Below the pieces are notes generated by a model that saw nothing but the letters and a program-made list of their open reading frames with translations, had not been told where the DNA came from and ran no database searches. The position numbers and the translations under genes are program-made. A stretch of 32,000 bases of DNA from Alkalilimnicola ehrlichii MLHE-1 (GTDB taxonomy: Bacteria; Pseudomonadota; Gammaproteobacteria; Nitrococcales; Halorhodospiraceae): NCBI RefSeq assembly GCF_000014785.1, contig NC_008340.1, forward strand, positions 240,001 through 272,000, read 5' to 3'. How positions within the stretch are numbered: position 1 is the first letter of the stretch; each line of letters starts with the position of its first letter. Positions 1 through 32,000 of the stretch are shown here, piece after piece.

Positions 1-360
1 GGCCAGGGTCTGGCAATGCTCTTCTTGTGGGCTGAACAGGATGATCTCGGCGTCCTGCTCCACCCGGAGGGTGTGCCCCGGTGGCCAGTAGAAGAGGTCG
101 CCGGCGGCCACGGCTTCCTCGCTGCCGTCGCGGTAGGTCATGACCAATCGCCCCTGGATCATGTAGCCCCAGTGGGGGGATTGGCAGAGATTGTCCTTCA
201 GCCCCTCAAGCAGGGGCGTGATATCAGTGCCGGCCTCGAGGGAGAAGTACTCCCCGGTCATCTTGCTGTAGCCCGTGGCGTCGCCAAAATCCAAAACCTG
301 GCGGGCGATGGCGCCCGGGGCGTTGAACACCTGAGGTACATCCGACTTCGCGATACGCAT
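1..360 (-). CDS. cupin domain protein (first 120 aa; ORF runs off the left edge and is therefore missing from the ORF track)
   Basis: Reverse translation from ATG (cat at 358-360) reads MRIAKSDVPQVFNAPGAIARQVLDFGDATGYSKMTGEYFSLEAGTDITPLLEGLKDNLCQSPHWGYMIQGRLVMTYRDGSEEAVAAGDLFYWPPGHTLRVEQDAEIILFSPQEEH and stays open to position 1. SD GGAGGAGG lies 5 nt upstream. The strand pattern is cupin-like. The listed + ORF 16..411 is its shadow. Confidence 0.75.
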   Translation of the reverse strand, partial: MRIAKSDVPQVFNAPGAIARQVLDFGDATGYSKMTGEYFSLEAGTDITPLLEGLKDNLCQSPHWGYMIQGRLVMTYRDGSEEAVAAGDLFYWPPGHTLRVEQDAEIILFSPQEEHCQTLA

Positions 361-393
361 GGTGGCCTCCTCCTGCACAGCAGGGTTATGCGG

Positions 394-444
394 GTAGACC
401 GATCAGTCTAACTGGCAGTCTAGGAAAGCCCGGGGGGTGGTCAA
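394..444 (-). promoter_or_regulatory. sigma70-like promoter (TTGACC-N16-TAGACT, 417-444) followed by a 17-bp TetR-type palindromic operator (394-410)
   Basis: The minus strand reads gtttgcTTGACCaccccccgggctttccTAGACTgccagtTAGACTGATCGGTCTAc. The operator gtagaccgatcagtcta is identical to the copy at 1105-1121. Confidence 0.5.
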
Positions 445-518
445 GCAAACGATTTTCCGTTGTGTGTACGCCGGCTCGCGTGCAGACAAGATCCCTGCGG
501 AAAAGGGTGCCCCGGTGA

Positions 519-1094
519 TCAGGCGGCGCTGTGGTTGAAGTGGAAATCGAGCATGGCCCGCAACGGTGCCGGGTCCCGCTGCAGGCGGCTGCGCAGTGCC
601 GCCCCCTCCCAGCAGTCCAGCAGCAGGTCGGCCATATGGTGGACGTCGGTGTCGGGCGGCAGGTCGCCGCGCAGCCGCGCCTGTTCCAGGCAAACCGCGA
701 TTCGTGCCGTGATCTCGGCGAAACACCACTCGATCTTGTAGCGGAATACATCGCTGGCCGCGGAAAGTTCCTGGCCCAGGTTGCCGAGCAGGCAGCCGCG
801 ATAGCCCTCGCGACCGTATTTCTCCAACGACAGCGCGAAGAAGGTGTGAATCCGCTCCAGCGGCGCGCGCTCCGGGGCGCTGAGGCAGGCGTCCAGGCCG
901 GCGTGGACCTCCCGCATGTATCGGTCCACCACCTGCAGGGCAAAGTCCTGTTTGCTGCGGAAATGGTGATAGAACGAGCCCTTGGGAACGCCGCTGGCGG
1001 TGAGCAGCGTTTGCACGCCCAGGTCGTTGTAGCCGTGCTGCAGCAGCAGGTCCAGGCCGACCTCCAGCAGGCGTTGCTTGGTGTCCTTGCGCAT
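519..1094 (-). CDS. TetR/AcrR family transcriptional regulator
   Basis: 191 aa. N-terminal HTH reads RLLEVGLDLLLQHGYNDLGVQTLLTASGVPKGSFYHHFRSKQDF, typical of TetR_N. It has its own operator copy upstream. Confidence 0.9.
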   Translation of the reverse strand: MRKDTKQRLLEVGLDLLLQHGYNDLGVQTLLTASGVPKGSFYHHFRSKQDFALQVVDRYMREVHAGLDACLSAPERAPLERIHTFFALSLEKYGREGYRGCLLGNLGQELSAASDVFRYKIEWCFAEITARIAVCLEQARLRGDLPPDTDVHHMADLLLDCWEGAALRSRLQRDPAPLRAMLDFHFNHSAA

Positions 1095-1104
1095 GGCGGA
1101 ACCC

Positions 1105-1154
1105 GTAGACCGATCAGTCTATATCAAGACTAGGCCAAGGCCGGCCGGCGTCAA
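1105..1154 (-). promoter_or_regulatory. sigma70-like promoter (TTGACG-N16-TAGTCT, 1127-1154) plus second copy of the 17-bp operator (1105-1121)
   Basis: The minus strand reads ccaccTTGACGccggccggccttggccTAGTCTtgataTAGACTGATCGGTCTAcgggttccgccATG. The architecture matches 394-444. Confidence 0.5.
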
Positions 1155-1221
1155 GGTGGAGAGGGCCAATGCCGCCCGATCAAGTCGTGCCCGGCCGTTG
1201 CTCCTCCTTCGCTGGCCCGGG

Positions 1222-2469
1222 TCAGTCGAGCAGGTGCTCGCCGCGCCAAAGGGCCCGCAACGGTTCGCGTTCGCGCACCAAGTGGTGACAGCCGCCAGCC
1301 ACCAACACCTCGGCCGGGCGCGGACGGGTGTTGTAGTTGGACGCCATTACGAAGCCGTAGGCGCCGGCGGAGTGCACCGCCAGCAGGTCGCCCTCGGCCA
1401 GGGCCAGCTCGCGCTGCTTGCCAAGGAAGTCGCCGGTCTCGCAGACAGGGCCGACGATATCCCAGGGCAGGGTGTCGGTGTCGGCCCGCGGGCGCACCGG
1501 GGTGATCGCGTGCCAGCCGTCGTAGAGCGAAGGGCGGAGCAGGTCGTTCATCGCGGCGTCGACCACGGCAAAGCGCTGCTCCGAGCCGTCCTTCAGGTAT
1601 TGCACCCGGGTGATCAGTACGCCGGCGTTGCCCACCACGGCCCGGCCGGGTTCCATCAGCAATTCCAGGTCGCGGCCCTGAAGCCCGTCCAGCAGGACCC
1701 GGGCGTAGTCCTCGGCCGCCGGTGGGGTCTCGTCCCGGTAGCGGATGCCCAGACCGCCGCCCACGTCGAGATGCCGGATGGTGATCCCCTCAGCCGCCAG
1801 CCGGTCTACCAGTGCCAGCACCCGCTCCAGGGCGTCGGCGATGGGTGAGAGGTCGGTGAGTTGCGAGCCGATGTGAAAGTCCACCCCCTCCACGCTAAGG
1901 TGGGCGGCGTTGGCCGCCTGGCGGTAGATGGCCTCCGCCTCACGGATGTCGATCCCGAACTTGTTCTCGCGCAGCCCGGTGGAGATGTAGGGGTGGGTGC
2001 GGGCGTCCACGTCCGGGTTGACGCGCAGGGATACCGGGGCGGTCAGTCGCAGCTCGCCGGCCACCCGGTTGAGTCGCGACAGCTCTGCAGTGGACTCCAC
2101 ATTGAAGCAGCGGATACCCACCTCGAGCGCCCGGCGCATCTCATCTGCGGTCTTGCCGACGCCGGAGAAGACCACCCGGCGCGGATCGCCGCCGGCGGCC
2201 AGGACTCGCTCCAGTTCCCCACCGGAGACGATATCAAAGCCGGAGCCCAGGCGCGCCAACAGTTGCAGCACCGCCAAGTTGGAGTTGGCCTTGACCGCGT
2301 AGCAGACCTGGTGCGGGTGGTCACCCAGCGCCTGGTCGAAGCCGCGCCAAGCCGATTCGATGGCGGCCTTGGAGTAGACGTAGGTGGGGGTGCCCACCTG
2401 TTCTGCGATGTCTTCCAGTGGCACGGCCTCGGCACACAGCCGGCCGTCCTGCAGCGTGAACGCTTGCAT
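1222..2469 (-). CDS. lysA: diaminopimelate decarboxylase
   Basis: Start taken at MQAFTLQDGRL (cat 2467-2469) rather than the ORF-track start at 2694. Motifs seen: PLP lysine CYAVKANSN, GGGLGI, EPGR and CETGD. 415 aa. Confidence 0.93.
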   Translation of the reverse strand: MQAFTLQDGRLCAEAVPLEDIAEQVGTPTYVYSKAAIESAWRGFDQALGDHPHQVCYAVKANSNLAVLQLLARLGSGFDIVSGGELERVLAAGGDPRRVVFSGVGKTADEMRRALEVGIRCFNVESTAELSRLNRVAGELRLTAPVSLRVNPDVDARTHPYISTGLRENKFGIDIREAEAIYRQAANAAHLSVEGVDFHIGSQLTDLSPIADALERVLALVDRLAAEGITIRHLDVGGGLGIRYRDETPPAAEDYARVLLDGLQGRDLELLMEPGRAVVGNAGVLITRVQYLKDGSEQRFAVVDAAMNDLLRPSLYDGWHAITPVRPRADTDTLPWDIVGPVCETGDFLGKQRELALAEGDLLAVHSAGAYGFVMASNYNTRPRPAEVLVAGGCHHLVREREPLRALWRGEHLLD

Positions 2470-2492
2470 GGGGTCTGGGCTCTCCGGGGTGA

Positions 2493-2615
2493 TCAGTGGT
2501 GCGACTGCTCGGTCTCGTCGTCCGGCATGTACAGTGGCCCCTTCTGCCCGCAACCGGCCAGGAGGGTGGTGCTCAGGACGAGGAGGACCAGGATGGCCAG
2601 TACGGTAGTGCGCAT
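2493..2615 (-). CDS. lptM: small lipoprotein of the LptM/YifL family
   Basis: The 40-aa product is MRTTVLAILVLLVLSTTLLAGCGQKGPLYMPDDETEQSHH. It has a lipobox LLAGC followed by GQKGPLY. It sits immediately upstream of lysA, as is typical in gammaproteobacteria. It is hidden at the end of the spurious 366-aa ORF 2493..3593. Confidence 0.75.
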   Translation of the reverse strand: MRTTVLAILVLLVLSTTLLAGCGQKGPLYMPDDETEQSHH

Positions 2616-2762
2616 GGGACGGGCCGGATGGGTGAATGGACCGGACATTATACGCCGCCGGACGACAAATCCCAGCAAAACTGACCCAGCGCAAGGTGCT
2701 TCGCTCCGGTCGGCGCTAGGCTGGGCGTCCCACAGAATAACAATGGCTTTCGGAGAGGGTCT

Positions 2763-3443
2763 ATGGACAGTCAGCGATTGGAGCGCGTCGAGGTGTCCAC
2801 CGGCGCCAATCCCACCGCCAGTGTGATCTGGCTGCACGGGTTGGGTGCCGATGGCCACGATTTCGAGCCCATCGTCCCGGAGCTGCGCAAGACGGCGGCC
2901 CAGGGCGCCGTGCGGTTTGTCTTCCCGCATGCCCCGAAGCGGCCGGTGACGGTGAACGGGGGGGCCGTGATGCGCGCCTGGTACGACCTCTACGACCTCG
3001 GCATCAACCGCGCCGGGGAGGACGAGGCGGGCATCCGCGAGGCGATGGACCTGGTGCGGGGGCTGGTCGATGAGGAAAAGGCGCGGGGCGTCCCGGCCGG
3101 ACGGATCGTCCTGGCTGGGTTTTCGATGGGGGGTGCCGCGGCCCTGTTCAGCGGGTTGCGGCACGACGAGCGGCTGGCCGGGCTGATGGGCTTGTCCTGC
3201 TATCTGCCCCTGGCCGACCGGCTGGCCGATGAGCGTGATCCGGCCAACAGCGGGACGTCGGTGCTGCTGGTCCATGGCAGCTACGACCCGGTGTTGCCTA
3301 TGCCCTTGGGGGTGGCCGCCCGCGATACCTTGCAGGGGCTGGGTTATCCCGTTGAGTGGCAGGACTACCCCATGGAGCACCAGGTCTGCATGGAGGAGAT
3401 CGCCCTGGTGGACGACTGGCTCAGTCGGGTGCTGTCCGACTGA
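2763..3443 (+). CDS. alpha/beta hydrolase, phospholipase/carboxylesterase family
   Basis: 226 aa. Motifs seen: VIWLHGLGADGHDF, nucleophile elbow GFSMGG, and HGSYDPVLP plus a downstream His. Confidence 0.85.
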   Translation: MDSQRLERVEVSTGANPTASVIWLHGLGADGHDFEPIVPELRKTAAQGAVRFVFPHAPKRPVTVNGGAVMRAWYDLYDLGINRAGEDEAGIREAMDLVRGLVDEEKARGVPAGRIVLAGFSMGGAAALFSGLRHDERLAGLMGLSCYLPLADRLADERDPANSGTSVLLVHGSYDPVLPMPLGVAARDTLQGLGYPVEWQDYPMEHQVCMEEIALVDDWLSRVLSD

Positions 3444-3456
3444 GCCGAGGTGCGCT

Positions 3457-3951
3457 TCAGGAGTCGTCGTGCTGGCCCTTGGCGGTGGCGTCGCGGGCGT
3501 GCTGGGCGCGTACCTCCTCCTTGGTCGCCGGGCGCACTTCGCGCACGTCCAGCTCGAAGGTGAGTCGGCGGCCGGCCAATGGGTGGTTGCCATCCAGAAT
3601 GGCGCCGTTCTCGGTCAGGCGTAGGACCTTGAGGGTGAAACGCCGGCCGTGGGAGCCGCTGGTCAGTTGTTGGCCCTCGTACAGCTCCAGGTCGTCCGGG
3701 AGGAACTCGCGGTTGGCCTCGAACACCAGGTTCTCCTTGTGCGGGCCGTAGGCCTCTTCCGGGGGCAGGGTGACCCGGTGGGGCGTGCCCGCCTCGAGGC
3801 CCTCCAGCGCCTCTTCCAGCGCGGGCAGGATGTGCCGGTAGCCGTGCAGGTAGACCATGGGGCCGGACTGTTCGCTGTCGTCCAGCAGGGTCCCGTCTTC
3901 GTCCTTTAGCCGGTAATGCACGGTGGCCACGGTGTTCTTGCGGATCTTCAT
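3457..3951 (-). CDS. slyD: FKBP-type peptidyl-prolyl cis-trans isomerase, SlyD-like (no His-rich tail)
   Basis: Start at MKIRKNTVATVHYRLKDEDGTLLD (cat 3949-3951). It has LDGNHPLAGRRLTFELDV, matching the SlyD DGNHxLAG motif. 164 aa. Its start overlaps the stop of the upstream gene (TGATG). Confidence 0.85.
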   Translation of the reverse strand: MKIRKNTVATVHYRLKDEDGTLLDDSEQSGPMVYLHGYRHILPALEEALEGLEAGTPHRVTLPPEEAYGPHKENLVFEANREFLPDDLELYEGQQLTSGSHGRRFTLKVLRLTENGAILDGNHPLAGRRLTFELDVREVRPATKEEVRAQHARDATAKGQHDDS

Positions 3952-4517
3952 CAGCGTTGTCTCCTGCCGCGCATCAGGTACCAGAGCAGCGCGGCGATGA
4001 GGATGGGTGTAAGGGCCAGCAGGGTCCAGGTGGCGGCCGCCTTGGAGGCGGGTGCGCCATGGGTTTCCGCCAGGTGGTCGGTAATCACCCGCCATTCCCC
4101 CGACTCCAGTTCGGCGCCGTAGGCCAGACGCATGCGCCAGACGGTGAAGGCCCAGCCCGGCCAGGTTCGTGCCTCGCGGTCGAAGTCGCCGGCATCGTGG
4201 CACTCCATGCAGCGGCGTTCGGTCAGGCGAACCGGGTAGGGGCGTGCGGCCAGTTCCGCCTCGCGGGCCTCCCGCTCGGCGCGCTCGGCCGCCTCGCGCT
4301 CACGCCGGCGTTCCTCCGCCGCCTGGCGTTCGCGTTCGATGGCCTCGCGACGAGCCTGCCGCTCCTCCTCGGTCATGCCCTCCTCGATGGGGTCGACCAT
4401 CAGCTCTTCCGCCGACATACCGGCGTGGCCGGGTAGGACGGGGAGGCCCATGGCGAGCAGCAGGCCGGTCAACCCGGCAATCAGGCGCCCATGGGTCCCG
4501 ACGGTTGGGTGCGGCAT
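3951..4517 (-). CDS. hypothetical exported/membrane-tethered protein with one CXXCH motif (putative monoheme c-type cytochrome)
   Basis: 188 aa. It has a signal-like N-terminus (RLIAGLTGLLLAMGLPVLPGHAG) and a highly charged E/R/A-rich helix. It also has CMECH, and a C-terminal TM (TWTLLALTPILIAALLWYLM) followed by RGRRQR. It lies 11 nt after the arxD stop. Confidence 0.5.
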   Translation of the reverse strand: MPHPTVGTHGRLIAGLTGLLLAMGLPVLPGHAGMSAEELMVDPIEEGMTEEERQARREAIERERQAAEERRREREAAERAEREAREAELAARPYPVRLTERRCMECHDAGDFDREARTWPGWAFTVWRMRLAYGAELESGEWRVITDHLAETHGAPASKAAATWTLLALTPILIAALLWYLMRGRRQR

Positions 4518-4528
4518 GATCGGCGCGT

Positions 4529-5431
4529 TCAGCGGCTCTTGACTTCCTTGAATTCGGGGTTGGTGTGCTGCATGCCCATGGCGCCGGCCCGGCAGTCGGG
4601 GCAGACGGCCAGGTGGCTGGCGTCCAGCCCTTTAGCCCGCAGGGTGGCCATCATCCCCGCGAGATCGCCGGAGGCGGCGAAGGGCTTGCCGCAGCGGGCG
4701 CACTCGGTCTGGTTGCCGGCGCTGCTGGCGGCCACGGCGGCGGAGGCCTCTGCCAGTTCGGGGGCGTCCTCTTGCGCTTCGGCCTCCGGGGCGGGCACCT
4801 GGGCCTGCAACCAGCGGGCGTCCTGGTCCAGGCTGTCGCGGACCAGGCGGGCCAGCAGCAGGTAGGGCGCGCCGTGGGGGGTGTCGCGGACCTCCTGTTC
4901 GAGCTTGCGTACCCAGTCGTTGGGCCAGGGGCGCAGGAAGCGGTTGAGGAAGTCGCGGGCCTCCTCCAGGTAGTGGGTGGCGGATTCGCCGTCCTCGGCC
5001 TGGCTGGCGGAGGCGAGCAGCAGGGCGAGGAACTGCAGTTGCAGGGCCAGGTGGTCGGGGGTGTCGCGGAAGCTGACGTCCCTGGCCAGGCCGTGGCGCT
5101 GGTAGTAGCCCTCCATCTCCACGACGCTGGGGCCCATCATGGCCTGATCGATGTAGAGGCCGGCGTTCAGGGGTGCCGGGTAGGGGGGCACCAGGAAGAG
5201 ACGGCTGTAGCCGCGCAGCAGGGTCTCGTGACTGTCGATCTGGCGCATGGCGTTGCGCAGTTGTTGCCCGGCGTCGGTGTCCGGGAGCAGTTCGTCCAGG
5301 TCCGCGGGCAGGGCCTCGCCCATGGCCTCGTGGTATTCGGCCTGCACCGGGGGGATGAAGGCCTGACCGAGGCAGAGGTAGAGCTCCGCGCGGGTCATCA
5401 GGTGCTCGGCGTGTTGTTGCAGGTTCGGCAT
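4529..5431 (-). CDS. arxD: TorD/DmsD-family redox enzyme maturation chaperone with a C-terminal CxxC...CxxC zinc-ribbon extension
   Basis: 300 aa. The core (AELYLCLGQAF, LLRGYSRLF, PDHLALQLQFLALL) is typical of the TorD/NarJ family. An extra tail of about 90 aa carries CARCGKPF...CPDCR. Confidence 0.8.
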   Translation of the reverse strand: MPNLQQHAEHLMTRAELYLCLGQAFIPPVQAEYHEAMGEALPADLDELLPDTDAGQQLRNAMRQIDSHETLLRGYSRLFLVPPYPAPLNAGLYIDQAMMGPSVVEMEGYYQRHGLARDVSFRDTPDHLALQLQFLALLLASASQAEDGESATHYLEEARDFLNRFLRPWPNDWVRKLEQEVRDTPHGAPYLLLARLVRDSLDQDARWLQAQVPAPEAEAQEDAPELAEASAAVAASSAGNQTECARCGKPFAASGDLAGMMATLRAKGLDASHLAVCPDCRAGAMGMQHTNPEFKEVKSR

Positions 5432-5504
5432 GGTGTTGTCTTGGCCTGATTCGTTGGTCTGGGGGGCGTAGACGCCATTTTAGACGTCCACGGCTTCGTT
5501 CGGG

Positions 5505-5719
5505 GGTTTTTGGAGAGGGCTGCCGGGGTGGCGGGTTATCGATTGAGGCTCCAGTTGCGCACCCCTTCGGGGTGCCCTGCGCTACTCGCCAAAAGGCGGC
5601 GGCGCGAACTCGCTTCGCTCGGACAGGCGCGCCTTTTTTCCGCCTTTTTGCTGCGTTGCTCGGTGCGCAAAGTCGCCTCAATCGATAACCCGCCACCCCG
5701 GCAGCCCTCTCCAAAAACC
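5505..5719. repeat. 215-bp palindromic (MITE/REP-like) element with perfect 45-bp terminal inverted repeats
   Basis: Positions 5505-5549 (ggtttttggagagggctgccggggtggcgggttatcgattgaggc) are the exact reverse complement of 5675-5719. The interior is also partly self-complementary (ttgcgcacc / ggtgcgcaa, and hairpin gcaccccttcggggtgc). Both strands give the same pseudo-ORF start, MERAAGVAGYRLR. Confidence 0.65.
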
Positions 5720-5772
5720 GGCAGGTGAAGGGGCGCCGGGGCCTCCCTGCCCCGGCTTTCCGTGCCCCTGCG

Positions 5773-6966
5773 TCAGGCCGTGGCCTTGGCCTCGGCCTCC
5801 GCTGCCTCCTCCAGTTGCTCCGGCACGGCGGAGAGGTTGAAGAACTTCTCGCCGAGCACGTAGAGCGTAAAGATCATGGCGGAGCCCATGATGGTCAGTG
5901 CCCACTCGGTGGCCGAGGGGGTGTACTGGATCATGTTCCAGGCCCAGGTGCCCTGGAACAGCGGGATGACCTGGCCGCCCACCACGAAGAAGTAGCGTTC
6001 GGCGAACAGGCCGCCAAAGGTCAGCACGGAGACCAGCACCTGTACCTGCGGGTTGACGCGCAGATTGCGCGACATCATGAGGGCGAACGGCACCAGCAGG
6101 CCCAACAGCAACGAGAGGATGTACACCGGCGAGGCGAACAGGTAGTCCGCCCAGACGTGGTAGACCTCCGGGTTGTTGGTGTACAGGCCGGTGATGGCAC
6201 GCACGGCCACGAACAGGATGGTCAGCCCCAGCACCGCGGCGAACAGTTTGGGCAGGCCGTTGTTCAGGGCGTTCTGCAGCTTCTGCGGCATCTTGCTGCG
6301 GTCGAAGCCGTAGGCCAGGTAGCTGAAGAACACCAGCGCGGCCATGCCGCTGGTCACGGCGGTGAGGTAGAAGTAGATGGGCAGCGAGCCGTCGAACCAG
6401 AACGGTCGCATGCTCATCATGCCGAAGATCAGCGCCAGGTTACCACTGGCCAGCAGCACGCCCAGGAAGGAGGCGATGCCGATGATCTTGGTGTTCTTGC
6501 TGTCCCAGTCGCCGGCCTCCATCTTCTGGAACTTCCAGAGCAGGAAGAGCAGGTCGGCGGCGTAGAACACACCCATCCAGAACATGGCGGACTGGATCTG
6601 CATGTTGAAGGGGATGGCCCACAGCATGCGGAAGGTGTGGCCCAGCTCCAGCGCCAGCACTGCCATACCGGAGATCAGGATGATGAAGGCCAGGAAGATG
6701 GCCCGCTTGGCGATGCCGTAGTACTGCTTGAAGCCGAACACCAGGGGCAGCGAGGCGATCAGGCCCAGCCCGGACGACGCCAGGGCGAAGTACAGGTAGG
6801 TGGAGATCGGCTGCCCCCAGGGCAACTTCGAACTGACGTTGAAGGCGGCGTGACCCACCGTGTTGAGCTGGAAGATCACGTAGCCGAAGGTCGCCACCAT
6901 CACGGCGGCGGAGAGTATCAGCAGGCCGGTGCCCAGCCCGCCCTTCATGACGTTGTTATCTGACAT
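5773..6966 (-). CDS. arxC: NrfD/PsrC-family polytopic membrane anchor (quinone-interacting subunit)
   Basis: 397 aa and very hydrophobic, with multiple TM helices. It follows the Fe-S subunit by 14 nt. Confidence 0.85.
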   Translation of the reverse strand: MSDNNVMKGGLGTGLLILSAAVMVATFGYVIFQLNTVGHAAFNVSSKLPWGQPISTYLYFALASSGLGLIASLPLVFGFKQYYGIAKRAIFLAFIILISGMAVLALELGHTFRMLWAIPFNMQIQSAMFWMGVFYAADLLFLLWKFQKMEAGDWDSKNTKIIGIASFLGVLLASGNLALIFGMMSMRPFWFDGSLPIYFYLTAVTSGMAALVFFSYLAYGFDRSKMPQKLQNALNNGLPKLFAAVLGLTILFVAVRAITGLYTNNPEVYHVWADYLFASPVYILSLLLGLLVPFALMMSRNLRVNPQVQVLVSVLTFGGLFAERYFFVVGGQVIPLFQGTWAWNMIQYTPSATEWALTIMGSAMIFTLYVLGEKFFNLSAVPEQLEEAAEAEAKATA

Positions 6967-6980
6967 GGTCGTTCACCCCC

Positions 6981-7730
6981 TCAGGAATTGCGCGGGCTGA
7001 AAGCGGGCACGCCGGCGCCGGCGCCCAGGTAGTAGACCTGCGGGCGGTTGCCCGTATGGTCCAGCAGCCGCACGCCGTGCTTGTCGCCGATGATGCGGTT
7101 GACGTTGGACTCCGGGTTGTCCAGGTCGCCGAAGTAGCGGGCCTTGGGTGGGCAGGTGCGCACACACGCCGGCACGTACTCGACCAGCTCCGGATCGTCC
7201 TCGTCCAGGTCGGGCACGCCCTCGGGGGCCTTGCTGACCTTGTGGTAGCAGAAGGTGCACTTGGAGACCACGCCCTTGGGCTGGATGCCGATGCCCCGGC
7301 GCCAGTCCTGCTCCGGGTTCTGGTAGGGCGGGCTCCACATCTGCCCGTTCTCGCCCGGGTAGACGTCGCGCATGTCCGGCTCGATGAGCGGCTGCTCGTC
7401 GGCGTAGAAACGCACGCCGTAGGGGCAGGCGATCATGCAGTATTTGCAGCCGATGCACTTGTTCCAGTCCACGAAGACGATGCCGCCGGCGTCCGGGTCC
7501 TTGTAGGTGGCCCGGGTCGGGCAGACGTGCACGCAGGACGGGTCCTCACACTGCATGCAGGGCCGCGGCAGCCACTTCATCTGGGCGCTCGGGTACTCGC
7601 CCTCGTTGTAGTACAGCACGTCCTGCCAGCTCTCGCCGGGCAGGGTGTTGTTCTCCATGGCACAAGCCGTGGTGCACGCTTGGCACCCGGTGCACTTGTC
7701 CAGGTCGATGACCATTCCCCACTTAGCCAT
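6981..7730 (-). CDS. arxB: 4Fe-4S ferredoxin-type electron-transfer subunit (DmsB/PsrB family)
   Basis: 249 aa. Begins MAKWGMVIDLDKCTGCQACTTAC, then CMQCEDPSCVHVCP, CIGCKYCMIACP and CTFC...CVRTCP. SD GGAGGA upstream. Confidence 0.9.
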   Translation of the reverse strand: MAKWGMVIDLDKCTGCQACTTACAMENNTLPGESWQDVLYYNEGEYPSAQMKWLPRPCMQCEDPSCVHVCPTRATYKDPDAGGIVFVDWNKCIGCKYCMIACPYGVRFYADEQPLIEPDMRDVYPGENGQMWSPPYQNPEQDWRRGIGIQPKGVVSKCTFCYHKVSKAPEGVPDLDEDDPELVEYVPACVRTCPPKARYFGDLDNPESNVNRIIGDKHGVRLLDHTGNRPQVYYLGAGAGVPAFSPRNS

Positions 7731-7755
7731 TATTCATGTCCTCCAGTTATCAGGC

Positions 7756-10269
7756 TCACGCCTTTTCCAGCCGCACCTTGGCGGTGTAGTAACAGGCGAG
7801 CCCGGAAATCGGGTCAGAGAGGTTCTCGGTGAGATCACCCGAGTGCCCTGGTTTCATGTCACGGCCCTGGGCGGTGGCCCAGCGGCCCTGGGCCCAGTGG
7901 CCGTACTCCATGGGCAGCACCAGGGTGTCCGGACGGTGCCCCGGCATGTAGCGGGCCACGGCGAGGATGGACTTGGTCTCGCCCCGTACCTGGGCGGAGA
8001 GGCGGACGGTGTCGCCGTCGTTGATGCCGCGCTCCTGGGCGGTCTTGGGGTGGATCTCCAGGTAACAGGTGCCCCGACCCCCGACAATGGGCTGCATATA
8101 GGCCTGGGCCTGCGGGATGTTGGCGCTGCGGCCCTCCGCGTGCAGCGGGGTCTTGGGGGTGACGAAGTGCAGGTCACCGTCGCCGGTGTGGCGGGGCTCC
8201 ACCCACTGGATGAGTCCGACCCGATCCTCGGCGATGCCCATCTCCCGGGCGATATAGTTGGCGTTGTTCTCCAGGAAACTGGACTTGAACTCGAACTTGC
8301 CGGAGGCCGTGGGCATGAGCTTGTCCTTGACCTCGTCCTCCGACATCTCGATGTTGTAGCCCTCGCCGTCCCACTCGTAGAAGGTGCCCCGCCAGTAGCG
8401 CCAGTGGTAGGGCTTCTTGTACCAGACGCCCTTCTCCTTCCAGCTCTCGAAGTCGTTGACGCCATTATCGCCCGGGTCGTTGGCGAAGCCGGCGGCGCGG
8501 TGGCGCAGCATGTTCTCCACATCACCCAACTCGCGGTAGTAGTCCGCCATCGGGCTGTTAATGCGCTTGCCGATCTCGATGATCATGTCGCCGAAGTGTT
8601 TGGTGTCGTACACCGGGTCCACGGCCGGGGTGCGCAGCGCGGCCATGGGCCAACCCTCGAACGGGTAGGTGGGCGAGTCCTGCAGCCGCTCCAGGTAGGT
8701 GTGCTCCGGCATGATGATGTCGGCGTACATGGCCGTCTCGCCGGGGTAGGGGGAGGTGTCGATGATGAAGACGTCCTTCAGTGCCTCCTCCCACAGGCGC
8801 GGGTCGGGCGCGGTCCAGATGGGGTTAGTGACGAAGAACATGGCCGTGTCCAGCTTGTAGGGGTCGCCGGCCAGGTGGTGCTTGGCGCACTCCTGCATCA
8901 TGGTGCCGGCCATCGGCCACTTCTCGGTGCCCGCCATGTCGATGCGCGGATGCTTGCCCTGCATCTCCCGGGCGTAGTCGTCCATGTAATCGTCGGCGCT
9001 CACCGGCAGCGGGCCGTAGGAGGGACCCATCTGGTAAAACAGCCCGCCCTCGGCGAACATGCTGCCCACCAGCGCGTTCAGCGCGTGCACCGCCATGCCA
9101 TTGTAGGTGCCGTTGAAGTGGGCGGTCGGCCCACGCTCCATGATGGCCATGGCCGGGCGGGTGGTCGCGAACTCCCGGGCCACGGTATAGATGTGCTTGG
9201 CCGGGATGGTGGTGATCTCCTCGGCCCACTCCGGGGTGCGGTCCTTCAGCTCCCCGTTCCACCATTCGGCCAGGCCGTGGGTCCAGTTGGCCTGGAAGGC
9301 GTCGGGAATGATGGTCTCGCCGGTGCGGAAGTGGTTGCGGCCGTCCTCGAAATCGCCGACGAACTCCTTGTCCCACAGGCCCTCGGTGAGGATGACATGG
9401 GCGATGGCCAGGGCCAGGGCGCCGTCGGTGCCCGGCTTGATCATCAGCGCGCGGTCCGAGGCCGCCATGGTGGGATTCATGCGCACATCAATGGTGGTTA
9501 CCCGGGTCTTGGGGCTCTTCGTGCGCATGTGGCCCCAAACCTGCATCAGGTAGTTGTAGGGGCGGAAGGCCTCCAGGAAGCCGGCGCCGAAGTTCAGGAT
9601 GTAGTTGGTGTTGCGGTAGTCGTAACTGTTGTAGGAGTCGTTGCCGTCAGTGGCGCGCTTGGCCCGCTTGGAGCCCTCGGCGCACATGGAGGCGTGGCCG
9701 ATGGCCGAGTTCGGGGTGCCGTAGAGCTTGCCGAAGTCGCCGTACAGGCCAGCATCGGAGGAGCCCCAGCCGCGACCGTAGAAGTGGGCAAAGCGATGGG
9801 ACTCGCCGCGCTCGCGCAGGCGGTTGAGCCGCTCGGCGACAATATCGAAGGCCTCGTCCCAGGAGATGGGCACGAACTCCGGGTCCTCGTCGCGGCCCTT
9901 GTTGGGGTTGGTGCGCTTCATCGGGCCCTTGAACCGGTCCGGGTCGTACAGCAACTGGGTGCCCAGGTGGCCCTTGGGGCAGAGCTTGCCGTTGGCGATG
10001 GGGTTGCCCGGGTCGCCGTAGATGGCGTGCACCCGTCCGTTGGTGGTGTAGACGTTGATGCCGCAGCGGGCCGGGCACTGGTGACAGATGTTCTTGGTCA
10101 CACGGGTCTCGCCGCCCGGCCGGGCATTGACATGGGTGGAGGTGGTGCTGGCGGCGGTGAAGCCGGCCAGCTTGCCCACCCCGGCGGTGGTCGCGGCCGC
10201 GGCGCCGGTGGCACCGGTGGCCTTGAGGAACCGCCGCCGGTTAAGCAGCGTATCCAGGATCATTTTCAT
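7756..10269 (-). CDS. arxA: Tat-exported bis-MGD molybdopterin oxidoreductase catalytic subunit, ArxA-type anaerobic arsenite oxidase
   Basis: 837 aa. Twin-arginine signal NRRRFLKATGATGAAAA. N-terminal CHQCPARC-X27-C (CX2CX3CX27C) Fe-S motif. YGRGWG at aa 164-169. Operon context arxB2/B/C/D plus divergent arxXSR. Confidence 0.8.
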   Translation of the reverse strand: MKMILDTLLNRRRFLKATGATGAAAATTAGVGKLAGFTAASTTSTHVNARPGGETRVTKNICHQCPARCGINVYTTNGRVHAIYGDPGNPIANGKLCPKGHLGTQLLYDPDRFKGPMKRTNPNKGRDEDPEFVPISWDEAFDIVAERLNRLRERGESHRFAHFYGRGWGSSDAGLYGDFGKLYGTPNSAIGHASMCAEGSKRAKRATDGNDSYNSYDYRNTNYILNFGAGFLEAFRPYNYLMQVWGHMRTKSPKTRVTTIDVRMNPTMAASDRALMIKPGTDGALALAIAHVILTEGLWDKEFVGDFEDGRNHFRTGETIIPDAFQANWTHGLAEWWNGELKDRTPEWAEEITTIPAKHIYTVAREFATTRPAMAIMERGPTAHFNGTYNGMAVHALNALVGSMFAEGGLFYQMGPSYGPLPVSADDYMDDYAREMQGKHPRIDMAGTEKWPMAGTMMQECAKHHLAGDPYKLDTAMFFVTNPIWTAPDPRLWEEALKDVFIIDTSPYPGETAMYADIIMPEHTYLERLQDSPTYPFEGWPMAALRTPAVDPVYDTKHFGDMIIEIGKRINSPMADYYRELGDVENMLRHRAAGFANDPGDNGVNDFESWKEKGVWYKKPYHWRYWRGTFYEWDGEGYNIEMSEDEVKDKLMPTASGKFEFKSSFLENNANYIAREMGIAEDRVGLIQWVEPRHTGDGDLHFVTPKTPLHAEGRSANIPQAQAYMQPIVGGRGTCYLEIHPKTAQERGINDGDTVRLSAQVRGETKSILAVARYMPGHRPDTLVLPMEYGHWAQGRWATAQGRDMKPGHSGDLTENLSDPISGLACYYTAKVRLEKA

Positions 10270-11552
10270 CGCCTTGTATCCTCCTGATCATCGTGATCCC
10301 CGGGTTGGGTGCCCGGGTCTTGTGCGGGGCCCGCGGCCCCGGAGCTTGAGCCTGCCCCGAAGAGCAGGTCGCGGCCCGAATCCTGGGCCAGTGCGGCATC
10401 CTTGCGGCAGCCGGGACAGAGCGTGTGCTCCTTCCCCGCGGTGAACGTGGTGTGACAGCGCTGGCAACGCTGCCGGTGGTGTCGGGTGGCCGGGACGCGT
10501 CCCACATAGGGGTGGCCGTCGCGTTCCGTTATGGTGATGGCCTTTTCCGGGCAGACCTGTTGACACAGGCCGCAACGGATGCAGAAGAGCGGGTCGTAGT
10601 CCAGCCCGCTGCCGTCCTCGTCCTCCACCGGTTGCAGGGCGCCGGTGGGGCAGAGCGCCGCGCAGATACGGTGGTTGCAGCAGGCGTCGGAGATCTTCGC
10701 CTGCGGAAAGAGGGTGTTGGGCAGGCTCTGGTCCTGGGCCACCGCCAGGGCCGCCAGGGCCTCCACCCGGCGAAGGCGCGGTGCGGGCTGAACCCGGCCC
10801 GAGACCATCGGCACTGCGGCCGGCGCGGCCGGGCCGGTGCCCTGGATCTGTTCCGCGGCCCCGGCCGCGTGGCCGGCCAGCCGACGGAACAGCCCCCGGC
10901 GGCTGACCCGTGTCTCCCCGCCGGGTGTGGGGGTCTCCCGGCGGTACAGGTGGGCGGGTAGCGGGGCCTTCCGCAGGCTGGGGCTGCGCCCGGTAAGCCC
11001 CAGTGAGGCCAGGGCCTCGCGGCACTCGGTCAGGGCCTGATCCACCGGCGGGCGCCGGCAGTCGGCGGCGGCCGGGCAGTCGGCGCACCAGCCCCGGTCG
11101 AGCAGTTCCACCGGACGCTCGCCGCACTCCTGCACCAGTCGCAGCAGGCGATCGCTGCCCAGGCCCCCCAGGCAGGGCACCCGCAGGGCGCCTTCCGGGG
11201 ACTGCTCCGGCGGCACCCGCCAACAATCCACGGCCAGCGGTGCGGTGGCCTGGTCATCGCCGGGGTGGCTGTCCAGCCCGGCGCCGTTGATCGCCCCGGT
11301 CGGGCAGGCCGCGGTGCAGCGGCCGCAGGCGACGCAGTCGCCGGTCAGTTGCGGGCCTTTCGGCGTGGCGGTCAGGGCATCCACCGGGCAGGCCTGGCTG
11401 CAGGCACGGCAATCGGACAGGGGCGAGCGCGCCGGCAGGCAGGCGTTCTCCTGCCACAGCAACCAGGGCTGGGCATCGCTCAGGCGATGCCAGGCCGACT
11501 GTTCGGCGGACTCTGACAAGCGGCTTCTCCTCCACACCCCGGCCCGGTTCAT
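10266..11552 (-). CDS. arxB2: cytoplasmic multi-[4Fe-4S] protein (ArxB2 / ArxB-prime) with a C-terminal zinc-ribbon and acidic tail
   Basis: 428 aa with no Tat or Sec signal. Cys clusters: CRACSQACP, CVACGRCTAACP, CCNHRICAALCP, CIRCGLCQQVCP. The tail carries CQRCHTTF...CPGCR. ATGA overlap with the arxA start. Confidence 0.72.
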   Translation of the reverse strand: MNRAGVWRRSRLSESAEQSAWHRLSDAQPWLLWQENACLPARSPLSDCRACSQACPVDALTATPKGPQLTGDCVACGRCTAACPTGAINGAGLDSHPGDDQATAPLAVDCWRVPPEQSPEGALRVPCLGGLGSDRLLRLVQECGERPVELLDRGWCADCPAAADCRRPPVDQALTECREALASLGLTGRSPSLRKAPLPAHLYRRETPTPGGETRVSRRGLFRRLAGHAAGAAEQIQGTGPAAPAAVPMVSGRVQPAPRLRRVEALAALAVAQDQSLPNTLFPQAKISDACCNHRICAALCPTGALQPVEDEDGSGLDYDPLFCIRCGLCQQVCPEKAITITERDGHPYVGRVPATRHHRQRCQRCHTTFTAGKEHTLCPGCRKDAALAQDSGRDLLFGAGSSSGAAGPAQDPGTQPGDHDDQEDTRR

Positions 11553-11629
11553 TGATTTATTCCCCCGCCGTGCGAGGGTCGGGCCGTTGGTCTAATTGCG
11601 AAGTAACTTTTATAGTGGTGTGGTCTTAA

Positions 11630-11644
11630 GCAATAGCCTTGCCA
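11630..11644 (-). promoter_or_regulatory. sigma54 (-24/-12) promoter for arxB2ABC(D)
   Basis: The minus strand reads TGGCAAGGCTATTGC, giving GG-N10-GC spacing that fits TGGCAC-N5-TTGC. It lies 78-92 nt upstream of the arxB2 ATG. A sigma54-dependent activator is encoded next door. Confidence 0.6.
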
Positions 11645-11709
11645 AGTGGCGTGGTGTGGCATTTAGACGCAGCGCGGCGCAGGATGGCCCAGCGAATCTG
11701 CGCATGAGT

Positions 11710-11725
11710 GTTACCGGTGGGTAAC
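11710..11725. promoter_or_regulatory. palindrome GTTACC-N4-GGTAAC, candidate enhancer-binding (ArxR) site 1
   Basis: tGTTACCggtgGGTAACg lies about 70 bp upstream of the sigma54 promoter. Confidence 0.45.
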
Positions 11726-11752
11726 GTAAACGAGGTGGTTCCGGCTTGAATT

Positions 11753-11768
11753 GTTACCGATAGGTAAC
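11753..11768. promoter_or_regulatory. palindrome GTTACC-N4-GGTAAC, candidate enhancer-binding (ArxR) site 2
   Basis: tGTTACCgataGGTAACg. Its centre is 43 bp from site 1 (about 4 helical turns). It ends 20 nt upstream of the arxX ATG. Confidence 0.45.
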
Positions 11769-11787
11769 GGCCGCGTGGAGGTGGAAG

Positions 11788-12687
11788 ATGGCCCGTTGGT
11801 TCGGTTCCGTATGGTTGGCGCTGTTGGTGGCGTCGACACCCGCGGCGATCGCCGCAGAGCACGCTGCAGAGCAATCGCAGCCCCTGCGTATCGGCCTGAC
11901 GCCGGTGATCCTGGAGGATCAATTGAGCTTCCTGGACGAGTGGCAGACCTACCTGGAGCGGCGCACCGGCCGGGAGGTGCAATTCGTGCGCCGTAACAGC
12001 TACGGTGAGGTGGTGGAGCTGGCTCTGCGGGGCCGGATCGACTTCGCATGGCTTTGCGGCTACCCCTACGTCCAGCATGACACCCGATTGGGTCTGCTGG
12101 CGGTCCCGCGGTTCAACGGGGCGCCCCTCTACCAGGCCTATTTAATCGTGCCGGCCAATGACCAGGCGACCGAATCCATCAAGGACCTGGCCGGCCGGGT
12201 ATTTGCTTACTCCGATCCCAATTCCAACTCCGGCTGGCTCTACGGCCAGCAGTTGCTGGACGAGGCCGGCGTCATGGACCCGGAGCGCTTCTTCCTGCGC
12301 ACCTTCTTCACCTTCAGCCACCGCAAGGTGGTGGAGGCGGTGGCGGAGCGCGTGGCCCATGGTGGCCTCGTGGATGGCTACGTCTGGGAGACGCTGGCGC
12401 TGGACCGGCCCGACCTCACCGGGCGGACCCGGGTCGTGCATCGCTCCGAGCCGTTTGGCTTTCCGCCGCTGGTGGCTTCTCCCGGCACCACCGAGGGCGA
12501 ACGCCGGGCGCTGCAAGAGGCCCTGTTCGGTATGGATGAGGACCAGCGCGGACGGGAGTTGCTGGAGCGCTTGAACCTGGAGCGGTTCGAGGCCGGGGAT
12601 GAGTCGCTCTACGACGGTATCCGCGATCTCAAGCGCCTGGTGGATGTGGGCCGGCTGCCGGAGCCGCCGGACGGCTACGAGCGATGA
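11788..12687 (+). CDS. arxX: periplasmic PhnD-like substrate-binding protein (arsenite-sensing partner of the two-component system)
   Basis: 299 aa. Sec signal MARWFGSVWLALLVASTPAAIAAE. PhnD-type fold signature (IDFAWLCGYPYV, SNSGWLY). ATGA-coupled to the kinase gene. Confidence 0.75.
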   Translation: MARWFGSVWLALLVASTPAAIAAEHAAEQSQPLRIGLTPVILEDQLSFLDEWQTYLERRTGREVQFVRRNSYGEVVELALRGRIDFAWLCGYPYVQHDTRLGLLAVPRFNGAPLYQAYLIVPANDQATESIKDLAGRVFAYSDPNSNSGWLYGQQLLDEAGVMDPERFFLRTFFTFSHRKVVEAVAERVAHGGLVDGYVWETLALDRPDLTGRTRVVHRSEPFGFPPLVASPGTTEGERRALQEALFGMDEDQRGRELLERLNLERFEAGDESLYDGIRDLKRLVDVGRLPEPPDGYER

Positions 12688-14150
12688 TCGAGAACATCAG
12701 CTACCGCTACAAGGTGCCGCTGAACATCACCCTGGTGGTGGTGCTGACCGCGGCGGTGATCTCGCTGACGGTGTTGGGGCAGGCCTGGCGCGATCTGGAG
12801 CGGGACCTTTACCAGAACGGCCAGAGCCTGGCCCGGGTGCTGGCCCATGGGGTCGCCCCGGCGCTGTTGCAGGAGGACGTCTGGGGGGCCTACGAGACCA
12901 TCCGGACCCCCATGGCGGTGGACATGGAGCCCCACCTGCGCCCGGAGAGCATCATGGTGCTGGACGAGCACCACCGGATCTATGTCTCCACCGATCCGGA
13001 CCGCCTGCCAATCCTCGCCCGCCCCGCCGAGGCGGACCCCGATCTGGCTCCTCTGGGGCGGTTACTGGCCGGGGAGGGGATCAGTGGCCCGGAGCGGCTG
13101 CAGTTGGCGGGCAACGAGTTCCTGGTGCTGTTGCCGGTGGAGATGGATGGCAGCGTGCTGGGTACGGTGGTGCTGGGCTATTCGCGCGCCGGGTTTCTGC
13201 CCCGTTTTCTCGGGGCGATGCAACAGGTGTTGGTCACCACGTTCCTGATCCTGCTGGTGCTGGTGCCGGCCGGATGGTGGCTGGGCCGGCGGGTGGCCGA
13301 GCCGCTGCTGGCGCTGTCCGCCTGTATGGATAAGCTCGGCAGCGGCTCCGCGGAGCGGCTGGGCTGCCAACTGCGGCGTACCGGCGACGATGAGATCGGA
13401 CGGCTCAATCGCCAATTCCACGCCCTCATTGAGGAGTTGCAGGAGAAAGAGGCCCTGGAGCGGGAGATGGTGCGGGCCGACCGGCTGGCGGCCATCGGCC
13501 GGCTGACCTCCGGGATCGCCCACGAGATCAACAACCCGCTTGGCGGCATGCTCAACGCACTCAACACCTATAAACATCATGGGGCGCCGGACCCCTTCAC
13601 CCTCAAGACCCTGTCGCTGGTGGAGCGCGGTCTGCTGCAGATCCGCGATATCGTCGGCGCTCTGCTGGTGGAGACCCGGCTTAAGGGGGAGGACCTCTGG
13701 GCGGAGGACCTGGAGGATGTGCGTACACTGCTGGCGCCGGACATTCGCCGAAAGCAGGTGAACCTGGACTGGGACAACCGGCTTCAGGGGCCGGTGCCCC
13801 TGCCGGCGACCCCGGTGCGTCAGGTGCTCATCAACCTGCTGCTCAACGCGGTGCGCGCGGCGCAACAGCGTGGTCGGGTCGATTGCCGGCTGGAGCGTGT
13901 CGACGGCTGGTTGCTGATCACCGTCTGGAACGACGGCGACCACATACCCGCCGAGCGCATGGATCACCTGTTCGAGCCCTTCTCCGGTGCCAGTGCCGTG
14001 GGCAACGGCCTGGGCTTGTGGGTAACCTATCAGATCATTGAGCAGCTAAGTGGGCGTATTGAAGTGGAGAGTCGACCCGACGACACCCGATTCGTCGTCC
14101 AGTTGCCGCTGGAGGCCCGTGAGGCCGAGCTGCGGGAGGCGCTGTCATGA
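12684..14150 (+). CDS. arxS: sensor histidine kinase (2 TM, HAMP, HisKA, HATPase_c)
   Basis: 488 aa. H-box SGIAHEINNPLGGM, N-box LINLLLNAVRAA, G-box GNGLGLWVTYQII. Confidence 0.85.
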   Translation: MIENISYRYKVPLNITLVVVLTAAVISLTVLGQAWRDLERDLYQNGQSLARVLAHGVAPALLQEDVWGAYETIRTPMAVDMEPHLRPESIMVLDEHHRIYVSTDPDRLPILARPAEADPDLAPLGRLLAGEGISGPERLQLAGNEFLVLLPVEMDGSVLGTVVLGYSRAGFLPRFLGAMQQVLVTTFLILLVLVPAGWWLGRRVAEPLLALSACMDKLGSGSAERLGCQLRRTGDDEIGRLNRQFHALIEELQEKEALEREMVRADRLAAIGRLTSGIAHEINNPLGGMLNALNTYKHHGAPDPFTLKTLSLVERGLLQIRDIVGALLVETRLKGEDLWAEDLEDVRTLLAPDIRRKQVNLDWDNRLQGPVPLPATPVRQVLINLLLNAVRAAQQRGRVDCRLERVDGWLLITVWNDGDHIPAERMDHLFEPFSGASAVGNGLGLWVTYQIIEQLSGRIEVESRPDDTRFVVQLPLEAREAELREALS

Positions 14151-15481
14151 GCGCTCGCCTGTGTCTCATCGAGGACGATCCCATCATGGGTGAGTCCCTG
14201 CAGGATCGCTTCACCCTGGAGGGGTTTCAGGTGGACTGGTTCGTGACCGCGGCACAGGCCCGGGAGCACCTGCGGGGCGGGGGATACGCGGCGGCCATCA
14301 GTGACATCCGGCTGCCCGACCAGGAGGGGGATGCCCTTTACCTGTCCTTGAAACGCGACGGCCAGGTGCTCCCCCCGTTTATCTTCATCACCGGCCACGG
14401 TGCCATCGAGACGGCGGTCCAGCTATTGAAGGAGGGGGCTGCGGATTACGTTACCAAACCCTTTGACCTGGATGAGCTGGTCACCAAGGTGCGCGGGCTG
14501 GCGGAGGCTCAGGGGGGAGACGCCCCGGCCGAGGAGGGCGAGCCCCTGCTTGGGATTGCACCGGCCATGCGGCGGCTTGAGGAGCGTCTGCGCCGCCTCG
14601 CCCGCGCCGGGGCCGGCGTGCTGATCACCGGTGAGTCCGGTGTCGGGAAGGAGCACGCCGCGCGCCTGCTCCACCAGGCCGGTGCCGGCGACGGTGAGCG
14701 CCCCTTCGTGGCGGTGAACTGCGGTGCGTTGACCGAGAGCCTGCTGGAGGCCGAGCTGTTTGGTCATGAACGAGGCGCTTTCACCGGCGCGGCCCGGGCG
14801 CGGCGCGGCGTGTTCGAGCAGGCTCAGGGGGGGACCCTGTTTCTGGACGAGATCGGCGATATGTCGCCGGCGATGCAGGTGCGTCTGCTGCGCGCGATTC
14901 AGGAACGCTGCATCACCCGGGTCGGTGGCGAGACGCCCATCCCCGTGGATATCCACCTGGTGTCCGCCACCCACCGCGACCTGCGTGCCCTGGTGGAGTC
15001 CGGTGAATTCCGCGAGGACCTCTACTACCGCATCAACACCGTGCAGGTGCGCATCCCGCCGCTGCGCGAACGGCCCGAGGATATCCTCTGGTTCGCCGCC
15101 CGCTTCCTCGCCGAGGCGGCTGCCGAGCAGGGACGGGAGGATCTGCAGGGGCTGTCCGGTCAGGCCCAGGAGGCGCTGCTGGAGCACCACTGGCCCGGCA
15201 ATCTGCGTGAGCTGCGCCATGCCATCGATCGGGCGGTCATCCTCGCCGAGGGGCCGCAGGTCACCCCGGCGGATCTGTTTGACGACCGGGATGAGCCGGG
15301 CCTGCCCGATGAGGCGGGCCAGGGGCTGACCGATTACCTGCGTCGTTGCGAACGGGCCCATATCGTGCAGGCGCTGGAGGCCCACGGCGGGCATATGGCC
15401 CGGACCGCCGCCAGCCTGGGGATCAGCCGCAAGAACCTTTGGGAGAAGATGAAGAAGCTCGGGGTGAAGGCGCCCGGATAG
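14147..15481 (+). CDS. arxR: sigma54-dependent NtrC/Fis-family response regulator
   Basis: 444 aa. Receiver domain (AAISDIRLPD), Walker A GESGVGKE, GAFTGA motif, C-terminal HTH AASLGISRKNLWEKMKKLG. Confidence 0.9.
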   Translation: MSARLCLIEDDPIMGESLQDRFTLEGFQVDWFVTAAQAREHLRGGGYAAAISDIRLPDQEGDALYLSLKRDGQVLPPFIFITGHGAIETAVQLLKEGAADYVTKPFDLDELVTKVRGLAEAQGGDAPAEEGEPLLGIAPAMRRLEERLRRLARAGAGVLITGESGVGKEHAARLLHQAGAGDGERPFVAVNCGALTESLLEAELFGHERGAFTGAARARRGVFEQAQGGTLFLDEIGDMSPAMQVRLLRAIQERCITRVGGETPIPVDIHLVSATHRDLRALVESGEFREDLYYRINTVQVRIPPLRERPEDILWFAARFLAEAAAEQGREDLQGLSGQAQEALLEHHWPGNLRELRHAIDRAVILAEGPQVTPADLFDDRDEPGLPDEAGQGLTDYLRRCERAHIVQALEAHGGHMARTAASLGISRKNLWEKMKKLGVKAPG

Positions 15482-15536
15482 CGAGGGCGGCTGTGCGCTG
15501 TCGCTGGTTTGTCGCAGTGGGGTGCGGGGGCTACGC

Positions 15537-15566
15537 TTCAAGTCAGGGCGGCAAGGCGGTTATACT
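15537..15566 (+). promoter_or_regulatory. possible sigma70 promoter for tal (TTCAAG-N18-TATACT)
   Basis: This is the only promoter-like hexamer pair in the 122-bp arxR-tal gap. The spacer is one nt longer than optimal. Confidence 0.25.
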
Positions 15567-15603
15567 GCCCGGTTCCCGATCAAATCAGGTGCGGAGGCGC
15601 ACG

Positions 15604-16749
15604 GTGACTCGCAACAACCCCCTAAGAGAGCTGATCGAATTGGGCCAAAGCCCCTGGTTCGACAATATTCATCGCCGCATGCTGGAACAGGGCGAGCTCC
15701 AGCGCCTGGTGGAGGAGGACGGCCTGCGCGGGGTGACATCCAACCCCACCATCTTCCAGAAGGCGATCGGTGGTAGTGACGCTTACGACGCCGCCATCGC
15801 CGACGCCCTGGCCGCCGCGCCGGAGCTGGATGCTGAGGGGTTATTCATGCACCTGGCCCTGGCCGATATCCGTGCCGCCGCCGACGTGCTGCGCCCGGTC
15901 TGGGAGCAGACCGACGGTGCCGACGGTTTCGTCAGCATGGAGGTCTCGCCGGAACTGGCCTGGGACACTGACCGCACCATTGCCCAGGCCCGAGAGCTTT
16001 TCGCCCGCGTCGACCGGCCCAATGTGATGATCAAGGTGCCGGCCACCCGCGAGGGCCTACCGGCCATTGAGGCGCTGATCGCCGATGGGATCAGCGTCAA
16101 CGTCACCCTGCTGTTTTCCGTGCAACGCTACACCGAGGTGGTCGAGTCCTGGTTGGAGGGCCTGCGGCGCCGGCGCGAGGCCGGGCTGCCGGTGAATGAT
16201 GTGCAGTCGGTGGCCAGCTTTTTCGTCAGCCGGGTGGACAACAAGGCGGACCCCATCCTGCAGGCCGCCGGGGACGCCGGGGCCCGCGAGCTGCTGGGCA
16301 GTGCCGCGATCGCCAACGCCCGCGCTGCCTATGCCCATATGCAGCGGTGGTTGAGTGGCCCGCGCTGGCCAGAGCTGGCCGCCGTGGGCGCCCGCCCGCA
16401 ACGCCTGCTGTGGGCGAGCACCGGCACCAAGAACCCGGACTACTCCGACGTCCTCTACGTGGACCGGCTCGTCGGGCGGAACACGGTCACCACCCTGCCG
16501 CCGGCCACCTGGGAGGCCTTCCGTGACCACGGCGCCGCCCGGCCGGTGCTGGAGGACGGCGACGACGGTGCCGCCACCCTGGCTGCCCTGGCCCGCCACG
16601 GCGTGCAAATGGACACCATTACCGCCGAGTTGGAGCGCGAGGGGGTGCAGGCCTTCGTGGATTCCTACCGCGACCTGCTGGGCACGCTGCAGCGCAAGGC
16701 GGCCCAACTGGGGGCCACACCGGCCCGCGGCAACGCGGAGGGTGCATGA
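15604..16749 (+). CDS. tal: transaldolase
   Basis: GTG start at 15604, 6 nt after GGAGG; the ORF-track start at 15346 overlaps arxR. Motifs seen: SPWFDNI, GVTSNPTIF, and Schiff-base lysine MIKVPAT. 381 aa. Confidence 0.85.
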   Translation: MTRNNPLRELIELGQSPWFDNIHRRMLEQGELQRLVEEDGLRGVTSNPTIFQKAIGGSDAYDAAIADALAAAPELDAEGLFMHLALADIRAAADVLRPVWEQTDGADGFVSMEVSPELAWDTDRTIAQARELFARVDRPNVMIKVPATREGLPAIEALIADGISVNVTLLFSVQRYTEVVESWLEGLRRRREAGLPVNDVQSVASFFVSRVDNKADPILQAAGDAGARELLGSAAIANARAAYAHMQRWLSGPRWPELAAVGARPQRLLWASTGTKNPDYSDVLYVDRLVGRNTVTTLPPATWEAFRDHGAARPVLEDGDDGAATLAALARHGVQMDTITAELEREGVQAFVDSYRDLLGTLQRKAAQLGATPARGNAEGA

Positions 16750-17132
16750 GCGACGAGCAGGAGCGCTACTGCATCGAGGTGGACGTGGATCCGGCCTACG
16801 TGGCGGATCAGTCTGATCCGGCCGAGGACCGCTACGTCTTCTCCTATACCATCACCATCAAGAACCTGGGCGCGGTGACCGCCCAGGTGGTCAGCCGCCA
16901 CTGGGTGATCACCGACGGCAGCGGTCACGAGCGCGAGGTGCGTGGCGAGGGTGTGGTCGGCGAGCAGCCCCGCATCAAGCCCGGCGAGGGCTTTCGCTAC
17001 ACCAGCGGGGCCATCCTGGAGACGCCGGTGGGCAGCATGCACGGCAGCTACCACCTGGTGGCCGAAGACGGCACGGTCTTCAACGCCGATATTCCCGCCT
17101 TTACCCTGGCTGTGCCGCACACGCTGCATTAA
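16746..17132 (+). CDS. apaG: ApaG (DUF525) protein
   Basis: 128 aa. Motifs [21 protein letters not shown] and [17 protein letters not shown] are typical of ApaG. ATGA overlap with the tal stop. Confidence 0.9.
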
Positions 17133-17179
17133 TCTGCCCACTCGGCGCGAACCCCAACACCAGCATCGGGAGTTGTACG

Positions 17180-18019
17180 TTGGCTGTCTACGCGATCGGC
17201 GATCTGCAGGGCTGTCTGTCTCCGCTGGAGGCGCTGCTGGAGCAGCTGCGCTTCGATCCCGCCCGGGACCGCATCTGGTTCGTGGGCGATCTGGTCAACC
17301 GGGGCCCCGATTCGGTACGGGTGTTGCGCTACGTGCGTGCCCTGGGCGAGGCCGCCGTCACCACCCTCGGCAACCACGACCTGCACCTGCTGGCGGTGTG
17401 GGCGGGCACGGCCCGGGCCAAGCGCAAGGACACCGTCCACCAGGTGCTGGATGCCCCCGATGGCGAGGAGCTTCTGCACTGGCTGCGCTTTCAGCACCTG
17501 ACCTGGCGCGACGACGATCTGGGTTACTTCATGGTTCATGCCGGGGTGCCGCCGGTGTGGAGCCTGGATGAGGCCGAGACCCGCGGCCGCGAGCTGGAGG
17601 CGGTGCTGCGCAGTGAGGACTACCTGGCCTTTTTCGAGAACATGTACGGCAACCAGCCCGACCGCTGGGATGAGGGGCTGACCGGTTGGGACCGGCTGCG
17701 CTATATCTGCAATGCCTTCACCCGCATGCGCTATGTGGACGCCGACGGCCGCCTGGACCTGCGTTGCAACAGCGCGCCGGGTAGCCAGCCGGATGGCCTC
17801 TACCCCTGGTACGAGGTGCGCGAACGCCTGCGCCCGGAGCCGGACCCGCTCACCATCGTCAGCGGCCACTGGTCCACCCTCGGGCTTTGCCAGCGCGGCG
17901 GCAATGTGGCCATCGACACCGGCTGCCTCTGGGGCGGCTCCCTTACCGCCCTGCGCCTGGACAGCGACGAGCGCGAGATCATCAGCCGCCCCTGCCCGGC
18001 CTTCCTGGAGCCGAAGTAG
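17180..18019 (+). CDS. apaH: bis(5'-nucleosyl)-tetraphosphatase (symmetrical)
   Basis: 279 aa with a TTG start. Metallophosphatase motifs [18 protein letters not shown] and GNHD. Confidence 0.9.
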
Positions 18020-18037
18020 CGCGCGCCGCCCCGCGGG

Positions 18038-18598
18038 TCACGCATGGAGAGCGGCGCGCAGGCGGGCCCAATCAAAGGCCGGGCCCGGGTCGGTCTTGCG
18101 CCCCGGTGCCACATCGCTGTGGCCCACCACCCGCTCCGGCGTGATCCCCGGAAAGGCCGCCATCAGTGTTCGGCACAGGGGGCCGAGCACCTGGTACTGG
18201 GCCTCGGTGTAGGGCGTCTCGTCCGTGCCCTCCAGCTCGATCCCGATGGCGAAGTCGTTGCAGCGCTCGCGACCGGCGAGGCGGGACTGGCCGGCGTGCC
18301 AAGCCCGCCGGTGCAACGGCACATACTGCGTCAGCGCGCCGTCCCTCCGGATCAGCAGGTGGCAGGAGACCCGCAGCCGGTGCACCCGGGCGAAGTAGGG
18401 GTGGGCATCGGCCGGCAGCCGGTTGGTGAACAGCCGGTCGATCCAGGGACCGCCGAACGCCCCCGGCGGCAGGCTGATGCCGTGAATGATCAGCGCGTCC
18501 ACCGCTACCCCCGCCGGGCGGGCATCCTGGTTGGGCGAGGGGTGCTGGTGGGCCGGCCGGATCAGGCCGCTGGCCGGGTCGTACCGGAACGTGGGCAT
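18038..18598 (-). CDS. ampD: 1,6-anhydro-N-acetylmuramyl-L-alanine amidase
   Basis: Start at MPTFRYDPASGL (cat 18596-18598). Amidase_2 motifs IHGISLPPG, RAWHAGQS, GIELEG and GHSDVAPGRKTDPG. 186 aa. Confidence 0.88.
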   Translation of the reverse strand: MPTFRYDPASGLIRPAHQHPSPNQDARPAGVAVDALIIHGISLPPGAFGGPWIDRLFTNRLPADAHPYFARVHRLRVSCHLLIRRDGALTQYVPLHRRAWHAGQSRLAGRERCNDFAIGIELEGTDETPYTEAQYQVLGPLCRTLMAAFPGITPERVVGHSDVAPGRKTDPGPAFDWARLRAALHA

Positions 18599-18661
18599 GG
18601 GGCGCGGGCTCCTGGGTTGGTAGACTGAATACTTGTATCCGATGGCCGTGGAGGTGAACTG

Positions 18662-20755
18662 ATGGCTGCAGTCGGCAACCGCCTGGGTGATGCCACCAGC
18701 CCCTACCTGCTCCAGCACGCCGATAACCCGGTGCACTGGCAGCCCTGGGACGATCGGGCGCTCGCCCTGGCGCGGGAGCAGGGCAAGCCTATTCTACTGT
18801 CCATCGGCTACTCCGCGTGCCACTGGTGCCATGTGATGGCCCACGAGTCGTTCGAGGATCCGGCGATCGCCCGCCTGATGAACGAGCGGTTCATCAATAT
18901 CAAGGTGGACCGCGAGGAGCGCCCGGACCTGGACCGCATCTATCAGACGGCCCATCAACTGCTCACCCGCCGGCCCGGGGGCTGGCCGTTGACCCTGGTG
19001 CTGACCCCCGACGACCAGACGCCGGTGTTCGCGGGTACCTATTTCCCGCCTGACACCCGCGGCGGCATGCCGGGCTTTGCCGATGTGCTGCGCCAGGTGG
19101 ACGAGGCCATTCGCAGCCAGCCACAGGCGGTGGCCGACCAGAACCGAGCATTGCGCCATGCCCTTGGCCGGTTGGCCCACGCCCCCGCCGATGGCGGCGA
19201 CGCGGCGTTGGGCAATGCCCCCCTGAGGGCGGCCCGCGATGCCCTCGCCGACAGTTTCGACCGGGTCCACGGCGGTTTCGGGGCCGCGCCCAAGTTTCCC
19301 CATCCGGGCGGTATCGAACGGCTCCTGCGCCACTATGCACTCACCCTGGTCACCGGTGATGGGCCGGACCGGGATGCTCTGCACATGGCCTGCCACACGC
19401 TGCGCCGGATGGCCCTGGGGGGGATCTACGACCAGGTGGGCGGCGGTTTCGCCCGCTACTCGGTGGACGAGTACTGGATGATCCCCCACTTCGAGAAGAT
19501 GCTCTGCGACAACGCCCTTCTGCTCGGCCTCTACGCCGACGCCTGGCATGCCACCGGGGATGGGCTCTACGCCCGGGTGGTCCAGGAGACGGCCGAGTGG
19601 GTGCGGGCCGAGATGGAGCGCCCGGAGGGCGGCTACTGCACCAGCCTGGATGCCGACTCCGAGGGTGGGGAGGGTCGCTACTACCTCTGGACCCCGGACG
19701 AGGTTCGCGAGCTCCTCGACGAGGACGAATGGCGGCTGGTGGAACACCGCTTCGGCCTGGACGAGCCCGCCAACTTCGAGGGTCGCTGGCACCTGCATGT
19801 GCAGGCCAGCTTCTCCGAGTCGGCGCGGCGCCTGGGTCGCCCGCGCGAGCAGGTGGTGGCCCTCTGGCAGAGCGCCCGCCAGAAACTGCAGCGGGCGCGG
19901 GGCCAACGGGTGCGCCCCGGCCGTGACGACAAGGTGTTAACCGCCTGGAACGGGTTGATGATCGCGGCGTTGGCTCGCGCCGGCCGTCTGCTGGACGAGC
20001 CGGCCTGGACCGCCTCGGCACTGCGTGCGCTGGGCTTTCTGCGAGAACGGCTGGCGGACGACCAGGGTCGCCTGTACGCGAGCTGGCGGGCGGGCCGGGC
20101 CGCCCATCAGGCCTGTCTGGAGGACTACGCTTACCTGCTGGAGGGGGTGCTGGAGTGCCTGCAGAGCGAGTGGTCCGACGACCGGCTTGGCTTCGCCCTG
20201 CACCTGGCGGACACGCTGCTCGAGCGCTTTCAGGACAAGGACGAGGGCGGGTTCTGGATGACCGCCGACGACCATGAGCCGTTGATTCATCGCCCCCGTC
20301 CGCTGGCCGACGACAGCCTGCCCTCGGGCAACGCCGTGGCCTTGCGTGCCCTGCAGCGTCTCGGCCATCTGCTGGGCGAGCCGCGCTATCTGGAGGCGGT
20401 GGCGCGGGGGCTTCGGGCCGCCGCCGGCGCTATCGCCCGCATGCCCGAGGCCCATGCCAGTCTGCTCACGGCCCTGGAGGAGTATCTCTACCCGCCGGAG
20501 ATCGTGGTGATCCGCGGCGCACCGGAGGTCACGGGCCCCTGGCGCACCCGGGCCCTGAAATACTACACGCCCAATCGCCTGGTCTTTGCCCTGCCGGCGG
20601 ACGCCGCGCCTCCGGGGGTGCTGTCCGGACGGCAGACCGAAGGGGCGGCGCCCGCGGCCTGGGTGTGCAGTGGAAAGACCTGCCGCGCCCCGGTGCGGAG
20701 CCTGGACGAACTGGAGCGGGTTCTGGCACACCCGGATTTCCGTTCCATGGATTGA
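18662..20755 (+). CDS. thioredoxin-domain protein of the DUF255/YyaL family (N-terminal Trx-like domain plus (alpha/alpha)6 barrel)
   Basis: 697 aa. Motifs seen: [48 protein letters not shown]. Confidence 0.88.
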
Positions 20756-20841
20756 TTCGTATATCATTGTTATAGAATATGAGTTTGTCGGCGCGCCCCG
20801 GCCGCCCGGCACCAGCCTTGCCAGTGGGAGTGACAGACACC

Positions 20842-21330
20842 ATGCGGTTGACCGTCTATAGCGATTACGCATTCCGGGTGCTCGTCTACCTGGGCACGCG
20901 GCCGGGTGAGCGGGCCACCATTCGCGGTATCGCCGATTGCTACGGCATCTCCCGCAACCACCTGACCAAGGTGGTGCACCAACTGGGCAGCCAGGGCTAC
21001 ATCGAAACGGTGCGCGGCAAGGGGGGCGGGCTGCGCCTGACCCGGGACCCGGAGGGCATCGGCGTGGGCGAGGTGCTGCGCGACACCGAGGAGGGTTTCG
21101 GCCTGGTCGAATGCATGCGCCCGAGCGGGCGCGGGATGTGCCGCATCGAGGGGGGCTGCCGTTTGCGCGGCGTGCTGGGTGAGGCGACCCGCGCCTTCCT
21201 GGCGGTCCTGGACCGCTACACCCTGGCCGATCTCCTGGAAAACCGGGACGAGCTGGCGCAATTGCTCGCCGGGCCGGTGCCCGCCCCCGACGAGTCCTCA
21301 GAGCCTTCCGAGCCGTCAGCCTCGGCGTAG
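20842..21330 (+). CDS. nsrR: Rrf2-family Fe-S transcriptional regulator, NsrR-like
   Basis: Start at MRLTVYSDYAFRVLVYLG (ATG 20842, SD GGGAG). wHTH reads IADCYGISRNHLTKVVHQL. Three-Cys cluster CMRPSGRGMCRIEGGC. It is adjacent to nnrS. Confidence 0.75.
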   Translation: MRLTVYSDYAFRVLVYLGTRPGERATIRGIADCYGISRNHLTKVVHQLGSQGYIETVRGKGGGLRLTRDPEGIGVGEVLRDTEEGFGLVECMRPSGRGMCRIEGGCRLRGVLGEATRAFLAVLDRYTLADLLENRDELAQLLAGPVPAPDESSEPSEPSASA

Positions 21331-22488
21331 GTCGCCGGCCATCGGCTGGGCATCCGCCCGGGGCCGCAGGAGGATCGGCAGGAAGTGCACTAGATAGAGC
21401 GCAAACGCCACTGCCCACAAGACGGCTGAGGTGTGCAGTAGCGCGGAGCCGCCCCAGCCCAGGGCGGTGACCACCCGGGTGAGGGCAGCGGCGTTGACCA
21501 GCACAAAGGCGGCGGTCATCCCCGGCCCCACGGACAGCGGGCGGCCGGTGTGACCCAACGCCACCCTCGCGATCATCCCCAGCCCCAGGGCGCCCAAGGC
21601 GCCGGTCATCAGGGCGTGCACACCGGCGGTCGCCGGCACACCCAGGCCGAAGGCCGACGCCGCCAGCAGGGCGTAACCCACCGCCAGCCAGAGGTAGCCC
21701 AGGTGGAGTATCCAGAGCAGCGGCTCACCGCGTGTGGCCAGCGGCCGCCAGTCGGAGAGTCGCAGGACCAGGACGATGGCGGTCAGCGCCAGCACCAACC
21801 CGGTGACCGGGTTGTGGGGGATCAGCAGCCAAGCGAGGGTCGAGGCCAGGGCCAGCCCCGCCGCCGCCCAATGCAGCACCGGGCGCTGGACCACCTCCGC
21901 CTGCGGCAACCGCCGCCCGGTAAAGAAGGGGATCACCCGGCCACCCATCAGCACCATCAACAACGCCACCATCAACACGGCGGTGAGCAGTGCCGGGCGA
22001 CCCCAGCCGAGTGCGATGCCAAGCAGATCCAGGTGGATCAGGCCGTTGAGCAGGGCCAGGGCCAGCAGGATGGGTAGGAACAGCAGGTTACGGCGATTGC
22101 CGGTGAGCAGCAGTGGCCGGGCCAGGGCCACGGCGACCAGCGGCAGAAAGGCCACGTCCAATGCCGCCAGCGCCACCGGTGGGAACCATGGCGGGTGGGT
22201 AAAGCCCAGCCGCGCCAGGGCCCAGAGCAGCACCAGGCCAAGCAGCGCCCAAGGGCCCACGGCACGGATGCCGGTCCAGTTCTGTACCGCGGTCAGCAGG
22301 AAGCCGGCGATTATCGCAGCGGCGAAGCCGAAGACCATCTCGTGACCGTGCCAGATCAGGGGGTTGAGCCCGACCGGGCCGGGGGTGCCACTGCCGGCCA
22401 GCCAGACCACCCACTGTAACACCGAGAAGGCCCCAAACAGGGCGGCCAGCAGGAAGAAGGGACGGTAGGGCTGTGACAGCAGGGGCAT
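21316..22488 (-). CDS. nnrS: NnrS family membrane protein (NO-stress associated heme-copper protein)
   Basis: 390 aa and polytopic. The N-terminus PYRPFFLLAALFGAFSVLQWV...WHGHEMVFGFAAAIIAGFLLTAVQNWTG is typical of NnrS. Confidence 0.88.
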   Translation of the reverse strand: MPLLSQPYRPFFLLAALFGAFSVLQWVVWLAGSGTPGPVGLNPLIWHGHEMVFGFAAAIIAGFLLTAVQNWTGIRAVGPWALLGLVLLWALARLGFTHPPWFPPVALAALDVAFLPLVAVALARPLLLTGNRRNLLFLPILLALALLNGLIHLDLLGIALGWGRPALLTAVLMVALLMVLMGGRVIPFFTGRRLPQAEVVQRPVLHWAAAGLALASTLAWLLIPHNPVTGLVLALTAIVLVLRLSDWRPLATRGEPLLWILHLGYLWLAVGYALLAASAFGLGVPATAGVHALMTGALGALGLGMIARVALGHTGRPLSVGPGMTAAFVLVNAAALTRVVTALGWGGSALLHTSAVLWAVAFALYLVHFLPILLRPRADAQPMAGDLRRG

Positions 22489-22503
22489 GGCGCGGGCCTC
22501 GGT

Positions 22504-22549
22504 AAGATGCGTACAATGCGCATGTTAATGTCGGAGGCGCTGCTTGTCA
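22504..22549 (-). promoter_or_regulatory. nnrS promoter (TGACAA-N16-TAACAT, 22522-22549) overlapped by an NsrR-like 11-1-11 box (22504-22526)
   Basis: The plus strand reads AAGATGCGTACAATGCGCATGTT. By my own count it matches 15 of 22 defined positions of the enterobacterial-type NsrR consensus AAGATGCATTT-N-AAATGCATCTT, as I recall that consensus. The outer arms are conserved. Confidence 0.45.
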
Positions 22550-22797
22550 CCCTCCCTTGGCGGATAGCGGCGGTGGTCAGGAGGCGGCGCTGTCAACGAG
22601 GGGGAACGTCCCGGCCCTGGATTTGTCATAATGGGCGGATAACATAACGATTAATCCAAGCACTGGGCTCGGGTGTGTGCCGCCCGCCTCCCGTTTCAGC
22701 GATCTGAGACGATTTGTCGCGGGATGTAAGCCTGCAGCACTCAACACCCTGTGCTAGTAAAAGCAATAAACCCCACATAAATGTGCGCGGAGTACCC

Positions 22798-23793
22798 ATG
22801 TCTGTCCCCTGCAATCTGATTACCGGCGCCCTGGGTGTCGGCAAGTCCACGGCCATACGCCACCTGCTCAAGCATCATCGCCCCAAAGGGGAGCGCTGGG
22901 CGGTGTTGGTCAACGAGGTCGGGGCCGTGCCCGTCGATCAAGCGGCCCTGTCGGTGGACGACAACGTGGTGGTGGCAGACCTGCCCGGCGGCTGCCTGTG
23001 CTGTACCCTGGGCGCGCCTTTTGATCGCACCCTCAAGCGACTGCTGCGCCGGGAGCGGCCCGACCGCCTGCTGATCGAGCCCACCGGTTTGGGCCATCCG
23101 GCCCGCATCCTGCAGACCCTGCGGGAGGGGCCCGTGGCGGCGTCGGTCCGGTTGGGTGCCACCATTACGCTGGTGGATCCGCGGCAATGGCGCAGTGGCG
23201 AATTGGCGGATAATCCGGCCTGGTGGGACCAGATCGAGCTCGCCGACGTCCTCGTGGCCAACAAGGCCGACCTCGCCCCCTCGGGCGATGTCGCCGCCTT
23301 CATGGGGTGGGCGGCGGACCTGTTCCCGCCCAAGGCGCGGGTGGAGATCACCCGCCACGGCCAGCTCAACCCGGAGTGGCTATCCGAACCCTGCGATTCC
23401 GGACGCTCGCCGCTGTTCCCCGATGCCCATCAGGTGGCCGCTGGGGACTATGTCCAGCAGGGTGCCGAGCCGGTGGATGAAGGGGTCTGGCGGGCCTGCG
23501 GCCGGTCACTGGGCCAACGCAGCGTCGGCTGGGTGTTCGCGGCAGCCACGGTGTTTGACCGTCAACGCCTGCTGCGCACGCTCAACGAACTGCGCCCGGC
23601 GCAGCGCCTGAAGGGCGTCTTTCGCACCGGACGGGACTGGCTGCTGGTGAATGCCGATCGGGACGGGGTGCGGGCCGAGGTCTGTGACTGGCGTCGCGAC
23701 AGTCGTCTGGAGGTCATCGGCCACGAGGATGCCCGGGCCCTGGAGGCGGCGCTGCTGGCCTGCCGGCGCCAACGGGAGAAAGACCCGGTCTGA
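22798..23793 (+). CDS. G3E-family P-loop GTPase (CobW/COG0523 metallochaperone-like)
   Basis: Start at MSVPCNLITGALGVGKST (ATG 22798, SD GGAG). Motifs seen: NEVG, metal motif GCLCCT, IEPTGLGHP, NKADL. 331 aa. Confidence 0.85.
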   Translation: MSVPCNLITGALGVGKSTAIRHLLKHHRPKGERWAVLVNEVGAVPVDQAALSVDDNVVVADLPGGCLCCTLGAPFDRTLKRLLRRERPDRLLIEPTGLGHPARILQTLREGPVAASVRLGATITLVDPRQWRSGELADNPAWWDQIELADVLVANKADLAPSGDVAAFMGWAADLFPPKARVEITRHGQLNPEWLSEPCDSGRSPLFPDAHQVAAGDYVQQGAEPVDEGVWRACGRSLGQRSVGWVFAAATVFDRQRLLRTLNELRPAQRLKGVFRTGRDWLLVNADRDGVRAEVCDWRRDSRLEVIGHEDARALEAALLACRRQREKDPV

Positions 23794-23804
23794 AGCCCGG
23801 GGCA

Positions 23805-23840
23805 CCACCCGCCGGGGCGTGGCTACCCCCAGGCGGGTGG
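23805..23840. terminator. GC-rich hairpin between convergent genes (9-bp stem CCACCCGCC/GGCGGGTGG, 18-nt loop)
   Basis: Seen directly in the sequence. There is no U-tract on either side. Confidence 0.25.
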
Positions 23841-23893
23841 ATCGCCGCGGCGCCCCGCGCCGCGCGATGACGCTTCACCGGGCGGGCGTTGCC

Positions 23894-24193
23894 TCAGGCG
23901 CTGGCCTTGCTGTGAGTGCAGCTGCCCCCGCCACAACAGCCGCCCCCGCTCTCCTTCTTTTTGCCGCCGGACTCGGCGCCGCCCCCGCCGTCGGCCACAT
24001 TGCGTCGGTTACCGGACTTGAAGTCCGTCTCATACCAGCCGCTGCCCTTGAGCCGGAAGCCCGCCGCCGAGATCTTGCGTTGCAGCGCGGGTGCCCCGCA
24101 CTCGGGGCAGTCGGTGAGCGGCGCGTCGCTCATGGATTGAATGGCTTCCAGTTCATGCGCACACTGGTCGCATCGGTACTCGTAAATGGGCAT
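23894..24193 (-). CDS. FmdB-family zinc-ribbon protein
   Basis: Start at MPIYEYRCDQCAHELE (cat 24191-24193, SD GGAGGAAG). Second CxxC in CPECG. Gly/Cys-rich tail GGGCCGGGSC. 99 aa. Confidence 0.8.
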   Translation of the reverse strand: MPIYEYRCDQCAHELEAIQSMSDAPLTDCPECGAPALQRKISAAGFRLKGSGWYETDFKSGNRRNVADGGGGAESGGKKKESGGGCCGGGSCTHSKASA

Positions 24194-24346
24194 GGATCGC
24201 TTCCTCCCCGCTGAGCCCAACCCACTGACAAATCCAGTTTACCGGCTGCATACCGCAGCCCTATCGATACCCAGGCATAGATGGGGGCGCCTGGCCCGGT
24301 TTCCAAGTCAAGGTTCCGGCGCACCCGAGGGCAGCGGACCAGCATA

Positions 24347-24382
24347 CCCCCGCCGGCGCGGTGGTGCCAGCGCCGGCGGGGG
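24347..24382 (-). terminator. perfect 13-bp GC hairpin downstream of the OMP gene
   Basis: cccccgccggcgc-N10-gcgccggcggggg lies 37 nt after the stop at 24419. There is no U-tract, so function as an intrinsic terminator is uncertain. Confidence 0.35.
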
Positions 24383-24418
24383 TGGGTGATAGGGGGGGCG
24401 AGGCCTGGGGGTGAGGGG

Positions 24419-24967
24419 TCAGAAGCGCAGCTGGACGCCGGCCCCCACGTGATTGATGTCGGAGTCCAGGTGGGTCCACTCCACCAGGCCGTGCACCTGC
24501 CGGGTGAAGGCGTAGGTCAGGCCCAGGCCCCCGCTGACGTTGGTCTCATTGTCGCTGCGGGTCCGGCTCTCGGCCCCCCGGCGGCGGAATTCGCCGTCGA
24601 TATAGACCACGCCCAAGCGGGCACGCAGGCCGAGTTCGCGGGTTAACGGGGCCCGGTAGACACCGTAAACCGCGTAACTGGTGTAGTTGAAGCGAACCCG
24701 GTTCACGCCCGGGATGCCGGGGCTGGAGTTTTCCGAGTCGCTGAGGGTGGCCGTGATCTCGCCTTCGAAACCGAACCCCTGTCCCCGTTGTCCCAGGTTA
24801 TAGCCCAGGGTTGCGCCCAGGGCCCAGGTGTCGTCGAAGCCGCTGGCACCGATCAGGCTGCGGGCCACCTGTGCGTTGACATAAGGCCCCTCCTGCTGGG
24901 CGGCGGCCAATGCCGGGGTGGCCAGTAGGCAACCCGCGAGACAGAGTGTGGTGATTGGATGTTTCAT
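24419..24967 (-). CDS. small outer-membrane beta-barrel protein (OmpA-like TM / porin family)
   Basis: Start at MKHPITTLCLAGCLLATPALAAAQ (SD GGAGAAGG). Alternating hydrophobic beta-strand pattern. C-terminal GAGVQLRF ends in Phe. 182 aa. Confidence 0.75.
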   Translation of the reverse strand: MKHPITTLCLAGCLLATPALAAAQQEGPYVNAQVARSLIGASGFDDTWALGATLGYNLGQRGQGFGFEGEITATLSDSENSSPGIPGVNRVRFNYTSYAVYGVYRAPLTRELGLRARLGVVYIDGEFRRRGAESRTRSDNETNVSGGLGLTYAFTRQVHGLVEWTHLDSDINHVGAGVQLRF

Positions 24968-25121
24968 AGCGCCTTCTCCGGTTGCCGGATACTCCCTGCC
25001 CAGCATAGGTCACAGGGCGGTCGTATGCCCCGGTGCCGTTGCCTGCCCGCCATGGCGCTGGCCGGGAAATTTGGGCATAGTTAACCCCCCTTCTAATATT
25101 CCTGACTCTGAAAGACCGCTT

Positions 25122-25328
25122 ATGCACGCCGACGAGATACTCTCCACATATTTTTTGCCCGTGGGCCTGGGGTTTTTCATGGCCTATATGATGTTCATCA
25201 TCTGGAAGCTGGGTAAGGACTCCAAGGCTGGTAAATTCGGCATGATCGTGTTGTTCATTGTGCTCGGCTTTGGCATGTTCGGGTTTCTGGTCAAGACGAT
25301 CCTGGTCGAGGTGATGGGGATAGGATGA
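25122..25328 (+). CDS. small two-TM membrane protein, DUF2788-like
   Basis: The 68-aa product is MHADEILSTYFLPVGLGFFMAYMMFIIWKLGKDSKAGKFGMIVLFIVLGFGMFGFLVKTILVEVMGIG. Its stop overlaps the next start (ATGA). Confidence 0.6.
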   Translation: MHADEILSTYFLPVGLGFFMAYMMFIIWKLGKDSKAGKFGMIVLFIVLGFGMFGFLVKTILVEVMGIG

Positions 25329-26521
25329 AGGACGTGACGCGGGTGGAGGTCGCCGTCGTGGGCGGTGGCATGGTAGGCGCCGCGCTGGCGGCCCTGCTGG
25401 GCGACCAGGGGGTGCGGGTGGCGGTGCTGGAGGCGCAGCCACCGCAGCCCTTCGACCCGGCGCAGCCGCTCGACCTGCGGGTCTCGGCCATCAACGCCCA
25501 CTCGGAGGCGGTCTACCGGGCCGCCGGTGCCTGGGAGGGGATGCTCGCCCGGCGCGGCTGCCCCTACGACGAGGTACGGGTCTGGGACCAGGGCAGCACG
25601 GCGGTGACCCACTTCCACGCCCGCGACGTCGGTGCGCAGCAACTGGGGTGGTTCCTGGAGAACCGCATCATGCAGCTGGCGTTGCTGGACCGGTTGCAGG
25701 CGTTGCCGTCGGTGGAATGGCTTTGCCCGGCGCGGCCGGTGGCCCTGGAGCCCGAGCCCGATGCCCTGGGGCTGCGCCTGGAGGACGGGCGCCTGATCCG
25801 CGCCGATCTGGTGGTGGGGGCGGACGGCGCGCGCTCAGCGGTGCGGGCCATGGCGGGCATTGACGTGCAGGTGCACGACTACGGCCAGCACGCCCTGCTG
25901 ATCAACGTGCGCACGATGCTGCCTCACCAGAGCGTGACCTGGCAGCGTTTCACCCCGGCCGGCCCCCAGGCCTTCCTGCCGCTGCCGGGGCCGCACGCCT
26001 GCCTGGTCTGGTACGACGATCCCCAGGCCACCGGAATCCGCCTTGGGCTCGACGACGAGACCCTGCGTGGCGAGTTGGAGGCGGAGTTCCCGGAGGAGTT
26101 GGGCAGCCTGGAGGCGGTCCTGGCGCGAGGCGCCTTTCCCCTGCGCCGGACCCATGCCCAGAGCTACCGTGCGCATCGCATCGCGCTGGTTGGAGACGCG
26201 GCACATACCATTCACCCCCTGGCCGGTCAGGGGGTGAACCTGGGGCTGCAGGACGCCGAGGCGCTGGCCGGCCTGTTGTTGGAGGCCCACGCCGCCGGCC
26301 GTCCGCTGCACGGGGCGGGCCTGCTGGCGCGCTACGAGGCCCGCCGGCGGCCAGCCAACCTGATGATGATGCACGGCATGGACCTCTTCAAGGAGGTCTT
26401 CTGCAACGAAAATGAGCTGCTCCGGAGGCTGCGCCGCGCGGGCCTGTGGCTGGCGGATCACGCCGGTCCGGCCAAGGCGGTGGTGGCCCGGTACGCTGAG
26501 GGCGGGCGGCCCCCTCGGTGA
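25325..26521 (+). CDS. UbiH/UbiF/UbiI-family FAD-dependent ubiquinone-biosynthesis hydroxylase
   Basis: 398 aa. Motifs seen: VAVVGGGMVGAALAALL, GADGARSAVR, GDAAHTIHPLAGQGVNLG. Confidence 0.88.
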   Translation: MKDVTRVEVAVVGGGMVGAALAALLGDQGVRVAVLEAQPPQPFDPAQPLDLRVSAINAHSEAVYRAAGAWEGMLARRGCPYDEVRVWDQGSTAVTHFHARDVGAQQLGWFLENRIMQLALLDRLQALPSVEWLCPARPVALEPEPDALGLRLEDGRLIRADLVVGADGARSAVRAMAGIDVQVHDYGQHALLINVRTMLPHQSVTWQRFTPAGPQAFLPLPGPHACLVWYDDPQATGIRLGLDDETLRGELEAEFPEELGSLEAVLARGAFPLRRTHAQSYRAHRIALVGDAAHTIHPLAGQGVNLGLQDAEALAGLLLEAHAAGRPLHGAGLLARYEARRRPANLMMMHGMDLFKEVFCNENELLRRLRRAGLWLADHAGPAKAVVARYAEGGRPPR

Positions 26522-26589
26522 CCCTGACGCGCTGACGACTCGCCCCGCTGGCGGCGCCGTCGGCCGCGCAGACCGGCCTATGAAGTGCA

Positions 26590-26626
26590 GGCTCACGCCT
26601 CCTGGGAGGCGTGAGCCTTTGCTGTT
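26590..26626 (+). terminator. rho-independent terminator
   Basis: ggctcacgcctcc-tg-ggaggcgtgagcc (13-bp stem) is followed by tttgctgtt. Confidence 0.6.
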
Positions 26627-26657
26627 ATGAACCCGTTAAAAATGGAGGATTATCCGC

Positions 26658-27050
26658 ATGAAACAGTCGCTGTTCCAGGAGAAATACCCCATCTTCACCC
26701 TGGAGGTGGAGAAGGCCGAGACCACCTATCAGAGCGTGGATGACATCCTGGTCTACCTTAAGGAGCAGATCGAGGCCCACCCCAAGTGCCGCTTCATCGC
26801 GGAGTTTGACCACTTCAGCCACACCCGTGCCCTGCCGGATGCGGAGATCGCCCCGGAGATCAAGGACGCGAAGAACATCGTCTTCTGTTTCGGCATCAAG
26901 CTCCCGAACCCCCAGGTGATGGCGGTGCGCCCCCGCTCCATGGGCGTCACCGAGTTGGATGACCGGTTTGTGATTGCCTTCATGGAGGCCCCCATGCCGG
27001 TGGCCAACGACGCCATGGAGCGTTGGGCGAAGGGGGTCCGCAACCGCTGA
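26658..27050 (+). CDS. conserved hypothetical cytoplasmic protein (no family name recognised)
   Basis: 130 aa. SD GGAGG lies 8-9 nt upstream. Composition is clean and non-repetitive, with lower GC than its neighbours. Confidence 0.6.
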   Translation: MKQSLFQEKYPIFTLEVEKAETTYQSVDDILVYLKEQIEAHPKCRFIAEFDHFSHTRALPDAEIAPEIKDAKNIVFCFGIKLPNPQVMAVRPRSMGVTELDDRFVIAFMEAPMPVANDAMERWAKGVRNR

Positions 27051-27061
27051 CCGGACCAAGC

Positions 27062-27094
27062 AGAGGGCAGGGCCGTGCCGGCGCGCTGCCCTCT
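27062..27094. terminator. hairpin between convergent genes (AGAGGGCAG-N15-CTGCCCTCT)
   Basis: Seen directly in the sequence. U-tract is weak. Confidence 0.3.
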
Positions 27095-27141
27095 TGGGTG
27101 CCGGCCAGCGGCGCGGGTGTGCGCCGGGTCGGCGCGTTGGT

Positions 27142-27813
27142 TTAACGCCCCTCCTGGAAGGCCTCCTGCTCCAGCTTCATGAATTCCACCAGGGCGGCCA
27201 GCTCCTCCGAGTCCCAGTCCAAGGGCTCGGCGGCCATGGGTGAGACCATGCAGATCTGCACCATCTCGTCCAAGTGCACCTCGTTGAGGCCGAAATCCCG
27301 CTGGGCCATCTCCACGTGGTGGGGAAAGGGTTGGGCGAAGGTATCGGCATAACCGGCACCCTCCATGTGGCAACTGGCGCAGGCCAGGTTGTTGGTGGAC
27401 AGCTCCCGGTTATAGAACAGGTCCTCGCCCAGGGCGGCCAGTGCCTCAGGGTCGCCCTCGAAGGGCTGATAATCGGCGGGTCGTGTCACGGCGTCGCGCA
27501 GTGCCTCCCCGGCCTCGGCCTCTCCTTCGCCCTCTGCCTCGGCTTCACCCTCGGCCTCGGCTTCACCCTCGGCCTCACCCTCGGCTTCGGCTTCGGCTTC
27601 GCCCTCTGCGCGGGCCTCGGCTTCCGCCTCGCCCTCTGCGACGGGGATAAGGTACGCGGCACTGGGTGATGAGCCAGGCTCAACCGGTTGCGCGGCCATC
27701 ACGCCGGCCGAACTGTAGGCGGCCAATGCGATCAGCGGGGCCGAGGCAATGGCCCCGTAAGACAAGTTTCGAAGCAGGCGTTGTCGCTTGGCGTCGTTCT
27801 GCTCCATTTTCAT
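27142..27813 (-). CDS. exported monoheme cytochrome c (CCP/MauG-like heme domain) with N-terminal leader and poly(GEAE) acidic linker
   Basis: Start at MKMEQNDAKRQRLL (ATG 27813, SD GAGGAGGA; the track start at 27840 is TTG). It has LGEDLFYNRELSTNNLACASCH, and 46 aa of E/A/G repeat. 223 aa. Confidence 0.7.
   Translation of the reverse strand: MKMEQNDAKRQRLLRNLSYGAIASAPLIALAAYSSAGVMAAQPVEPGSSPSAAYLIPVAEGEAEAEARAEGEAEAEAEGEAEGEAEAEGEAEAEGEGEAEAGEALRDAVTRPADYQPFEGDPEALAALGEDLFYNRELSTNNLACASCHMEGAGYADTFAQPFPHHVEMAQRDFGLNEVHLDEMVQICMVSPMAAEPLDWDSEELAALVEFMKLEQEAFQEGR
27502..27639 (-). repeat. in-frame degenerate tandem repeat encoding (G/A)-E-A-E units
   Basis: Encodes AEGEAEAEARAEGEAEAEAEGEAEGEAEAEGEAEAEGEGEAEAGEA. 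It includes an exact 18-bp duplication, ggcttcaccctcggcctc x2. Synonymous codons otherwise vary. Confidence 0.8.
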
Positions 27814-27856
27814 AGGTTTCCTCCTCTGATGATCCGGCAATCGTGTTGCCTGGGGG

Positions 27857-29518
27857 TCACGCGGTTCCTTTCATGGCGGCCTCCTCACTGGGGTGGTGTT
27901 TGGGGGTGACTGGGTGAAAGGTGTCCGGCGACGCCCTGGGCCAGTACTCACGGAATACTGCCGGGTAGGCGGGGGCGCCGGACAGCAGCGCGTTCTTTTC
28001 AACGAAGGGGTAGAGTTCCGCGAAGCTCCGGACCTCGGTGCCGGACAGGCGCCGGTAGATATGGTCGGGTGTGAGCTGGTCGAGGTGGCTCAGGCCAGCG
28101 GCGGCCAGCAGGCTGCCGAGCGCCTCCACGGTCCCTGCGTGGAAGTTGCGTACTCGCAGCGCCTTGTCGCCCACGTGCAAGCCGCGGCTGCGCCGCCGGT
28201 CCTGGGTGGCCACCCCGCTGGGGCAGCGGTCGGTATGACAGCTCAGGGACTGGATGCAGCCGAGCGCGAACATGAAGCCACGGGCGGCATTGCACCAGTC
28301 CGCGCCCAGCGCCAGGGTGCGCGCGACCTTGAAGCCGCTGGTCAGTTTGCCGGCGGCCCCCAGGCGGATGTGGTCACGCAGGCCGGTGCCCACCAGGGTG
28401 TTGTGGACCAGCAGCAGGGCCTCGTCCAGCGGCATGCCCAGTCGGTTGATCGACTCCAGGGGCGCGGCACCGGTGCCTCCCTCACCGCCGTCCACGACAA
28501 TGAAATCCGGTCGCTCGTCGCTTGCCTGCATGGCCTTGGCCAGGGCGAACCACTCCCAGGGGTGGCCGATGGCCAGCTTGAAGCCCACCGGCTTGCCGCC
28601 GGAGAGTTCACGCAGTTGCCCGATGAACTGCATCAGCTCCCGGGGCGTGGAAAAGGCGGAATGGCGTGGCGGGGAGATCACGTCCTCACCCTCGGGCACG
28701 CCGCGGGCCGCAGCGATTTCCGGACTCACCTTGGCGGCGGGCAGGATGCCGCCATGCCCGGGTTTCGCGCCCTGGGAGAGCTTGATCTCAATCATGCGGA
28801 CGCTGTCCAGGCCGGCCGTCTCCGCGAAGCGTTCGGGGCTGAAGCTGCCATCCGGGGTCCGGCAGCCGAAATAACCGGAACCGATCTCCCAGACCAGGTC
28901 TCCGCCGTGTTCCAGGTGGTACCGGGAGATGCCTCCCTCGCCGGTGTCCTGATAGAAGCCGCCCAGCCGCGCGCCCTTGTTGAGGGCCAGGATGGCATTG
29001 GCGGAAAGGGCGCCGAAGCTCATGGCAGAGATGTTGAAGACGCTGGCCGAATAGGGTTGTTGGCAGCGACCGCCGATCTCCACTCGGTAGGCCGAGGGAT
29101 CAACGGCTACCGGTTGGACGGAATGGCTGACCCATTCGTAACCGTCGCCGTAGAGGTTCAGCAGGGAGCCAAAGGGGCGCTTGTCCAGTTGGTTCTTGGC
29201 CCGCTGGTAGACCACTGAGCGCTGTTCCCGGGAGAAGGGTCGCTCGTCGGTGTCCGATTCGATGAAGTACTGCCGGATTTCCGGGCCGATACCTTCCAGG
29301 CAGTAGCGCAAGTGAGCGATGACCGGGTAGTTGCGGCTGATGGTGCGGCGGGGCTGGAGCAGATCCCAGGTGCCCAGCAATGAGAGGCCGCCGAAGAGGG
29401 CCACGCCCCACCCCCAGGTGGCGCTGACCTGCAGGCACAGCAGCGAGATCACGAAGGCCGCGATACAGATCAGGTACGGGACATACCGCCCCGGCACTGG
29501 CCATAGCGTCTTGGACAT
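27857..29518 (-). CDS. FMN-binding glutamate synthase family protein (GltB FMN-domain homologue, N-terminal membrane anchor)
   Basis: Start at MSKTLWPVPG (ATG 29518, SD GGGGAG; the track start at 29557 is TTG). It has 2 N-terminal TM helices. Motifs seen: RNYPVIAHLRYCLEGIGPEIRQYF and VVDGGEGGTGAAP. Confidence 0.85.
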   Translation of the reverse strand: MSKTLWPVPGRYVPYLICIAAFVISLLCLQVSATWGWGVALFGGLSLLGTWDLLQPRRTISRNYPVIAHLRYCLEGIGPEIRQYFIESDTDERPFSREQRSVVYQRAKNQLDKRPFGSLLNLYGDGYEWVSHSVQPVAVDPSAYRVEIGGRCQQPYSASVFNISAMSFGALSANAILALNKGARLGGFYQDTGEGGISRYHLEHGGDLVWEIGSGYFGCRTPDGSFSPERFAETAGLDSVRMIEIKLSQGAKPGHGGILPAAKVSPEIAAARGVPEGEDVISPPRHSAFSTPRELMQFIGQLRELSGGKPVGFKLAIGHPWEWFALAKAMQASDERPDFIVVDGGEGGTGAAPLESINRLGMPLDEALLLVHNTLVGTGLRDHIRLGAAGKLTSGFKVARTLALGADWCNAARGFMFALGCIQSLSCHTDRCPSGVATQDRRRSRGLHVGDKALRVRNFHAGTVEALGSLLAAAGLSHLDQLTPDHIYRRLSGTEVRSFAELYPFVEKNALLSGAPAYPAVFREYWPRASPDTFHPVTPKHHPSEEAAMKGTA

Positions 29519-29553
29519 GGCGTGCTCCCCGGATCGGGTGGCCACCGACCGGG

Positions 29554-30135
29554 TCAACCGGCGGCGGCGTGAGCGGTGGTCCGTTCGCCGGCCCGCCAGT
29601 AACGCAGGGTCGACGGTGCCACCCCGAACGCCTCATCGGTCCGCAGACCGGCCTGCTCCGCCAGCATGGCGATCAGGGCCATGTGGTGGACCGTGTGGCT
29701 GAGCAGAAACATCAGTTCCCGCTGCAGGCTGGACGGAGTCCAGGTCCGTTGCGGGCCCGCCGACGTGTCGCAGACACAGGCGACCTGTACCGGGGTGTCC
29801 GGTGGCAGCGGGCCGATCTCCCGAGCCAGCCGATCGTCGAGTTCGGCCAACGCACGGAGGGCTTGCTCCGGGTCCTGCTCCAGGGCCTGATCGCGGGCCC
29901 GGCTGTCGTAATCCATTGCCCCCCAGGCGCCGGCGAGCAGGGACTGGACATGCTCCAGGATATGCCGGACCTGCCGCCCGATGCCGTTGCCGCCGTAAGG
30001 CCCGCTGCAAGCCCGGTAGCGCGCGGTGTCCAGGTCGCCGACCAGGTTGGCCAGTTGCCGGAGAAAATGGCGGTTATCGTCCACCAGGCTGACGGTGACG
30101 GGATGACCGTTCCTACATGCTTGTTGATACCCCAT
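29554..30135 (-). CDS. DinB-fold (DinB_2-like) metal-dependent protein
   Basis: Start at MGYQQACRNG (ATG 30135; the track start at 30189 is TTG). His triad candidates RHILEHV and LSHTVHHMA. 193 aa. Confidence 0.65.
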   Translation of the reverse strand: MGYQQACRNGHPVTVSLVDDNRHFLRQLANLVGDLDTARYRACSGPYGGNGIGRQVRHILEHVQSLLAGAWGAMDYDSRARDQALEQDPEQALRALAELDDRLAREIGPLPPDTPVQVACVCDTSAGPQRTWTPSSLQRELMFLLSHTVHHMALIAMLAEQAGLRTDEAFGVAPSTLRYWRAGERTTAHAAAG

Positions 30136-30283
30136 GACTTCATCCTTTGGCTGGGCAGGCGACCCGGCGGGGCCGCGTCGTGTCGGCAACCCCCGGGGCC
30201 GGTGTCATCGCCTGCGCTGCAATGGGATTGACCTCCTTCTGCCCGGGCGGACGGGGGTCACAGGCGAATGGGGCGGGGCGGCT

Positions 30284-30595
30284 TCAGTAGCCGCCCTCAC
30301 CCTCGGCCTCGCCTTCCGCTTCTCCTTCGGCCTCACCTTCCGCCTCACCTTCCGCTTCGCCCTCGGCCTCGGCCTCCGCCTCACCGGCGGCTTCCGCCTC
30401 GCCGACCGCGGCCTCGGCTTCGCCCTCGCCCTCCGCGGCGGCCATCATCTGATAGCCGCTATCGGCCACCGCGTCCGACATGACGGCGTGAATGCCGGCG
30501 CCACCGCCGACAATCGCCAGAACGGGGACGGTGTAGGCGACACTGCGCGACAAGGTGCGCAGCAGTTGCTGACGGACTGTCTTTTCCTCACTCAT
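30284..30595 (-). CDS. small exported poly(Gly-Glu-Ala-Glu) protein, paralogous to the N-terminal part of the cytochrome at 27142..27813
   Basis: Start at MSEEKTVRQQLLRTLSRSVAYTVPVLAIVGGGAG (ATG 30595, SD AGGAGG). The C-terminal 51 aa are almost only G/E/A and end in GGY. 103 aa. Confidence 0.6.
   Translation of the reverse strand: MSEEKTVRQQLLRTLSRSVAYTVPVLAIVGGGAGIHAVMSDAVADSGYQMMAAAEGEGEAEAAVGEAEAAGEAEAEAEGEAEGEAEGEAEGEAEGEAEGEGGY
30290..30442 (-). repeat. in-frame degenerate 12-bp tandem repeat encoding (GEAE)n
   Basis: Encodes AAAEGEGEAEAAVGEAEAAGEAEAEAEGEAEGEAEGEAEGEAEGEAEGEGG. Confidence 0.8.
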
Positions 30596-30694
30596 ATTGC
30601 CTCCTGTCACTCGGTTGCGGACCCACCCGCATTTTCGAAGATCATGACGACCTTCCTGGGTTCAGAATGACCCGGGAGTCCCCCGGGGAAGGGA

Positions 30695-31120
30695 TCACGC
30701 ATCGTTTCCTTTTGCTAACAAGTAAAGGGCCACGAATAGCAGGCTGACCTGGAACATCATGCCGCCCATCGGGTGGGTCGCCGTTGGCAGAAAGTGCCAC
30801 TGGCCCCAATGCGCCATGAAAATAGCGCCCAGAAGGACCGGCACGGTGGCCAGCGCACCCAGCCGCGTCACCCAGCCGTTGGTGAAGGCACCTACAACCA
30901 CCAGGATGCCGGCGCTGATCTCCGCCAGCGCCACCAGCAGTGCGATGACCAGGGGGAGACCCATCATCTCCGCCCAGGGGCCGATGCCCGCGCCCAGGAA
31001 TTTGTCGACACCCATGTAGGTGAAGACAGAGAAGATCACCGCCCGGAGTAACCAATGGGCATGGCGCTCCACCGTCTGCAGTTCTGTGTTGGCCGTCGAA
31101 ATTCCGGTTGTCATAAGCAT
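30695..31120 (-). CDS. DoxX family membrane protein
   Basis: Start at MLMTTGIST (ATG 31120, SD GAGGGTGG). 141 aa with 4 TM helices. GVDKFLG is typical of DoxX. Confidence 0.8.
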   Translation of the reverse strand: MLMTTGISTANTELQTVERHAHWLLRAVIFSVFTYMGVDKFLGAGIGPWAEMMGLPLVIALLVALAEISAGILVVVGAFTNGWVTRLGALATVPVLLGAIFMAHWGQWHFLPTATHPMGGMMFQVSLLFVALYLLAKGNDA

Positions 31121-31169
31121 CTGTTGCCACCCTCTGTTGTTGGCTAAGAAAACGCTGAAGGGCCGCCTT

Positions 31170-31249
31170 TCGTCATTGCGATTGCCGCGACGTGTTGCCC
31201 GTAGTGGGGCGAATGGATTGCTTCGTCGCTTCGCTCCTCGCAATGACGA
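31170..31249. repeat. hairpin-forming repeat containing the widespread cgtcattgcga / tcgcaatgacg motif
   Basis: A 12-bp perfect inverted repeat, tcgtcattgcga (31170-31181) / tcgcaatgacga (31238-31249). The interior ggattgcttcgtcgcttcgctcctcgcaatgacg translates to the pseudo-peptide DCFVASLLAMT. Confidence 0.4.
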
Positions 31250-31349
31250 GGTGTGGGAGCCCTTAACGTCCGATCCTTGATGCCTACAATAGAGGTGTGG
31301 GTCAGCGCCCGGTATCCGTAATAACACGCACTGCCGGGTGCACGGTTAA

Positions 31350-32000
31350 CTAGTTCGCTACTTTCTCCTTCCTCCCTTCCGGGTTGATCTCGCGCAGAAC
31401 GTCGTTCGCCGCACGGAGGGCGAGGTAGAGGTCGTCCCGATGCCCCACTGCGTAGACGGGTCGACCGGCCACCCAGTCGGCAAACTGTGACAGCGTTCGG
31501 CCATCCAGCCCGGTACCATCGTGGCGGGCCGTCTCCGGCAGCAGGTGGCCCAAGGCCTCGCGCAGGCCCAGCTGGCGGGCGATGCCCTGATCCCCGCTCG
31601 CGTCGTCGGGGGCGGCAATAAGGATCGCGGCCACCTCAACGGCATCGCGCGCCGGCGTGCCGGTCGCCGGCACCAGGTGGCCACGCTGGCCGAACCACCA
31701 AAGATGGGCAGTGGCGTCCGGCCCGTCGGGCTTTTCACCGGGCCGTGGGGTTGGCGCCGGCGTCGATGATCGTGGCTGGCGGAGCGGCAGCCCGAGGGAG
31801 CGGGCCCGGCCGCTGCCTTCCAGCGCAATGGCCGCGCCGCCGCTGGCGGTCTGGCCGTTCTCCCGGGCCAGGGCGAGGGCCAGGGCATCATCGCCGGTTG
31901 TATCGCCGCGGCAGACCAGCAGGGCGGCACCGGGATGGGACGGGCCGGCCGGGACCAGGGCGCCGGTGATCGCAATCTCCCCGACGTCGGGGGTGCGCCG
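31350..32000 (-). CDS. hypothetical protein, C-terminal 216 aa (ORF open to the right edge)
   Basis: The frame of track ORF 31350..31673 (whose start is really an internal GTG) stays open up to 32000. It reads RRTPDVGEIAITGALVPAGPSHPGAALLVCRGDTTGDDALALALARENGQ...HLWWFGQRGHLVPATG. Third positions are G/C-rich. No family recognised. Confidence 0.5.
   Translation of the reverse strand, partial: RRTPDVGEIAITGALVPAGPSHPGAALLVCRGDTTGDDALALALARENGQTASGGAAIALEGSGRARSLGLPLRQPRSSTPAPTPRPGEKPDGPDATAHLWWFGQRGHLVPATGTPARDAVEVAAILIAAPDDASGDQGIARQLGLREALGHLLPETARHDGTGLDGRTLSQFADWVAGRPVYAVGHRDDLYLALRAANDVLREINPEGRKEKVAN

Follow-up and report, generated by a model that had tools for sequence, protein, structure and literature searches.

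The alternative, anaerobic arsenite oxidase Arx was first defined for strain MLHE-1 of Alkalilimnicola ehrlichii, where arxB2ABCD stands divergent from arxXRS (Zargar 2010, 2012, as relayed by PMC6549141 and PMC6683785). The same two sources credit Zargar 2010 with the findings that arsenite, under anoxia, is the sole inducer of MLHE-1 arxA and that, as mutagenesis showed, chemoautotrophic arsenite oxidation depends on this gene. An identical arxB2ABCD/arxXSR layout has been reported for the photoarsenotrophs Ectothiorhodospira sp. BSL-9 and PHS-1, in which arsenite oxidation is tied to anoxygenic photosynthesis rather than, as in MLHE-1, to nitrate respiration (PMC6549141). On the sensory side, MLHE-1 ArxX binds arsenite with a Kd of 311 nM and gives no signal with any other oxyanion tested, arsenate included, while the ArrX of Chrysiogenes is an arsenate-binding protein whose partner ArrR does not belong to the sigma-54 activators (PMC5908839). 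A counterpart of ArxB2 is undescribed for the respiratory arsenate reductase, Arr (PMC6549141).

The region described here, part of a 32-kb stretch of DNA analysed as a whole (the window), is almost certainly the arx gene cluster of MLHE-1 or of a near-identical strain. Its 837-amino acid (aa) catalytic product matches ABI55571.1/WP_011627967.1 of MLHE-1 residue for residue, and the window shows 100% identity to a contig assembled from sequencing run SRR32708590 and 99.7% identity to A. ehrlichii CP184336.1, in which independent gene calls recovered the same genes. Because this protein is identical to that of MLHE-1 and arx was first defined there, the window holds the arx type locus itself, beyond an arx-like one. 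An initial annotation made from the sequence had recognized an arx locus and set it beside that of MLHE-1 without realizing that the DNA is the type strain's own, and comparison with the MLHE-1 cluster shows it to be the same locus; the call is thus correct, but the locus is already published and hence not new. We found no evidence in the analysis that contradicts the arx assignment. The arx descriptions consulted do not include two conserved genes 3′ of arxD or paired palindromes as a putative conserved operator, and we likewise found no mention in them of an inverted-repeat element of 215 bp that lies in the arxC–arxD interval.

All eight open reading frames of the initial annotation are present exactly where it had placed them, Pfam and NCBIfam matches confirm the domains that it assigned to each product, and its two divergent operons are consistent with four-base overlaps at arxB2/arxA, arxX/arxS and arxS/arxR. 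Judged by the eight genes of the published definition, its description of the locus as complete stands, but two further conserved genes of the same orientation sit immediately beyond the boundary that it drew, and the minus-strand unit very probably extends past position 4529 to 3457 to take them in. To call the system known but rare was fair, as a pattern-seeded scan of 185,579 species, with one genome per species, returned 106 confirmed stretches encoding relatives. The cluster is distributed across Alpha-, Beta- and Gammaproteobacteria, and the arxB2ABCD plus arxXSR layout recurs across dozens of genomes in our synteny comparison.

Table 1. Features of the arx locus in window coordinates.
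Feature	Position	Strand	Product or length	Description
SlyD-like gene	3457..3951	-	164 aa	FKBP peptidyl-prolyl isomerase; Pfam FKBP_C; NCBIfam PRK10737 91.7 bits, below cutoff
Unnamed cytochrome c-like gene	3951..4517	-	188 aa	Follows arxD
arxD	4529..5431	-	300 aa	TorD/NarJ-type Tat-proofreading, cofactor-insertion chaperone; Pfam Nitrate_red_del 7.8e-22
MITE-like element	5505..5719	.	215 bp	45-bp perfect terminal inverted repeats, 100% complementary; within arxC-arxD spacer
arxC	5773..6966	-	397 aa	NrfD/PsrC-type integral membrane quinone-interacting subunit; Pfam NrfD 3.5e-22
arxB	6981..7730	-	249 aa	Four-cluster [4Fe-4S] electron-transfer subunit; Fer4_11 and related families
arxA	7756..10269	-	837 aa	Tat-exported Mo-bisMGD catalytic subunit; Pfam TAT_signal, Molybdop_Fe4S4, Molybdopterin, Molydop_binding
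arxB2 (ArxB')	10266..11552	-	428 aa	Polyferredoxin, 27 Cys, several Fer4 families
Sigma-54 (RpoN) -24/-12 promoter	11629..11644	-		TGGCAAGGCTATTGCT; for arxB2ABCD
Promoter-proximal palindrome	11710..11725	.		GTTACCGGTGGGTAAC; 81 bp upstream of -24 element; putative ArxR enhancer (UAS)
Distal palindrome	11753..11768	.		GTTACCGATAGGTAAC; 124 bp upstream of -24 element; putative second ArxR site
arxX	11788..12687	+	299 aa	Periplasmic arsenite-binding sensor protein; Pfam Phosphonate-bd 1.3e-60
arxS	12684..14150	+	488 aa	Membrane sensor histidine kinase; HAMP, HisKA, HATPase_c
arxR	14147..15481	+	444 aa	Sigma-54-dependent (AtoC/NtrC-type) response regulator; Response_reg, Sigma54_activat, AAA_lid_14, HTH_8

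ArxA carries the Tat motif RRRFLK (residues 11–16), a cluster motif C62-x2-C65-x3-C69...C97, a G-RGWG loop at residues 165–169 and Cys196 as molybdenum ligand. In a neighbour-joining tree on a MAFFT alignment, which informs clade membership and not divergence order and whose deep nodes are weak (Arx17 18/100), it belongs to an Arx core clade (support 100/100) as sister to the 78% identical ArxA of Ectothiorhodospira BSL-9, which has been validated genetically. It branches outside ArrA, PsrA/PhsA and TtrA, in line with the initial annotation, and the ArrA clade that includes Shewanella ANA-3 ArrA (PDB 6cz7) is separate (100/100). Against NCBIfam models, the protein scores 444 bits for ArrA (cutoff 1600), 284 for PhsA (694), 34 for TtrA (1750) and 23 for AioA (359).

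ArrA, the nearest characterised relative, thus tops the NCBIfam matches, as it does those in the PDB (6cz7, 8e-113), and the MLHE-1 enzyme is said, in work attributed to Richey et al. 2009, to have both activities in vitro, which would favour an Arr working in the reductive direction. We consider this very improbable. The ArrA-model score lies far under its cutoff, with Arx-clade members at 400–470 bits and ArrA-clade members at 667–1178, the protein stands outside the ArrA clade, and G-RGWG, present in 10/10 Arx-clade sequences, replaces the RG-RY(T/S) loop of most ArrA-clade sequences. The linked sensor is, moreover, AioX-like, its MLHE-1 form binding arsenite and giving no signal with arsenate (PMC5908839), and the mutagenesis relayed by PMC6549141 shows that MLHE-1 cannot do without arxA in chemoautotrophic arsenite oxidation. 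The arsenite-dependent induction and oxidation phenotype associated with the call by the initial annotation are borne out in literature citing Zargar 2010 (PMC6549141, PMC6683785), and the mutant defective in oxidation and the induction specific to arsenite, as relayed there, refute an Arr. A polysulfide or thiosulfate reductase (Psr/Phs) has a probability close to nil, even though Psr has the same A-B-NrfD arrangement of subunits, PhsA is the second-best NCBIfam match (284 bits), PsrA 2vpw matches at 1e-57 and close homologues bear the label ‘thiosulfate reductase / polysulfide reductase chain A’ in several automatic JGI annotations. The PhsA score is under its cutoff and PsrA is further away than ArrA in the alignment, while the linked sensor is arsenite-binding (PMC5908839) and the genetics of MLHE-1 and BSL-9, as relayed by PMC6549141, indicates arsenite oxidation.

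The remaining genes, too, have the domains expected of arx. Upstream of arxA, where it is kept in most arx loci, arxB2 overlaps arxA by 4 nt; its start is uncertain, with an alternative call of 417 aa in a sister strain (L081). The 16 Cys of ArxB fall into four groups, and its top NCBIfam matches, QrcC and ArrB, are both under cutoff, with identities of 65–93% across arx loci. ArxC has multiple hydrophobic segments and its gene is syntenic in arx loci. The NCBIfam match of ArxD spans residues 14–211 only, followed by a C-terminal extension of ~90 aa with two CxxC motifs (C244/C247 and C277/C280) that is kept in most homologues, the four-Cys form occurring in 21/68. The MITE-like element in the arxC–arxD spacer has a predicted RNA fold of -155.5 kcal/mol (z = -11.8) and, among the arx loci compared, is confined to A. 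ehrlichii. Two short-read assemblies stop 30 nt into it.

Behind arxD, an 11-nt gap and then a one-base overlap (the cytochrome-gene stop and the SlyD-like ATG, TGATG) join the two further genes to the minus-strand unit; we found no terminator-like site between arxD and these genes, and the next gene, an esterase at 2763–3443 (+), is convergent. The 188-aa protein, also called as a gene in CP184336.1, opens with an N-terminal signal/TM helix, continues with a long charged helix and a monoheme cytochrome c domain (CMECH), and ends in a C-terminal TM anchor. Weak matches to Pfam Dehyd-heme_bind and NCBIfam QH_alpha are accompanied by profile matches at 1.8e-10 with the haem domain of QH-AmDH and at 1.8e-6 with SorB, and the predicted structure (pLDDT 86) matches the folds 1jmx/1jju/2blf_B. 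Its family is small, with only 23 homologues among 5.8 billion proteins, all ‘hypothetical’ or unnamed and all retaining C103, C106 and H107. A homologue lies 3′ of arxC/arxD on the same strand in 25/62 loci, and every genomic context found for the family, across Alpha-, Beta- and Gammaproteobacteria and including the two metagenome contexts examined, is directly behind arxC/arxD. Homologues of the SlyD-like gene follow arxD in the same orientation in 18/62 loci, and the gene accompanies arx in both Beta- and Gammaproteobacteria. It is still adjacent despite a different gene order in L014 and L017, where it lies on the opposite strand beside the promoter of arxB2, and L057 has a partial match at a contig edge. 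That both genes are unrelated neighbours outside the arx system, as their omission from the eight-gene cluster descriptions consulted, the 27/62 arx loci with neither gene downstream and the general housekeeping character of SlyD-type isomerases would suggest, is somewhat unlikely given this linkage. The cytochrome-like gene is probably the sixth structural gene of the arx operon, and the SlyD-like gene probably its last.

Transcription of this unit would be driven from a single site, the only match in the 32-kb window to TGGCAC-N5-TTGCW with at most one mismatch. It has the right place and orientation for arxB2ABCD, and the same 16-mer has been proposed in print as RpoN promoter for the MLHE-1 arx locus, tggcaaggctattgct (PMC5908839); a comparable sigma-54 site is present in 36/43 divergent arx loci. 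Two perfect GTTACC-N4-GGTAAC palindromes occur in the window against 0.01 expected, lying 43 bp apart, the distal one preceding the arxX ATG by 20 bp. Across arx loci, 61 of the 81 matches in 1.40 Mb are within the 19.8 kb adjoining arxX, and most of the others are also upstream of arxB2. Palindromes precede arxA in 37/41 loci with arxXSR versus 1/15 without (Fisher p = 7e-9, which ignores phylogeny). From this distribution, we infer that they are ArxR binding sites. The ArxR site proposed in PMC5908839, gtaacaattcaagc (window 11745–11758, minus strand), overlaps only the left half-site of the distal palindrome.

Among solved structures, ArxX is nearest to AioX 6esv (5.6e-61), then ArrX 6x6b (3.9e-38) and then PhnD/PtxB, and its sole Cys, C90 in WLCGYP, lines up with the WICGYP Cys of AioX, taken as Cys106. 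In ArxS, hydrophobic segments 13–31 and 182–200 flank a ~150-aa periplasmic loop and H280 in HEINNP is the phospho-acceptor, while in ArxR the Walker A motif is found at residue 162 and GAFTGA at 210. We postulate that periplasmic ArxX, on binding arsenite as shown for the MLHE-1 protein (PMC5908839), signals to ArxS, which by analogy with AioXSR would phosphorylate ArxR. Phosphorylated ArxR may then bind both palindromes, with its AAA+ domain opening the sigma-54 promoter, as comparative genomics suggests, to drive arxB2-arxA-arxB-arxC-arxD and very probably the two genes after. We found no element at the locus accounting for the anoxia requirement of induction. As a TorD family member, ArxD would hold the ArxA Tat signal during Mo-bisMGD insertion, after which ArxAB would be exported through Tat and dock on ArxC. 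Arsenite would be oxidized to arsenate at the molybdenum centre, and electrons would pass through the iron-sulfur clusters of ArxA and ArxB to ArxC, putatively to the quinone pool, and on to nitrate respiration. More speculatively, the membrane-anchored monoheme cytochrome might offer a second electron exit, and the SlyD-like isomerase might help with folding or Tat targeting.

Set against known systems, the window agrees with the published MLHE-1 arx cluster in gene order, orientation and RpoN promoter sequence, the eight genes being without difference. The Ectothiorhodospira loci examined (L040 and L041) are without the downstream cytochrome and SlyD-like genes, and the palindromes of L041 are 64 bp apart versus 43 bp in the window. 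ArrAB of Shewanella sp. ANA-3, the nearest solved structure to ArxA (aligned residues 60–836), has a common cofactor-binding layout, conserved His/Cys/Lys in an H-x-S-x-C-A-E-x-x-K segment and a four-cluster B subunit homologous to ArxB; it differs in the residue after the conserved His (Ser in ArrA, Ala in ArxA), in its RG-RY loop and separate clade, and in the opposite physiological direction. The regulators come closest to AioXSR of Rhizobium sp. NT-26: ArxX is most similar to AioX and conserves the arsenite-binding Cys, and both systems pair a kinase with a sigma-54 activator of the AtoC type and use an RpoN promoter. The enzyme regulated by AioXSR, AioAB, has a Rieske partner and is distant within the DMSO-reductase family, and the AioA model gives ArxA only 23 bits. 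The haem domain of the 188-aa protein resembles SorB of the SorAB sulfite dehydrogenase (Starkeya novella, PDB 2blf_B; TM 0.65 on SorB, rmsd 2.3 Å), a monohaem cytochrome taking electrons from a periplasmic molybdoenzyme; SorB is small and soluble, whereas the arx-linked protein contains a long charged helix and is anchored in the membrane at its C-terminus.

The locus consists of eight genes in two divergent groups; all eight open reading frames listed in the initial annotation were recovered at exactly the coordinates claimed, and each of its domain descriptions was borne out by Pfam and NCBIfam. The minus-strand genes follow the arx operon order arxB2-A-B-C-D, encoding in turn a polyferredoxin, a molybdenum subunit, a four-cluster iron–sulfur subunit, an NrfD anchor and a TorD chaperone, an order common to related loci and the published description (PMC6549141, PMC6683785), and domain searches likewise recovered the divergent arxXSR module with its periplasmic binding protein. 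An exact-sequence look-up matched the 837-amino-acid (aa) product to ABI55571.1/WP_011627967.1 of A. ehrlichii MLHE-1, while the window aligns at 100% identity over 12.6 kb with an assembly contig of sequencing run SRR32708590 and at 99.7% identity over 18.3 kb with the A. ehrlichii chromosome CP184336.1. The likeness to the published MLHE-1 arx cluster noted at first reading is borne out in full, as the window is that very cluster.

Features of the arx locus and its flanks (window positions)
Feature	Position	Strand	Description
Hairpin TCGGCTCAGTCGG / CCGACTGAGCC	3418-3448		about 11 bp, without a T-run (read by eye)
SlyD-like FKBP gene	3457-3951	minus	164 aa; ATG shares one base with the cytochrome stop (TGATG)
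Cytochrome c-like gene	3951-4517	minus	188 aa; starts 11 nt after arxD
arxD	4529-5431	minus	300 aa, TorD/NarJ-type chaperone (Pfam/NCBIfam)
215-bp element	5505-5719		arxC-arxD spacer; 45-bp perfect terminal inverted repeats, 5505-5549 and 5675-5719
arxC	5773-6966	minus	397 aa, NrfD membrane protein (Pfam/NCBIfam)
arxB	6981-7730	minus	249 aa, ferredoxin, 16 cysteines in four groups
arxA	7756-10269	minus	837 aa, molybdopterin oxidoreductase: Tat signal, N-terminal Fe4S4 domain, dinucleotide-binding domain
arxB2	10266-11552	minus	428 aa, polyferredoxin, 27 cysteines
-24/-12 site TGGCAAGGCTATTGCT	11629-11644	minus	putative RpoN promoter
Promoter-proximal palindrome GTTACCGGTGGGTAAC	11710-11725		81 bp upstream of -24/-12 site
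Published putative ArxR site gtaacaattcaagc	11745-11758		14-mer
Distal palindrome GTTACCGATAGGTAAC	11753-11768		124 bp upstream of -24/-12 site
arxX	11788-12687	plus	299 aa, PhnD-family periplasmic binding protein
arxS	12684-14150	plus	488 aa, HAMP/HisKA/HATPase kinase
arxR	14147-15481	plus	444 aa, receiver / sigma-54 AAA+ / Fis-HTH regulator

Within ArxA, RRRFLK occupies residues 11–16, followed by C62-x2-C65-x3-C69...C97 and by Cys196 within HASMCAEGSK; H280 of ArxS was seen at sequence level, GAFTGA lies at residue 210 of ArxR, and arxB2/arxA, arxX/arxS and arxS/arxR overlap by 4 bases each. The start of arxB2 is ambiguous, with a longest reading frame of 428 aa as against the 417 aa called in CP184336.1. 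Separately, the TorD-like domain of ArxD is followed by a conserved C-terminal extension of some 90 aa (residues ~212–300; window 4529–4800, minus strand), in which 21 of 68 homologues, that of the window included, bear two CxxC motifs (C244/C247 and C277/C280); the remaining ArxD proteins retain the segment without the cysteines.

ArxA scored below the cutoff of every competing family model, namely 443.9 bits against an equivalog cutoff of 1600 for ArrA (NF041714), 284.2 against 694 for PhsA (NF012032), 34.3 against 1750 for TtrA (NF011567) and 23.2 against 359 for AioA (TIGR02693), and so fails to qualify as ArrA, PsrA/PhsA, TtrA or AioA. AioA further requires an adjoining Rieske small subunit, whereas the partner of ArxA here is a four-cluster ferredoxin. 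Among solved structures, ArrA 6cz7 (8e-113) and PsrA 2vpw (1e-57) come closest, the latter aligning with residues 53–571 only. A neighbour-joining tree (757 columns, 100 bootstraps) covers 124 full-length proteins, which represent at 50% identity the results of an exhaustive HMMER search, with eight named ArxA-clade proteins, Shewanella ANA-3 ArrA and a partial Thermus PsrA as references. It gathers the window ArxA, BSL-9 ArxA and the rest of the Arx-clade proteins into one group (100/100), to which three more distant representatives attach (100/100), and places ANA-3 ArrA in a separate 15-member clade (100/100). The deep nodes lack resolution (Arx17, 18/100), and because the tree is rooted on the partial PsrA its deep branching is unreliable and permits no conclusion on Arx or Arr as ancestral. 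ArrA-model scores part the two groups, at 400–470 bits on the Arx side versus 667–1178 bits on the ArrA side. By family-model scores and tree alike, the catalytic subunit does not branch within ArrA, PsrA/PhsA or TtrA, in keeping with its naming as ArxA in the initial annotation.

The alignment shows G-RGWG (window residues 165–169, within YGRGWG at 164–169) in 10 of 10 Arx-clade sequences and RG-RY(T/S) at the equivalent loop in most ArrA-clade sequences, the His/Cys/Lys of the Mo-ligand segment being common to both. We take G-RGWG to be the published ArxA-type active-site loop that replaces the RG-RY of ArrA; a literature search with the motif string GRGWG returned unrelated papers only.

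On the sensing side, the closest relative of ArxX is AioX (5.6e-61), then ArrX (3.9e-38), with PhnD and PtxB far off, and its sole cysteine, C90, aligns with the AioX cysteine in WICGYP, taken to be the arsenite-binding Cys106. Purified MLHE-1 ArxX binds arsenite with a Kd of 311 nM, and binding of the other tested oxyanions was not detected (PMC5908839). A role of this PhnD-like protein in phosphonate or phosphite transport was rejected on the grounds of its affinity to AioX, the published arsenite binding and the lack of adjoining ABC transporter genes. The observation itself is confirmed, and scores, tree, active-site loop and ArxX affinity together support the arx interpretation wherever it could be tested.

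A scan of one genome per GTDB species yielded 80 loci with ArxA relatives at 57–87% identity. When the eight window proteins were used as tblastn queries, the A-B-C core was recovered in nearly all loci and arxB2 upstream of it in most; arxXSR was divergent in 43, lay downstream in Thioalkalivibrio ALMg11 and AKL19, and was missing from Halomonas and Marinospirillum, an arrangement pattern that agrees with PMC6549141.

The regulatory region between the two operons (11553–11787) has the elements expected of an enhancer-dependent sigma-54 promoter: a GG/GC -24/-12 element, putative activator sites upstream of it and GAFTGA in ArxR. The 16-mer TGGCAAGGCTATTGCT on the arxB2 strand, already described as a putative RpoN promoter by Badilla et al. 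(PMC5908839), is the sole match in the whole window to TGGCAC-N5-TTGCW when one mismatch is allowed. Upstream of it lie two perfect GTTACC-N4-GGTAAC palindromes, GTTACCGGTGGGTAAC and GTTACCGATAGGTAAC, 43 bp apart, where 0.01 matches are expected by chance. At least one palindrome is present in 39 of the 43 divergent loci and at least two in 24, mostly spaced 42–43 bp apart, and 36 of the 43 have a correctly oriented -24/-12-like site, usually ~80 and ~123 bp from the palindromes, with which the distances in the window agree. Across 1.40 Mb of arx loci there were 81 palindrome matches, 61 of them within the 19.8 kb adjoining arxX; most of the other 20 also lie just upstream of arxB2, in loci with arxXSR placed elsewhere. 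A palindrome upstream of arxA accompanies arxXSR in 37 of 41 loci, compared with 1 of 15 loci that lack the module (Fisher p = 7e-9, without phylogenetic correction).

This distribution leads us to infer that ArxR uses the palindrome pair as its enhancer. The 14-mer gtaacaattcaagc, put forward earlier as the ArxR site (PMC5908839), overlaps the distal palindrome in its left half only; no sequence for the AioR site is given in the NT-26 promoter paper. With the arxX start codon 20 bp away, the distal palindrome could, more speculatively, also autoregulate arxXSR. A sigma-70 promoter scan of 3000–16000 gave no site, the arxX promoter included. An FNR/ANR box was considered as the basis of the anoxia requirement and rejected, inspection by eye having turned up no more than a half-site, located at the start codon of arxB2.

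Related motifs occur at other positions in some loci. A third palindrome, GTTACCG-N3-CGGTAAC, lies ~720 bp upstream of arxA in Aromatoleum/Azoarcus arx loci (L060, 9281; L061, 5279; L065, 7939; L067, 9276; L070, 9290), inside the region that holds arxB2 elsewhere, so that an internal second ArxR-dependent promoter may exist there. A further gene under ArxR control may be indicated in the locus of an uncultured betaproteobacterium (L075), where a pair of the same palindromes, 52 bp apart, is found at 21504 and 21556, ~9 kb downstream of arxA.

Two further genes follow arxD on the same strand. The 188-aa product of the first combines a hydrophobic helix at its N-terminus, a long helix rich in Glu and Arg, a single CxxCH and, at the C-terminus, a membrane helix bearing a basic tail; C103, C106 and H107 are conserved without exception across its 23 homologues, the only ones among 5.8 billion proteins and all 'hypothetical' or unnamed. 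Profile comparison of the family gives matches to the quinohaemoprotein amine dehydrogenase (QH-AmDH) haem domain (1.8e-10) and to SorB of sulfite dehydrogenase (1.8e-6), and the AlphaFold model (pLDDT 86) again has QH-AmDH/SorB as its top folds, with weak E-values. The second gene encodes a SlyD-like prolyl isomerase without a His-rich tail and is predicted from the TGATG junction to be translationally coupled to the cytochrome gene. The gene that follows, an esterase, is convergent.

Among the 62 arx loci with enough downstream sequence, the cytochrome gene is found in 25 and the SlyD-like gene in 18 (Beta- and Gammaproteobacteria), each on the same strand after arxC/arxD, with one or both present in 35. 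With two further metagenomic homologues directly behind arxD, the cytochrome family was found directly behind arxC/arxD in 27 of 27 genomic contexts; the Thioalkalivibrio nitratireducens homologue P0294, with no genomic context on record, stands outside these counts. In two loci (L014 and L017) the SlyD-like gene adjoins the arxB2 promoter, on the opposite strand, and a partial match reaches the contig edge in a third (L057). Neither gene is mentioned in the published arx descriptions searched, and a literature search gave nothing relevant on arxE or on slyD together with arxA. No terminator-like site was found between arxD and the SlyD-like gene, terminator-like matches overall being at chance level. 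The two are probably accessory arx genes. Between the convergent SlyD-like and esterase genes sits the hairpin TCGGCTCAGTCGG / CCGACTGAGCC, possibly a bidirectional terminator ending the arx transcription unit.

Much of the arx system has been established, by this analysis or in published work: its gene content and clade membership, the binding of arsenite by ArxX, the dependence of arsenite oxidation on arxA, a gene that mutagenesis in MLHE-1 and Ectothiorhodospira BSL-9 showed to be essential (PMC6549141, PMC6683785, citing Zargar 2010 for MLHE-1), and induction of arxA, for which arsenite under anoxia is the only inducing condition in MLHE-1 (Zargar 2010, as cited in PMC6549141, PMC6683785). 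Judging by what is known of these protein families, the signal would pass from ArxX through ArxS to ArxR in a phosphorelay, and phosphorylated ArxR at the palindromes would act on the sigma-54 promoter; ArxD would serve as chaperone, ArxAB would be exported via Tat, and electrons would flow through the iron–sulfur clusters to ArxC and the quinone. The two downstream genes would be co-transcribed from the same promoter. The cytochrome might then offer a direct cytochrome-level electron exit from Arx beside the ArxC/quinone route, and the isomerase might aid ArxA folding or Tat targeting. To the combined proposal of a co-transcribed unit of seven structural genes with a cytochrome exit, an isomerase helping ArxA and, in place of the published 14-mer, an operator made of two GTTACC-N4-GGTAAC sites about four helical turns apart, we give slightly less than an even chance. 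Under that proposal the cytochrome would be arx-specific, membrane-anchored and monohaem, with a SorB-like haem domain, and is so far found only behind arxD.

The 215-bp element in the arxC-arxD spacer is predicted to fold as RNA at -155.5 kcal/mol (z = -11.8) and, among the loci compared, occurs in A. ehrlichii only. Two assemblies made from short reads stop 30 nt inside the element, suggesting a repeat present in several copies, and it is probably a MITE-like repeat. A metagenome scan with its inverted-repeat arm gave 0 matches, and an Rfam search of the window gave none.

Elsewhere in the window (20779–22488), a gene for an Rrf2-family regulator (plus strand, 183 aa) converges with one for an NnrS haem-copper membrane protein (minus strand, 390 aa), with a short overlap of their 3' ends. 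Such pairing is usually tied to the nitric oxide response and, if nitric oxide-linked here, would fit a denitrifying host. An unusual pairing is seen at 27142–29557 (minus strand), where the gene for a 566-aa protein that carries a glutamate-synthase FMN domain is followed immediately downstream by one for a SoxA/TsdA-like cytochrome c of 232 aa.

The locus is the mark of an anaerobic host that lives chemolithoautotrophically by nitrate-linked arsenite oxidation. This lifestyle was established in MLHE-1 more than a decade ago, so the locus call itself is not new biology, though a first-stage reader proved able to recognise the arx signature from raw sequence. Modest leads that could refine the arx model are the paired operator and the two downstream genes linked to arx. 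A conserved ArxR operator pair, if real, would aid the prediction of arsenite-responsive regulons and be useful in building arsenite biosensors, and an arx-specific cytochrome would bear on electron exit from Arx and on the separate roles of ArxB2 and ArxC. In the synteny comparison proposed by the initial annotation, gene order and orientation match the published cluster. MLHE-1 is the organism in which arx was originally defined, as arxB2ABCD plus a divergent arxXRS (PMC6549141, PMC6683785), and the locus is already known as the arx type example.

Follow-up and report, generated by a model that had tools for sequence, protein, structure and literature searches.

What do five co-directional minus-strand genes of Alkalilimnicola ehrlichii do together when they encode a DoxX-family protein, a small acidic protein, a DinB-fold protein, an FMN-domain protein and a cytochrome c? 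The genes lie in a 32,000-nucleotide stretch of DNA that was analysed as a whole (the window), and the original prediction had read them as a self-contained membrane module of cytoplasmic FMN enzyme, quinone-linked DoxX and periplasmic heme. On re-checking the coordinates we found all five open reading frames present, and the predicted families stood, with Pfam scores above the cutoffs for DoxX, DinB_2 and PF21342 and the PF01645 match given below. The features are listed in the order of the minus strand.

31350..32000, minus strand: C-terminal 216 codons of the TTL-RRE ligase gene, which runs off the window end
L006:5680-8169 (P0121): the full TTL-RRE ligase gene, 829 aa; the translation of the window part is identical to its end
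30695..31120, minus strand: DoxX-family membrane protein, 141 aa (PF07681, 36.8 bits, cutoff 23.6)
30284..30595, minus strand: precursor-like acidic (GEAE)n protein, 103 aa (leader and 52-aa core)
29554..30135, minus strand: DinB_2-fold putative metalloenzyme, 193 aa (PF12867, 27.1 bits against 24.8)
27857..29518, minus strand: membrane-anchored GltS-like FMN-domain protein, 553 aa (PF01645, E=7.5e-86)
27142..27813, minus strand: leader-GEAE-cytochrome c, 223 aa (PF21342, 31.1 bits against 27)

The cluster and its upstream ligase

The five genes form the downstream end of a larger cluster, which has at least six genes; the sixth starts upstream, and the window holds its last 216 codons only. 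With the start codons of the public annotation the intergenic gaps of the five are 99, 148, 35 and 43 nt; the predicted range of 18 to 148 nt varies with the start codons that are chosen. The ligase gene is separated from doxX by 229 nt. A search of the window for promoter and terminator signals gave nothing informative, and co-transcription of the cluster is putative.

The upstream protein combines a TTL/TTLL ATP-grasp domain, a PqqD-type RiPP recognition element (RRE) and a C-terminal domain without assigned function. The first matches Pfam PF03133 (TTL) with E=7.7e-56, and phmmer against the PDB returned TTLL6 (1e-37), TTLL7 (3.5e-32), TTLL3 (9e-13) and TTL (4.5e-9). An AF2 model of the ligase (pLDDT 80.7) was compared with known structures using Foldseek, which placed the TTLL6 polyglutamylase nearest (E~1e-25, TM 0.77-0.80, about 425 columns). 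Judged by sequence and modelled fold, the protein is a member of the TTL/TTLL ATP-grasp ligase family PF03133. The RRE scores 31.6 bits against PF05402 PqqD (cutoff 23.4) at residues 438-502 and also matches HvfC and lasso RRE models weakly. In the model, residues 421-498 fold into four beta strands and then three helices, which, together with the Pfam score, is compatible with an RRE fold. The C-terminal domain of about 300 aa has only a weak match to a PEPCK/HprK-like fold (E=3e-3). We rejected a role as a TTLL tubulin modifier: the region past the core consists of the RRE and the PEPCK/HprK-like domain, and the hosts are bacterial. The NCBI product name of the ligase is 'peptide modification chaperone'.

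Conservation of the ligase and its partners

Relatives of the TTL-RRE ligase were found in at least 215 species-level genomes, mainly of halophilic and alkaliphilic taxa. Linkage was counted over 60 loci whose flanks each extended for 5 kb or more, a partner being scored when it lay no more than 5 kb from the TTL gene. An ORF with leader and (GEAE)n tract was present at 57 of the 60 loci, with two or more such ORFs at 26, and these leader-bearing homologues show that the 103-aa ORF is a genuine gene that did not arise by chance. DinB was linked at 50 loci and a leader-GEAE-cytochrome c at 35; DoxX was linked at 11 and the GltS-like gene at 6, and loci with the cytochrome mostly lack both. The GEAE proteins, DinB and the GEAE-cytochrome thus track the upstream TTL-RRE ligase. 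Cluster order and orientation vary among Marinobacter, Halomonas, Ectothiorhodospiraceae and the alphaproteobacterium Robiginitomaculum, and at most Robiginitomaculum loci the GEAE-cytochrome was the sole linked partner detected. A small ORF with the same style of leader also adjoins each of four distant TTL-RRE homologues (4/4; 33-36% identity, without a match to the C-terminal domain); the cores of these ORFs contain Glu and comprise HMTDE repeats, (GGPPTEAKRK)n and others. CxxC AhpD-like genes recur close to the locus (22 loci), and ECF sigma and anti-sigma genes were seen nearby.

The cluster is conserved outside this genome, but across the 60 related loci the predicted FMN, DoxX-quinone and heme module is not a conserved unit. 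Among the partners of the ligase DinB ranks second in conservation, with residues H59, H63, H148, H151, H152, R58, R80 and R82 unchanged in 60 linked homologues. DoxX and the GltS-like FMN protein are lineage-specific accessories in the Alkalilimnicola lineage and not a conserved redox chain. DoxX has three long hydrophobic stretches, and in another assembly of A. ehrlichii an IS element interrupts its gene. The GltS-like protein carries an N-terminal hydrophobic segment (residues 8-42); we rejected its identification as the glutamate synthase GltB/GOGAT, as it has the PF01645 FMN domain only and reaches 147 bits in NF008730 against a cutoff of 1047. Its copies linked to a TTL gene fall in two separate clades, those of Marinobacter forming a separate paralogue clade. 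Conserved synteny around its homologues had been suggested as a check, and the nearest ones sampled (67-70% identity; Spiribacter/Sediminicurvatus and Marinobacter salarius) show no such synteny.

Precursors, active site and proposed modification

The 103-aa protein contains 25 D+E against 4 K+R and has no match to any Pfam or NCBIfam family. It starts with a conserved leader, RQQLLRTLSRSVAYTVP, and a hydrophobic stretch, followed by the (GEAE)n core of 52 aa, which is composed of E21/A17/G12/V1/Y1 and nothing else and ends in GGY. The family motif, [RK]xxLLx[KR]L[SA][RK]Gxx Yxx P and then a hydrophobic stretch, is signal-peptide-like: among 94 unique leaders, position 3 is L in all, position 7 is L in 88, position 9 is R or K in 92 and position 16 is P in 93. 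A Tat signal has the twin-arginine motif S/T-R-R-x-F-L-K ahead of a hydrophobic region. The leaders are only Tat-like, having RR in 25/94, KR, RK or KK in 40/94 and a single basic residue in 29/94; those of the distant homologues show RRSFLK and SRREFVR. The cores behind the 94 leaders differ in both length and sequence, and some small precursors terminate in GGY or SGY, others in -AEG. Leader and core, as read from their sequences, thus follow RiPP logic, with a conserved leader and a variable core. The cores are free of Cys. K, S and T are absent from the A. ehrlichii core and from 25 of 65 small cores, which makes intramolecular ester or amide cross-links impossible there; a core without nucleophilic side chains needs an external donor. 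Marinobacter cores have Lys within GEAKGEAE units.

As predicted, the cytochrome shares both leader and acidic repeat with the 103-aa protein: the same leader is followed by a 47-aa GEAE repeat and a monoheme SoxA/TsdA-type domain, which has a single CASCH motif and, within MVQICM, a conserved Cys. The PF03150 match is confined to the heme motif. Among 51 homologues, CxxCH is found in 50, M[VI]QxCM in 49 and GEAE repeats in 48. In an alignment to SoxA 1h31, which has a weak E-value, CxxCH and the conserved Cys fall on SoxA H80 and C114, the latter of which we take to be a heme ligand.

To what extent the ligase resembles the eukaryotic enzymes can be read from its active site. K137, K178, R182, D300, E313 and N315 are unchanged in 118/118 ligase homologues and align with the KPDSG and LLEVN motifs of TTLL6, so that the enzyme looks active by its retained ATP- and Mg-binding residues. 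The TTLL6 regioselectivity site C179 is A or S in the 118 homologues, Q180 corresponds to R143 (112 R, 6 K) and H362 to L316 (118/118). In TTLLs, Arg at Q180 with a non-His hydrophobic residue at H362 (TTLL6 numbering) is the rule for branch initiases, and natural initiases as well as an engineered TTLL6 initiase mutant carry the pattern seen here (10.1101/2020.06.07.139295). This mutant outscores wild-type TTLL6 against the ligase query. By these residues the ligase carries the signature of a branch initiase, which would form an isopeptide bond on an internal Glu. TTLL glutamylases hold the donor glutamate's gamma-carboxylate with two invariant lysines, TTLL6 K283 and K377 (10.1101/2020.06.07.139295). 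The K283 site is Phe (F240) in 118/118 homologues, and K377 probably corresponds to K337 (118/118), as mapped by motif match and not by structural superposition. Since one donor lysine is replaced by an invariant Phe, the amino acid donated may be other than L-Glu, and the donor pocket differs from that of a canonical TTLL glutamylase.

From the gene content, domain identities, linkage, leader motif and intact catalytic residues observed here, we infer the chemistry of the system by homology. The reading that we favour, at a probability of roughly 0.6, is that an RRE-guided TTLL-like ligase modifies the Glu repeats of the 103-aa protein and the cytochrome, its two putative substrates, which are then exported. 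The RRE would bind the leader of both in the cytoplasm, and the ligase would spend ATP to join free amino acids by isopeptide bonds to the gamma-carboxyls of the (GEAE)n glutamates. The original prediction had offered, as a very speculative idea, that the Glu-rich tails are substrates or docking partners of the GltS-like enzyme; they are probably substrates, but the likely enzyme is the TTLL-like ligase. A cytoplasmic ATP-dependent ligase with exported substrates requires that modification precede translocation. The modified proteins would leave via Sec or Tat, and the cytochrome would have to be exported because heme attachment requires the periplasm. C-type cytochromes normally travel by Sec, and branched chains might hinder Sec export. 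Once in the periplasm, the products may serve as strongly modified polyanionic proteins or as a tether for the presumably His/Cys-ligated heme domain. The conserved DinB would act as a second enzyme, either for tailoring or as a partner, and DoxX and the GltS-like protein would be accessory additions.

Other readings have to be weighed against leader-guided glutamate modification. Some DoxX and DinB family members are thiol- or quinone-related, and the genes run in one direction with close spacing, as would be expected of a membrane redox module for sulfur, thiol or oxidative-stress chemistry in which the acidic tails merely dock. The cytochrome domain probably belongs to the Cys-ligated SoxA/TsdA family, which acts on thiosulfate (PMC4423706), the AhpD-like genes at 22 loci carry CxxC, and GltS-like genes lie near TTL loci in two clades. 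Such a module nevertheless appears distinctly unlikely: it takes no account of the conserved leader or of the TTL-RRE partner, which is nearly universal, its GltS-like and DoxX components are found at 6/60 and 11/60 loci and usually not with the cytochrome, the closest GltS-like homologues sampled are unlinked, and one assembly of A. ehrlichii has doxX disrupted by an IS element.

Another reading confines the action of the TTLL-like ligase to the C-terminal alpha-carboxylate, to which it would add one residue, like TTL, or a tail, like RimK. TTL is a terminal ligase, and the GGY and SGY ends recall the -EEY of tubulin. RimK likewise ligates terminally (PMC4431377). The cytochrome repeat, however, is internal, with an unrelated folded domain at the C-terminus, and Arg and Leu at the Q180 and H362 sites mark isopeptide initiases and not alpha-elongases, so we consider terminal ligation unlikely. 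It is also hard to credit that the acidic proteins reach the periplasm unmodified, as polyanions typical of halophiles and alkaliphiles, with the TTL-RRE protein only a leader-binding export chaperone or regulator. Dedicated Tat-signal-binding chaperones exist, the leader resembles a Tat signal, halophilic and alkaliphilic taxa dominate the host range and the NCBI name includes 'chaperone', but ATP-, Mg- and acceptor-binding residues that are invariant in 118 homologues are unexpected in a non-catalytic chaperone. Most improbable of these readings is the graspetide-like one, in which the ATP-grasp enzyme cross-links side chains of the repeats intramolecularly, by ester or amide bonds and without an external donor. 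This is the usual chemistry of ATP-grasp RiPP enzymes (PMC8939145) and the Lys of the Marinobacter cores would permit it, but the enzyme sits in the TTL/TTLL clade and not among graspetide ligases, and the A. ehrlichii core, like the other small cores lacking Lys, Ser and Thr, offers no partner for the Glu side chains.

Comparison with known systems

In line with the prediction that no described pathway has this gene set, our searches of the available literature found none, nor any description of a TTL-RRE/Glu-repeat system. Several known systems share parts of it. Bufferin clusters contain precursors with Sec signals, a DUF2063 RRE partner and, frequently, a DoxX that is dispensable for modification (PMC11626156, PMC12452194). 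These bufferin/oxazolin clusters resemble the present locus in their small signal-peptide precursors, in cytoplasmic modification aided by an RRE partner (here presumed), in a DoxX within the cluster and in ECF sigma and anti-sigma genes close by (PMC11626156, PMC12452194). Bufferin cores, however, carry Cys motifs acted on by an MNIO enzyme, in contrast to Glu repeats and an ATP-grasp ligase here; a bufferin-type cluster was rejected, since there is no MNIO (DUF692) or DUF2063 gene in the window or L006 and the cores lack Cys. SoxA and TsdA are resembled by the cytochrome, which passes the PF21342 cutoff and aligns its CxxCH and conserved Cys with SoxA heme 1, if with a weak E-value; it differs in its single heme domain, without SoxX or a second heme, and in the leader and GEAE tract in front.

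Graspetides (microviridin-type RiPPs) have Glu/Asp side chains of a ribosomal precursor modified by a leader-guided ATP-grasp enzyme, as proposed here, but form intramolecular ester or amide rings with another ATP-grasp clade, and the cores here often lack a nucleophilic side chain. In RimK-RpsF (S6) polyglutamylation, an acidic segment of a protein receives amino acids post-translationally from a bacterial ATP-grasp ligase, as may happen here; RimK differs in acting on the C-terminus of one ribosomal protein, in belonging to another ATP-grasp family without RRE or leader, and in a substrate that stays cytoplasmic. Other bacterial ATP-grasp peptide-tagging systems, reportedly described by Iyer et al. 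in 2009, share this feature.

With the eukaryotic glutamylases and glycylases TTLL6, TTLL7, TTLL4 and TTLL3 the bacterial ligase has in common the Pfam family, the fold and the ATP/Mg residues, and at the Q180 and H362 sites it carries the Arg/hydrophobic initiase signature. The eukaryotic enzymes modify the Gly/Glu-rich tails of tubulin, to which (GEAE)n is similar as a presumably disordered acidic tract. Whereas they are targeted by a cationic microtubule-binding domain, the bacterial ligase would be targeted by its fused PqqD-type RRE reading the leader, and its presumed substrates are not tubulin but exported proteins, including a cytochrome c. The bacterial host, the additional C-terminal domain of about 300 aa and the invariant Phe at one donor-lysine site further set it apart from the eukaryotic TTLLs.

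The window genes and the ligase gene upstream of them

The original prediction described a five-gene redox operon at 27142-31120, comprising DoxX, a small acidic protein, a DinB protein, a membrane-anchored glutamate-synthase-family FMN protein (GltS-like) and a cytochrome c. The window is from Alkalilimnicola ehrlichii, and its GltS-like protein matches the MLHE-1 entry at 100% identity. All five co-directional minus-strand genes are indeed present, separated by gaps of 99, 148, 35 and 43 nt, and the small acidic protein and the cytochrome c do have an N-terminal leader and a Glu-rich (GEAE)n tract in common.

Genes of the cluster in the window
31350-32000, minus strand: last 216 codons of a ligase orthologue, continuing past the window end
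30695-31120, minus strand: DoxX (PF07681)
30284-30595, minus strand: 103-aa acidic protein, no Pfam or NCBIfam family
29554-30135, minus strand: DinB_2
27857-29518, minus strand: GltS-like, 553 aa, with a PF01645 glutamate-synthase FMN domain (E=7.5e-86) and an N-terminal hydrophobic anchor
27142-27813, minus strand: monoheme cytochrome c, 223 aa, above the SoxA/TsdA cytochrome-domain cutoff

The GltS-like protein scores far under the GltB equivalog cutoff. An Rfam scan of the whole window gave no match, and a promoter/terminator scan of 26500-32000 gave signals not above shuffled expectation. The convergent downstream neighbours, a DUF6858 protein at 26658-27050 (plus strand, E=2e-62; among the fetched loci detected in the A. 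ehrlichii locus only) and a UbiH/UbiF-family ubiquinone hydroxylase at 25325-26521 (plus strand), do not appear to be cluster members.

In a metagenomic relative (L001, 85% identical), the five genes stand in the window order, and upstream of them is encoded a protein of 816 aa that combines a TTL (tubulin-tyrosine ligase) domain with a weak PqqD match. The complete gene for the 829-aa A. ehrlichii orthologue (hereafter the ligase) lies directly upstream of doxX in two A. ehrlichii assemblies. Its TTL domain spans residues 64-345 (E=7.7e-56) and its PqqD domain, of the RiPP recognition element (RRE) type, residues 438-502 (31.6 bits, above the gathering cutoff of 23.4); a further 300 C-terminal residues match no family. 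The nearest solved structures are the polyglutamylases TTLL6 (1e-37) and TTLL7 (3.5e-32), with the glycylase TTLL3 and TTL itself far more distant. An AlphaFold2 model (pLDDT 80.7, pTM 0.77) matched TTLL6 with a TM score of 0.77-0.80 over about 425 columns, and in it residues 421-498 form four beta strands followed by three helices, an arrangement compatible with an RRE fold. The C-terminal domain modelled alone (pLDDT 83.7) gave weak fold matches to PEPCK (E=3e-3) and HPr kinase (E=0.58); it contains no conserved P-loop, and its profile retrieved nothing meaningful from the PDB. Public annotation of bacterial TTL-family proteins runs to 'amylase', 'TTLL5' and 'PqqD family chaperone'; among homologues with both TTL and RRE, NCBI names many 'amylase' (e.g. 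P0129, P0162, P0226), apparently through the spread of an annotation error, and calls others 'tubulin polyglutamylase TTLL5'.

Neighbourhoods, leaders and cores across relatives

Relatives of the ligase were sought in one genome per species; at least 215 genomes encode one, and 80 loci were fetched. They are found in Marinobacter, Halomonas and allies, Ectothiorhodospiraceae, Aquisalimonas and Natronospira, among others, and in the alphaproteobacterial Robiginitomaculum and Algimonas. Annotation of the loci used tblastn with the window proteins together with a filter that picks out Glu/Gly/Ala repeats by composition, and partners were counted within 5 kb of the ligase gene in the 60 loci where 5 kb or more was available on each side. 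A GEAE-repeat ORF was present in 57 of these 60 (two or more in 26), DinB in 50 and a cytochrome c domain in 35; the cytochrome domain is fused to the leader and GEAE tract in 48 of 51 cases, and in most Robiginitomaculum loci this fusion is the ligase's sole companion. Gene order and orientation differ among lineages, which argues against simple inherited synteny, and linkage in 57/60 loci with such varied orders rules out chance co-location. De novo clustering of all neighbouring ORFs revealed no further universal partner. The original interpretation is partly supported, and stands as far as a conserved gene cluster is concerned; its FMN-DoxX-heme electron chain does not, GltS-like (6/60 loci) and DoxX (11/60) forming no conserved unit with the cytochrome.

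The neighbourhoods of the closest GltS-like homologues, proposed as a check on the operon, retained the cluster only in the 85%-identity relative. The closest sampled homologues, from Sediminicurvatus/Spiribacter halobius and Marinobacter salarius at 67-70% identity, show no linkage to cluster genes, so GltS-like is not the anchor gene. Marinobacter GltS-like genes that adjoin the ligase gene or lie in its vicinity belong to a paralogue clade of their own, and the association with the locus must thus have arisen at least twice; despite this repeated association, the gene is an accessory. On Marinobacter salarius-type contigs (L003/L004, 866-7647), a BCCT transporter gene adjoins the unlinked homologue, as do three genes (RimB-like, 7TM-transglutaminase and ATPgrasp_ST) that together make up a further predicted ATP-grasp amidoligase system; this adjacency may be coincidence. 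In one A. ehrlichii assembly (GCA_049200435.1, L005:7343-8565), an IS3-type element of about 1.15 kb, encoding an OrfA of 107 aa and an integrase of 300 aa, has inserted into doxX and split it. Upstream of the ligase gene there is also a DDE transposase, and the cluster is otherwise intact. The split gene recalls the dispensability of DoxX in bufferin clusters (PMC11626156).

Across the linked DinB proteins five histidines are invariant and several arginines are retained, which would fit an active metalloenzyme of the DinB fold; a DinB sequence search of the PDB returned noise only. In the cytochrome domain, the CxxCH motif and a near-invariant Cys (M[VI]QxCM, 49/51) align, with a weak E-value, with His80 and Cys114 of Rhodovulum SoxA. 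Cys114 is probably the heme-1 ligand, although no confirmation of this role was found in the literature searched. Cys-ligated hemes are the defining feature of the SoxA family (PMC4423706). In place of the leader and GEAE tract, an (NPCAAA)n repeat and an ordinary signal peptide are present in a cytochrome-domain homologue of Halomonas salifodinae (L086:~17000-17610), which lies 7 kb away from the ligase gene. Within about 7 kb of the ligase gene (loci L010-L089), several kinds of neighbour recur in particular lineages. An ECF sigma factor paired with a zf-HC2 anti-sigma occurs in 32 loci and an AhpD-like CxxC protein in 22; DedA/VTT proteins recur as well. Peptidase_C92, a permuted papain amidase of the YiiX type, occurs in 25 loci from several genera and in varied arrangement, and might serve as an eraser or as a leader peptidase.

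The 94 unique leaders conform to [RK]-x-x-L(94/94)-L-x-[KR]-L(88)-[SA]-[RK](92)-[GQN]-[LI]-x-Y(71)-[TS]-x-P(93), followed by about 10 hydrophobic residues and then small residues resembling a signal-peptidase site. The motif is Tat-like with an inconsistent twin arginine (RR in 25/94, KR/RK/KK in 40/94, a single basic residue in 29/94), and export, whether by Sec or by Tat, is implied by the c-type heme motif. Judged from these alignments, leader conservation is far above that of a generic signal peptide. The cores vary in length and are composed of 43% Glu, 27% Gly and 23% Ala; 25 of 65 lack Lys, Ser and Thr, and that of A. ehrlichii contains E, A, G, V and Y only. The 44-residue leader profile (47-column alignment) had no match at E<=1 among 5.8 billion proteins, being too short for a database of that size. 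A ligase search of 1.84 billion cluster representatives gave 616 clusters at E<=1e-30; the best 150 include about 45 full-length clusters and a tail of proteins at about 31-39% identity in which the match often stops near query residue 500-530, taking in the TTL core and RRE region. Four tail relatives (33-36% identity) were inspected, and all four adjoin a small ORF whose leader is in the same style and whose Glu-containing core is different.

Small ORFs beside four distant ligase relatives
L090:4740-4991; leader RRSFLKRFAGAAVFSAP; core HMTDEHMTDEH
L091:6913-7200; leader SRREFVRRVSQTAAFATP; core acidic, partly helical-looking
L092:1770-2072; leader TRREAIGKFKKAAVYLPP; core (GGPPTEAKRK)n
L093:2-292; leader SRLLLARLARGAAYVPP; core non-repetitive, Cys-containing, ending CEVGET

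These ORFs suggest a precursor family much broader than the GEAE type. A conserved leader joined to a hypervariable core, encoded beside an enzyme with an RRE, is the classic mark of a ribosomal precursor paired with the enzyme that modifies it.

Active site and predicted chemistry

The ATP-/Mg-binding residues K137, K178, R182, D300, E313 and N315 are invariant in 118 full-length homologues. We mapped the TTLL6 determinants of Mahalingan et al. (10.1101/2020.06.07.139295) onto the bacterial proteins via an HMMER alignment.

TTLL6 determinants and the corresponding bacterial positions in the 118 homologues
C179, near the acceptor; position 142; Ala or Ser
Q180, regioselectivity (Arg in initiases); position 143; R in 112, K in 6
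H362, regioselectivity; position 316; L in 118/118
K283, binds the donor gamma-carboxylate; position 240; F in 118/118
K377, binds the donor gamma-carboxylate; position 337, by motif; K in 118/118

The roles of C179, Q180 and H362, and the engineered C179A/Q180R/H362I TTLL6, are described in that study (10.1101/2020.06.07.139295). Positions 142, 143 and 316 agree with what is seen in natural branch initiases and in the engineered enzyme, which also outscores wild-type TTLL6 against the query. With initiase-type residues at these three positions, isopeptide ligation onto internal Glu gamma-carboxylates is predicted. Judging by the aligned residues, the donor pocket is a hybrid and not a canonical glutamylase site, and for this reason we predict no donor amino acid. 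The Lys-to-Phe change in the pocket leads us to consider that the donor may be an unusual amino acid, and a thiol-bearing one would fit the accessory families that have thiol-related members (DinB, DoxX, AhpD-like and SoxA-like). The absence of any nucleophilic side chain from many cores calls for a free amine as donor. For these cores, graspetide-type cyclisation or cross-linking is excluded by composition.

Interpretation and comparison with known systems

We consider that the ligase and the Glu-repeat proteins form an enzyme-substrate cluster, with a probability of about 0.85. On the explanation we favour, an RRE-guided TTLL-like ligase would act on Glu-repeat proteins destined for export. 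That the reaction is ligation of an amino acid to Glu side chains has, in our estimate, even to slightly better than even odds. We put forward more tentatively, at somewhat less than even odds, that no TTLL-type system with its native substrates has been recognised in a prokaryote before this one, in which RRE-guided amino-acid branching of Glu would take place on exported Gly/Glu-rich tracts, including that of a cytochrome c. One may speculate that the product is a polyanionic or cation-binding periplasmic protein, or that it tethers a low-potential heme in halo-alkaliphiles.

In line with the original statement that no such pathway was known, no description of this gene set was found in the literature searched, including RRE and graspetide surveys; Iyer et al. 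2009 (PMC3268129), outside that search, might mention homologues. A bacterial origin of TTL domains was proposed by Aravind and colleagues (PMC3495828, citing Iyer et al. 2009), and no cognate substrate for bacterial TTL proteins is given in the literature searched. If the more tentative reading is true, the preference of TTLL enzymes for GE-rich sequences like tubulin tails would be older than tubulin modification, and there would be a bacterial 'glutamylation-like code' for periplasmic proteins and a new RiPP-like class with Tat/Sec-type leaders. If the inferred ligation holds, bacterial TTL-family proteins would acquire a concrete substrate and a testable reaction, and studies of TTLL regioselectivity and of the origin of the tubulin code a simple bacterial model. 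RRE-guided modification would gain a new enzyme class and, in a full-length c-type cytochrome, an apparent RiPP-style substrate, with signal-peptide precursors modified before export extending the bufferin theme. The system is widespread in halophilic/alkaliphilic Gammaproteobacteria and some Alphaproteobacteria, and on account of this distribution may be relevant to the physiology of the envelope where salt or pH is high.

The ligase belongs to the TTL Pfam family and, in a broad sense, to the RRE-dependent systems; the system tested negative as a tubulin modifier, as a bufferin cluster and as a glutamate synthase, and its donor site is not that of a canonical glutamylase. Its likeness to known systems is divided: to TTLL branch initiases in the inferred mode of action of the ligase, to RiPP enzymes in its targeting, and to bufferin clusters in organisation, i.e., signal-bearing precursors, an RRE and DoxX.

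Follow-up and report, generated by a model that had tools for sequence, protein, structure and literature searches.

A candidate leader-guided protein-modification system linking a bacterial TTL-family ATP-grasp enzyme with glutamate-rich repeat proteins

Background

To our knowledge, enzymes of the TTL/TTLL group are known nearly exclusively as eukaryotic tubulin modifiers. A bacterial origin of the group has been proposed on the basis of sequence analysis (PMC3495828, which cites Iyer et al. 2009), and among the literature found a "bacterial TTL" is otherwise mentioned only in the genome paper of Legionella longbeachae. Our searches of the searchable literature returned neither a native substrate or role for a bacterial TTL/TTLL protein nor a description of a bacterial system that combines TTL, PqqD and Glu-repeat components. 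In TTLL6, K174 binds the alpha-phosphate of ATP, and K283 and K377, which are invariant in all glutamylases, bind the donor at its gamma-carboxylate; the elongase determinants C179/Q180/H362 are replaced by A/R/I in initiases (bioRxiv 10.1101/2020.06.07.139295). Among peptide-modifying systems, the bufferins are RiPPs that carry Sec signal peptides and have an RRE-containing partner; a DoxX gene may accompany them, they are under ECF-sigma control, and their signal peptide is dispensable for the modification (PMC11626156).

Here we analyze a 32-kb stretch of DNA from Alkalilimnicola ehrlichii MLHE-1 (the window, i.e. the whole stretch at its full length), in which the original prediction, made from the letters alone, had recognized two paralogous modules of a leader and an acidic repeat, one free-standing and the other fused to a cytochrome c. 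That reading of the locus was correct as to the modules, but it overlooked an adjacent TTL-family ligase with a PqqD-type element. The features of the locus are collected in Table 1.

Table 1. Features of the locus, with positions in the window
Feature	Position	Strand	Basis or remark
Monoheme cytochrome c gene, 223 aa	27142-27813	-	GGAGG Shine-Dalgarno 6 nt 5' of ATG
Cytochrome heme domain, residues 105-223 + stop	27142..27501	-	Pfam and single CxxCH
Cytochrome G/E/A tract, residues 59-104	27502..27639	-	Independent tract finder
Cytochrome spacer, residues 41-58, ending ...AAYLIPV	27640..27693	-	Conserved junction in orthologues
Cytochrome leader, residues 1-40 (KRQRLLRNLSY..., VMA site)	27694..27813	-	Leader HMM, E 7.1e-8; pairwise z = 8
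Membrane-anchored FMN glutamate-synthase-domain protein, 553 aa	27857..29518	-	Pfam Glu_synthase, E 7.5e-86
DinB_2-superfamily protein, 193 aa, cytoplasmic	29554..30135	-	Pfam DinB_2, E 6e-6
Small acidic-repeat protein gene, 103 aa	30284-30595	-	AGGAGG Shine-Dalgarno 5 nt 5' of ATG
Small protein C-terminal Tyr codon + stop	30284..30289	-	Protein end ...GEGGY
Small protein G/E/A tract, residues 52-102	30290..30442	-	Independent tract finder
Small protein spacer VMSDAVADSGYQMM, residues 38-51	30443..30484	-	Conserved junction in orthologues
Small protein leader, residues 1-37	30485..30595	-	Family leader HMM, E 2.8e-14
DoxX-family membrane protein, 139 aa as in public assemblies	30695..31114	-	Pfam DoxX, E 2e-8
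829-aa TTL ATP-grasp / PqqD-RRE / HprK-PEPCK-like enzyme, 3' end	31350..32000	-	Last 216 codons + stop

Results

Two proteins with a common leader and a Glu-rich tract

One layout is common to the small acidic-repeat protein and the N-terminal part of the cytochrome: a leader is followed by a short spacer and then by a tract with ~40% Glu of the (GEAE)n or (GE)n type. The leader consensus reads xxDx(K/Q)R(R/Q)xLLx(K/R)L(S/A)R(G)LxY(T/S)xP; a hydrophobic segment and then an AxA-like site come after it, and the information of the leader HMM is highest at R, LL, L, S, R, Y and P. The resemblance of the leader to an export signal with AxA-type sites, pointed out previously, was found again by inspection: a positive n-region, a rather long h-region and a small-x-small site are seen in both window proteins and their orthologues, and in every clade the hydrophobic segment is succeeded by AxA-like sites. 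The N-region is more strongly conserved than the hydrophobic core, which is unusual in a plain signal peptide.

The small protein begins with the N-region VRQQLLRTLSR, which precedes a hydrophobic segment with an invariant Pro and the AxA-like site IHA. The example leader strings given in the original prediction are real, but their order was swapped: KRQRLL... belongs to the cytochrome and VRQQLL... to the small protein. The spacer contains a conserved Tyr and then a short hydrophobic patch immediately ahead of the repeat, and the spacer/repeat junction recurs in orthologues as 'GYxM(x)A' or 'LMLAEAH'. The tract comprises 51 residues (E21 A17 G12 V1, i.e. 21 Glu); it had been credited with six consecutive GEAE units, a number that is reached in the AEGE register, whereas the strict GEAE run has 5. 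The protein has zero Cys, shows no meaningful match to NCBIfam or Pfam and is present in identical form on 5 independent contigs. The tracts of its orthologues vary between 13 and 76 residues, every one in frame, and the small proteins in all loci stop exactly where the tract ends. A terminal GY is confined to part of the Ectothiorhodospiraceae-type clade; in other clades the proteins end with ...EAEG or ...EAEA.

In the cytochrome the tract (E21 A16 G8 R1, 46 residues; 25-109 residues in orthologues) is internal, situated between the leader and the heme domain with ~120 residues after it, and the junction '(G)LIPSAEAAQ' or 'LMLA' is kept among orthologues. The heme domain is of the SoxA/TsdA or CCP-MauG N-terminal type and exhibits a conserved MVQxCMxxPM motif. 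It matched PF21342 (30.5 bits, cutoff 27; heme motif ACASCH) and PF03150 (30.4 bits, cutoff 25.6, covering only profile positions 2-39 of 149). Among 49 sequences, conservation of the CxxCH and of the Cys motif is 95% or more. SoxA (1h31) is the best solved relative, and the motif Cys is aligned with its chain residue Cys114, which we take to be a heme ligand; the heme of the window cytochrome is probably His/Cys-ligated. An identity as di-heme cytochrome c peroxidase, MauG or MbnH was rejected, as these require two heme domains and the window protein has a single CxxCH.

Paralogy of the leaders and coding status of the repeats

An independent tract finder reproduced exactly the tract coordinates of the original prediction (30290-30442 and 27502-27639). 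In all six frames of the 32-kb window, no other stretch of 20 residues reaches 80% G/E/A together with 25% E. Therefore general halophile composition, to which some of the signal had been ascribed, does not explain them, there being no other G/E/A tract in the window.

BLASTP with composition adjustment did not show the paralogy of the small protein and the cytochrome (E-values of 0.044 and 75). A shuffle test and a family HMM both bore the paralogy out. Local alignment of the pre-repeat parts gave a score of 52, against 21.1 +/- 3.9 for shuffled sequences (2000 shuffles, 0 of which reached 52), and an HMM built from 90 leaders of other genomes matched only these two ORFs of the window (E-values of 2.8e-14 and 7.1e-8, next 0.055). 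The leader family is present in many other genomes, and the repeat length varies among them, yet stays in frame throughout (more than 100 orthologues). A profile of 40 leader segments compared with 5.8 billion proteins returned no match at E <= 1, the profile being too short for a database of that size.

At the DNA level, the longest exact run common to the two tracts is 16 nt, close to the ~14 nt estimated previously; random synonymous back-translation gives an expectation of 18.3 +/- 3.2 nt. The longest internal direct repeats in the two tracts are 14 and 23 nt. This comparison of codons and repeats, together with the leader HMM and the shuffle test, upholds the claim that it is the protein sequence of the repeat that is preserved, with neither slippage nor gene conversion as the cause.

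The linked TTL-family enzyme

The enzyme gene runs off the end of the window, with its start ~1.8 kb beyond; the full gene corresponds to L002:4757-7246 (window position = 38596 - L002 position). Its product is identical (100%) to an A. ehrlichii MLHE-1 protein that carries the NCBI name "PqqD family peptide modification chaperone". Mis-annotation of the enzyme as "amylase" is widespread.

Profile analysis assigned residues 64-345 to the TTL family (PF03133; E 7.7e-56, 189.9 bits, cutoff 20.1). The closest solved sequences are TTLL6 (1e-37), TTLL7 (3.5e-32), the TTLL3 glycylase (9e-13) and TTL (4.5e-9). The AF2 model (pLDDT 89.7) agrees with this assignment: TTLL6 (E 3e-27, TM-score 0.82) took all the top places among its Foldseek matches, and TTLL11, TTLL7 and TTL came next. 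Residues 438-502 matched PqqD (PF05402; 31.6 bits, cutoff 23.4), and residues 421-498 of the model exhibit the RRE topology of three strands and three helices. In many homologues of the enzyme the PqqD-type domain falls below the cutoff, and the RRE matched the HvfC/BufC RRE model weakly (E 0.033). The C-terminal domain, left uncharacterized by Foldseek analysis of the whole model, is weakly PEPCK/HprK-like when modeled separately (Foldseek E about 1e-3); judged by eye against the HprK motif, the Walker-A Lys seems to be lost, with GDD for GKS. The enzyme is without an export signal.

In 87 homologues, K137, D300, E313 and N315 are invariant and occupy the positions expected for ATP/Mg2+ binding. 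K137 is aligned with TTLL6 K174, and from general knowledge of ATP-grasp enzymes we take D300, E313 and N315 to be the Mg2+-binding residues. As judged from residue conservation, the TTL/TTLL-type ATP-grasp active site is intact. The positions aligned to C179/Q180/H362 are A or S142, R143 (82/87; K in 5/87) and L316 (87/87). At the level of the alignment, the enzyme thus carries the branch-initiating (isopeptide) signature, in which Arg stands in for Q180 and an aliphatic residue for H362. The donor-binding positions present a different picture. The residue aligned with K283 is an invariant F240 (87/87; this part of the alignment depends on gap placement, with no gap on the flanking helix but a different HMMER gap for TTLL7), and Lys is aligned with the "invariant" donor-binding R241; K337 (87/87), aligned by hand past the end of the HMMER alignment, is probably the counterpart of TTLL6 K377. 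With F240 at the K283 position, the assignment as a classic glutamylase is therefore unsupported, and a different donor is quite possible.

Gene linkage and genomic neighborhood

Starting from the enzyme, we considered 81 loci (obtained by a scan of genome contigs, plus L002 and L005) from gamma- and alphaproteobacteria, of which 80 contain 1-3 leader+repeat genes each. The leader HMM matched 120 of the 9168 six-frame ORFs in these loci; a G/E/A tract was found in 116 of them, and the remaining 4 are truncated at contig ends or by runs of N. Leader ORFs lie a median of 164 bp from the enzyme gene. Each leader ORF encodes either a small protein ending right after the tract or a cytochrome, with no third kind. 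Searched in the opposite direction, with a leader-first pattern scan of metagenomes, 10 loci were retrieved, and the enzyme was present in all 8 that have enough flank. From this near-constant linkage, the modules are most likely the natural targets of the enzyme.

The composition of the cluster varies among lineages. In Halomonas GFAJ-1 the enzyme is 3.5 kb from the cytochrome, and the alphaproteobacterial loci (Robiginitomaculum, Parvularculaceae, Marinicaulis) consist of the enzyme and the leader-repeat cytochrome alone. In one lineage the leader protein encoded beside DoxX, clearly a homologue, has a (PEAx)n tail, and no TTL gene lies within 10 kb; thus the leader/small protein can occur without an adjacent ligase. 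The system was found only in halophilic, alkaliphilic and marine bacteria.

In 13 enzyme-anchored loci, as in the Ectothiorhodospiraceae-type loci added afterwards, doxX lies directly upstream of the small gene. The clusters of Marinobacter, Halomonas and the alphaproteobacteria comprise modules and enzyme without doxX, and in a sister assembly (L001) doxX is split by an IS3-type insertion, the remaining cluster being intact. DoxX is an accessory gene of the Ectothiorhodospiraceae-type clusters. The DinB_2 gene, found directly after the small gene in 56 loci, is a conserved companion; comparison of its product with PDB sequences gave no informative solved relative. The gene of the FMN glutamate-synthase-domain protein is an occasional accessory that adjoins the enzyme gene in ~12 Marinobacter and other loci. 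Genes for ECF sigma/anti-sigma factors, AhpD-like proteins, rhodanese and DoxX are frequent near the cluster. Across the enzyme loci no further gene family is conserved, neither a dedicated leader protease or exporter nor an alternative candidate substrate gene.

Two further associations were considered and rejected. A link to zinc was suggested by cobW; this gene neighbors the cluster of A. ehrlichii and that of Halomonas GFAJ-1 but recurs at none of the other loci. A link to the arx arsenite-oxidase cluster of the window finds no arx-like recurrent neighbor in the Marinobacter, Halomonas and alphaproteobacterial loci.

Discussion

Proposed mechanism

Gene linkage and analogy with described systems incline us, by a modest degree, to the view that the modules and the 829-aa enzyme constitute a conserved leader-guided protein-modification system. 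Given the adjacent ligase with its PqqD-type element, the repeat is likely an acceptor tract for the post-translational ligation of amino acids, and not a passive polyanion. The RRE would bind the conserved N-region of the leader in the cytoplasm and offer the Glu tract to the ATP-grasp domain, which, as its active-site signature suggests, would activate the gamma-carboxylates of internal Glu residues and attach an amino acid by an isopeptide bond. Such a reaction would be a branch "initiation", like that of TTLL4/5/7 on tubulin tails. The nearest homologues make glutamate the default donor, although the invariant Phe leaves ample room for another. The tracts, being Glu-rich and of low complexity, are presumably disordered like tubulin tails.

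The leader may afterwards act as a Sec signal to be removed by signal peptidase; no dedicated protease or exporter is conserved, and we presume export and cleavage by these general routes. Two products would result: a free periplasmic modified polyanionic peptide, and a monoheme SoxA/CCP-like cytochrome c with a modified N-terminal tail. We speculate that the modified tails could serve periplasmic cation/metal binding or partner docking in an envelope redox/stress response, a role hinted at by the frequent ECF sigma/anti-sigma, AhpD-like, rhodanese and DoxX neighbors. Cation binding, a tether or a spacer for the heme domain are possible downstream functions of the tracts.

Alternative explanations

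It is unlikely, in our estimate, that the two proteins are simply unmodified periplasmic polyanions, with a leader that serves as Sec signal, a tract that serves as cation buffer or acidic spacer, and an enzyme that acts elsewhere or has a regulatory or chaperone role. Such proteins would suit bacteria restricted to halophilic, alkaliphilic and marine habitats, the tract is extremely acidic as encoded, the homologous small protein can accompany DoxX with no ligase nearby, and the glutamylase donor-binding signature of the enzyme is incomplete. However, whichever way the search is run, the linkage to an RRE-bearing ligase proves near-obligate, the alphaproteobacterial minimum consists of the enzyme and the repeat cytochrome, and the leader N-region is conserved beyond the needs of a signal peptide; moreover, an RRE-ligase fusion would have no evident purpose without a peptide substrate, for which no other conserved candidate gene is at hand. 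We regard as quite improbable that the leader is an uncleaved signal anchor that uses its conserved N-region, in the cytoplasm, to dock the soluble enzyme (via the RRE) or DoxX at the membrane, with the small protein being a structural component of a membrane redox complex centred on DoxX and not a substrate. The small gene does follow doxX directly in every Ectothiorhodospiraceae-type locus, the pair is kept without TTL in one lineage, and the hydrophobic stretch of ~20 residues is long for a signal peptide. Yet this arrangement leaves the conservation of the Glu tract unaccounted for, it is at odds with the AxA-like sites past the hydrophobic segment in all clades, and it does not fit either the doxX-less clusters of Marinobacter, Halomonas and alphaproteobacteria or the sister assembly in which an IS3-type element broke doxX and left the other cluster genes intact.

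Modification at the C-terminus seems very improbable; here the free end of the small protein would be lengthened or capped by the ligase, in the manner of TTL, TTLL11 or RimK, or joined to another molecule in a Pup-like manner. It would explain why the end of the tract is the end of the protein in all small proteins and why the window protein, like alpha-tubulin, has a terminal Tyr, and TTLL11 and RimK are related ATP-grasp enzymes that act on alpha-carboxyl ends. But the terminal Tyr occurs in one clade only, Arg at the Q180 position is the signature of isopeptide chemistry on internal Glu, and the cytochrome, which is the sole candidate substrate in alphaproteobacteria, has a 120-residue domain after its tract. 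From the low complexity, and from the lack of a significant pairwise BLASTP match with composition correction, one might suspect repeat DNA that is prone to slippage and does not code, or an ORF of low complexity that arose by chance. Strong Shine-Dalgarno sites precede both genes, however, the leader is conserved, more than 100 orthologues of varying tract length are in frame, synonymous codons are scrambled with internal repeats of at most 23 nt, and an identical protein occurs on 5 independent contigs; the non-coding reading is, for practical purposes, refuted by these comparative data.

Significance

A leader-guided modification of the repeats, if true, would add to leader-guided peptide modification both an ATP-grasp clade and the intermolecular ligation of amino acids on Glu, and would give the Sec-exported modified peptides, a rare group, a further member. 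It would also be an unusual instance of such a modification on a redox protein, in the form of a branched tail on a c-type cytochrome. The locus is a small, tractable pair of linked enzyme and putative substrate (a ~100-aa protein and one enzyme), and the system is present in cultivable strains of Marinobacter, Halomonas and Alkalilimnicola; the origin of TTLL enzymes and their bacterial role are therefore directly testable.

Comparison with known systems

The eukaryotic TTLL4/5/6/7 enzymes belong to the same fold and family (Pfam TTL) as the window enzyme, in which the ATP/Mg2+ positions are conserved and the Q180/H362 positions have the Arg/aliphatic "initiase" signature, and their substrates, the C-terminal tails of tubulin, resemble the presumed Glu-rich tract substrates. 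The window enzyme differs from them in being bacterial, in its putative targeting by a fused PqqD-type RRE and a leader instead of a microtubule-binding domain, in the invariant Phe and the Lys that are aligned with K283 and R241, and in its presumed substrates, which would be exported and one of which is a c-type cytochrome. RimK, which poly-glutamylates ribosomal protein S6, is likewise a bacterial ATP-grasp enzyme that adds amino acids post-translationally at an acidic protein end; however, it belongs to a separate ATP-grasp family and lengthens a single cytoplasmic protein at its C-terminal alpha-carboxylate, without RRE or leader.

The bufferins and HvfA, which are MNIO-modified RiPP metallophores, share with the window system an optional doxX and nearby ECF sigma/anti-sigma genes; a Sec-type signal in place of a classical leader, an RRE-assisted modification in the cytoplasm and a periplasmic product would also be common to both. 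Since the bufferin signal peptide is dispensable for modification, recognition of the leader by the RRE should not be assumed here. The chemistry is different, thiooxazole formation as opposed to the proposed ATP-grasp ligation on Glu, and one of the window "precursors" is a full cytochrome. Membership in the bufferin/HvfA group of MNIO RiPPs was rejected, as the small protein lacks Cys and no MNIO (DUF692) or DUF2063 gene was found in the window cluster. In graspetides of the microviridin type, too, ATP-grasp enzymes guided by a leader act on the side-chain carboxylates of a ribosomally made precursor, but their ligases, from ATP-grasp clades other than TTL, close lactone or lactam rings within the molecule by joining Asp/Glu to Ser/Thr/Lys. 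The tract, composed of G, E and A only, offers no such Ser/Thr/Lys ring partners, which excludes the system from graspetides, and in the absence of nucleophilic side chains an external amine donor would therefore be needed. The PqqD and HPr-kinase-like precursor kinases of lasso peptides likewise join a PqqD-type RRE with an HprK/PEPCK-fold domain in peptide modification; the window enzyme differs in that its match to that fold is weak and no lasso cyclase is present.

On the side of the cytochrome, the window protein resembles SoxA/TsdA and CCP-MauG N-terminal heme domains and has the GxxLFxDxxLSxxxxxSCxSCH motif that di-heme peroxidases carry, but it has one heme domain, without a second heme and without a nearby SoxX partner, and the N-terminal leader and repeat are unique to its family.

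As in RRE-dependent RiPP-type systems, a predicted PqqD-like RRE is found together with co-located putative precursors that combine a conserved leader with a variable core. We see an even chance that this system is a bacterial counterpart, and possibly an ancestor, of the "tubulin code" chemistry, in which an RRE-targeted TTLL-type ligase would branch Glu repeats, and which would represent a new RiPP-like class with the first native prokaryotic TTLL substrates.

Two leader and repeat proteins encoded in the window

The 103-aa small protein and the 223-aa monoheme cytochrome c form a real pair of leader and repeat modules, most likely acted on, as leader-guided substrates, by a bacterial TTLL-type ligase. 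Both exhibit a basic N-region (VRQQLLRTLSR in the small protein, KRQRLLRNLSY in the cytochrome), followed by a hydrophobic stretch, an AxA-like site (IHA and VMA, respectively), a Tyr-containing spacer and a G/E/A tract of 51 and 46 residues, with 21 Glu in each. An independent tract finder reproduced exactly the tract coordinates of the original prediction; the two leader strings it cited are in swapped order, and its run of up to six GEAE units holds in the AEGE register, while the strict GEAE run is five. The proposed paralogy is borne out by the alignment of the pre-repeat parts (score 52; 2000 shuffles gave 21.1 +/- 3.9 and never attained 52). Two complete 3.2-Mb chromosomes carry the small protein unchanged.

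Features of the window (window coordinates)
Feature	Position	Strand	Remarks
Small protein ORF, 103 aa	30284-30595	-	AGGAGG 5 nt upstream of ATG
Cytochrome ORF, 223 aa	27142-27813	-	GGAGG 6 nt upstream of ATG
Membrane-anchored FMN glutamate-synthase-domain gene	27857-29518	-	PF01645, E 7.5e-86; inside the A. ehrlichii cluster
doxX region	30695-31327	-	corresponds to L001:5936-7901, where doxX is split in a sister assembly
Enzyme gene, last 216 codons	31350-32000	-	remainder beyond the window; whole gene L002:4757-7246
Molybdopterin oxidoreductase cluster and other gene groups outside the TTL system	3951-11552, 12684-15481	-, +

The G+C content of the window is ~68%, and general halophile composition had been raised as a partial source of the repeat signal. 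Such composition does not explain the signal, since across all six reading frames no part of the window other than these two tracts combines 80% G/E/A with at least 25% E. The longest identical DNA run between the two tracts is 16 bases (random synonymous back-translation yields 18.3 +/- 3.2), and direct repeats inside them extend over only 14 and 23 nt, which argues, as originally proposed, that the repetition is maintained at the protein level. Among orthologues the tract varies from 13 to 109 residues, with the reading frame always kept.

Distribution of the modules

A profile HMM built from 90 leaders, all from other genomes, recovered just the two ORFs in the window (E 2.8e-14 and 7.1e-8, the next match having E 0.055). 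Its consensus is xxDx(K/Q)R(R/Q)xLLx(K/R)L(S/A)R(G)LxY(T/S)xP, with the highest information in the N-region columns and at the invariant Pro. The phmmer search of 1.84 billion representatives with the small protein reported 46 matches, the majority to proteins of 57-119 aa over the full length; three cytochromes are also present, aligned over the first ~100 residues, which links the two module types independently. Small orthologues terminate directly after the tract, the last residues being ...EAEG or ...EAEA except in part of the Ectothiorhodospiraceae-type clade, where they are ...GY. Many loci (L097-L101, L029, L042, L043, L050, L083, L096) encode two small leader and repeat paralogues in tandem that differ in repeat type, which may be (GEAE)n, (GE)n, (EASPEA)n or (GEANPE)n; the repeat unit is thus plastic, yet retains a Glu every 2-4 residues.

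At least 86 relatives of the cytochrome were found in Marinobacter, Halomonas, Vreelandella, Halovibrio and metagenomes, and the leader, spacer, (GEAE)n, heme-domain layout is common to the 18 sequences retrieved. The heme domain, with a single CxxCH, scores above the PF21342 (SoxA/TsdA) cutoff and aligns to the first 39 positions of the model for di-heme peroxidases as well. Its closest solved relative is SoxA (1h31), whose Cys114 (chain numbering), which we take to be a heme ligand, aligns with the conserved Cys of the MVQxCMxxPM motif (conservation of at least 95% across 49 cytochromes). A cytochrome-domain homologue from Halomonas salifodinae (L084:13991-14653) has an ordinary signal peptide and a Cys/Pro-rich repeat variant, (AANPC)n, with neither the leader nor the (GEAE)n tract.

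A TTL-family enzyme linked to the modules

The original prediction missed the enzyme gene neighboring the modules. The part of this gene present at the window end matches an MLHE-1 protein at 100% identity. In public assemblies the minus-strand order is: 829-aa enzyme, DoxX, small protein, DinB-like, membrane FMN glutamate-synthase-like protein, cytochrome. The enzyme comprises a TTL (tubulin-tyrosine ligase family) domain (E 7.7e-56), a PqqD domain scoring above the Pfam cutoff and 300 C-terminal residues without annotation. Among solved structures, the tubulin polyglutamylases TTLL6 (1e-37) and TTLL7 (3.5e-32) come nearest by sequence, while the glycylase TTLL3 (9e-13) and TTL (4.5e-9) match far more poorly. 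The AlphaFold model (pLDDT 89.7, pTM 0.87) displays a TTLL core and, at 421-498, an RRE of three strands and three helices, with an alpha/beta domain at the C-terminus; Foldseek placed TTLL6 on top (E 3e-27, TM-score 0.82). The RRE weakly matches the HvfC/BufC RRE model (E 0.033). Modelled alone, the C-terminal domain (residues ~522-829; pLDDT 86.8) gave weak PEP-carboxykinase/HPr-kinase matches (Foldseek E ~1e-3). By eye, its P-loop position has GDD in place of the GKS of the HprK motif, the Walker-A Lys being apparently lost; this suggests that the domain is a probably non-catalytic HprK-like module, a pseudo-kinase joined to the RRE. The name "amylase", which the whole enzyme bears in many database entries, appears to be an annotation error.

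A genome scan with the enzyme alignment yielded 80 loci; linkage was counted in 81, covering the scan loci plus L002 (matching the cluster region of the window) and L005. The scan loci derive from Gammaproteobacteria (Ectothiorhodospiraceae, Aquisalimonas, Natronospira, Marinobacter, Halomonadaceae, Oleiphilaceae, Competibacteraceae) and Alphaproteobacteria (Robiginitomaculum, Parvularculaceae, Marinicaulis, Algimonas, Geminicoccaceae), in the latter of which the enzyme is accompanied only by a cytochrome that carries leader and repeat and is transcribed divergently. The leader profile matched 120 of 9168 six-frame ORFs, every one a small protein or a cytochrome; 116 carry a G/E/A tract and the remaining four are truncated. 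At least one leader ORF occurs in 80/81 loci (two or three in 37), at a median distance of 164 bp from the enzyme gene. Clustering of all neighbor ORFs of the enzyme loci revealed no further partner common to all of them; 56 loci have DinB-like genes and 13 have DoxX. Reciprocally, a leader-only pattern scan of metagenomes found 10 loci, with enzyme, DoxX and DinB in all 8 that have usable flanks. The exception is a small-protein homologue with a (PEAx)n tail (L102:10001-10318; metagenome contigs L088/L089/L102), encoded directly after doxX with no TTL-family gene within 10 kb; DoxX and the small protein can thus occur as a pair that has no ligase next to it. This pair sits among housekeeping genes.

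Genomic neighborhood

Genes for ECF sigma factors (32/81 loci), zf-HC2 anti-sigma factors (19 loci with the Halomonas query, 15 with the Marinobacter query), AhpD-like CMD proteins (23) and rhodaneses (19) lie up to 7 kb from the enzyme gene (L005, L086/L087 and 30 other loci), the sigma and anti-sigma matches occurring in both the Marinobacter and Halomonas groups; the same queries had no match in L002. Their recurrence suggests stress-responsive regulation and hints at a possible envelope redox or stress role. The FMN glutamate-synthase-domain gene recurs in L010, L011, L018, L023, L036-L038 and L098; in several Marinobacter loci it adjoins the enzyme gene, i.e. lies near a putative glutamate ligase. 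The sister A. ehrlichii assembly GCA_049200435.1 (L001) is a natural doxX knockout: an IS3-type element on the opposite strand (107-aa orfA, 300-aa integrase-core orfB) splits the gene and leaves those for the enzyme, the small protein, DinB, the GltS-like protein and the cytochrome intact.

Elsewhere in the window lie the molybdopterin oxidoreductase genes (837-aa catalytic subunit, Fe-S subunits, NrfD-type membrane subunit, NarJ-like chaperone, 188-aa heme-binding protein), genes for a sensor kinase and a sigma-54 response regulator and, further along, NnrS and DUF255 thioredoxin-like genes. This content is consistent with the arx arsenite-oxidation locus named originally and has no relation to the TTL system.

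Predicted modification and comparison with bufferins

The bacterial family is invariant at the ATP/Mg2+-binding positions K137, D300, E313 and N315. In TTLL6, C179/Q180/H362 specify alpha-linked elongation; the corresponding residues are A/R/I in initiases, which join the isopeptide bond to an internal glutamate, and TTLL6 with all three substitutions becomes an initiase (bioRxiv 10.1101/2020.06.07.139295). The aligned bacterial residues, A/S142, R143 (82/87) and L316 (87/87), point to putative ligation onto gamma-carboxylates of internal Glu, which would fit the internal position of the tract in the cytochromes. Glutamylases hold the donor glutamate by its gamma-carboxylate with two invariant lysines, K283 and K377. 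K337 of the enzyme is probably the K377 counterpart; opposite K283 the sequence alignment has an invariant Phe, and Glu is uncertain as the donor of the putative ligase. Since the enzyme has no export signal and requires ATP, any modification of the tract would occur in the cytoplasm, ahead of export. Heme attachment requires the cytochrome to be in the periplasm, hence the leader would double as an export signal. Beyond gene content, conservation and active-site signatures, we infer all functional steps.

We found no description of a bacterial system of this type in the searchable literature. A precedent exists in the bufferins (PMC11626156), RiPPs that carry Sec signal peptides, have a partner with an RRE and are under ECF-sigma control, a DoxX gene being optional. 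DoxX is dispensable for bufferins; likewise, the A. ehrlichii cluster with the split doxX is otherwise intact.
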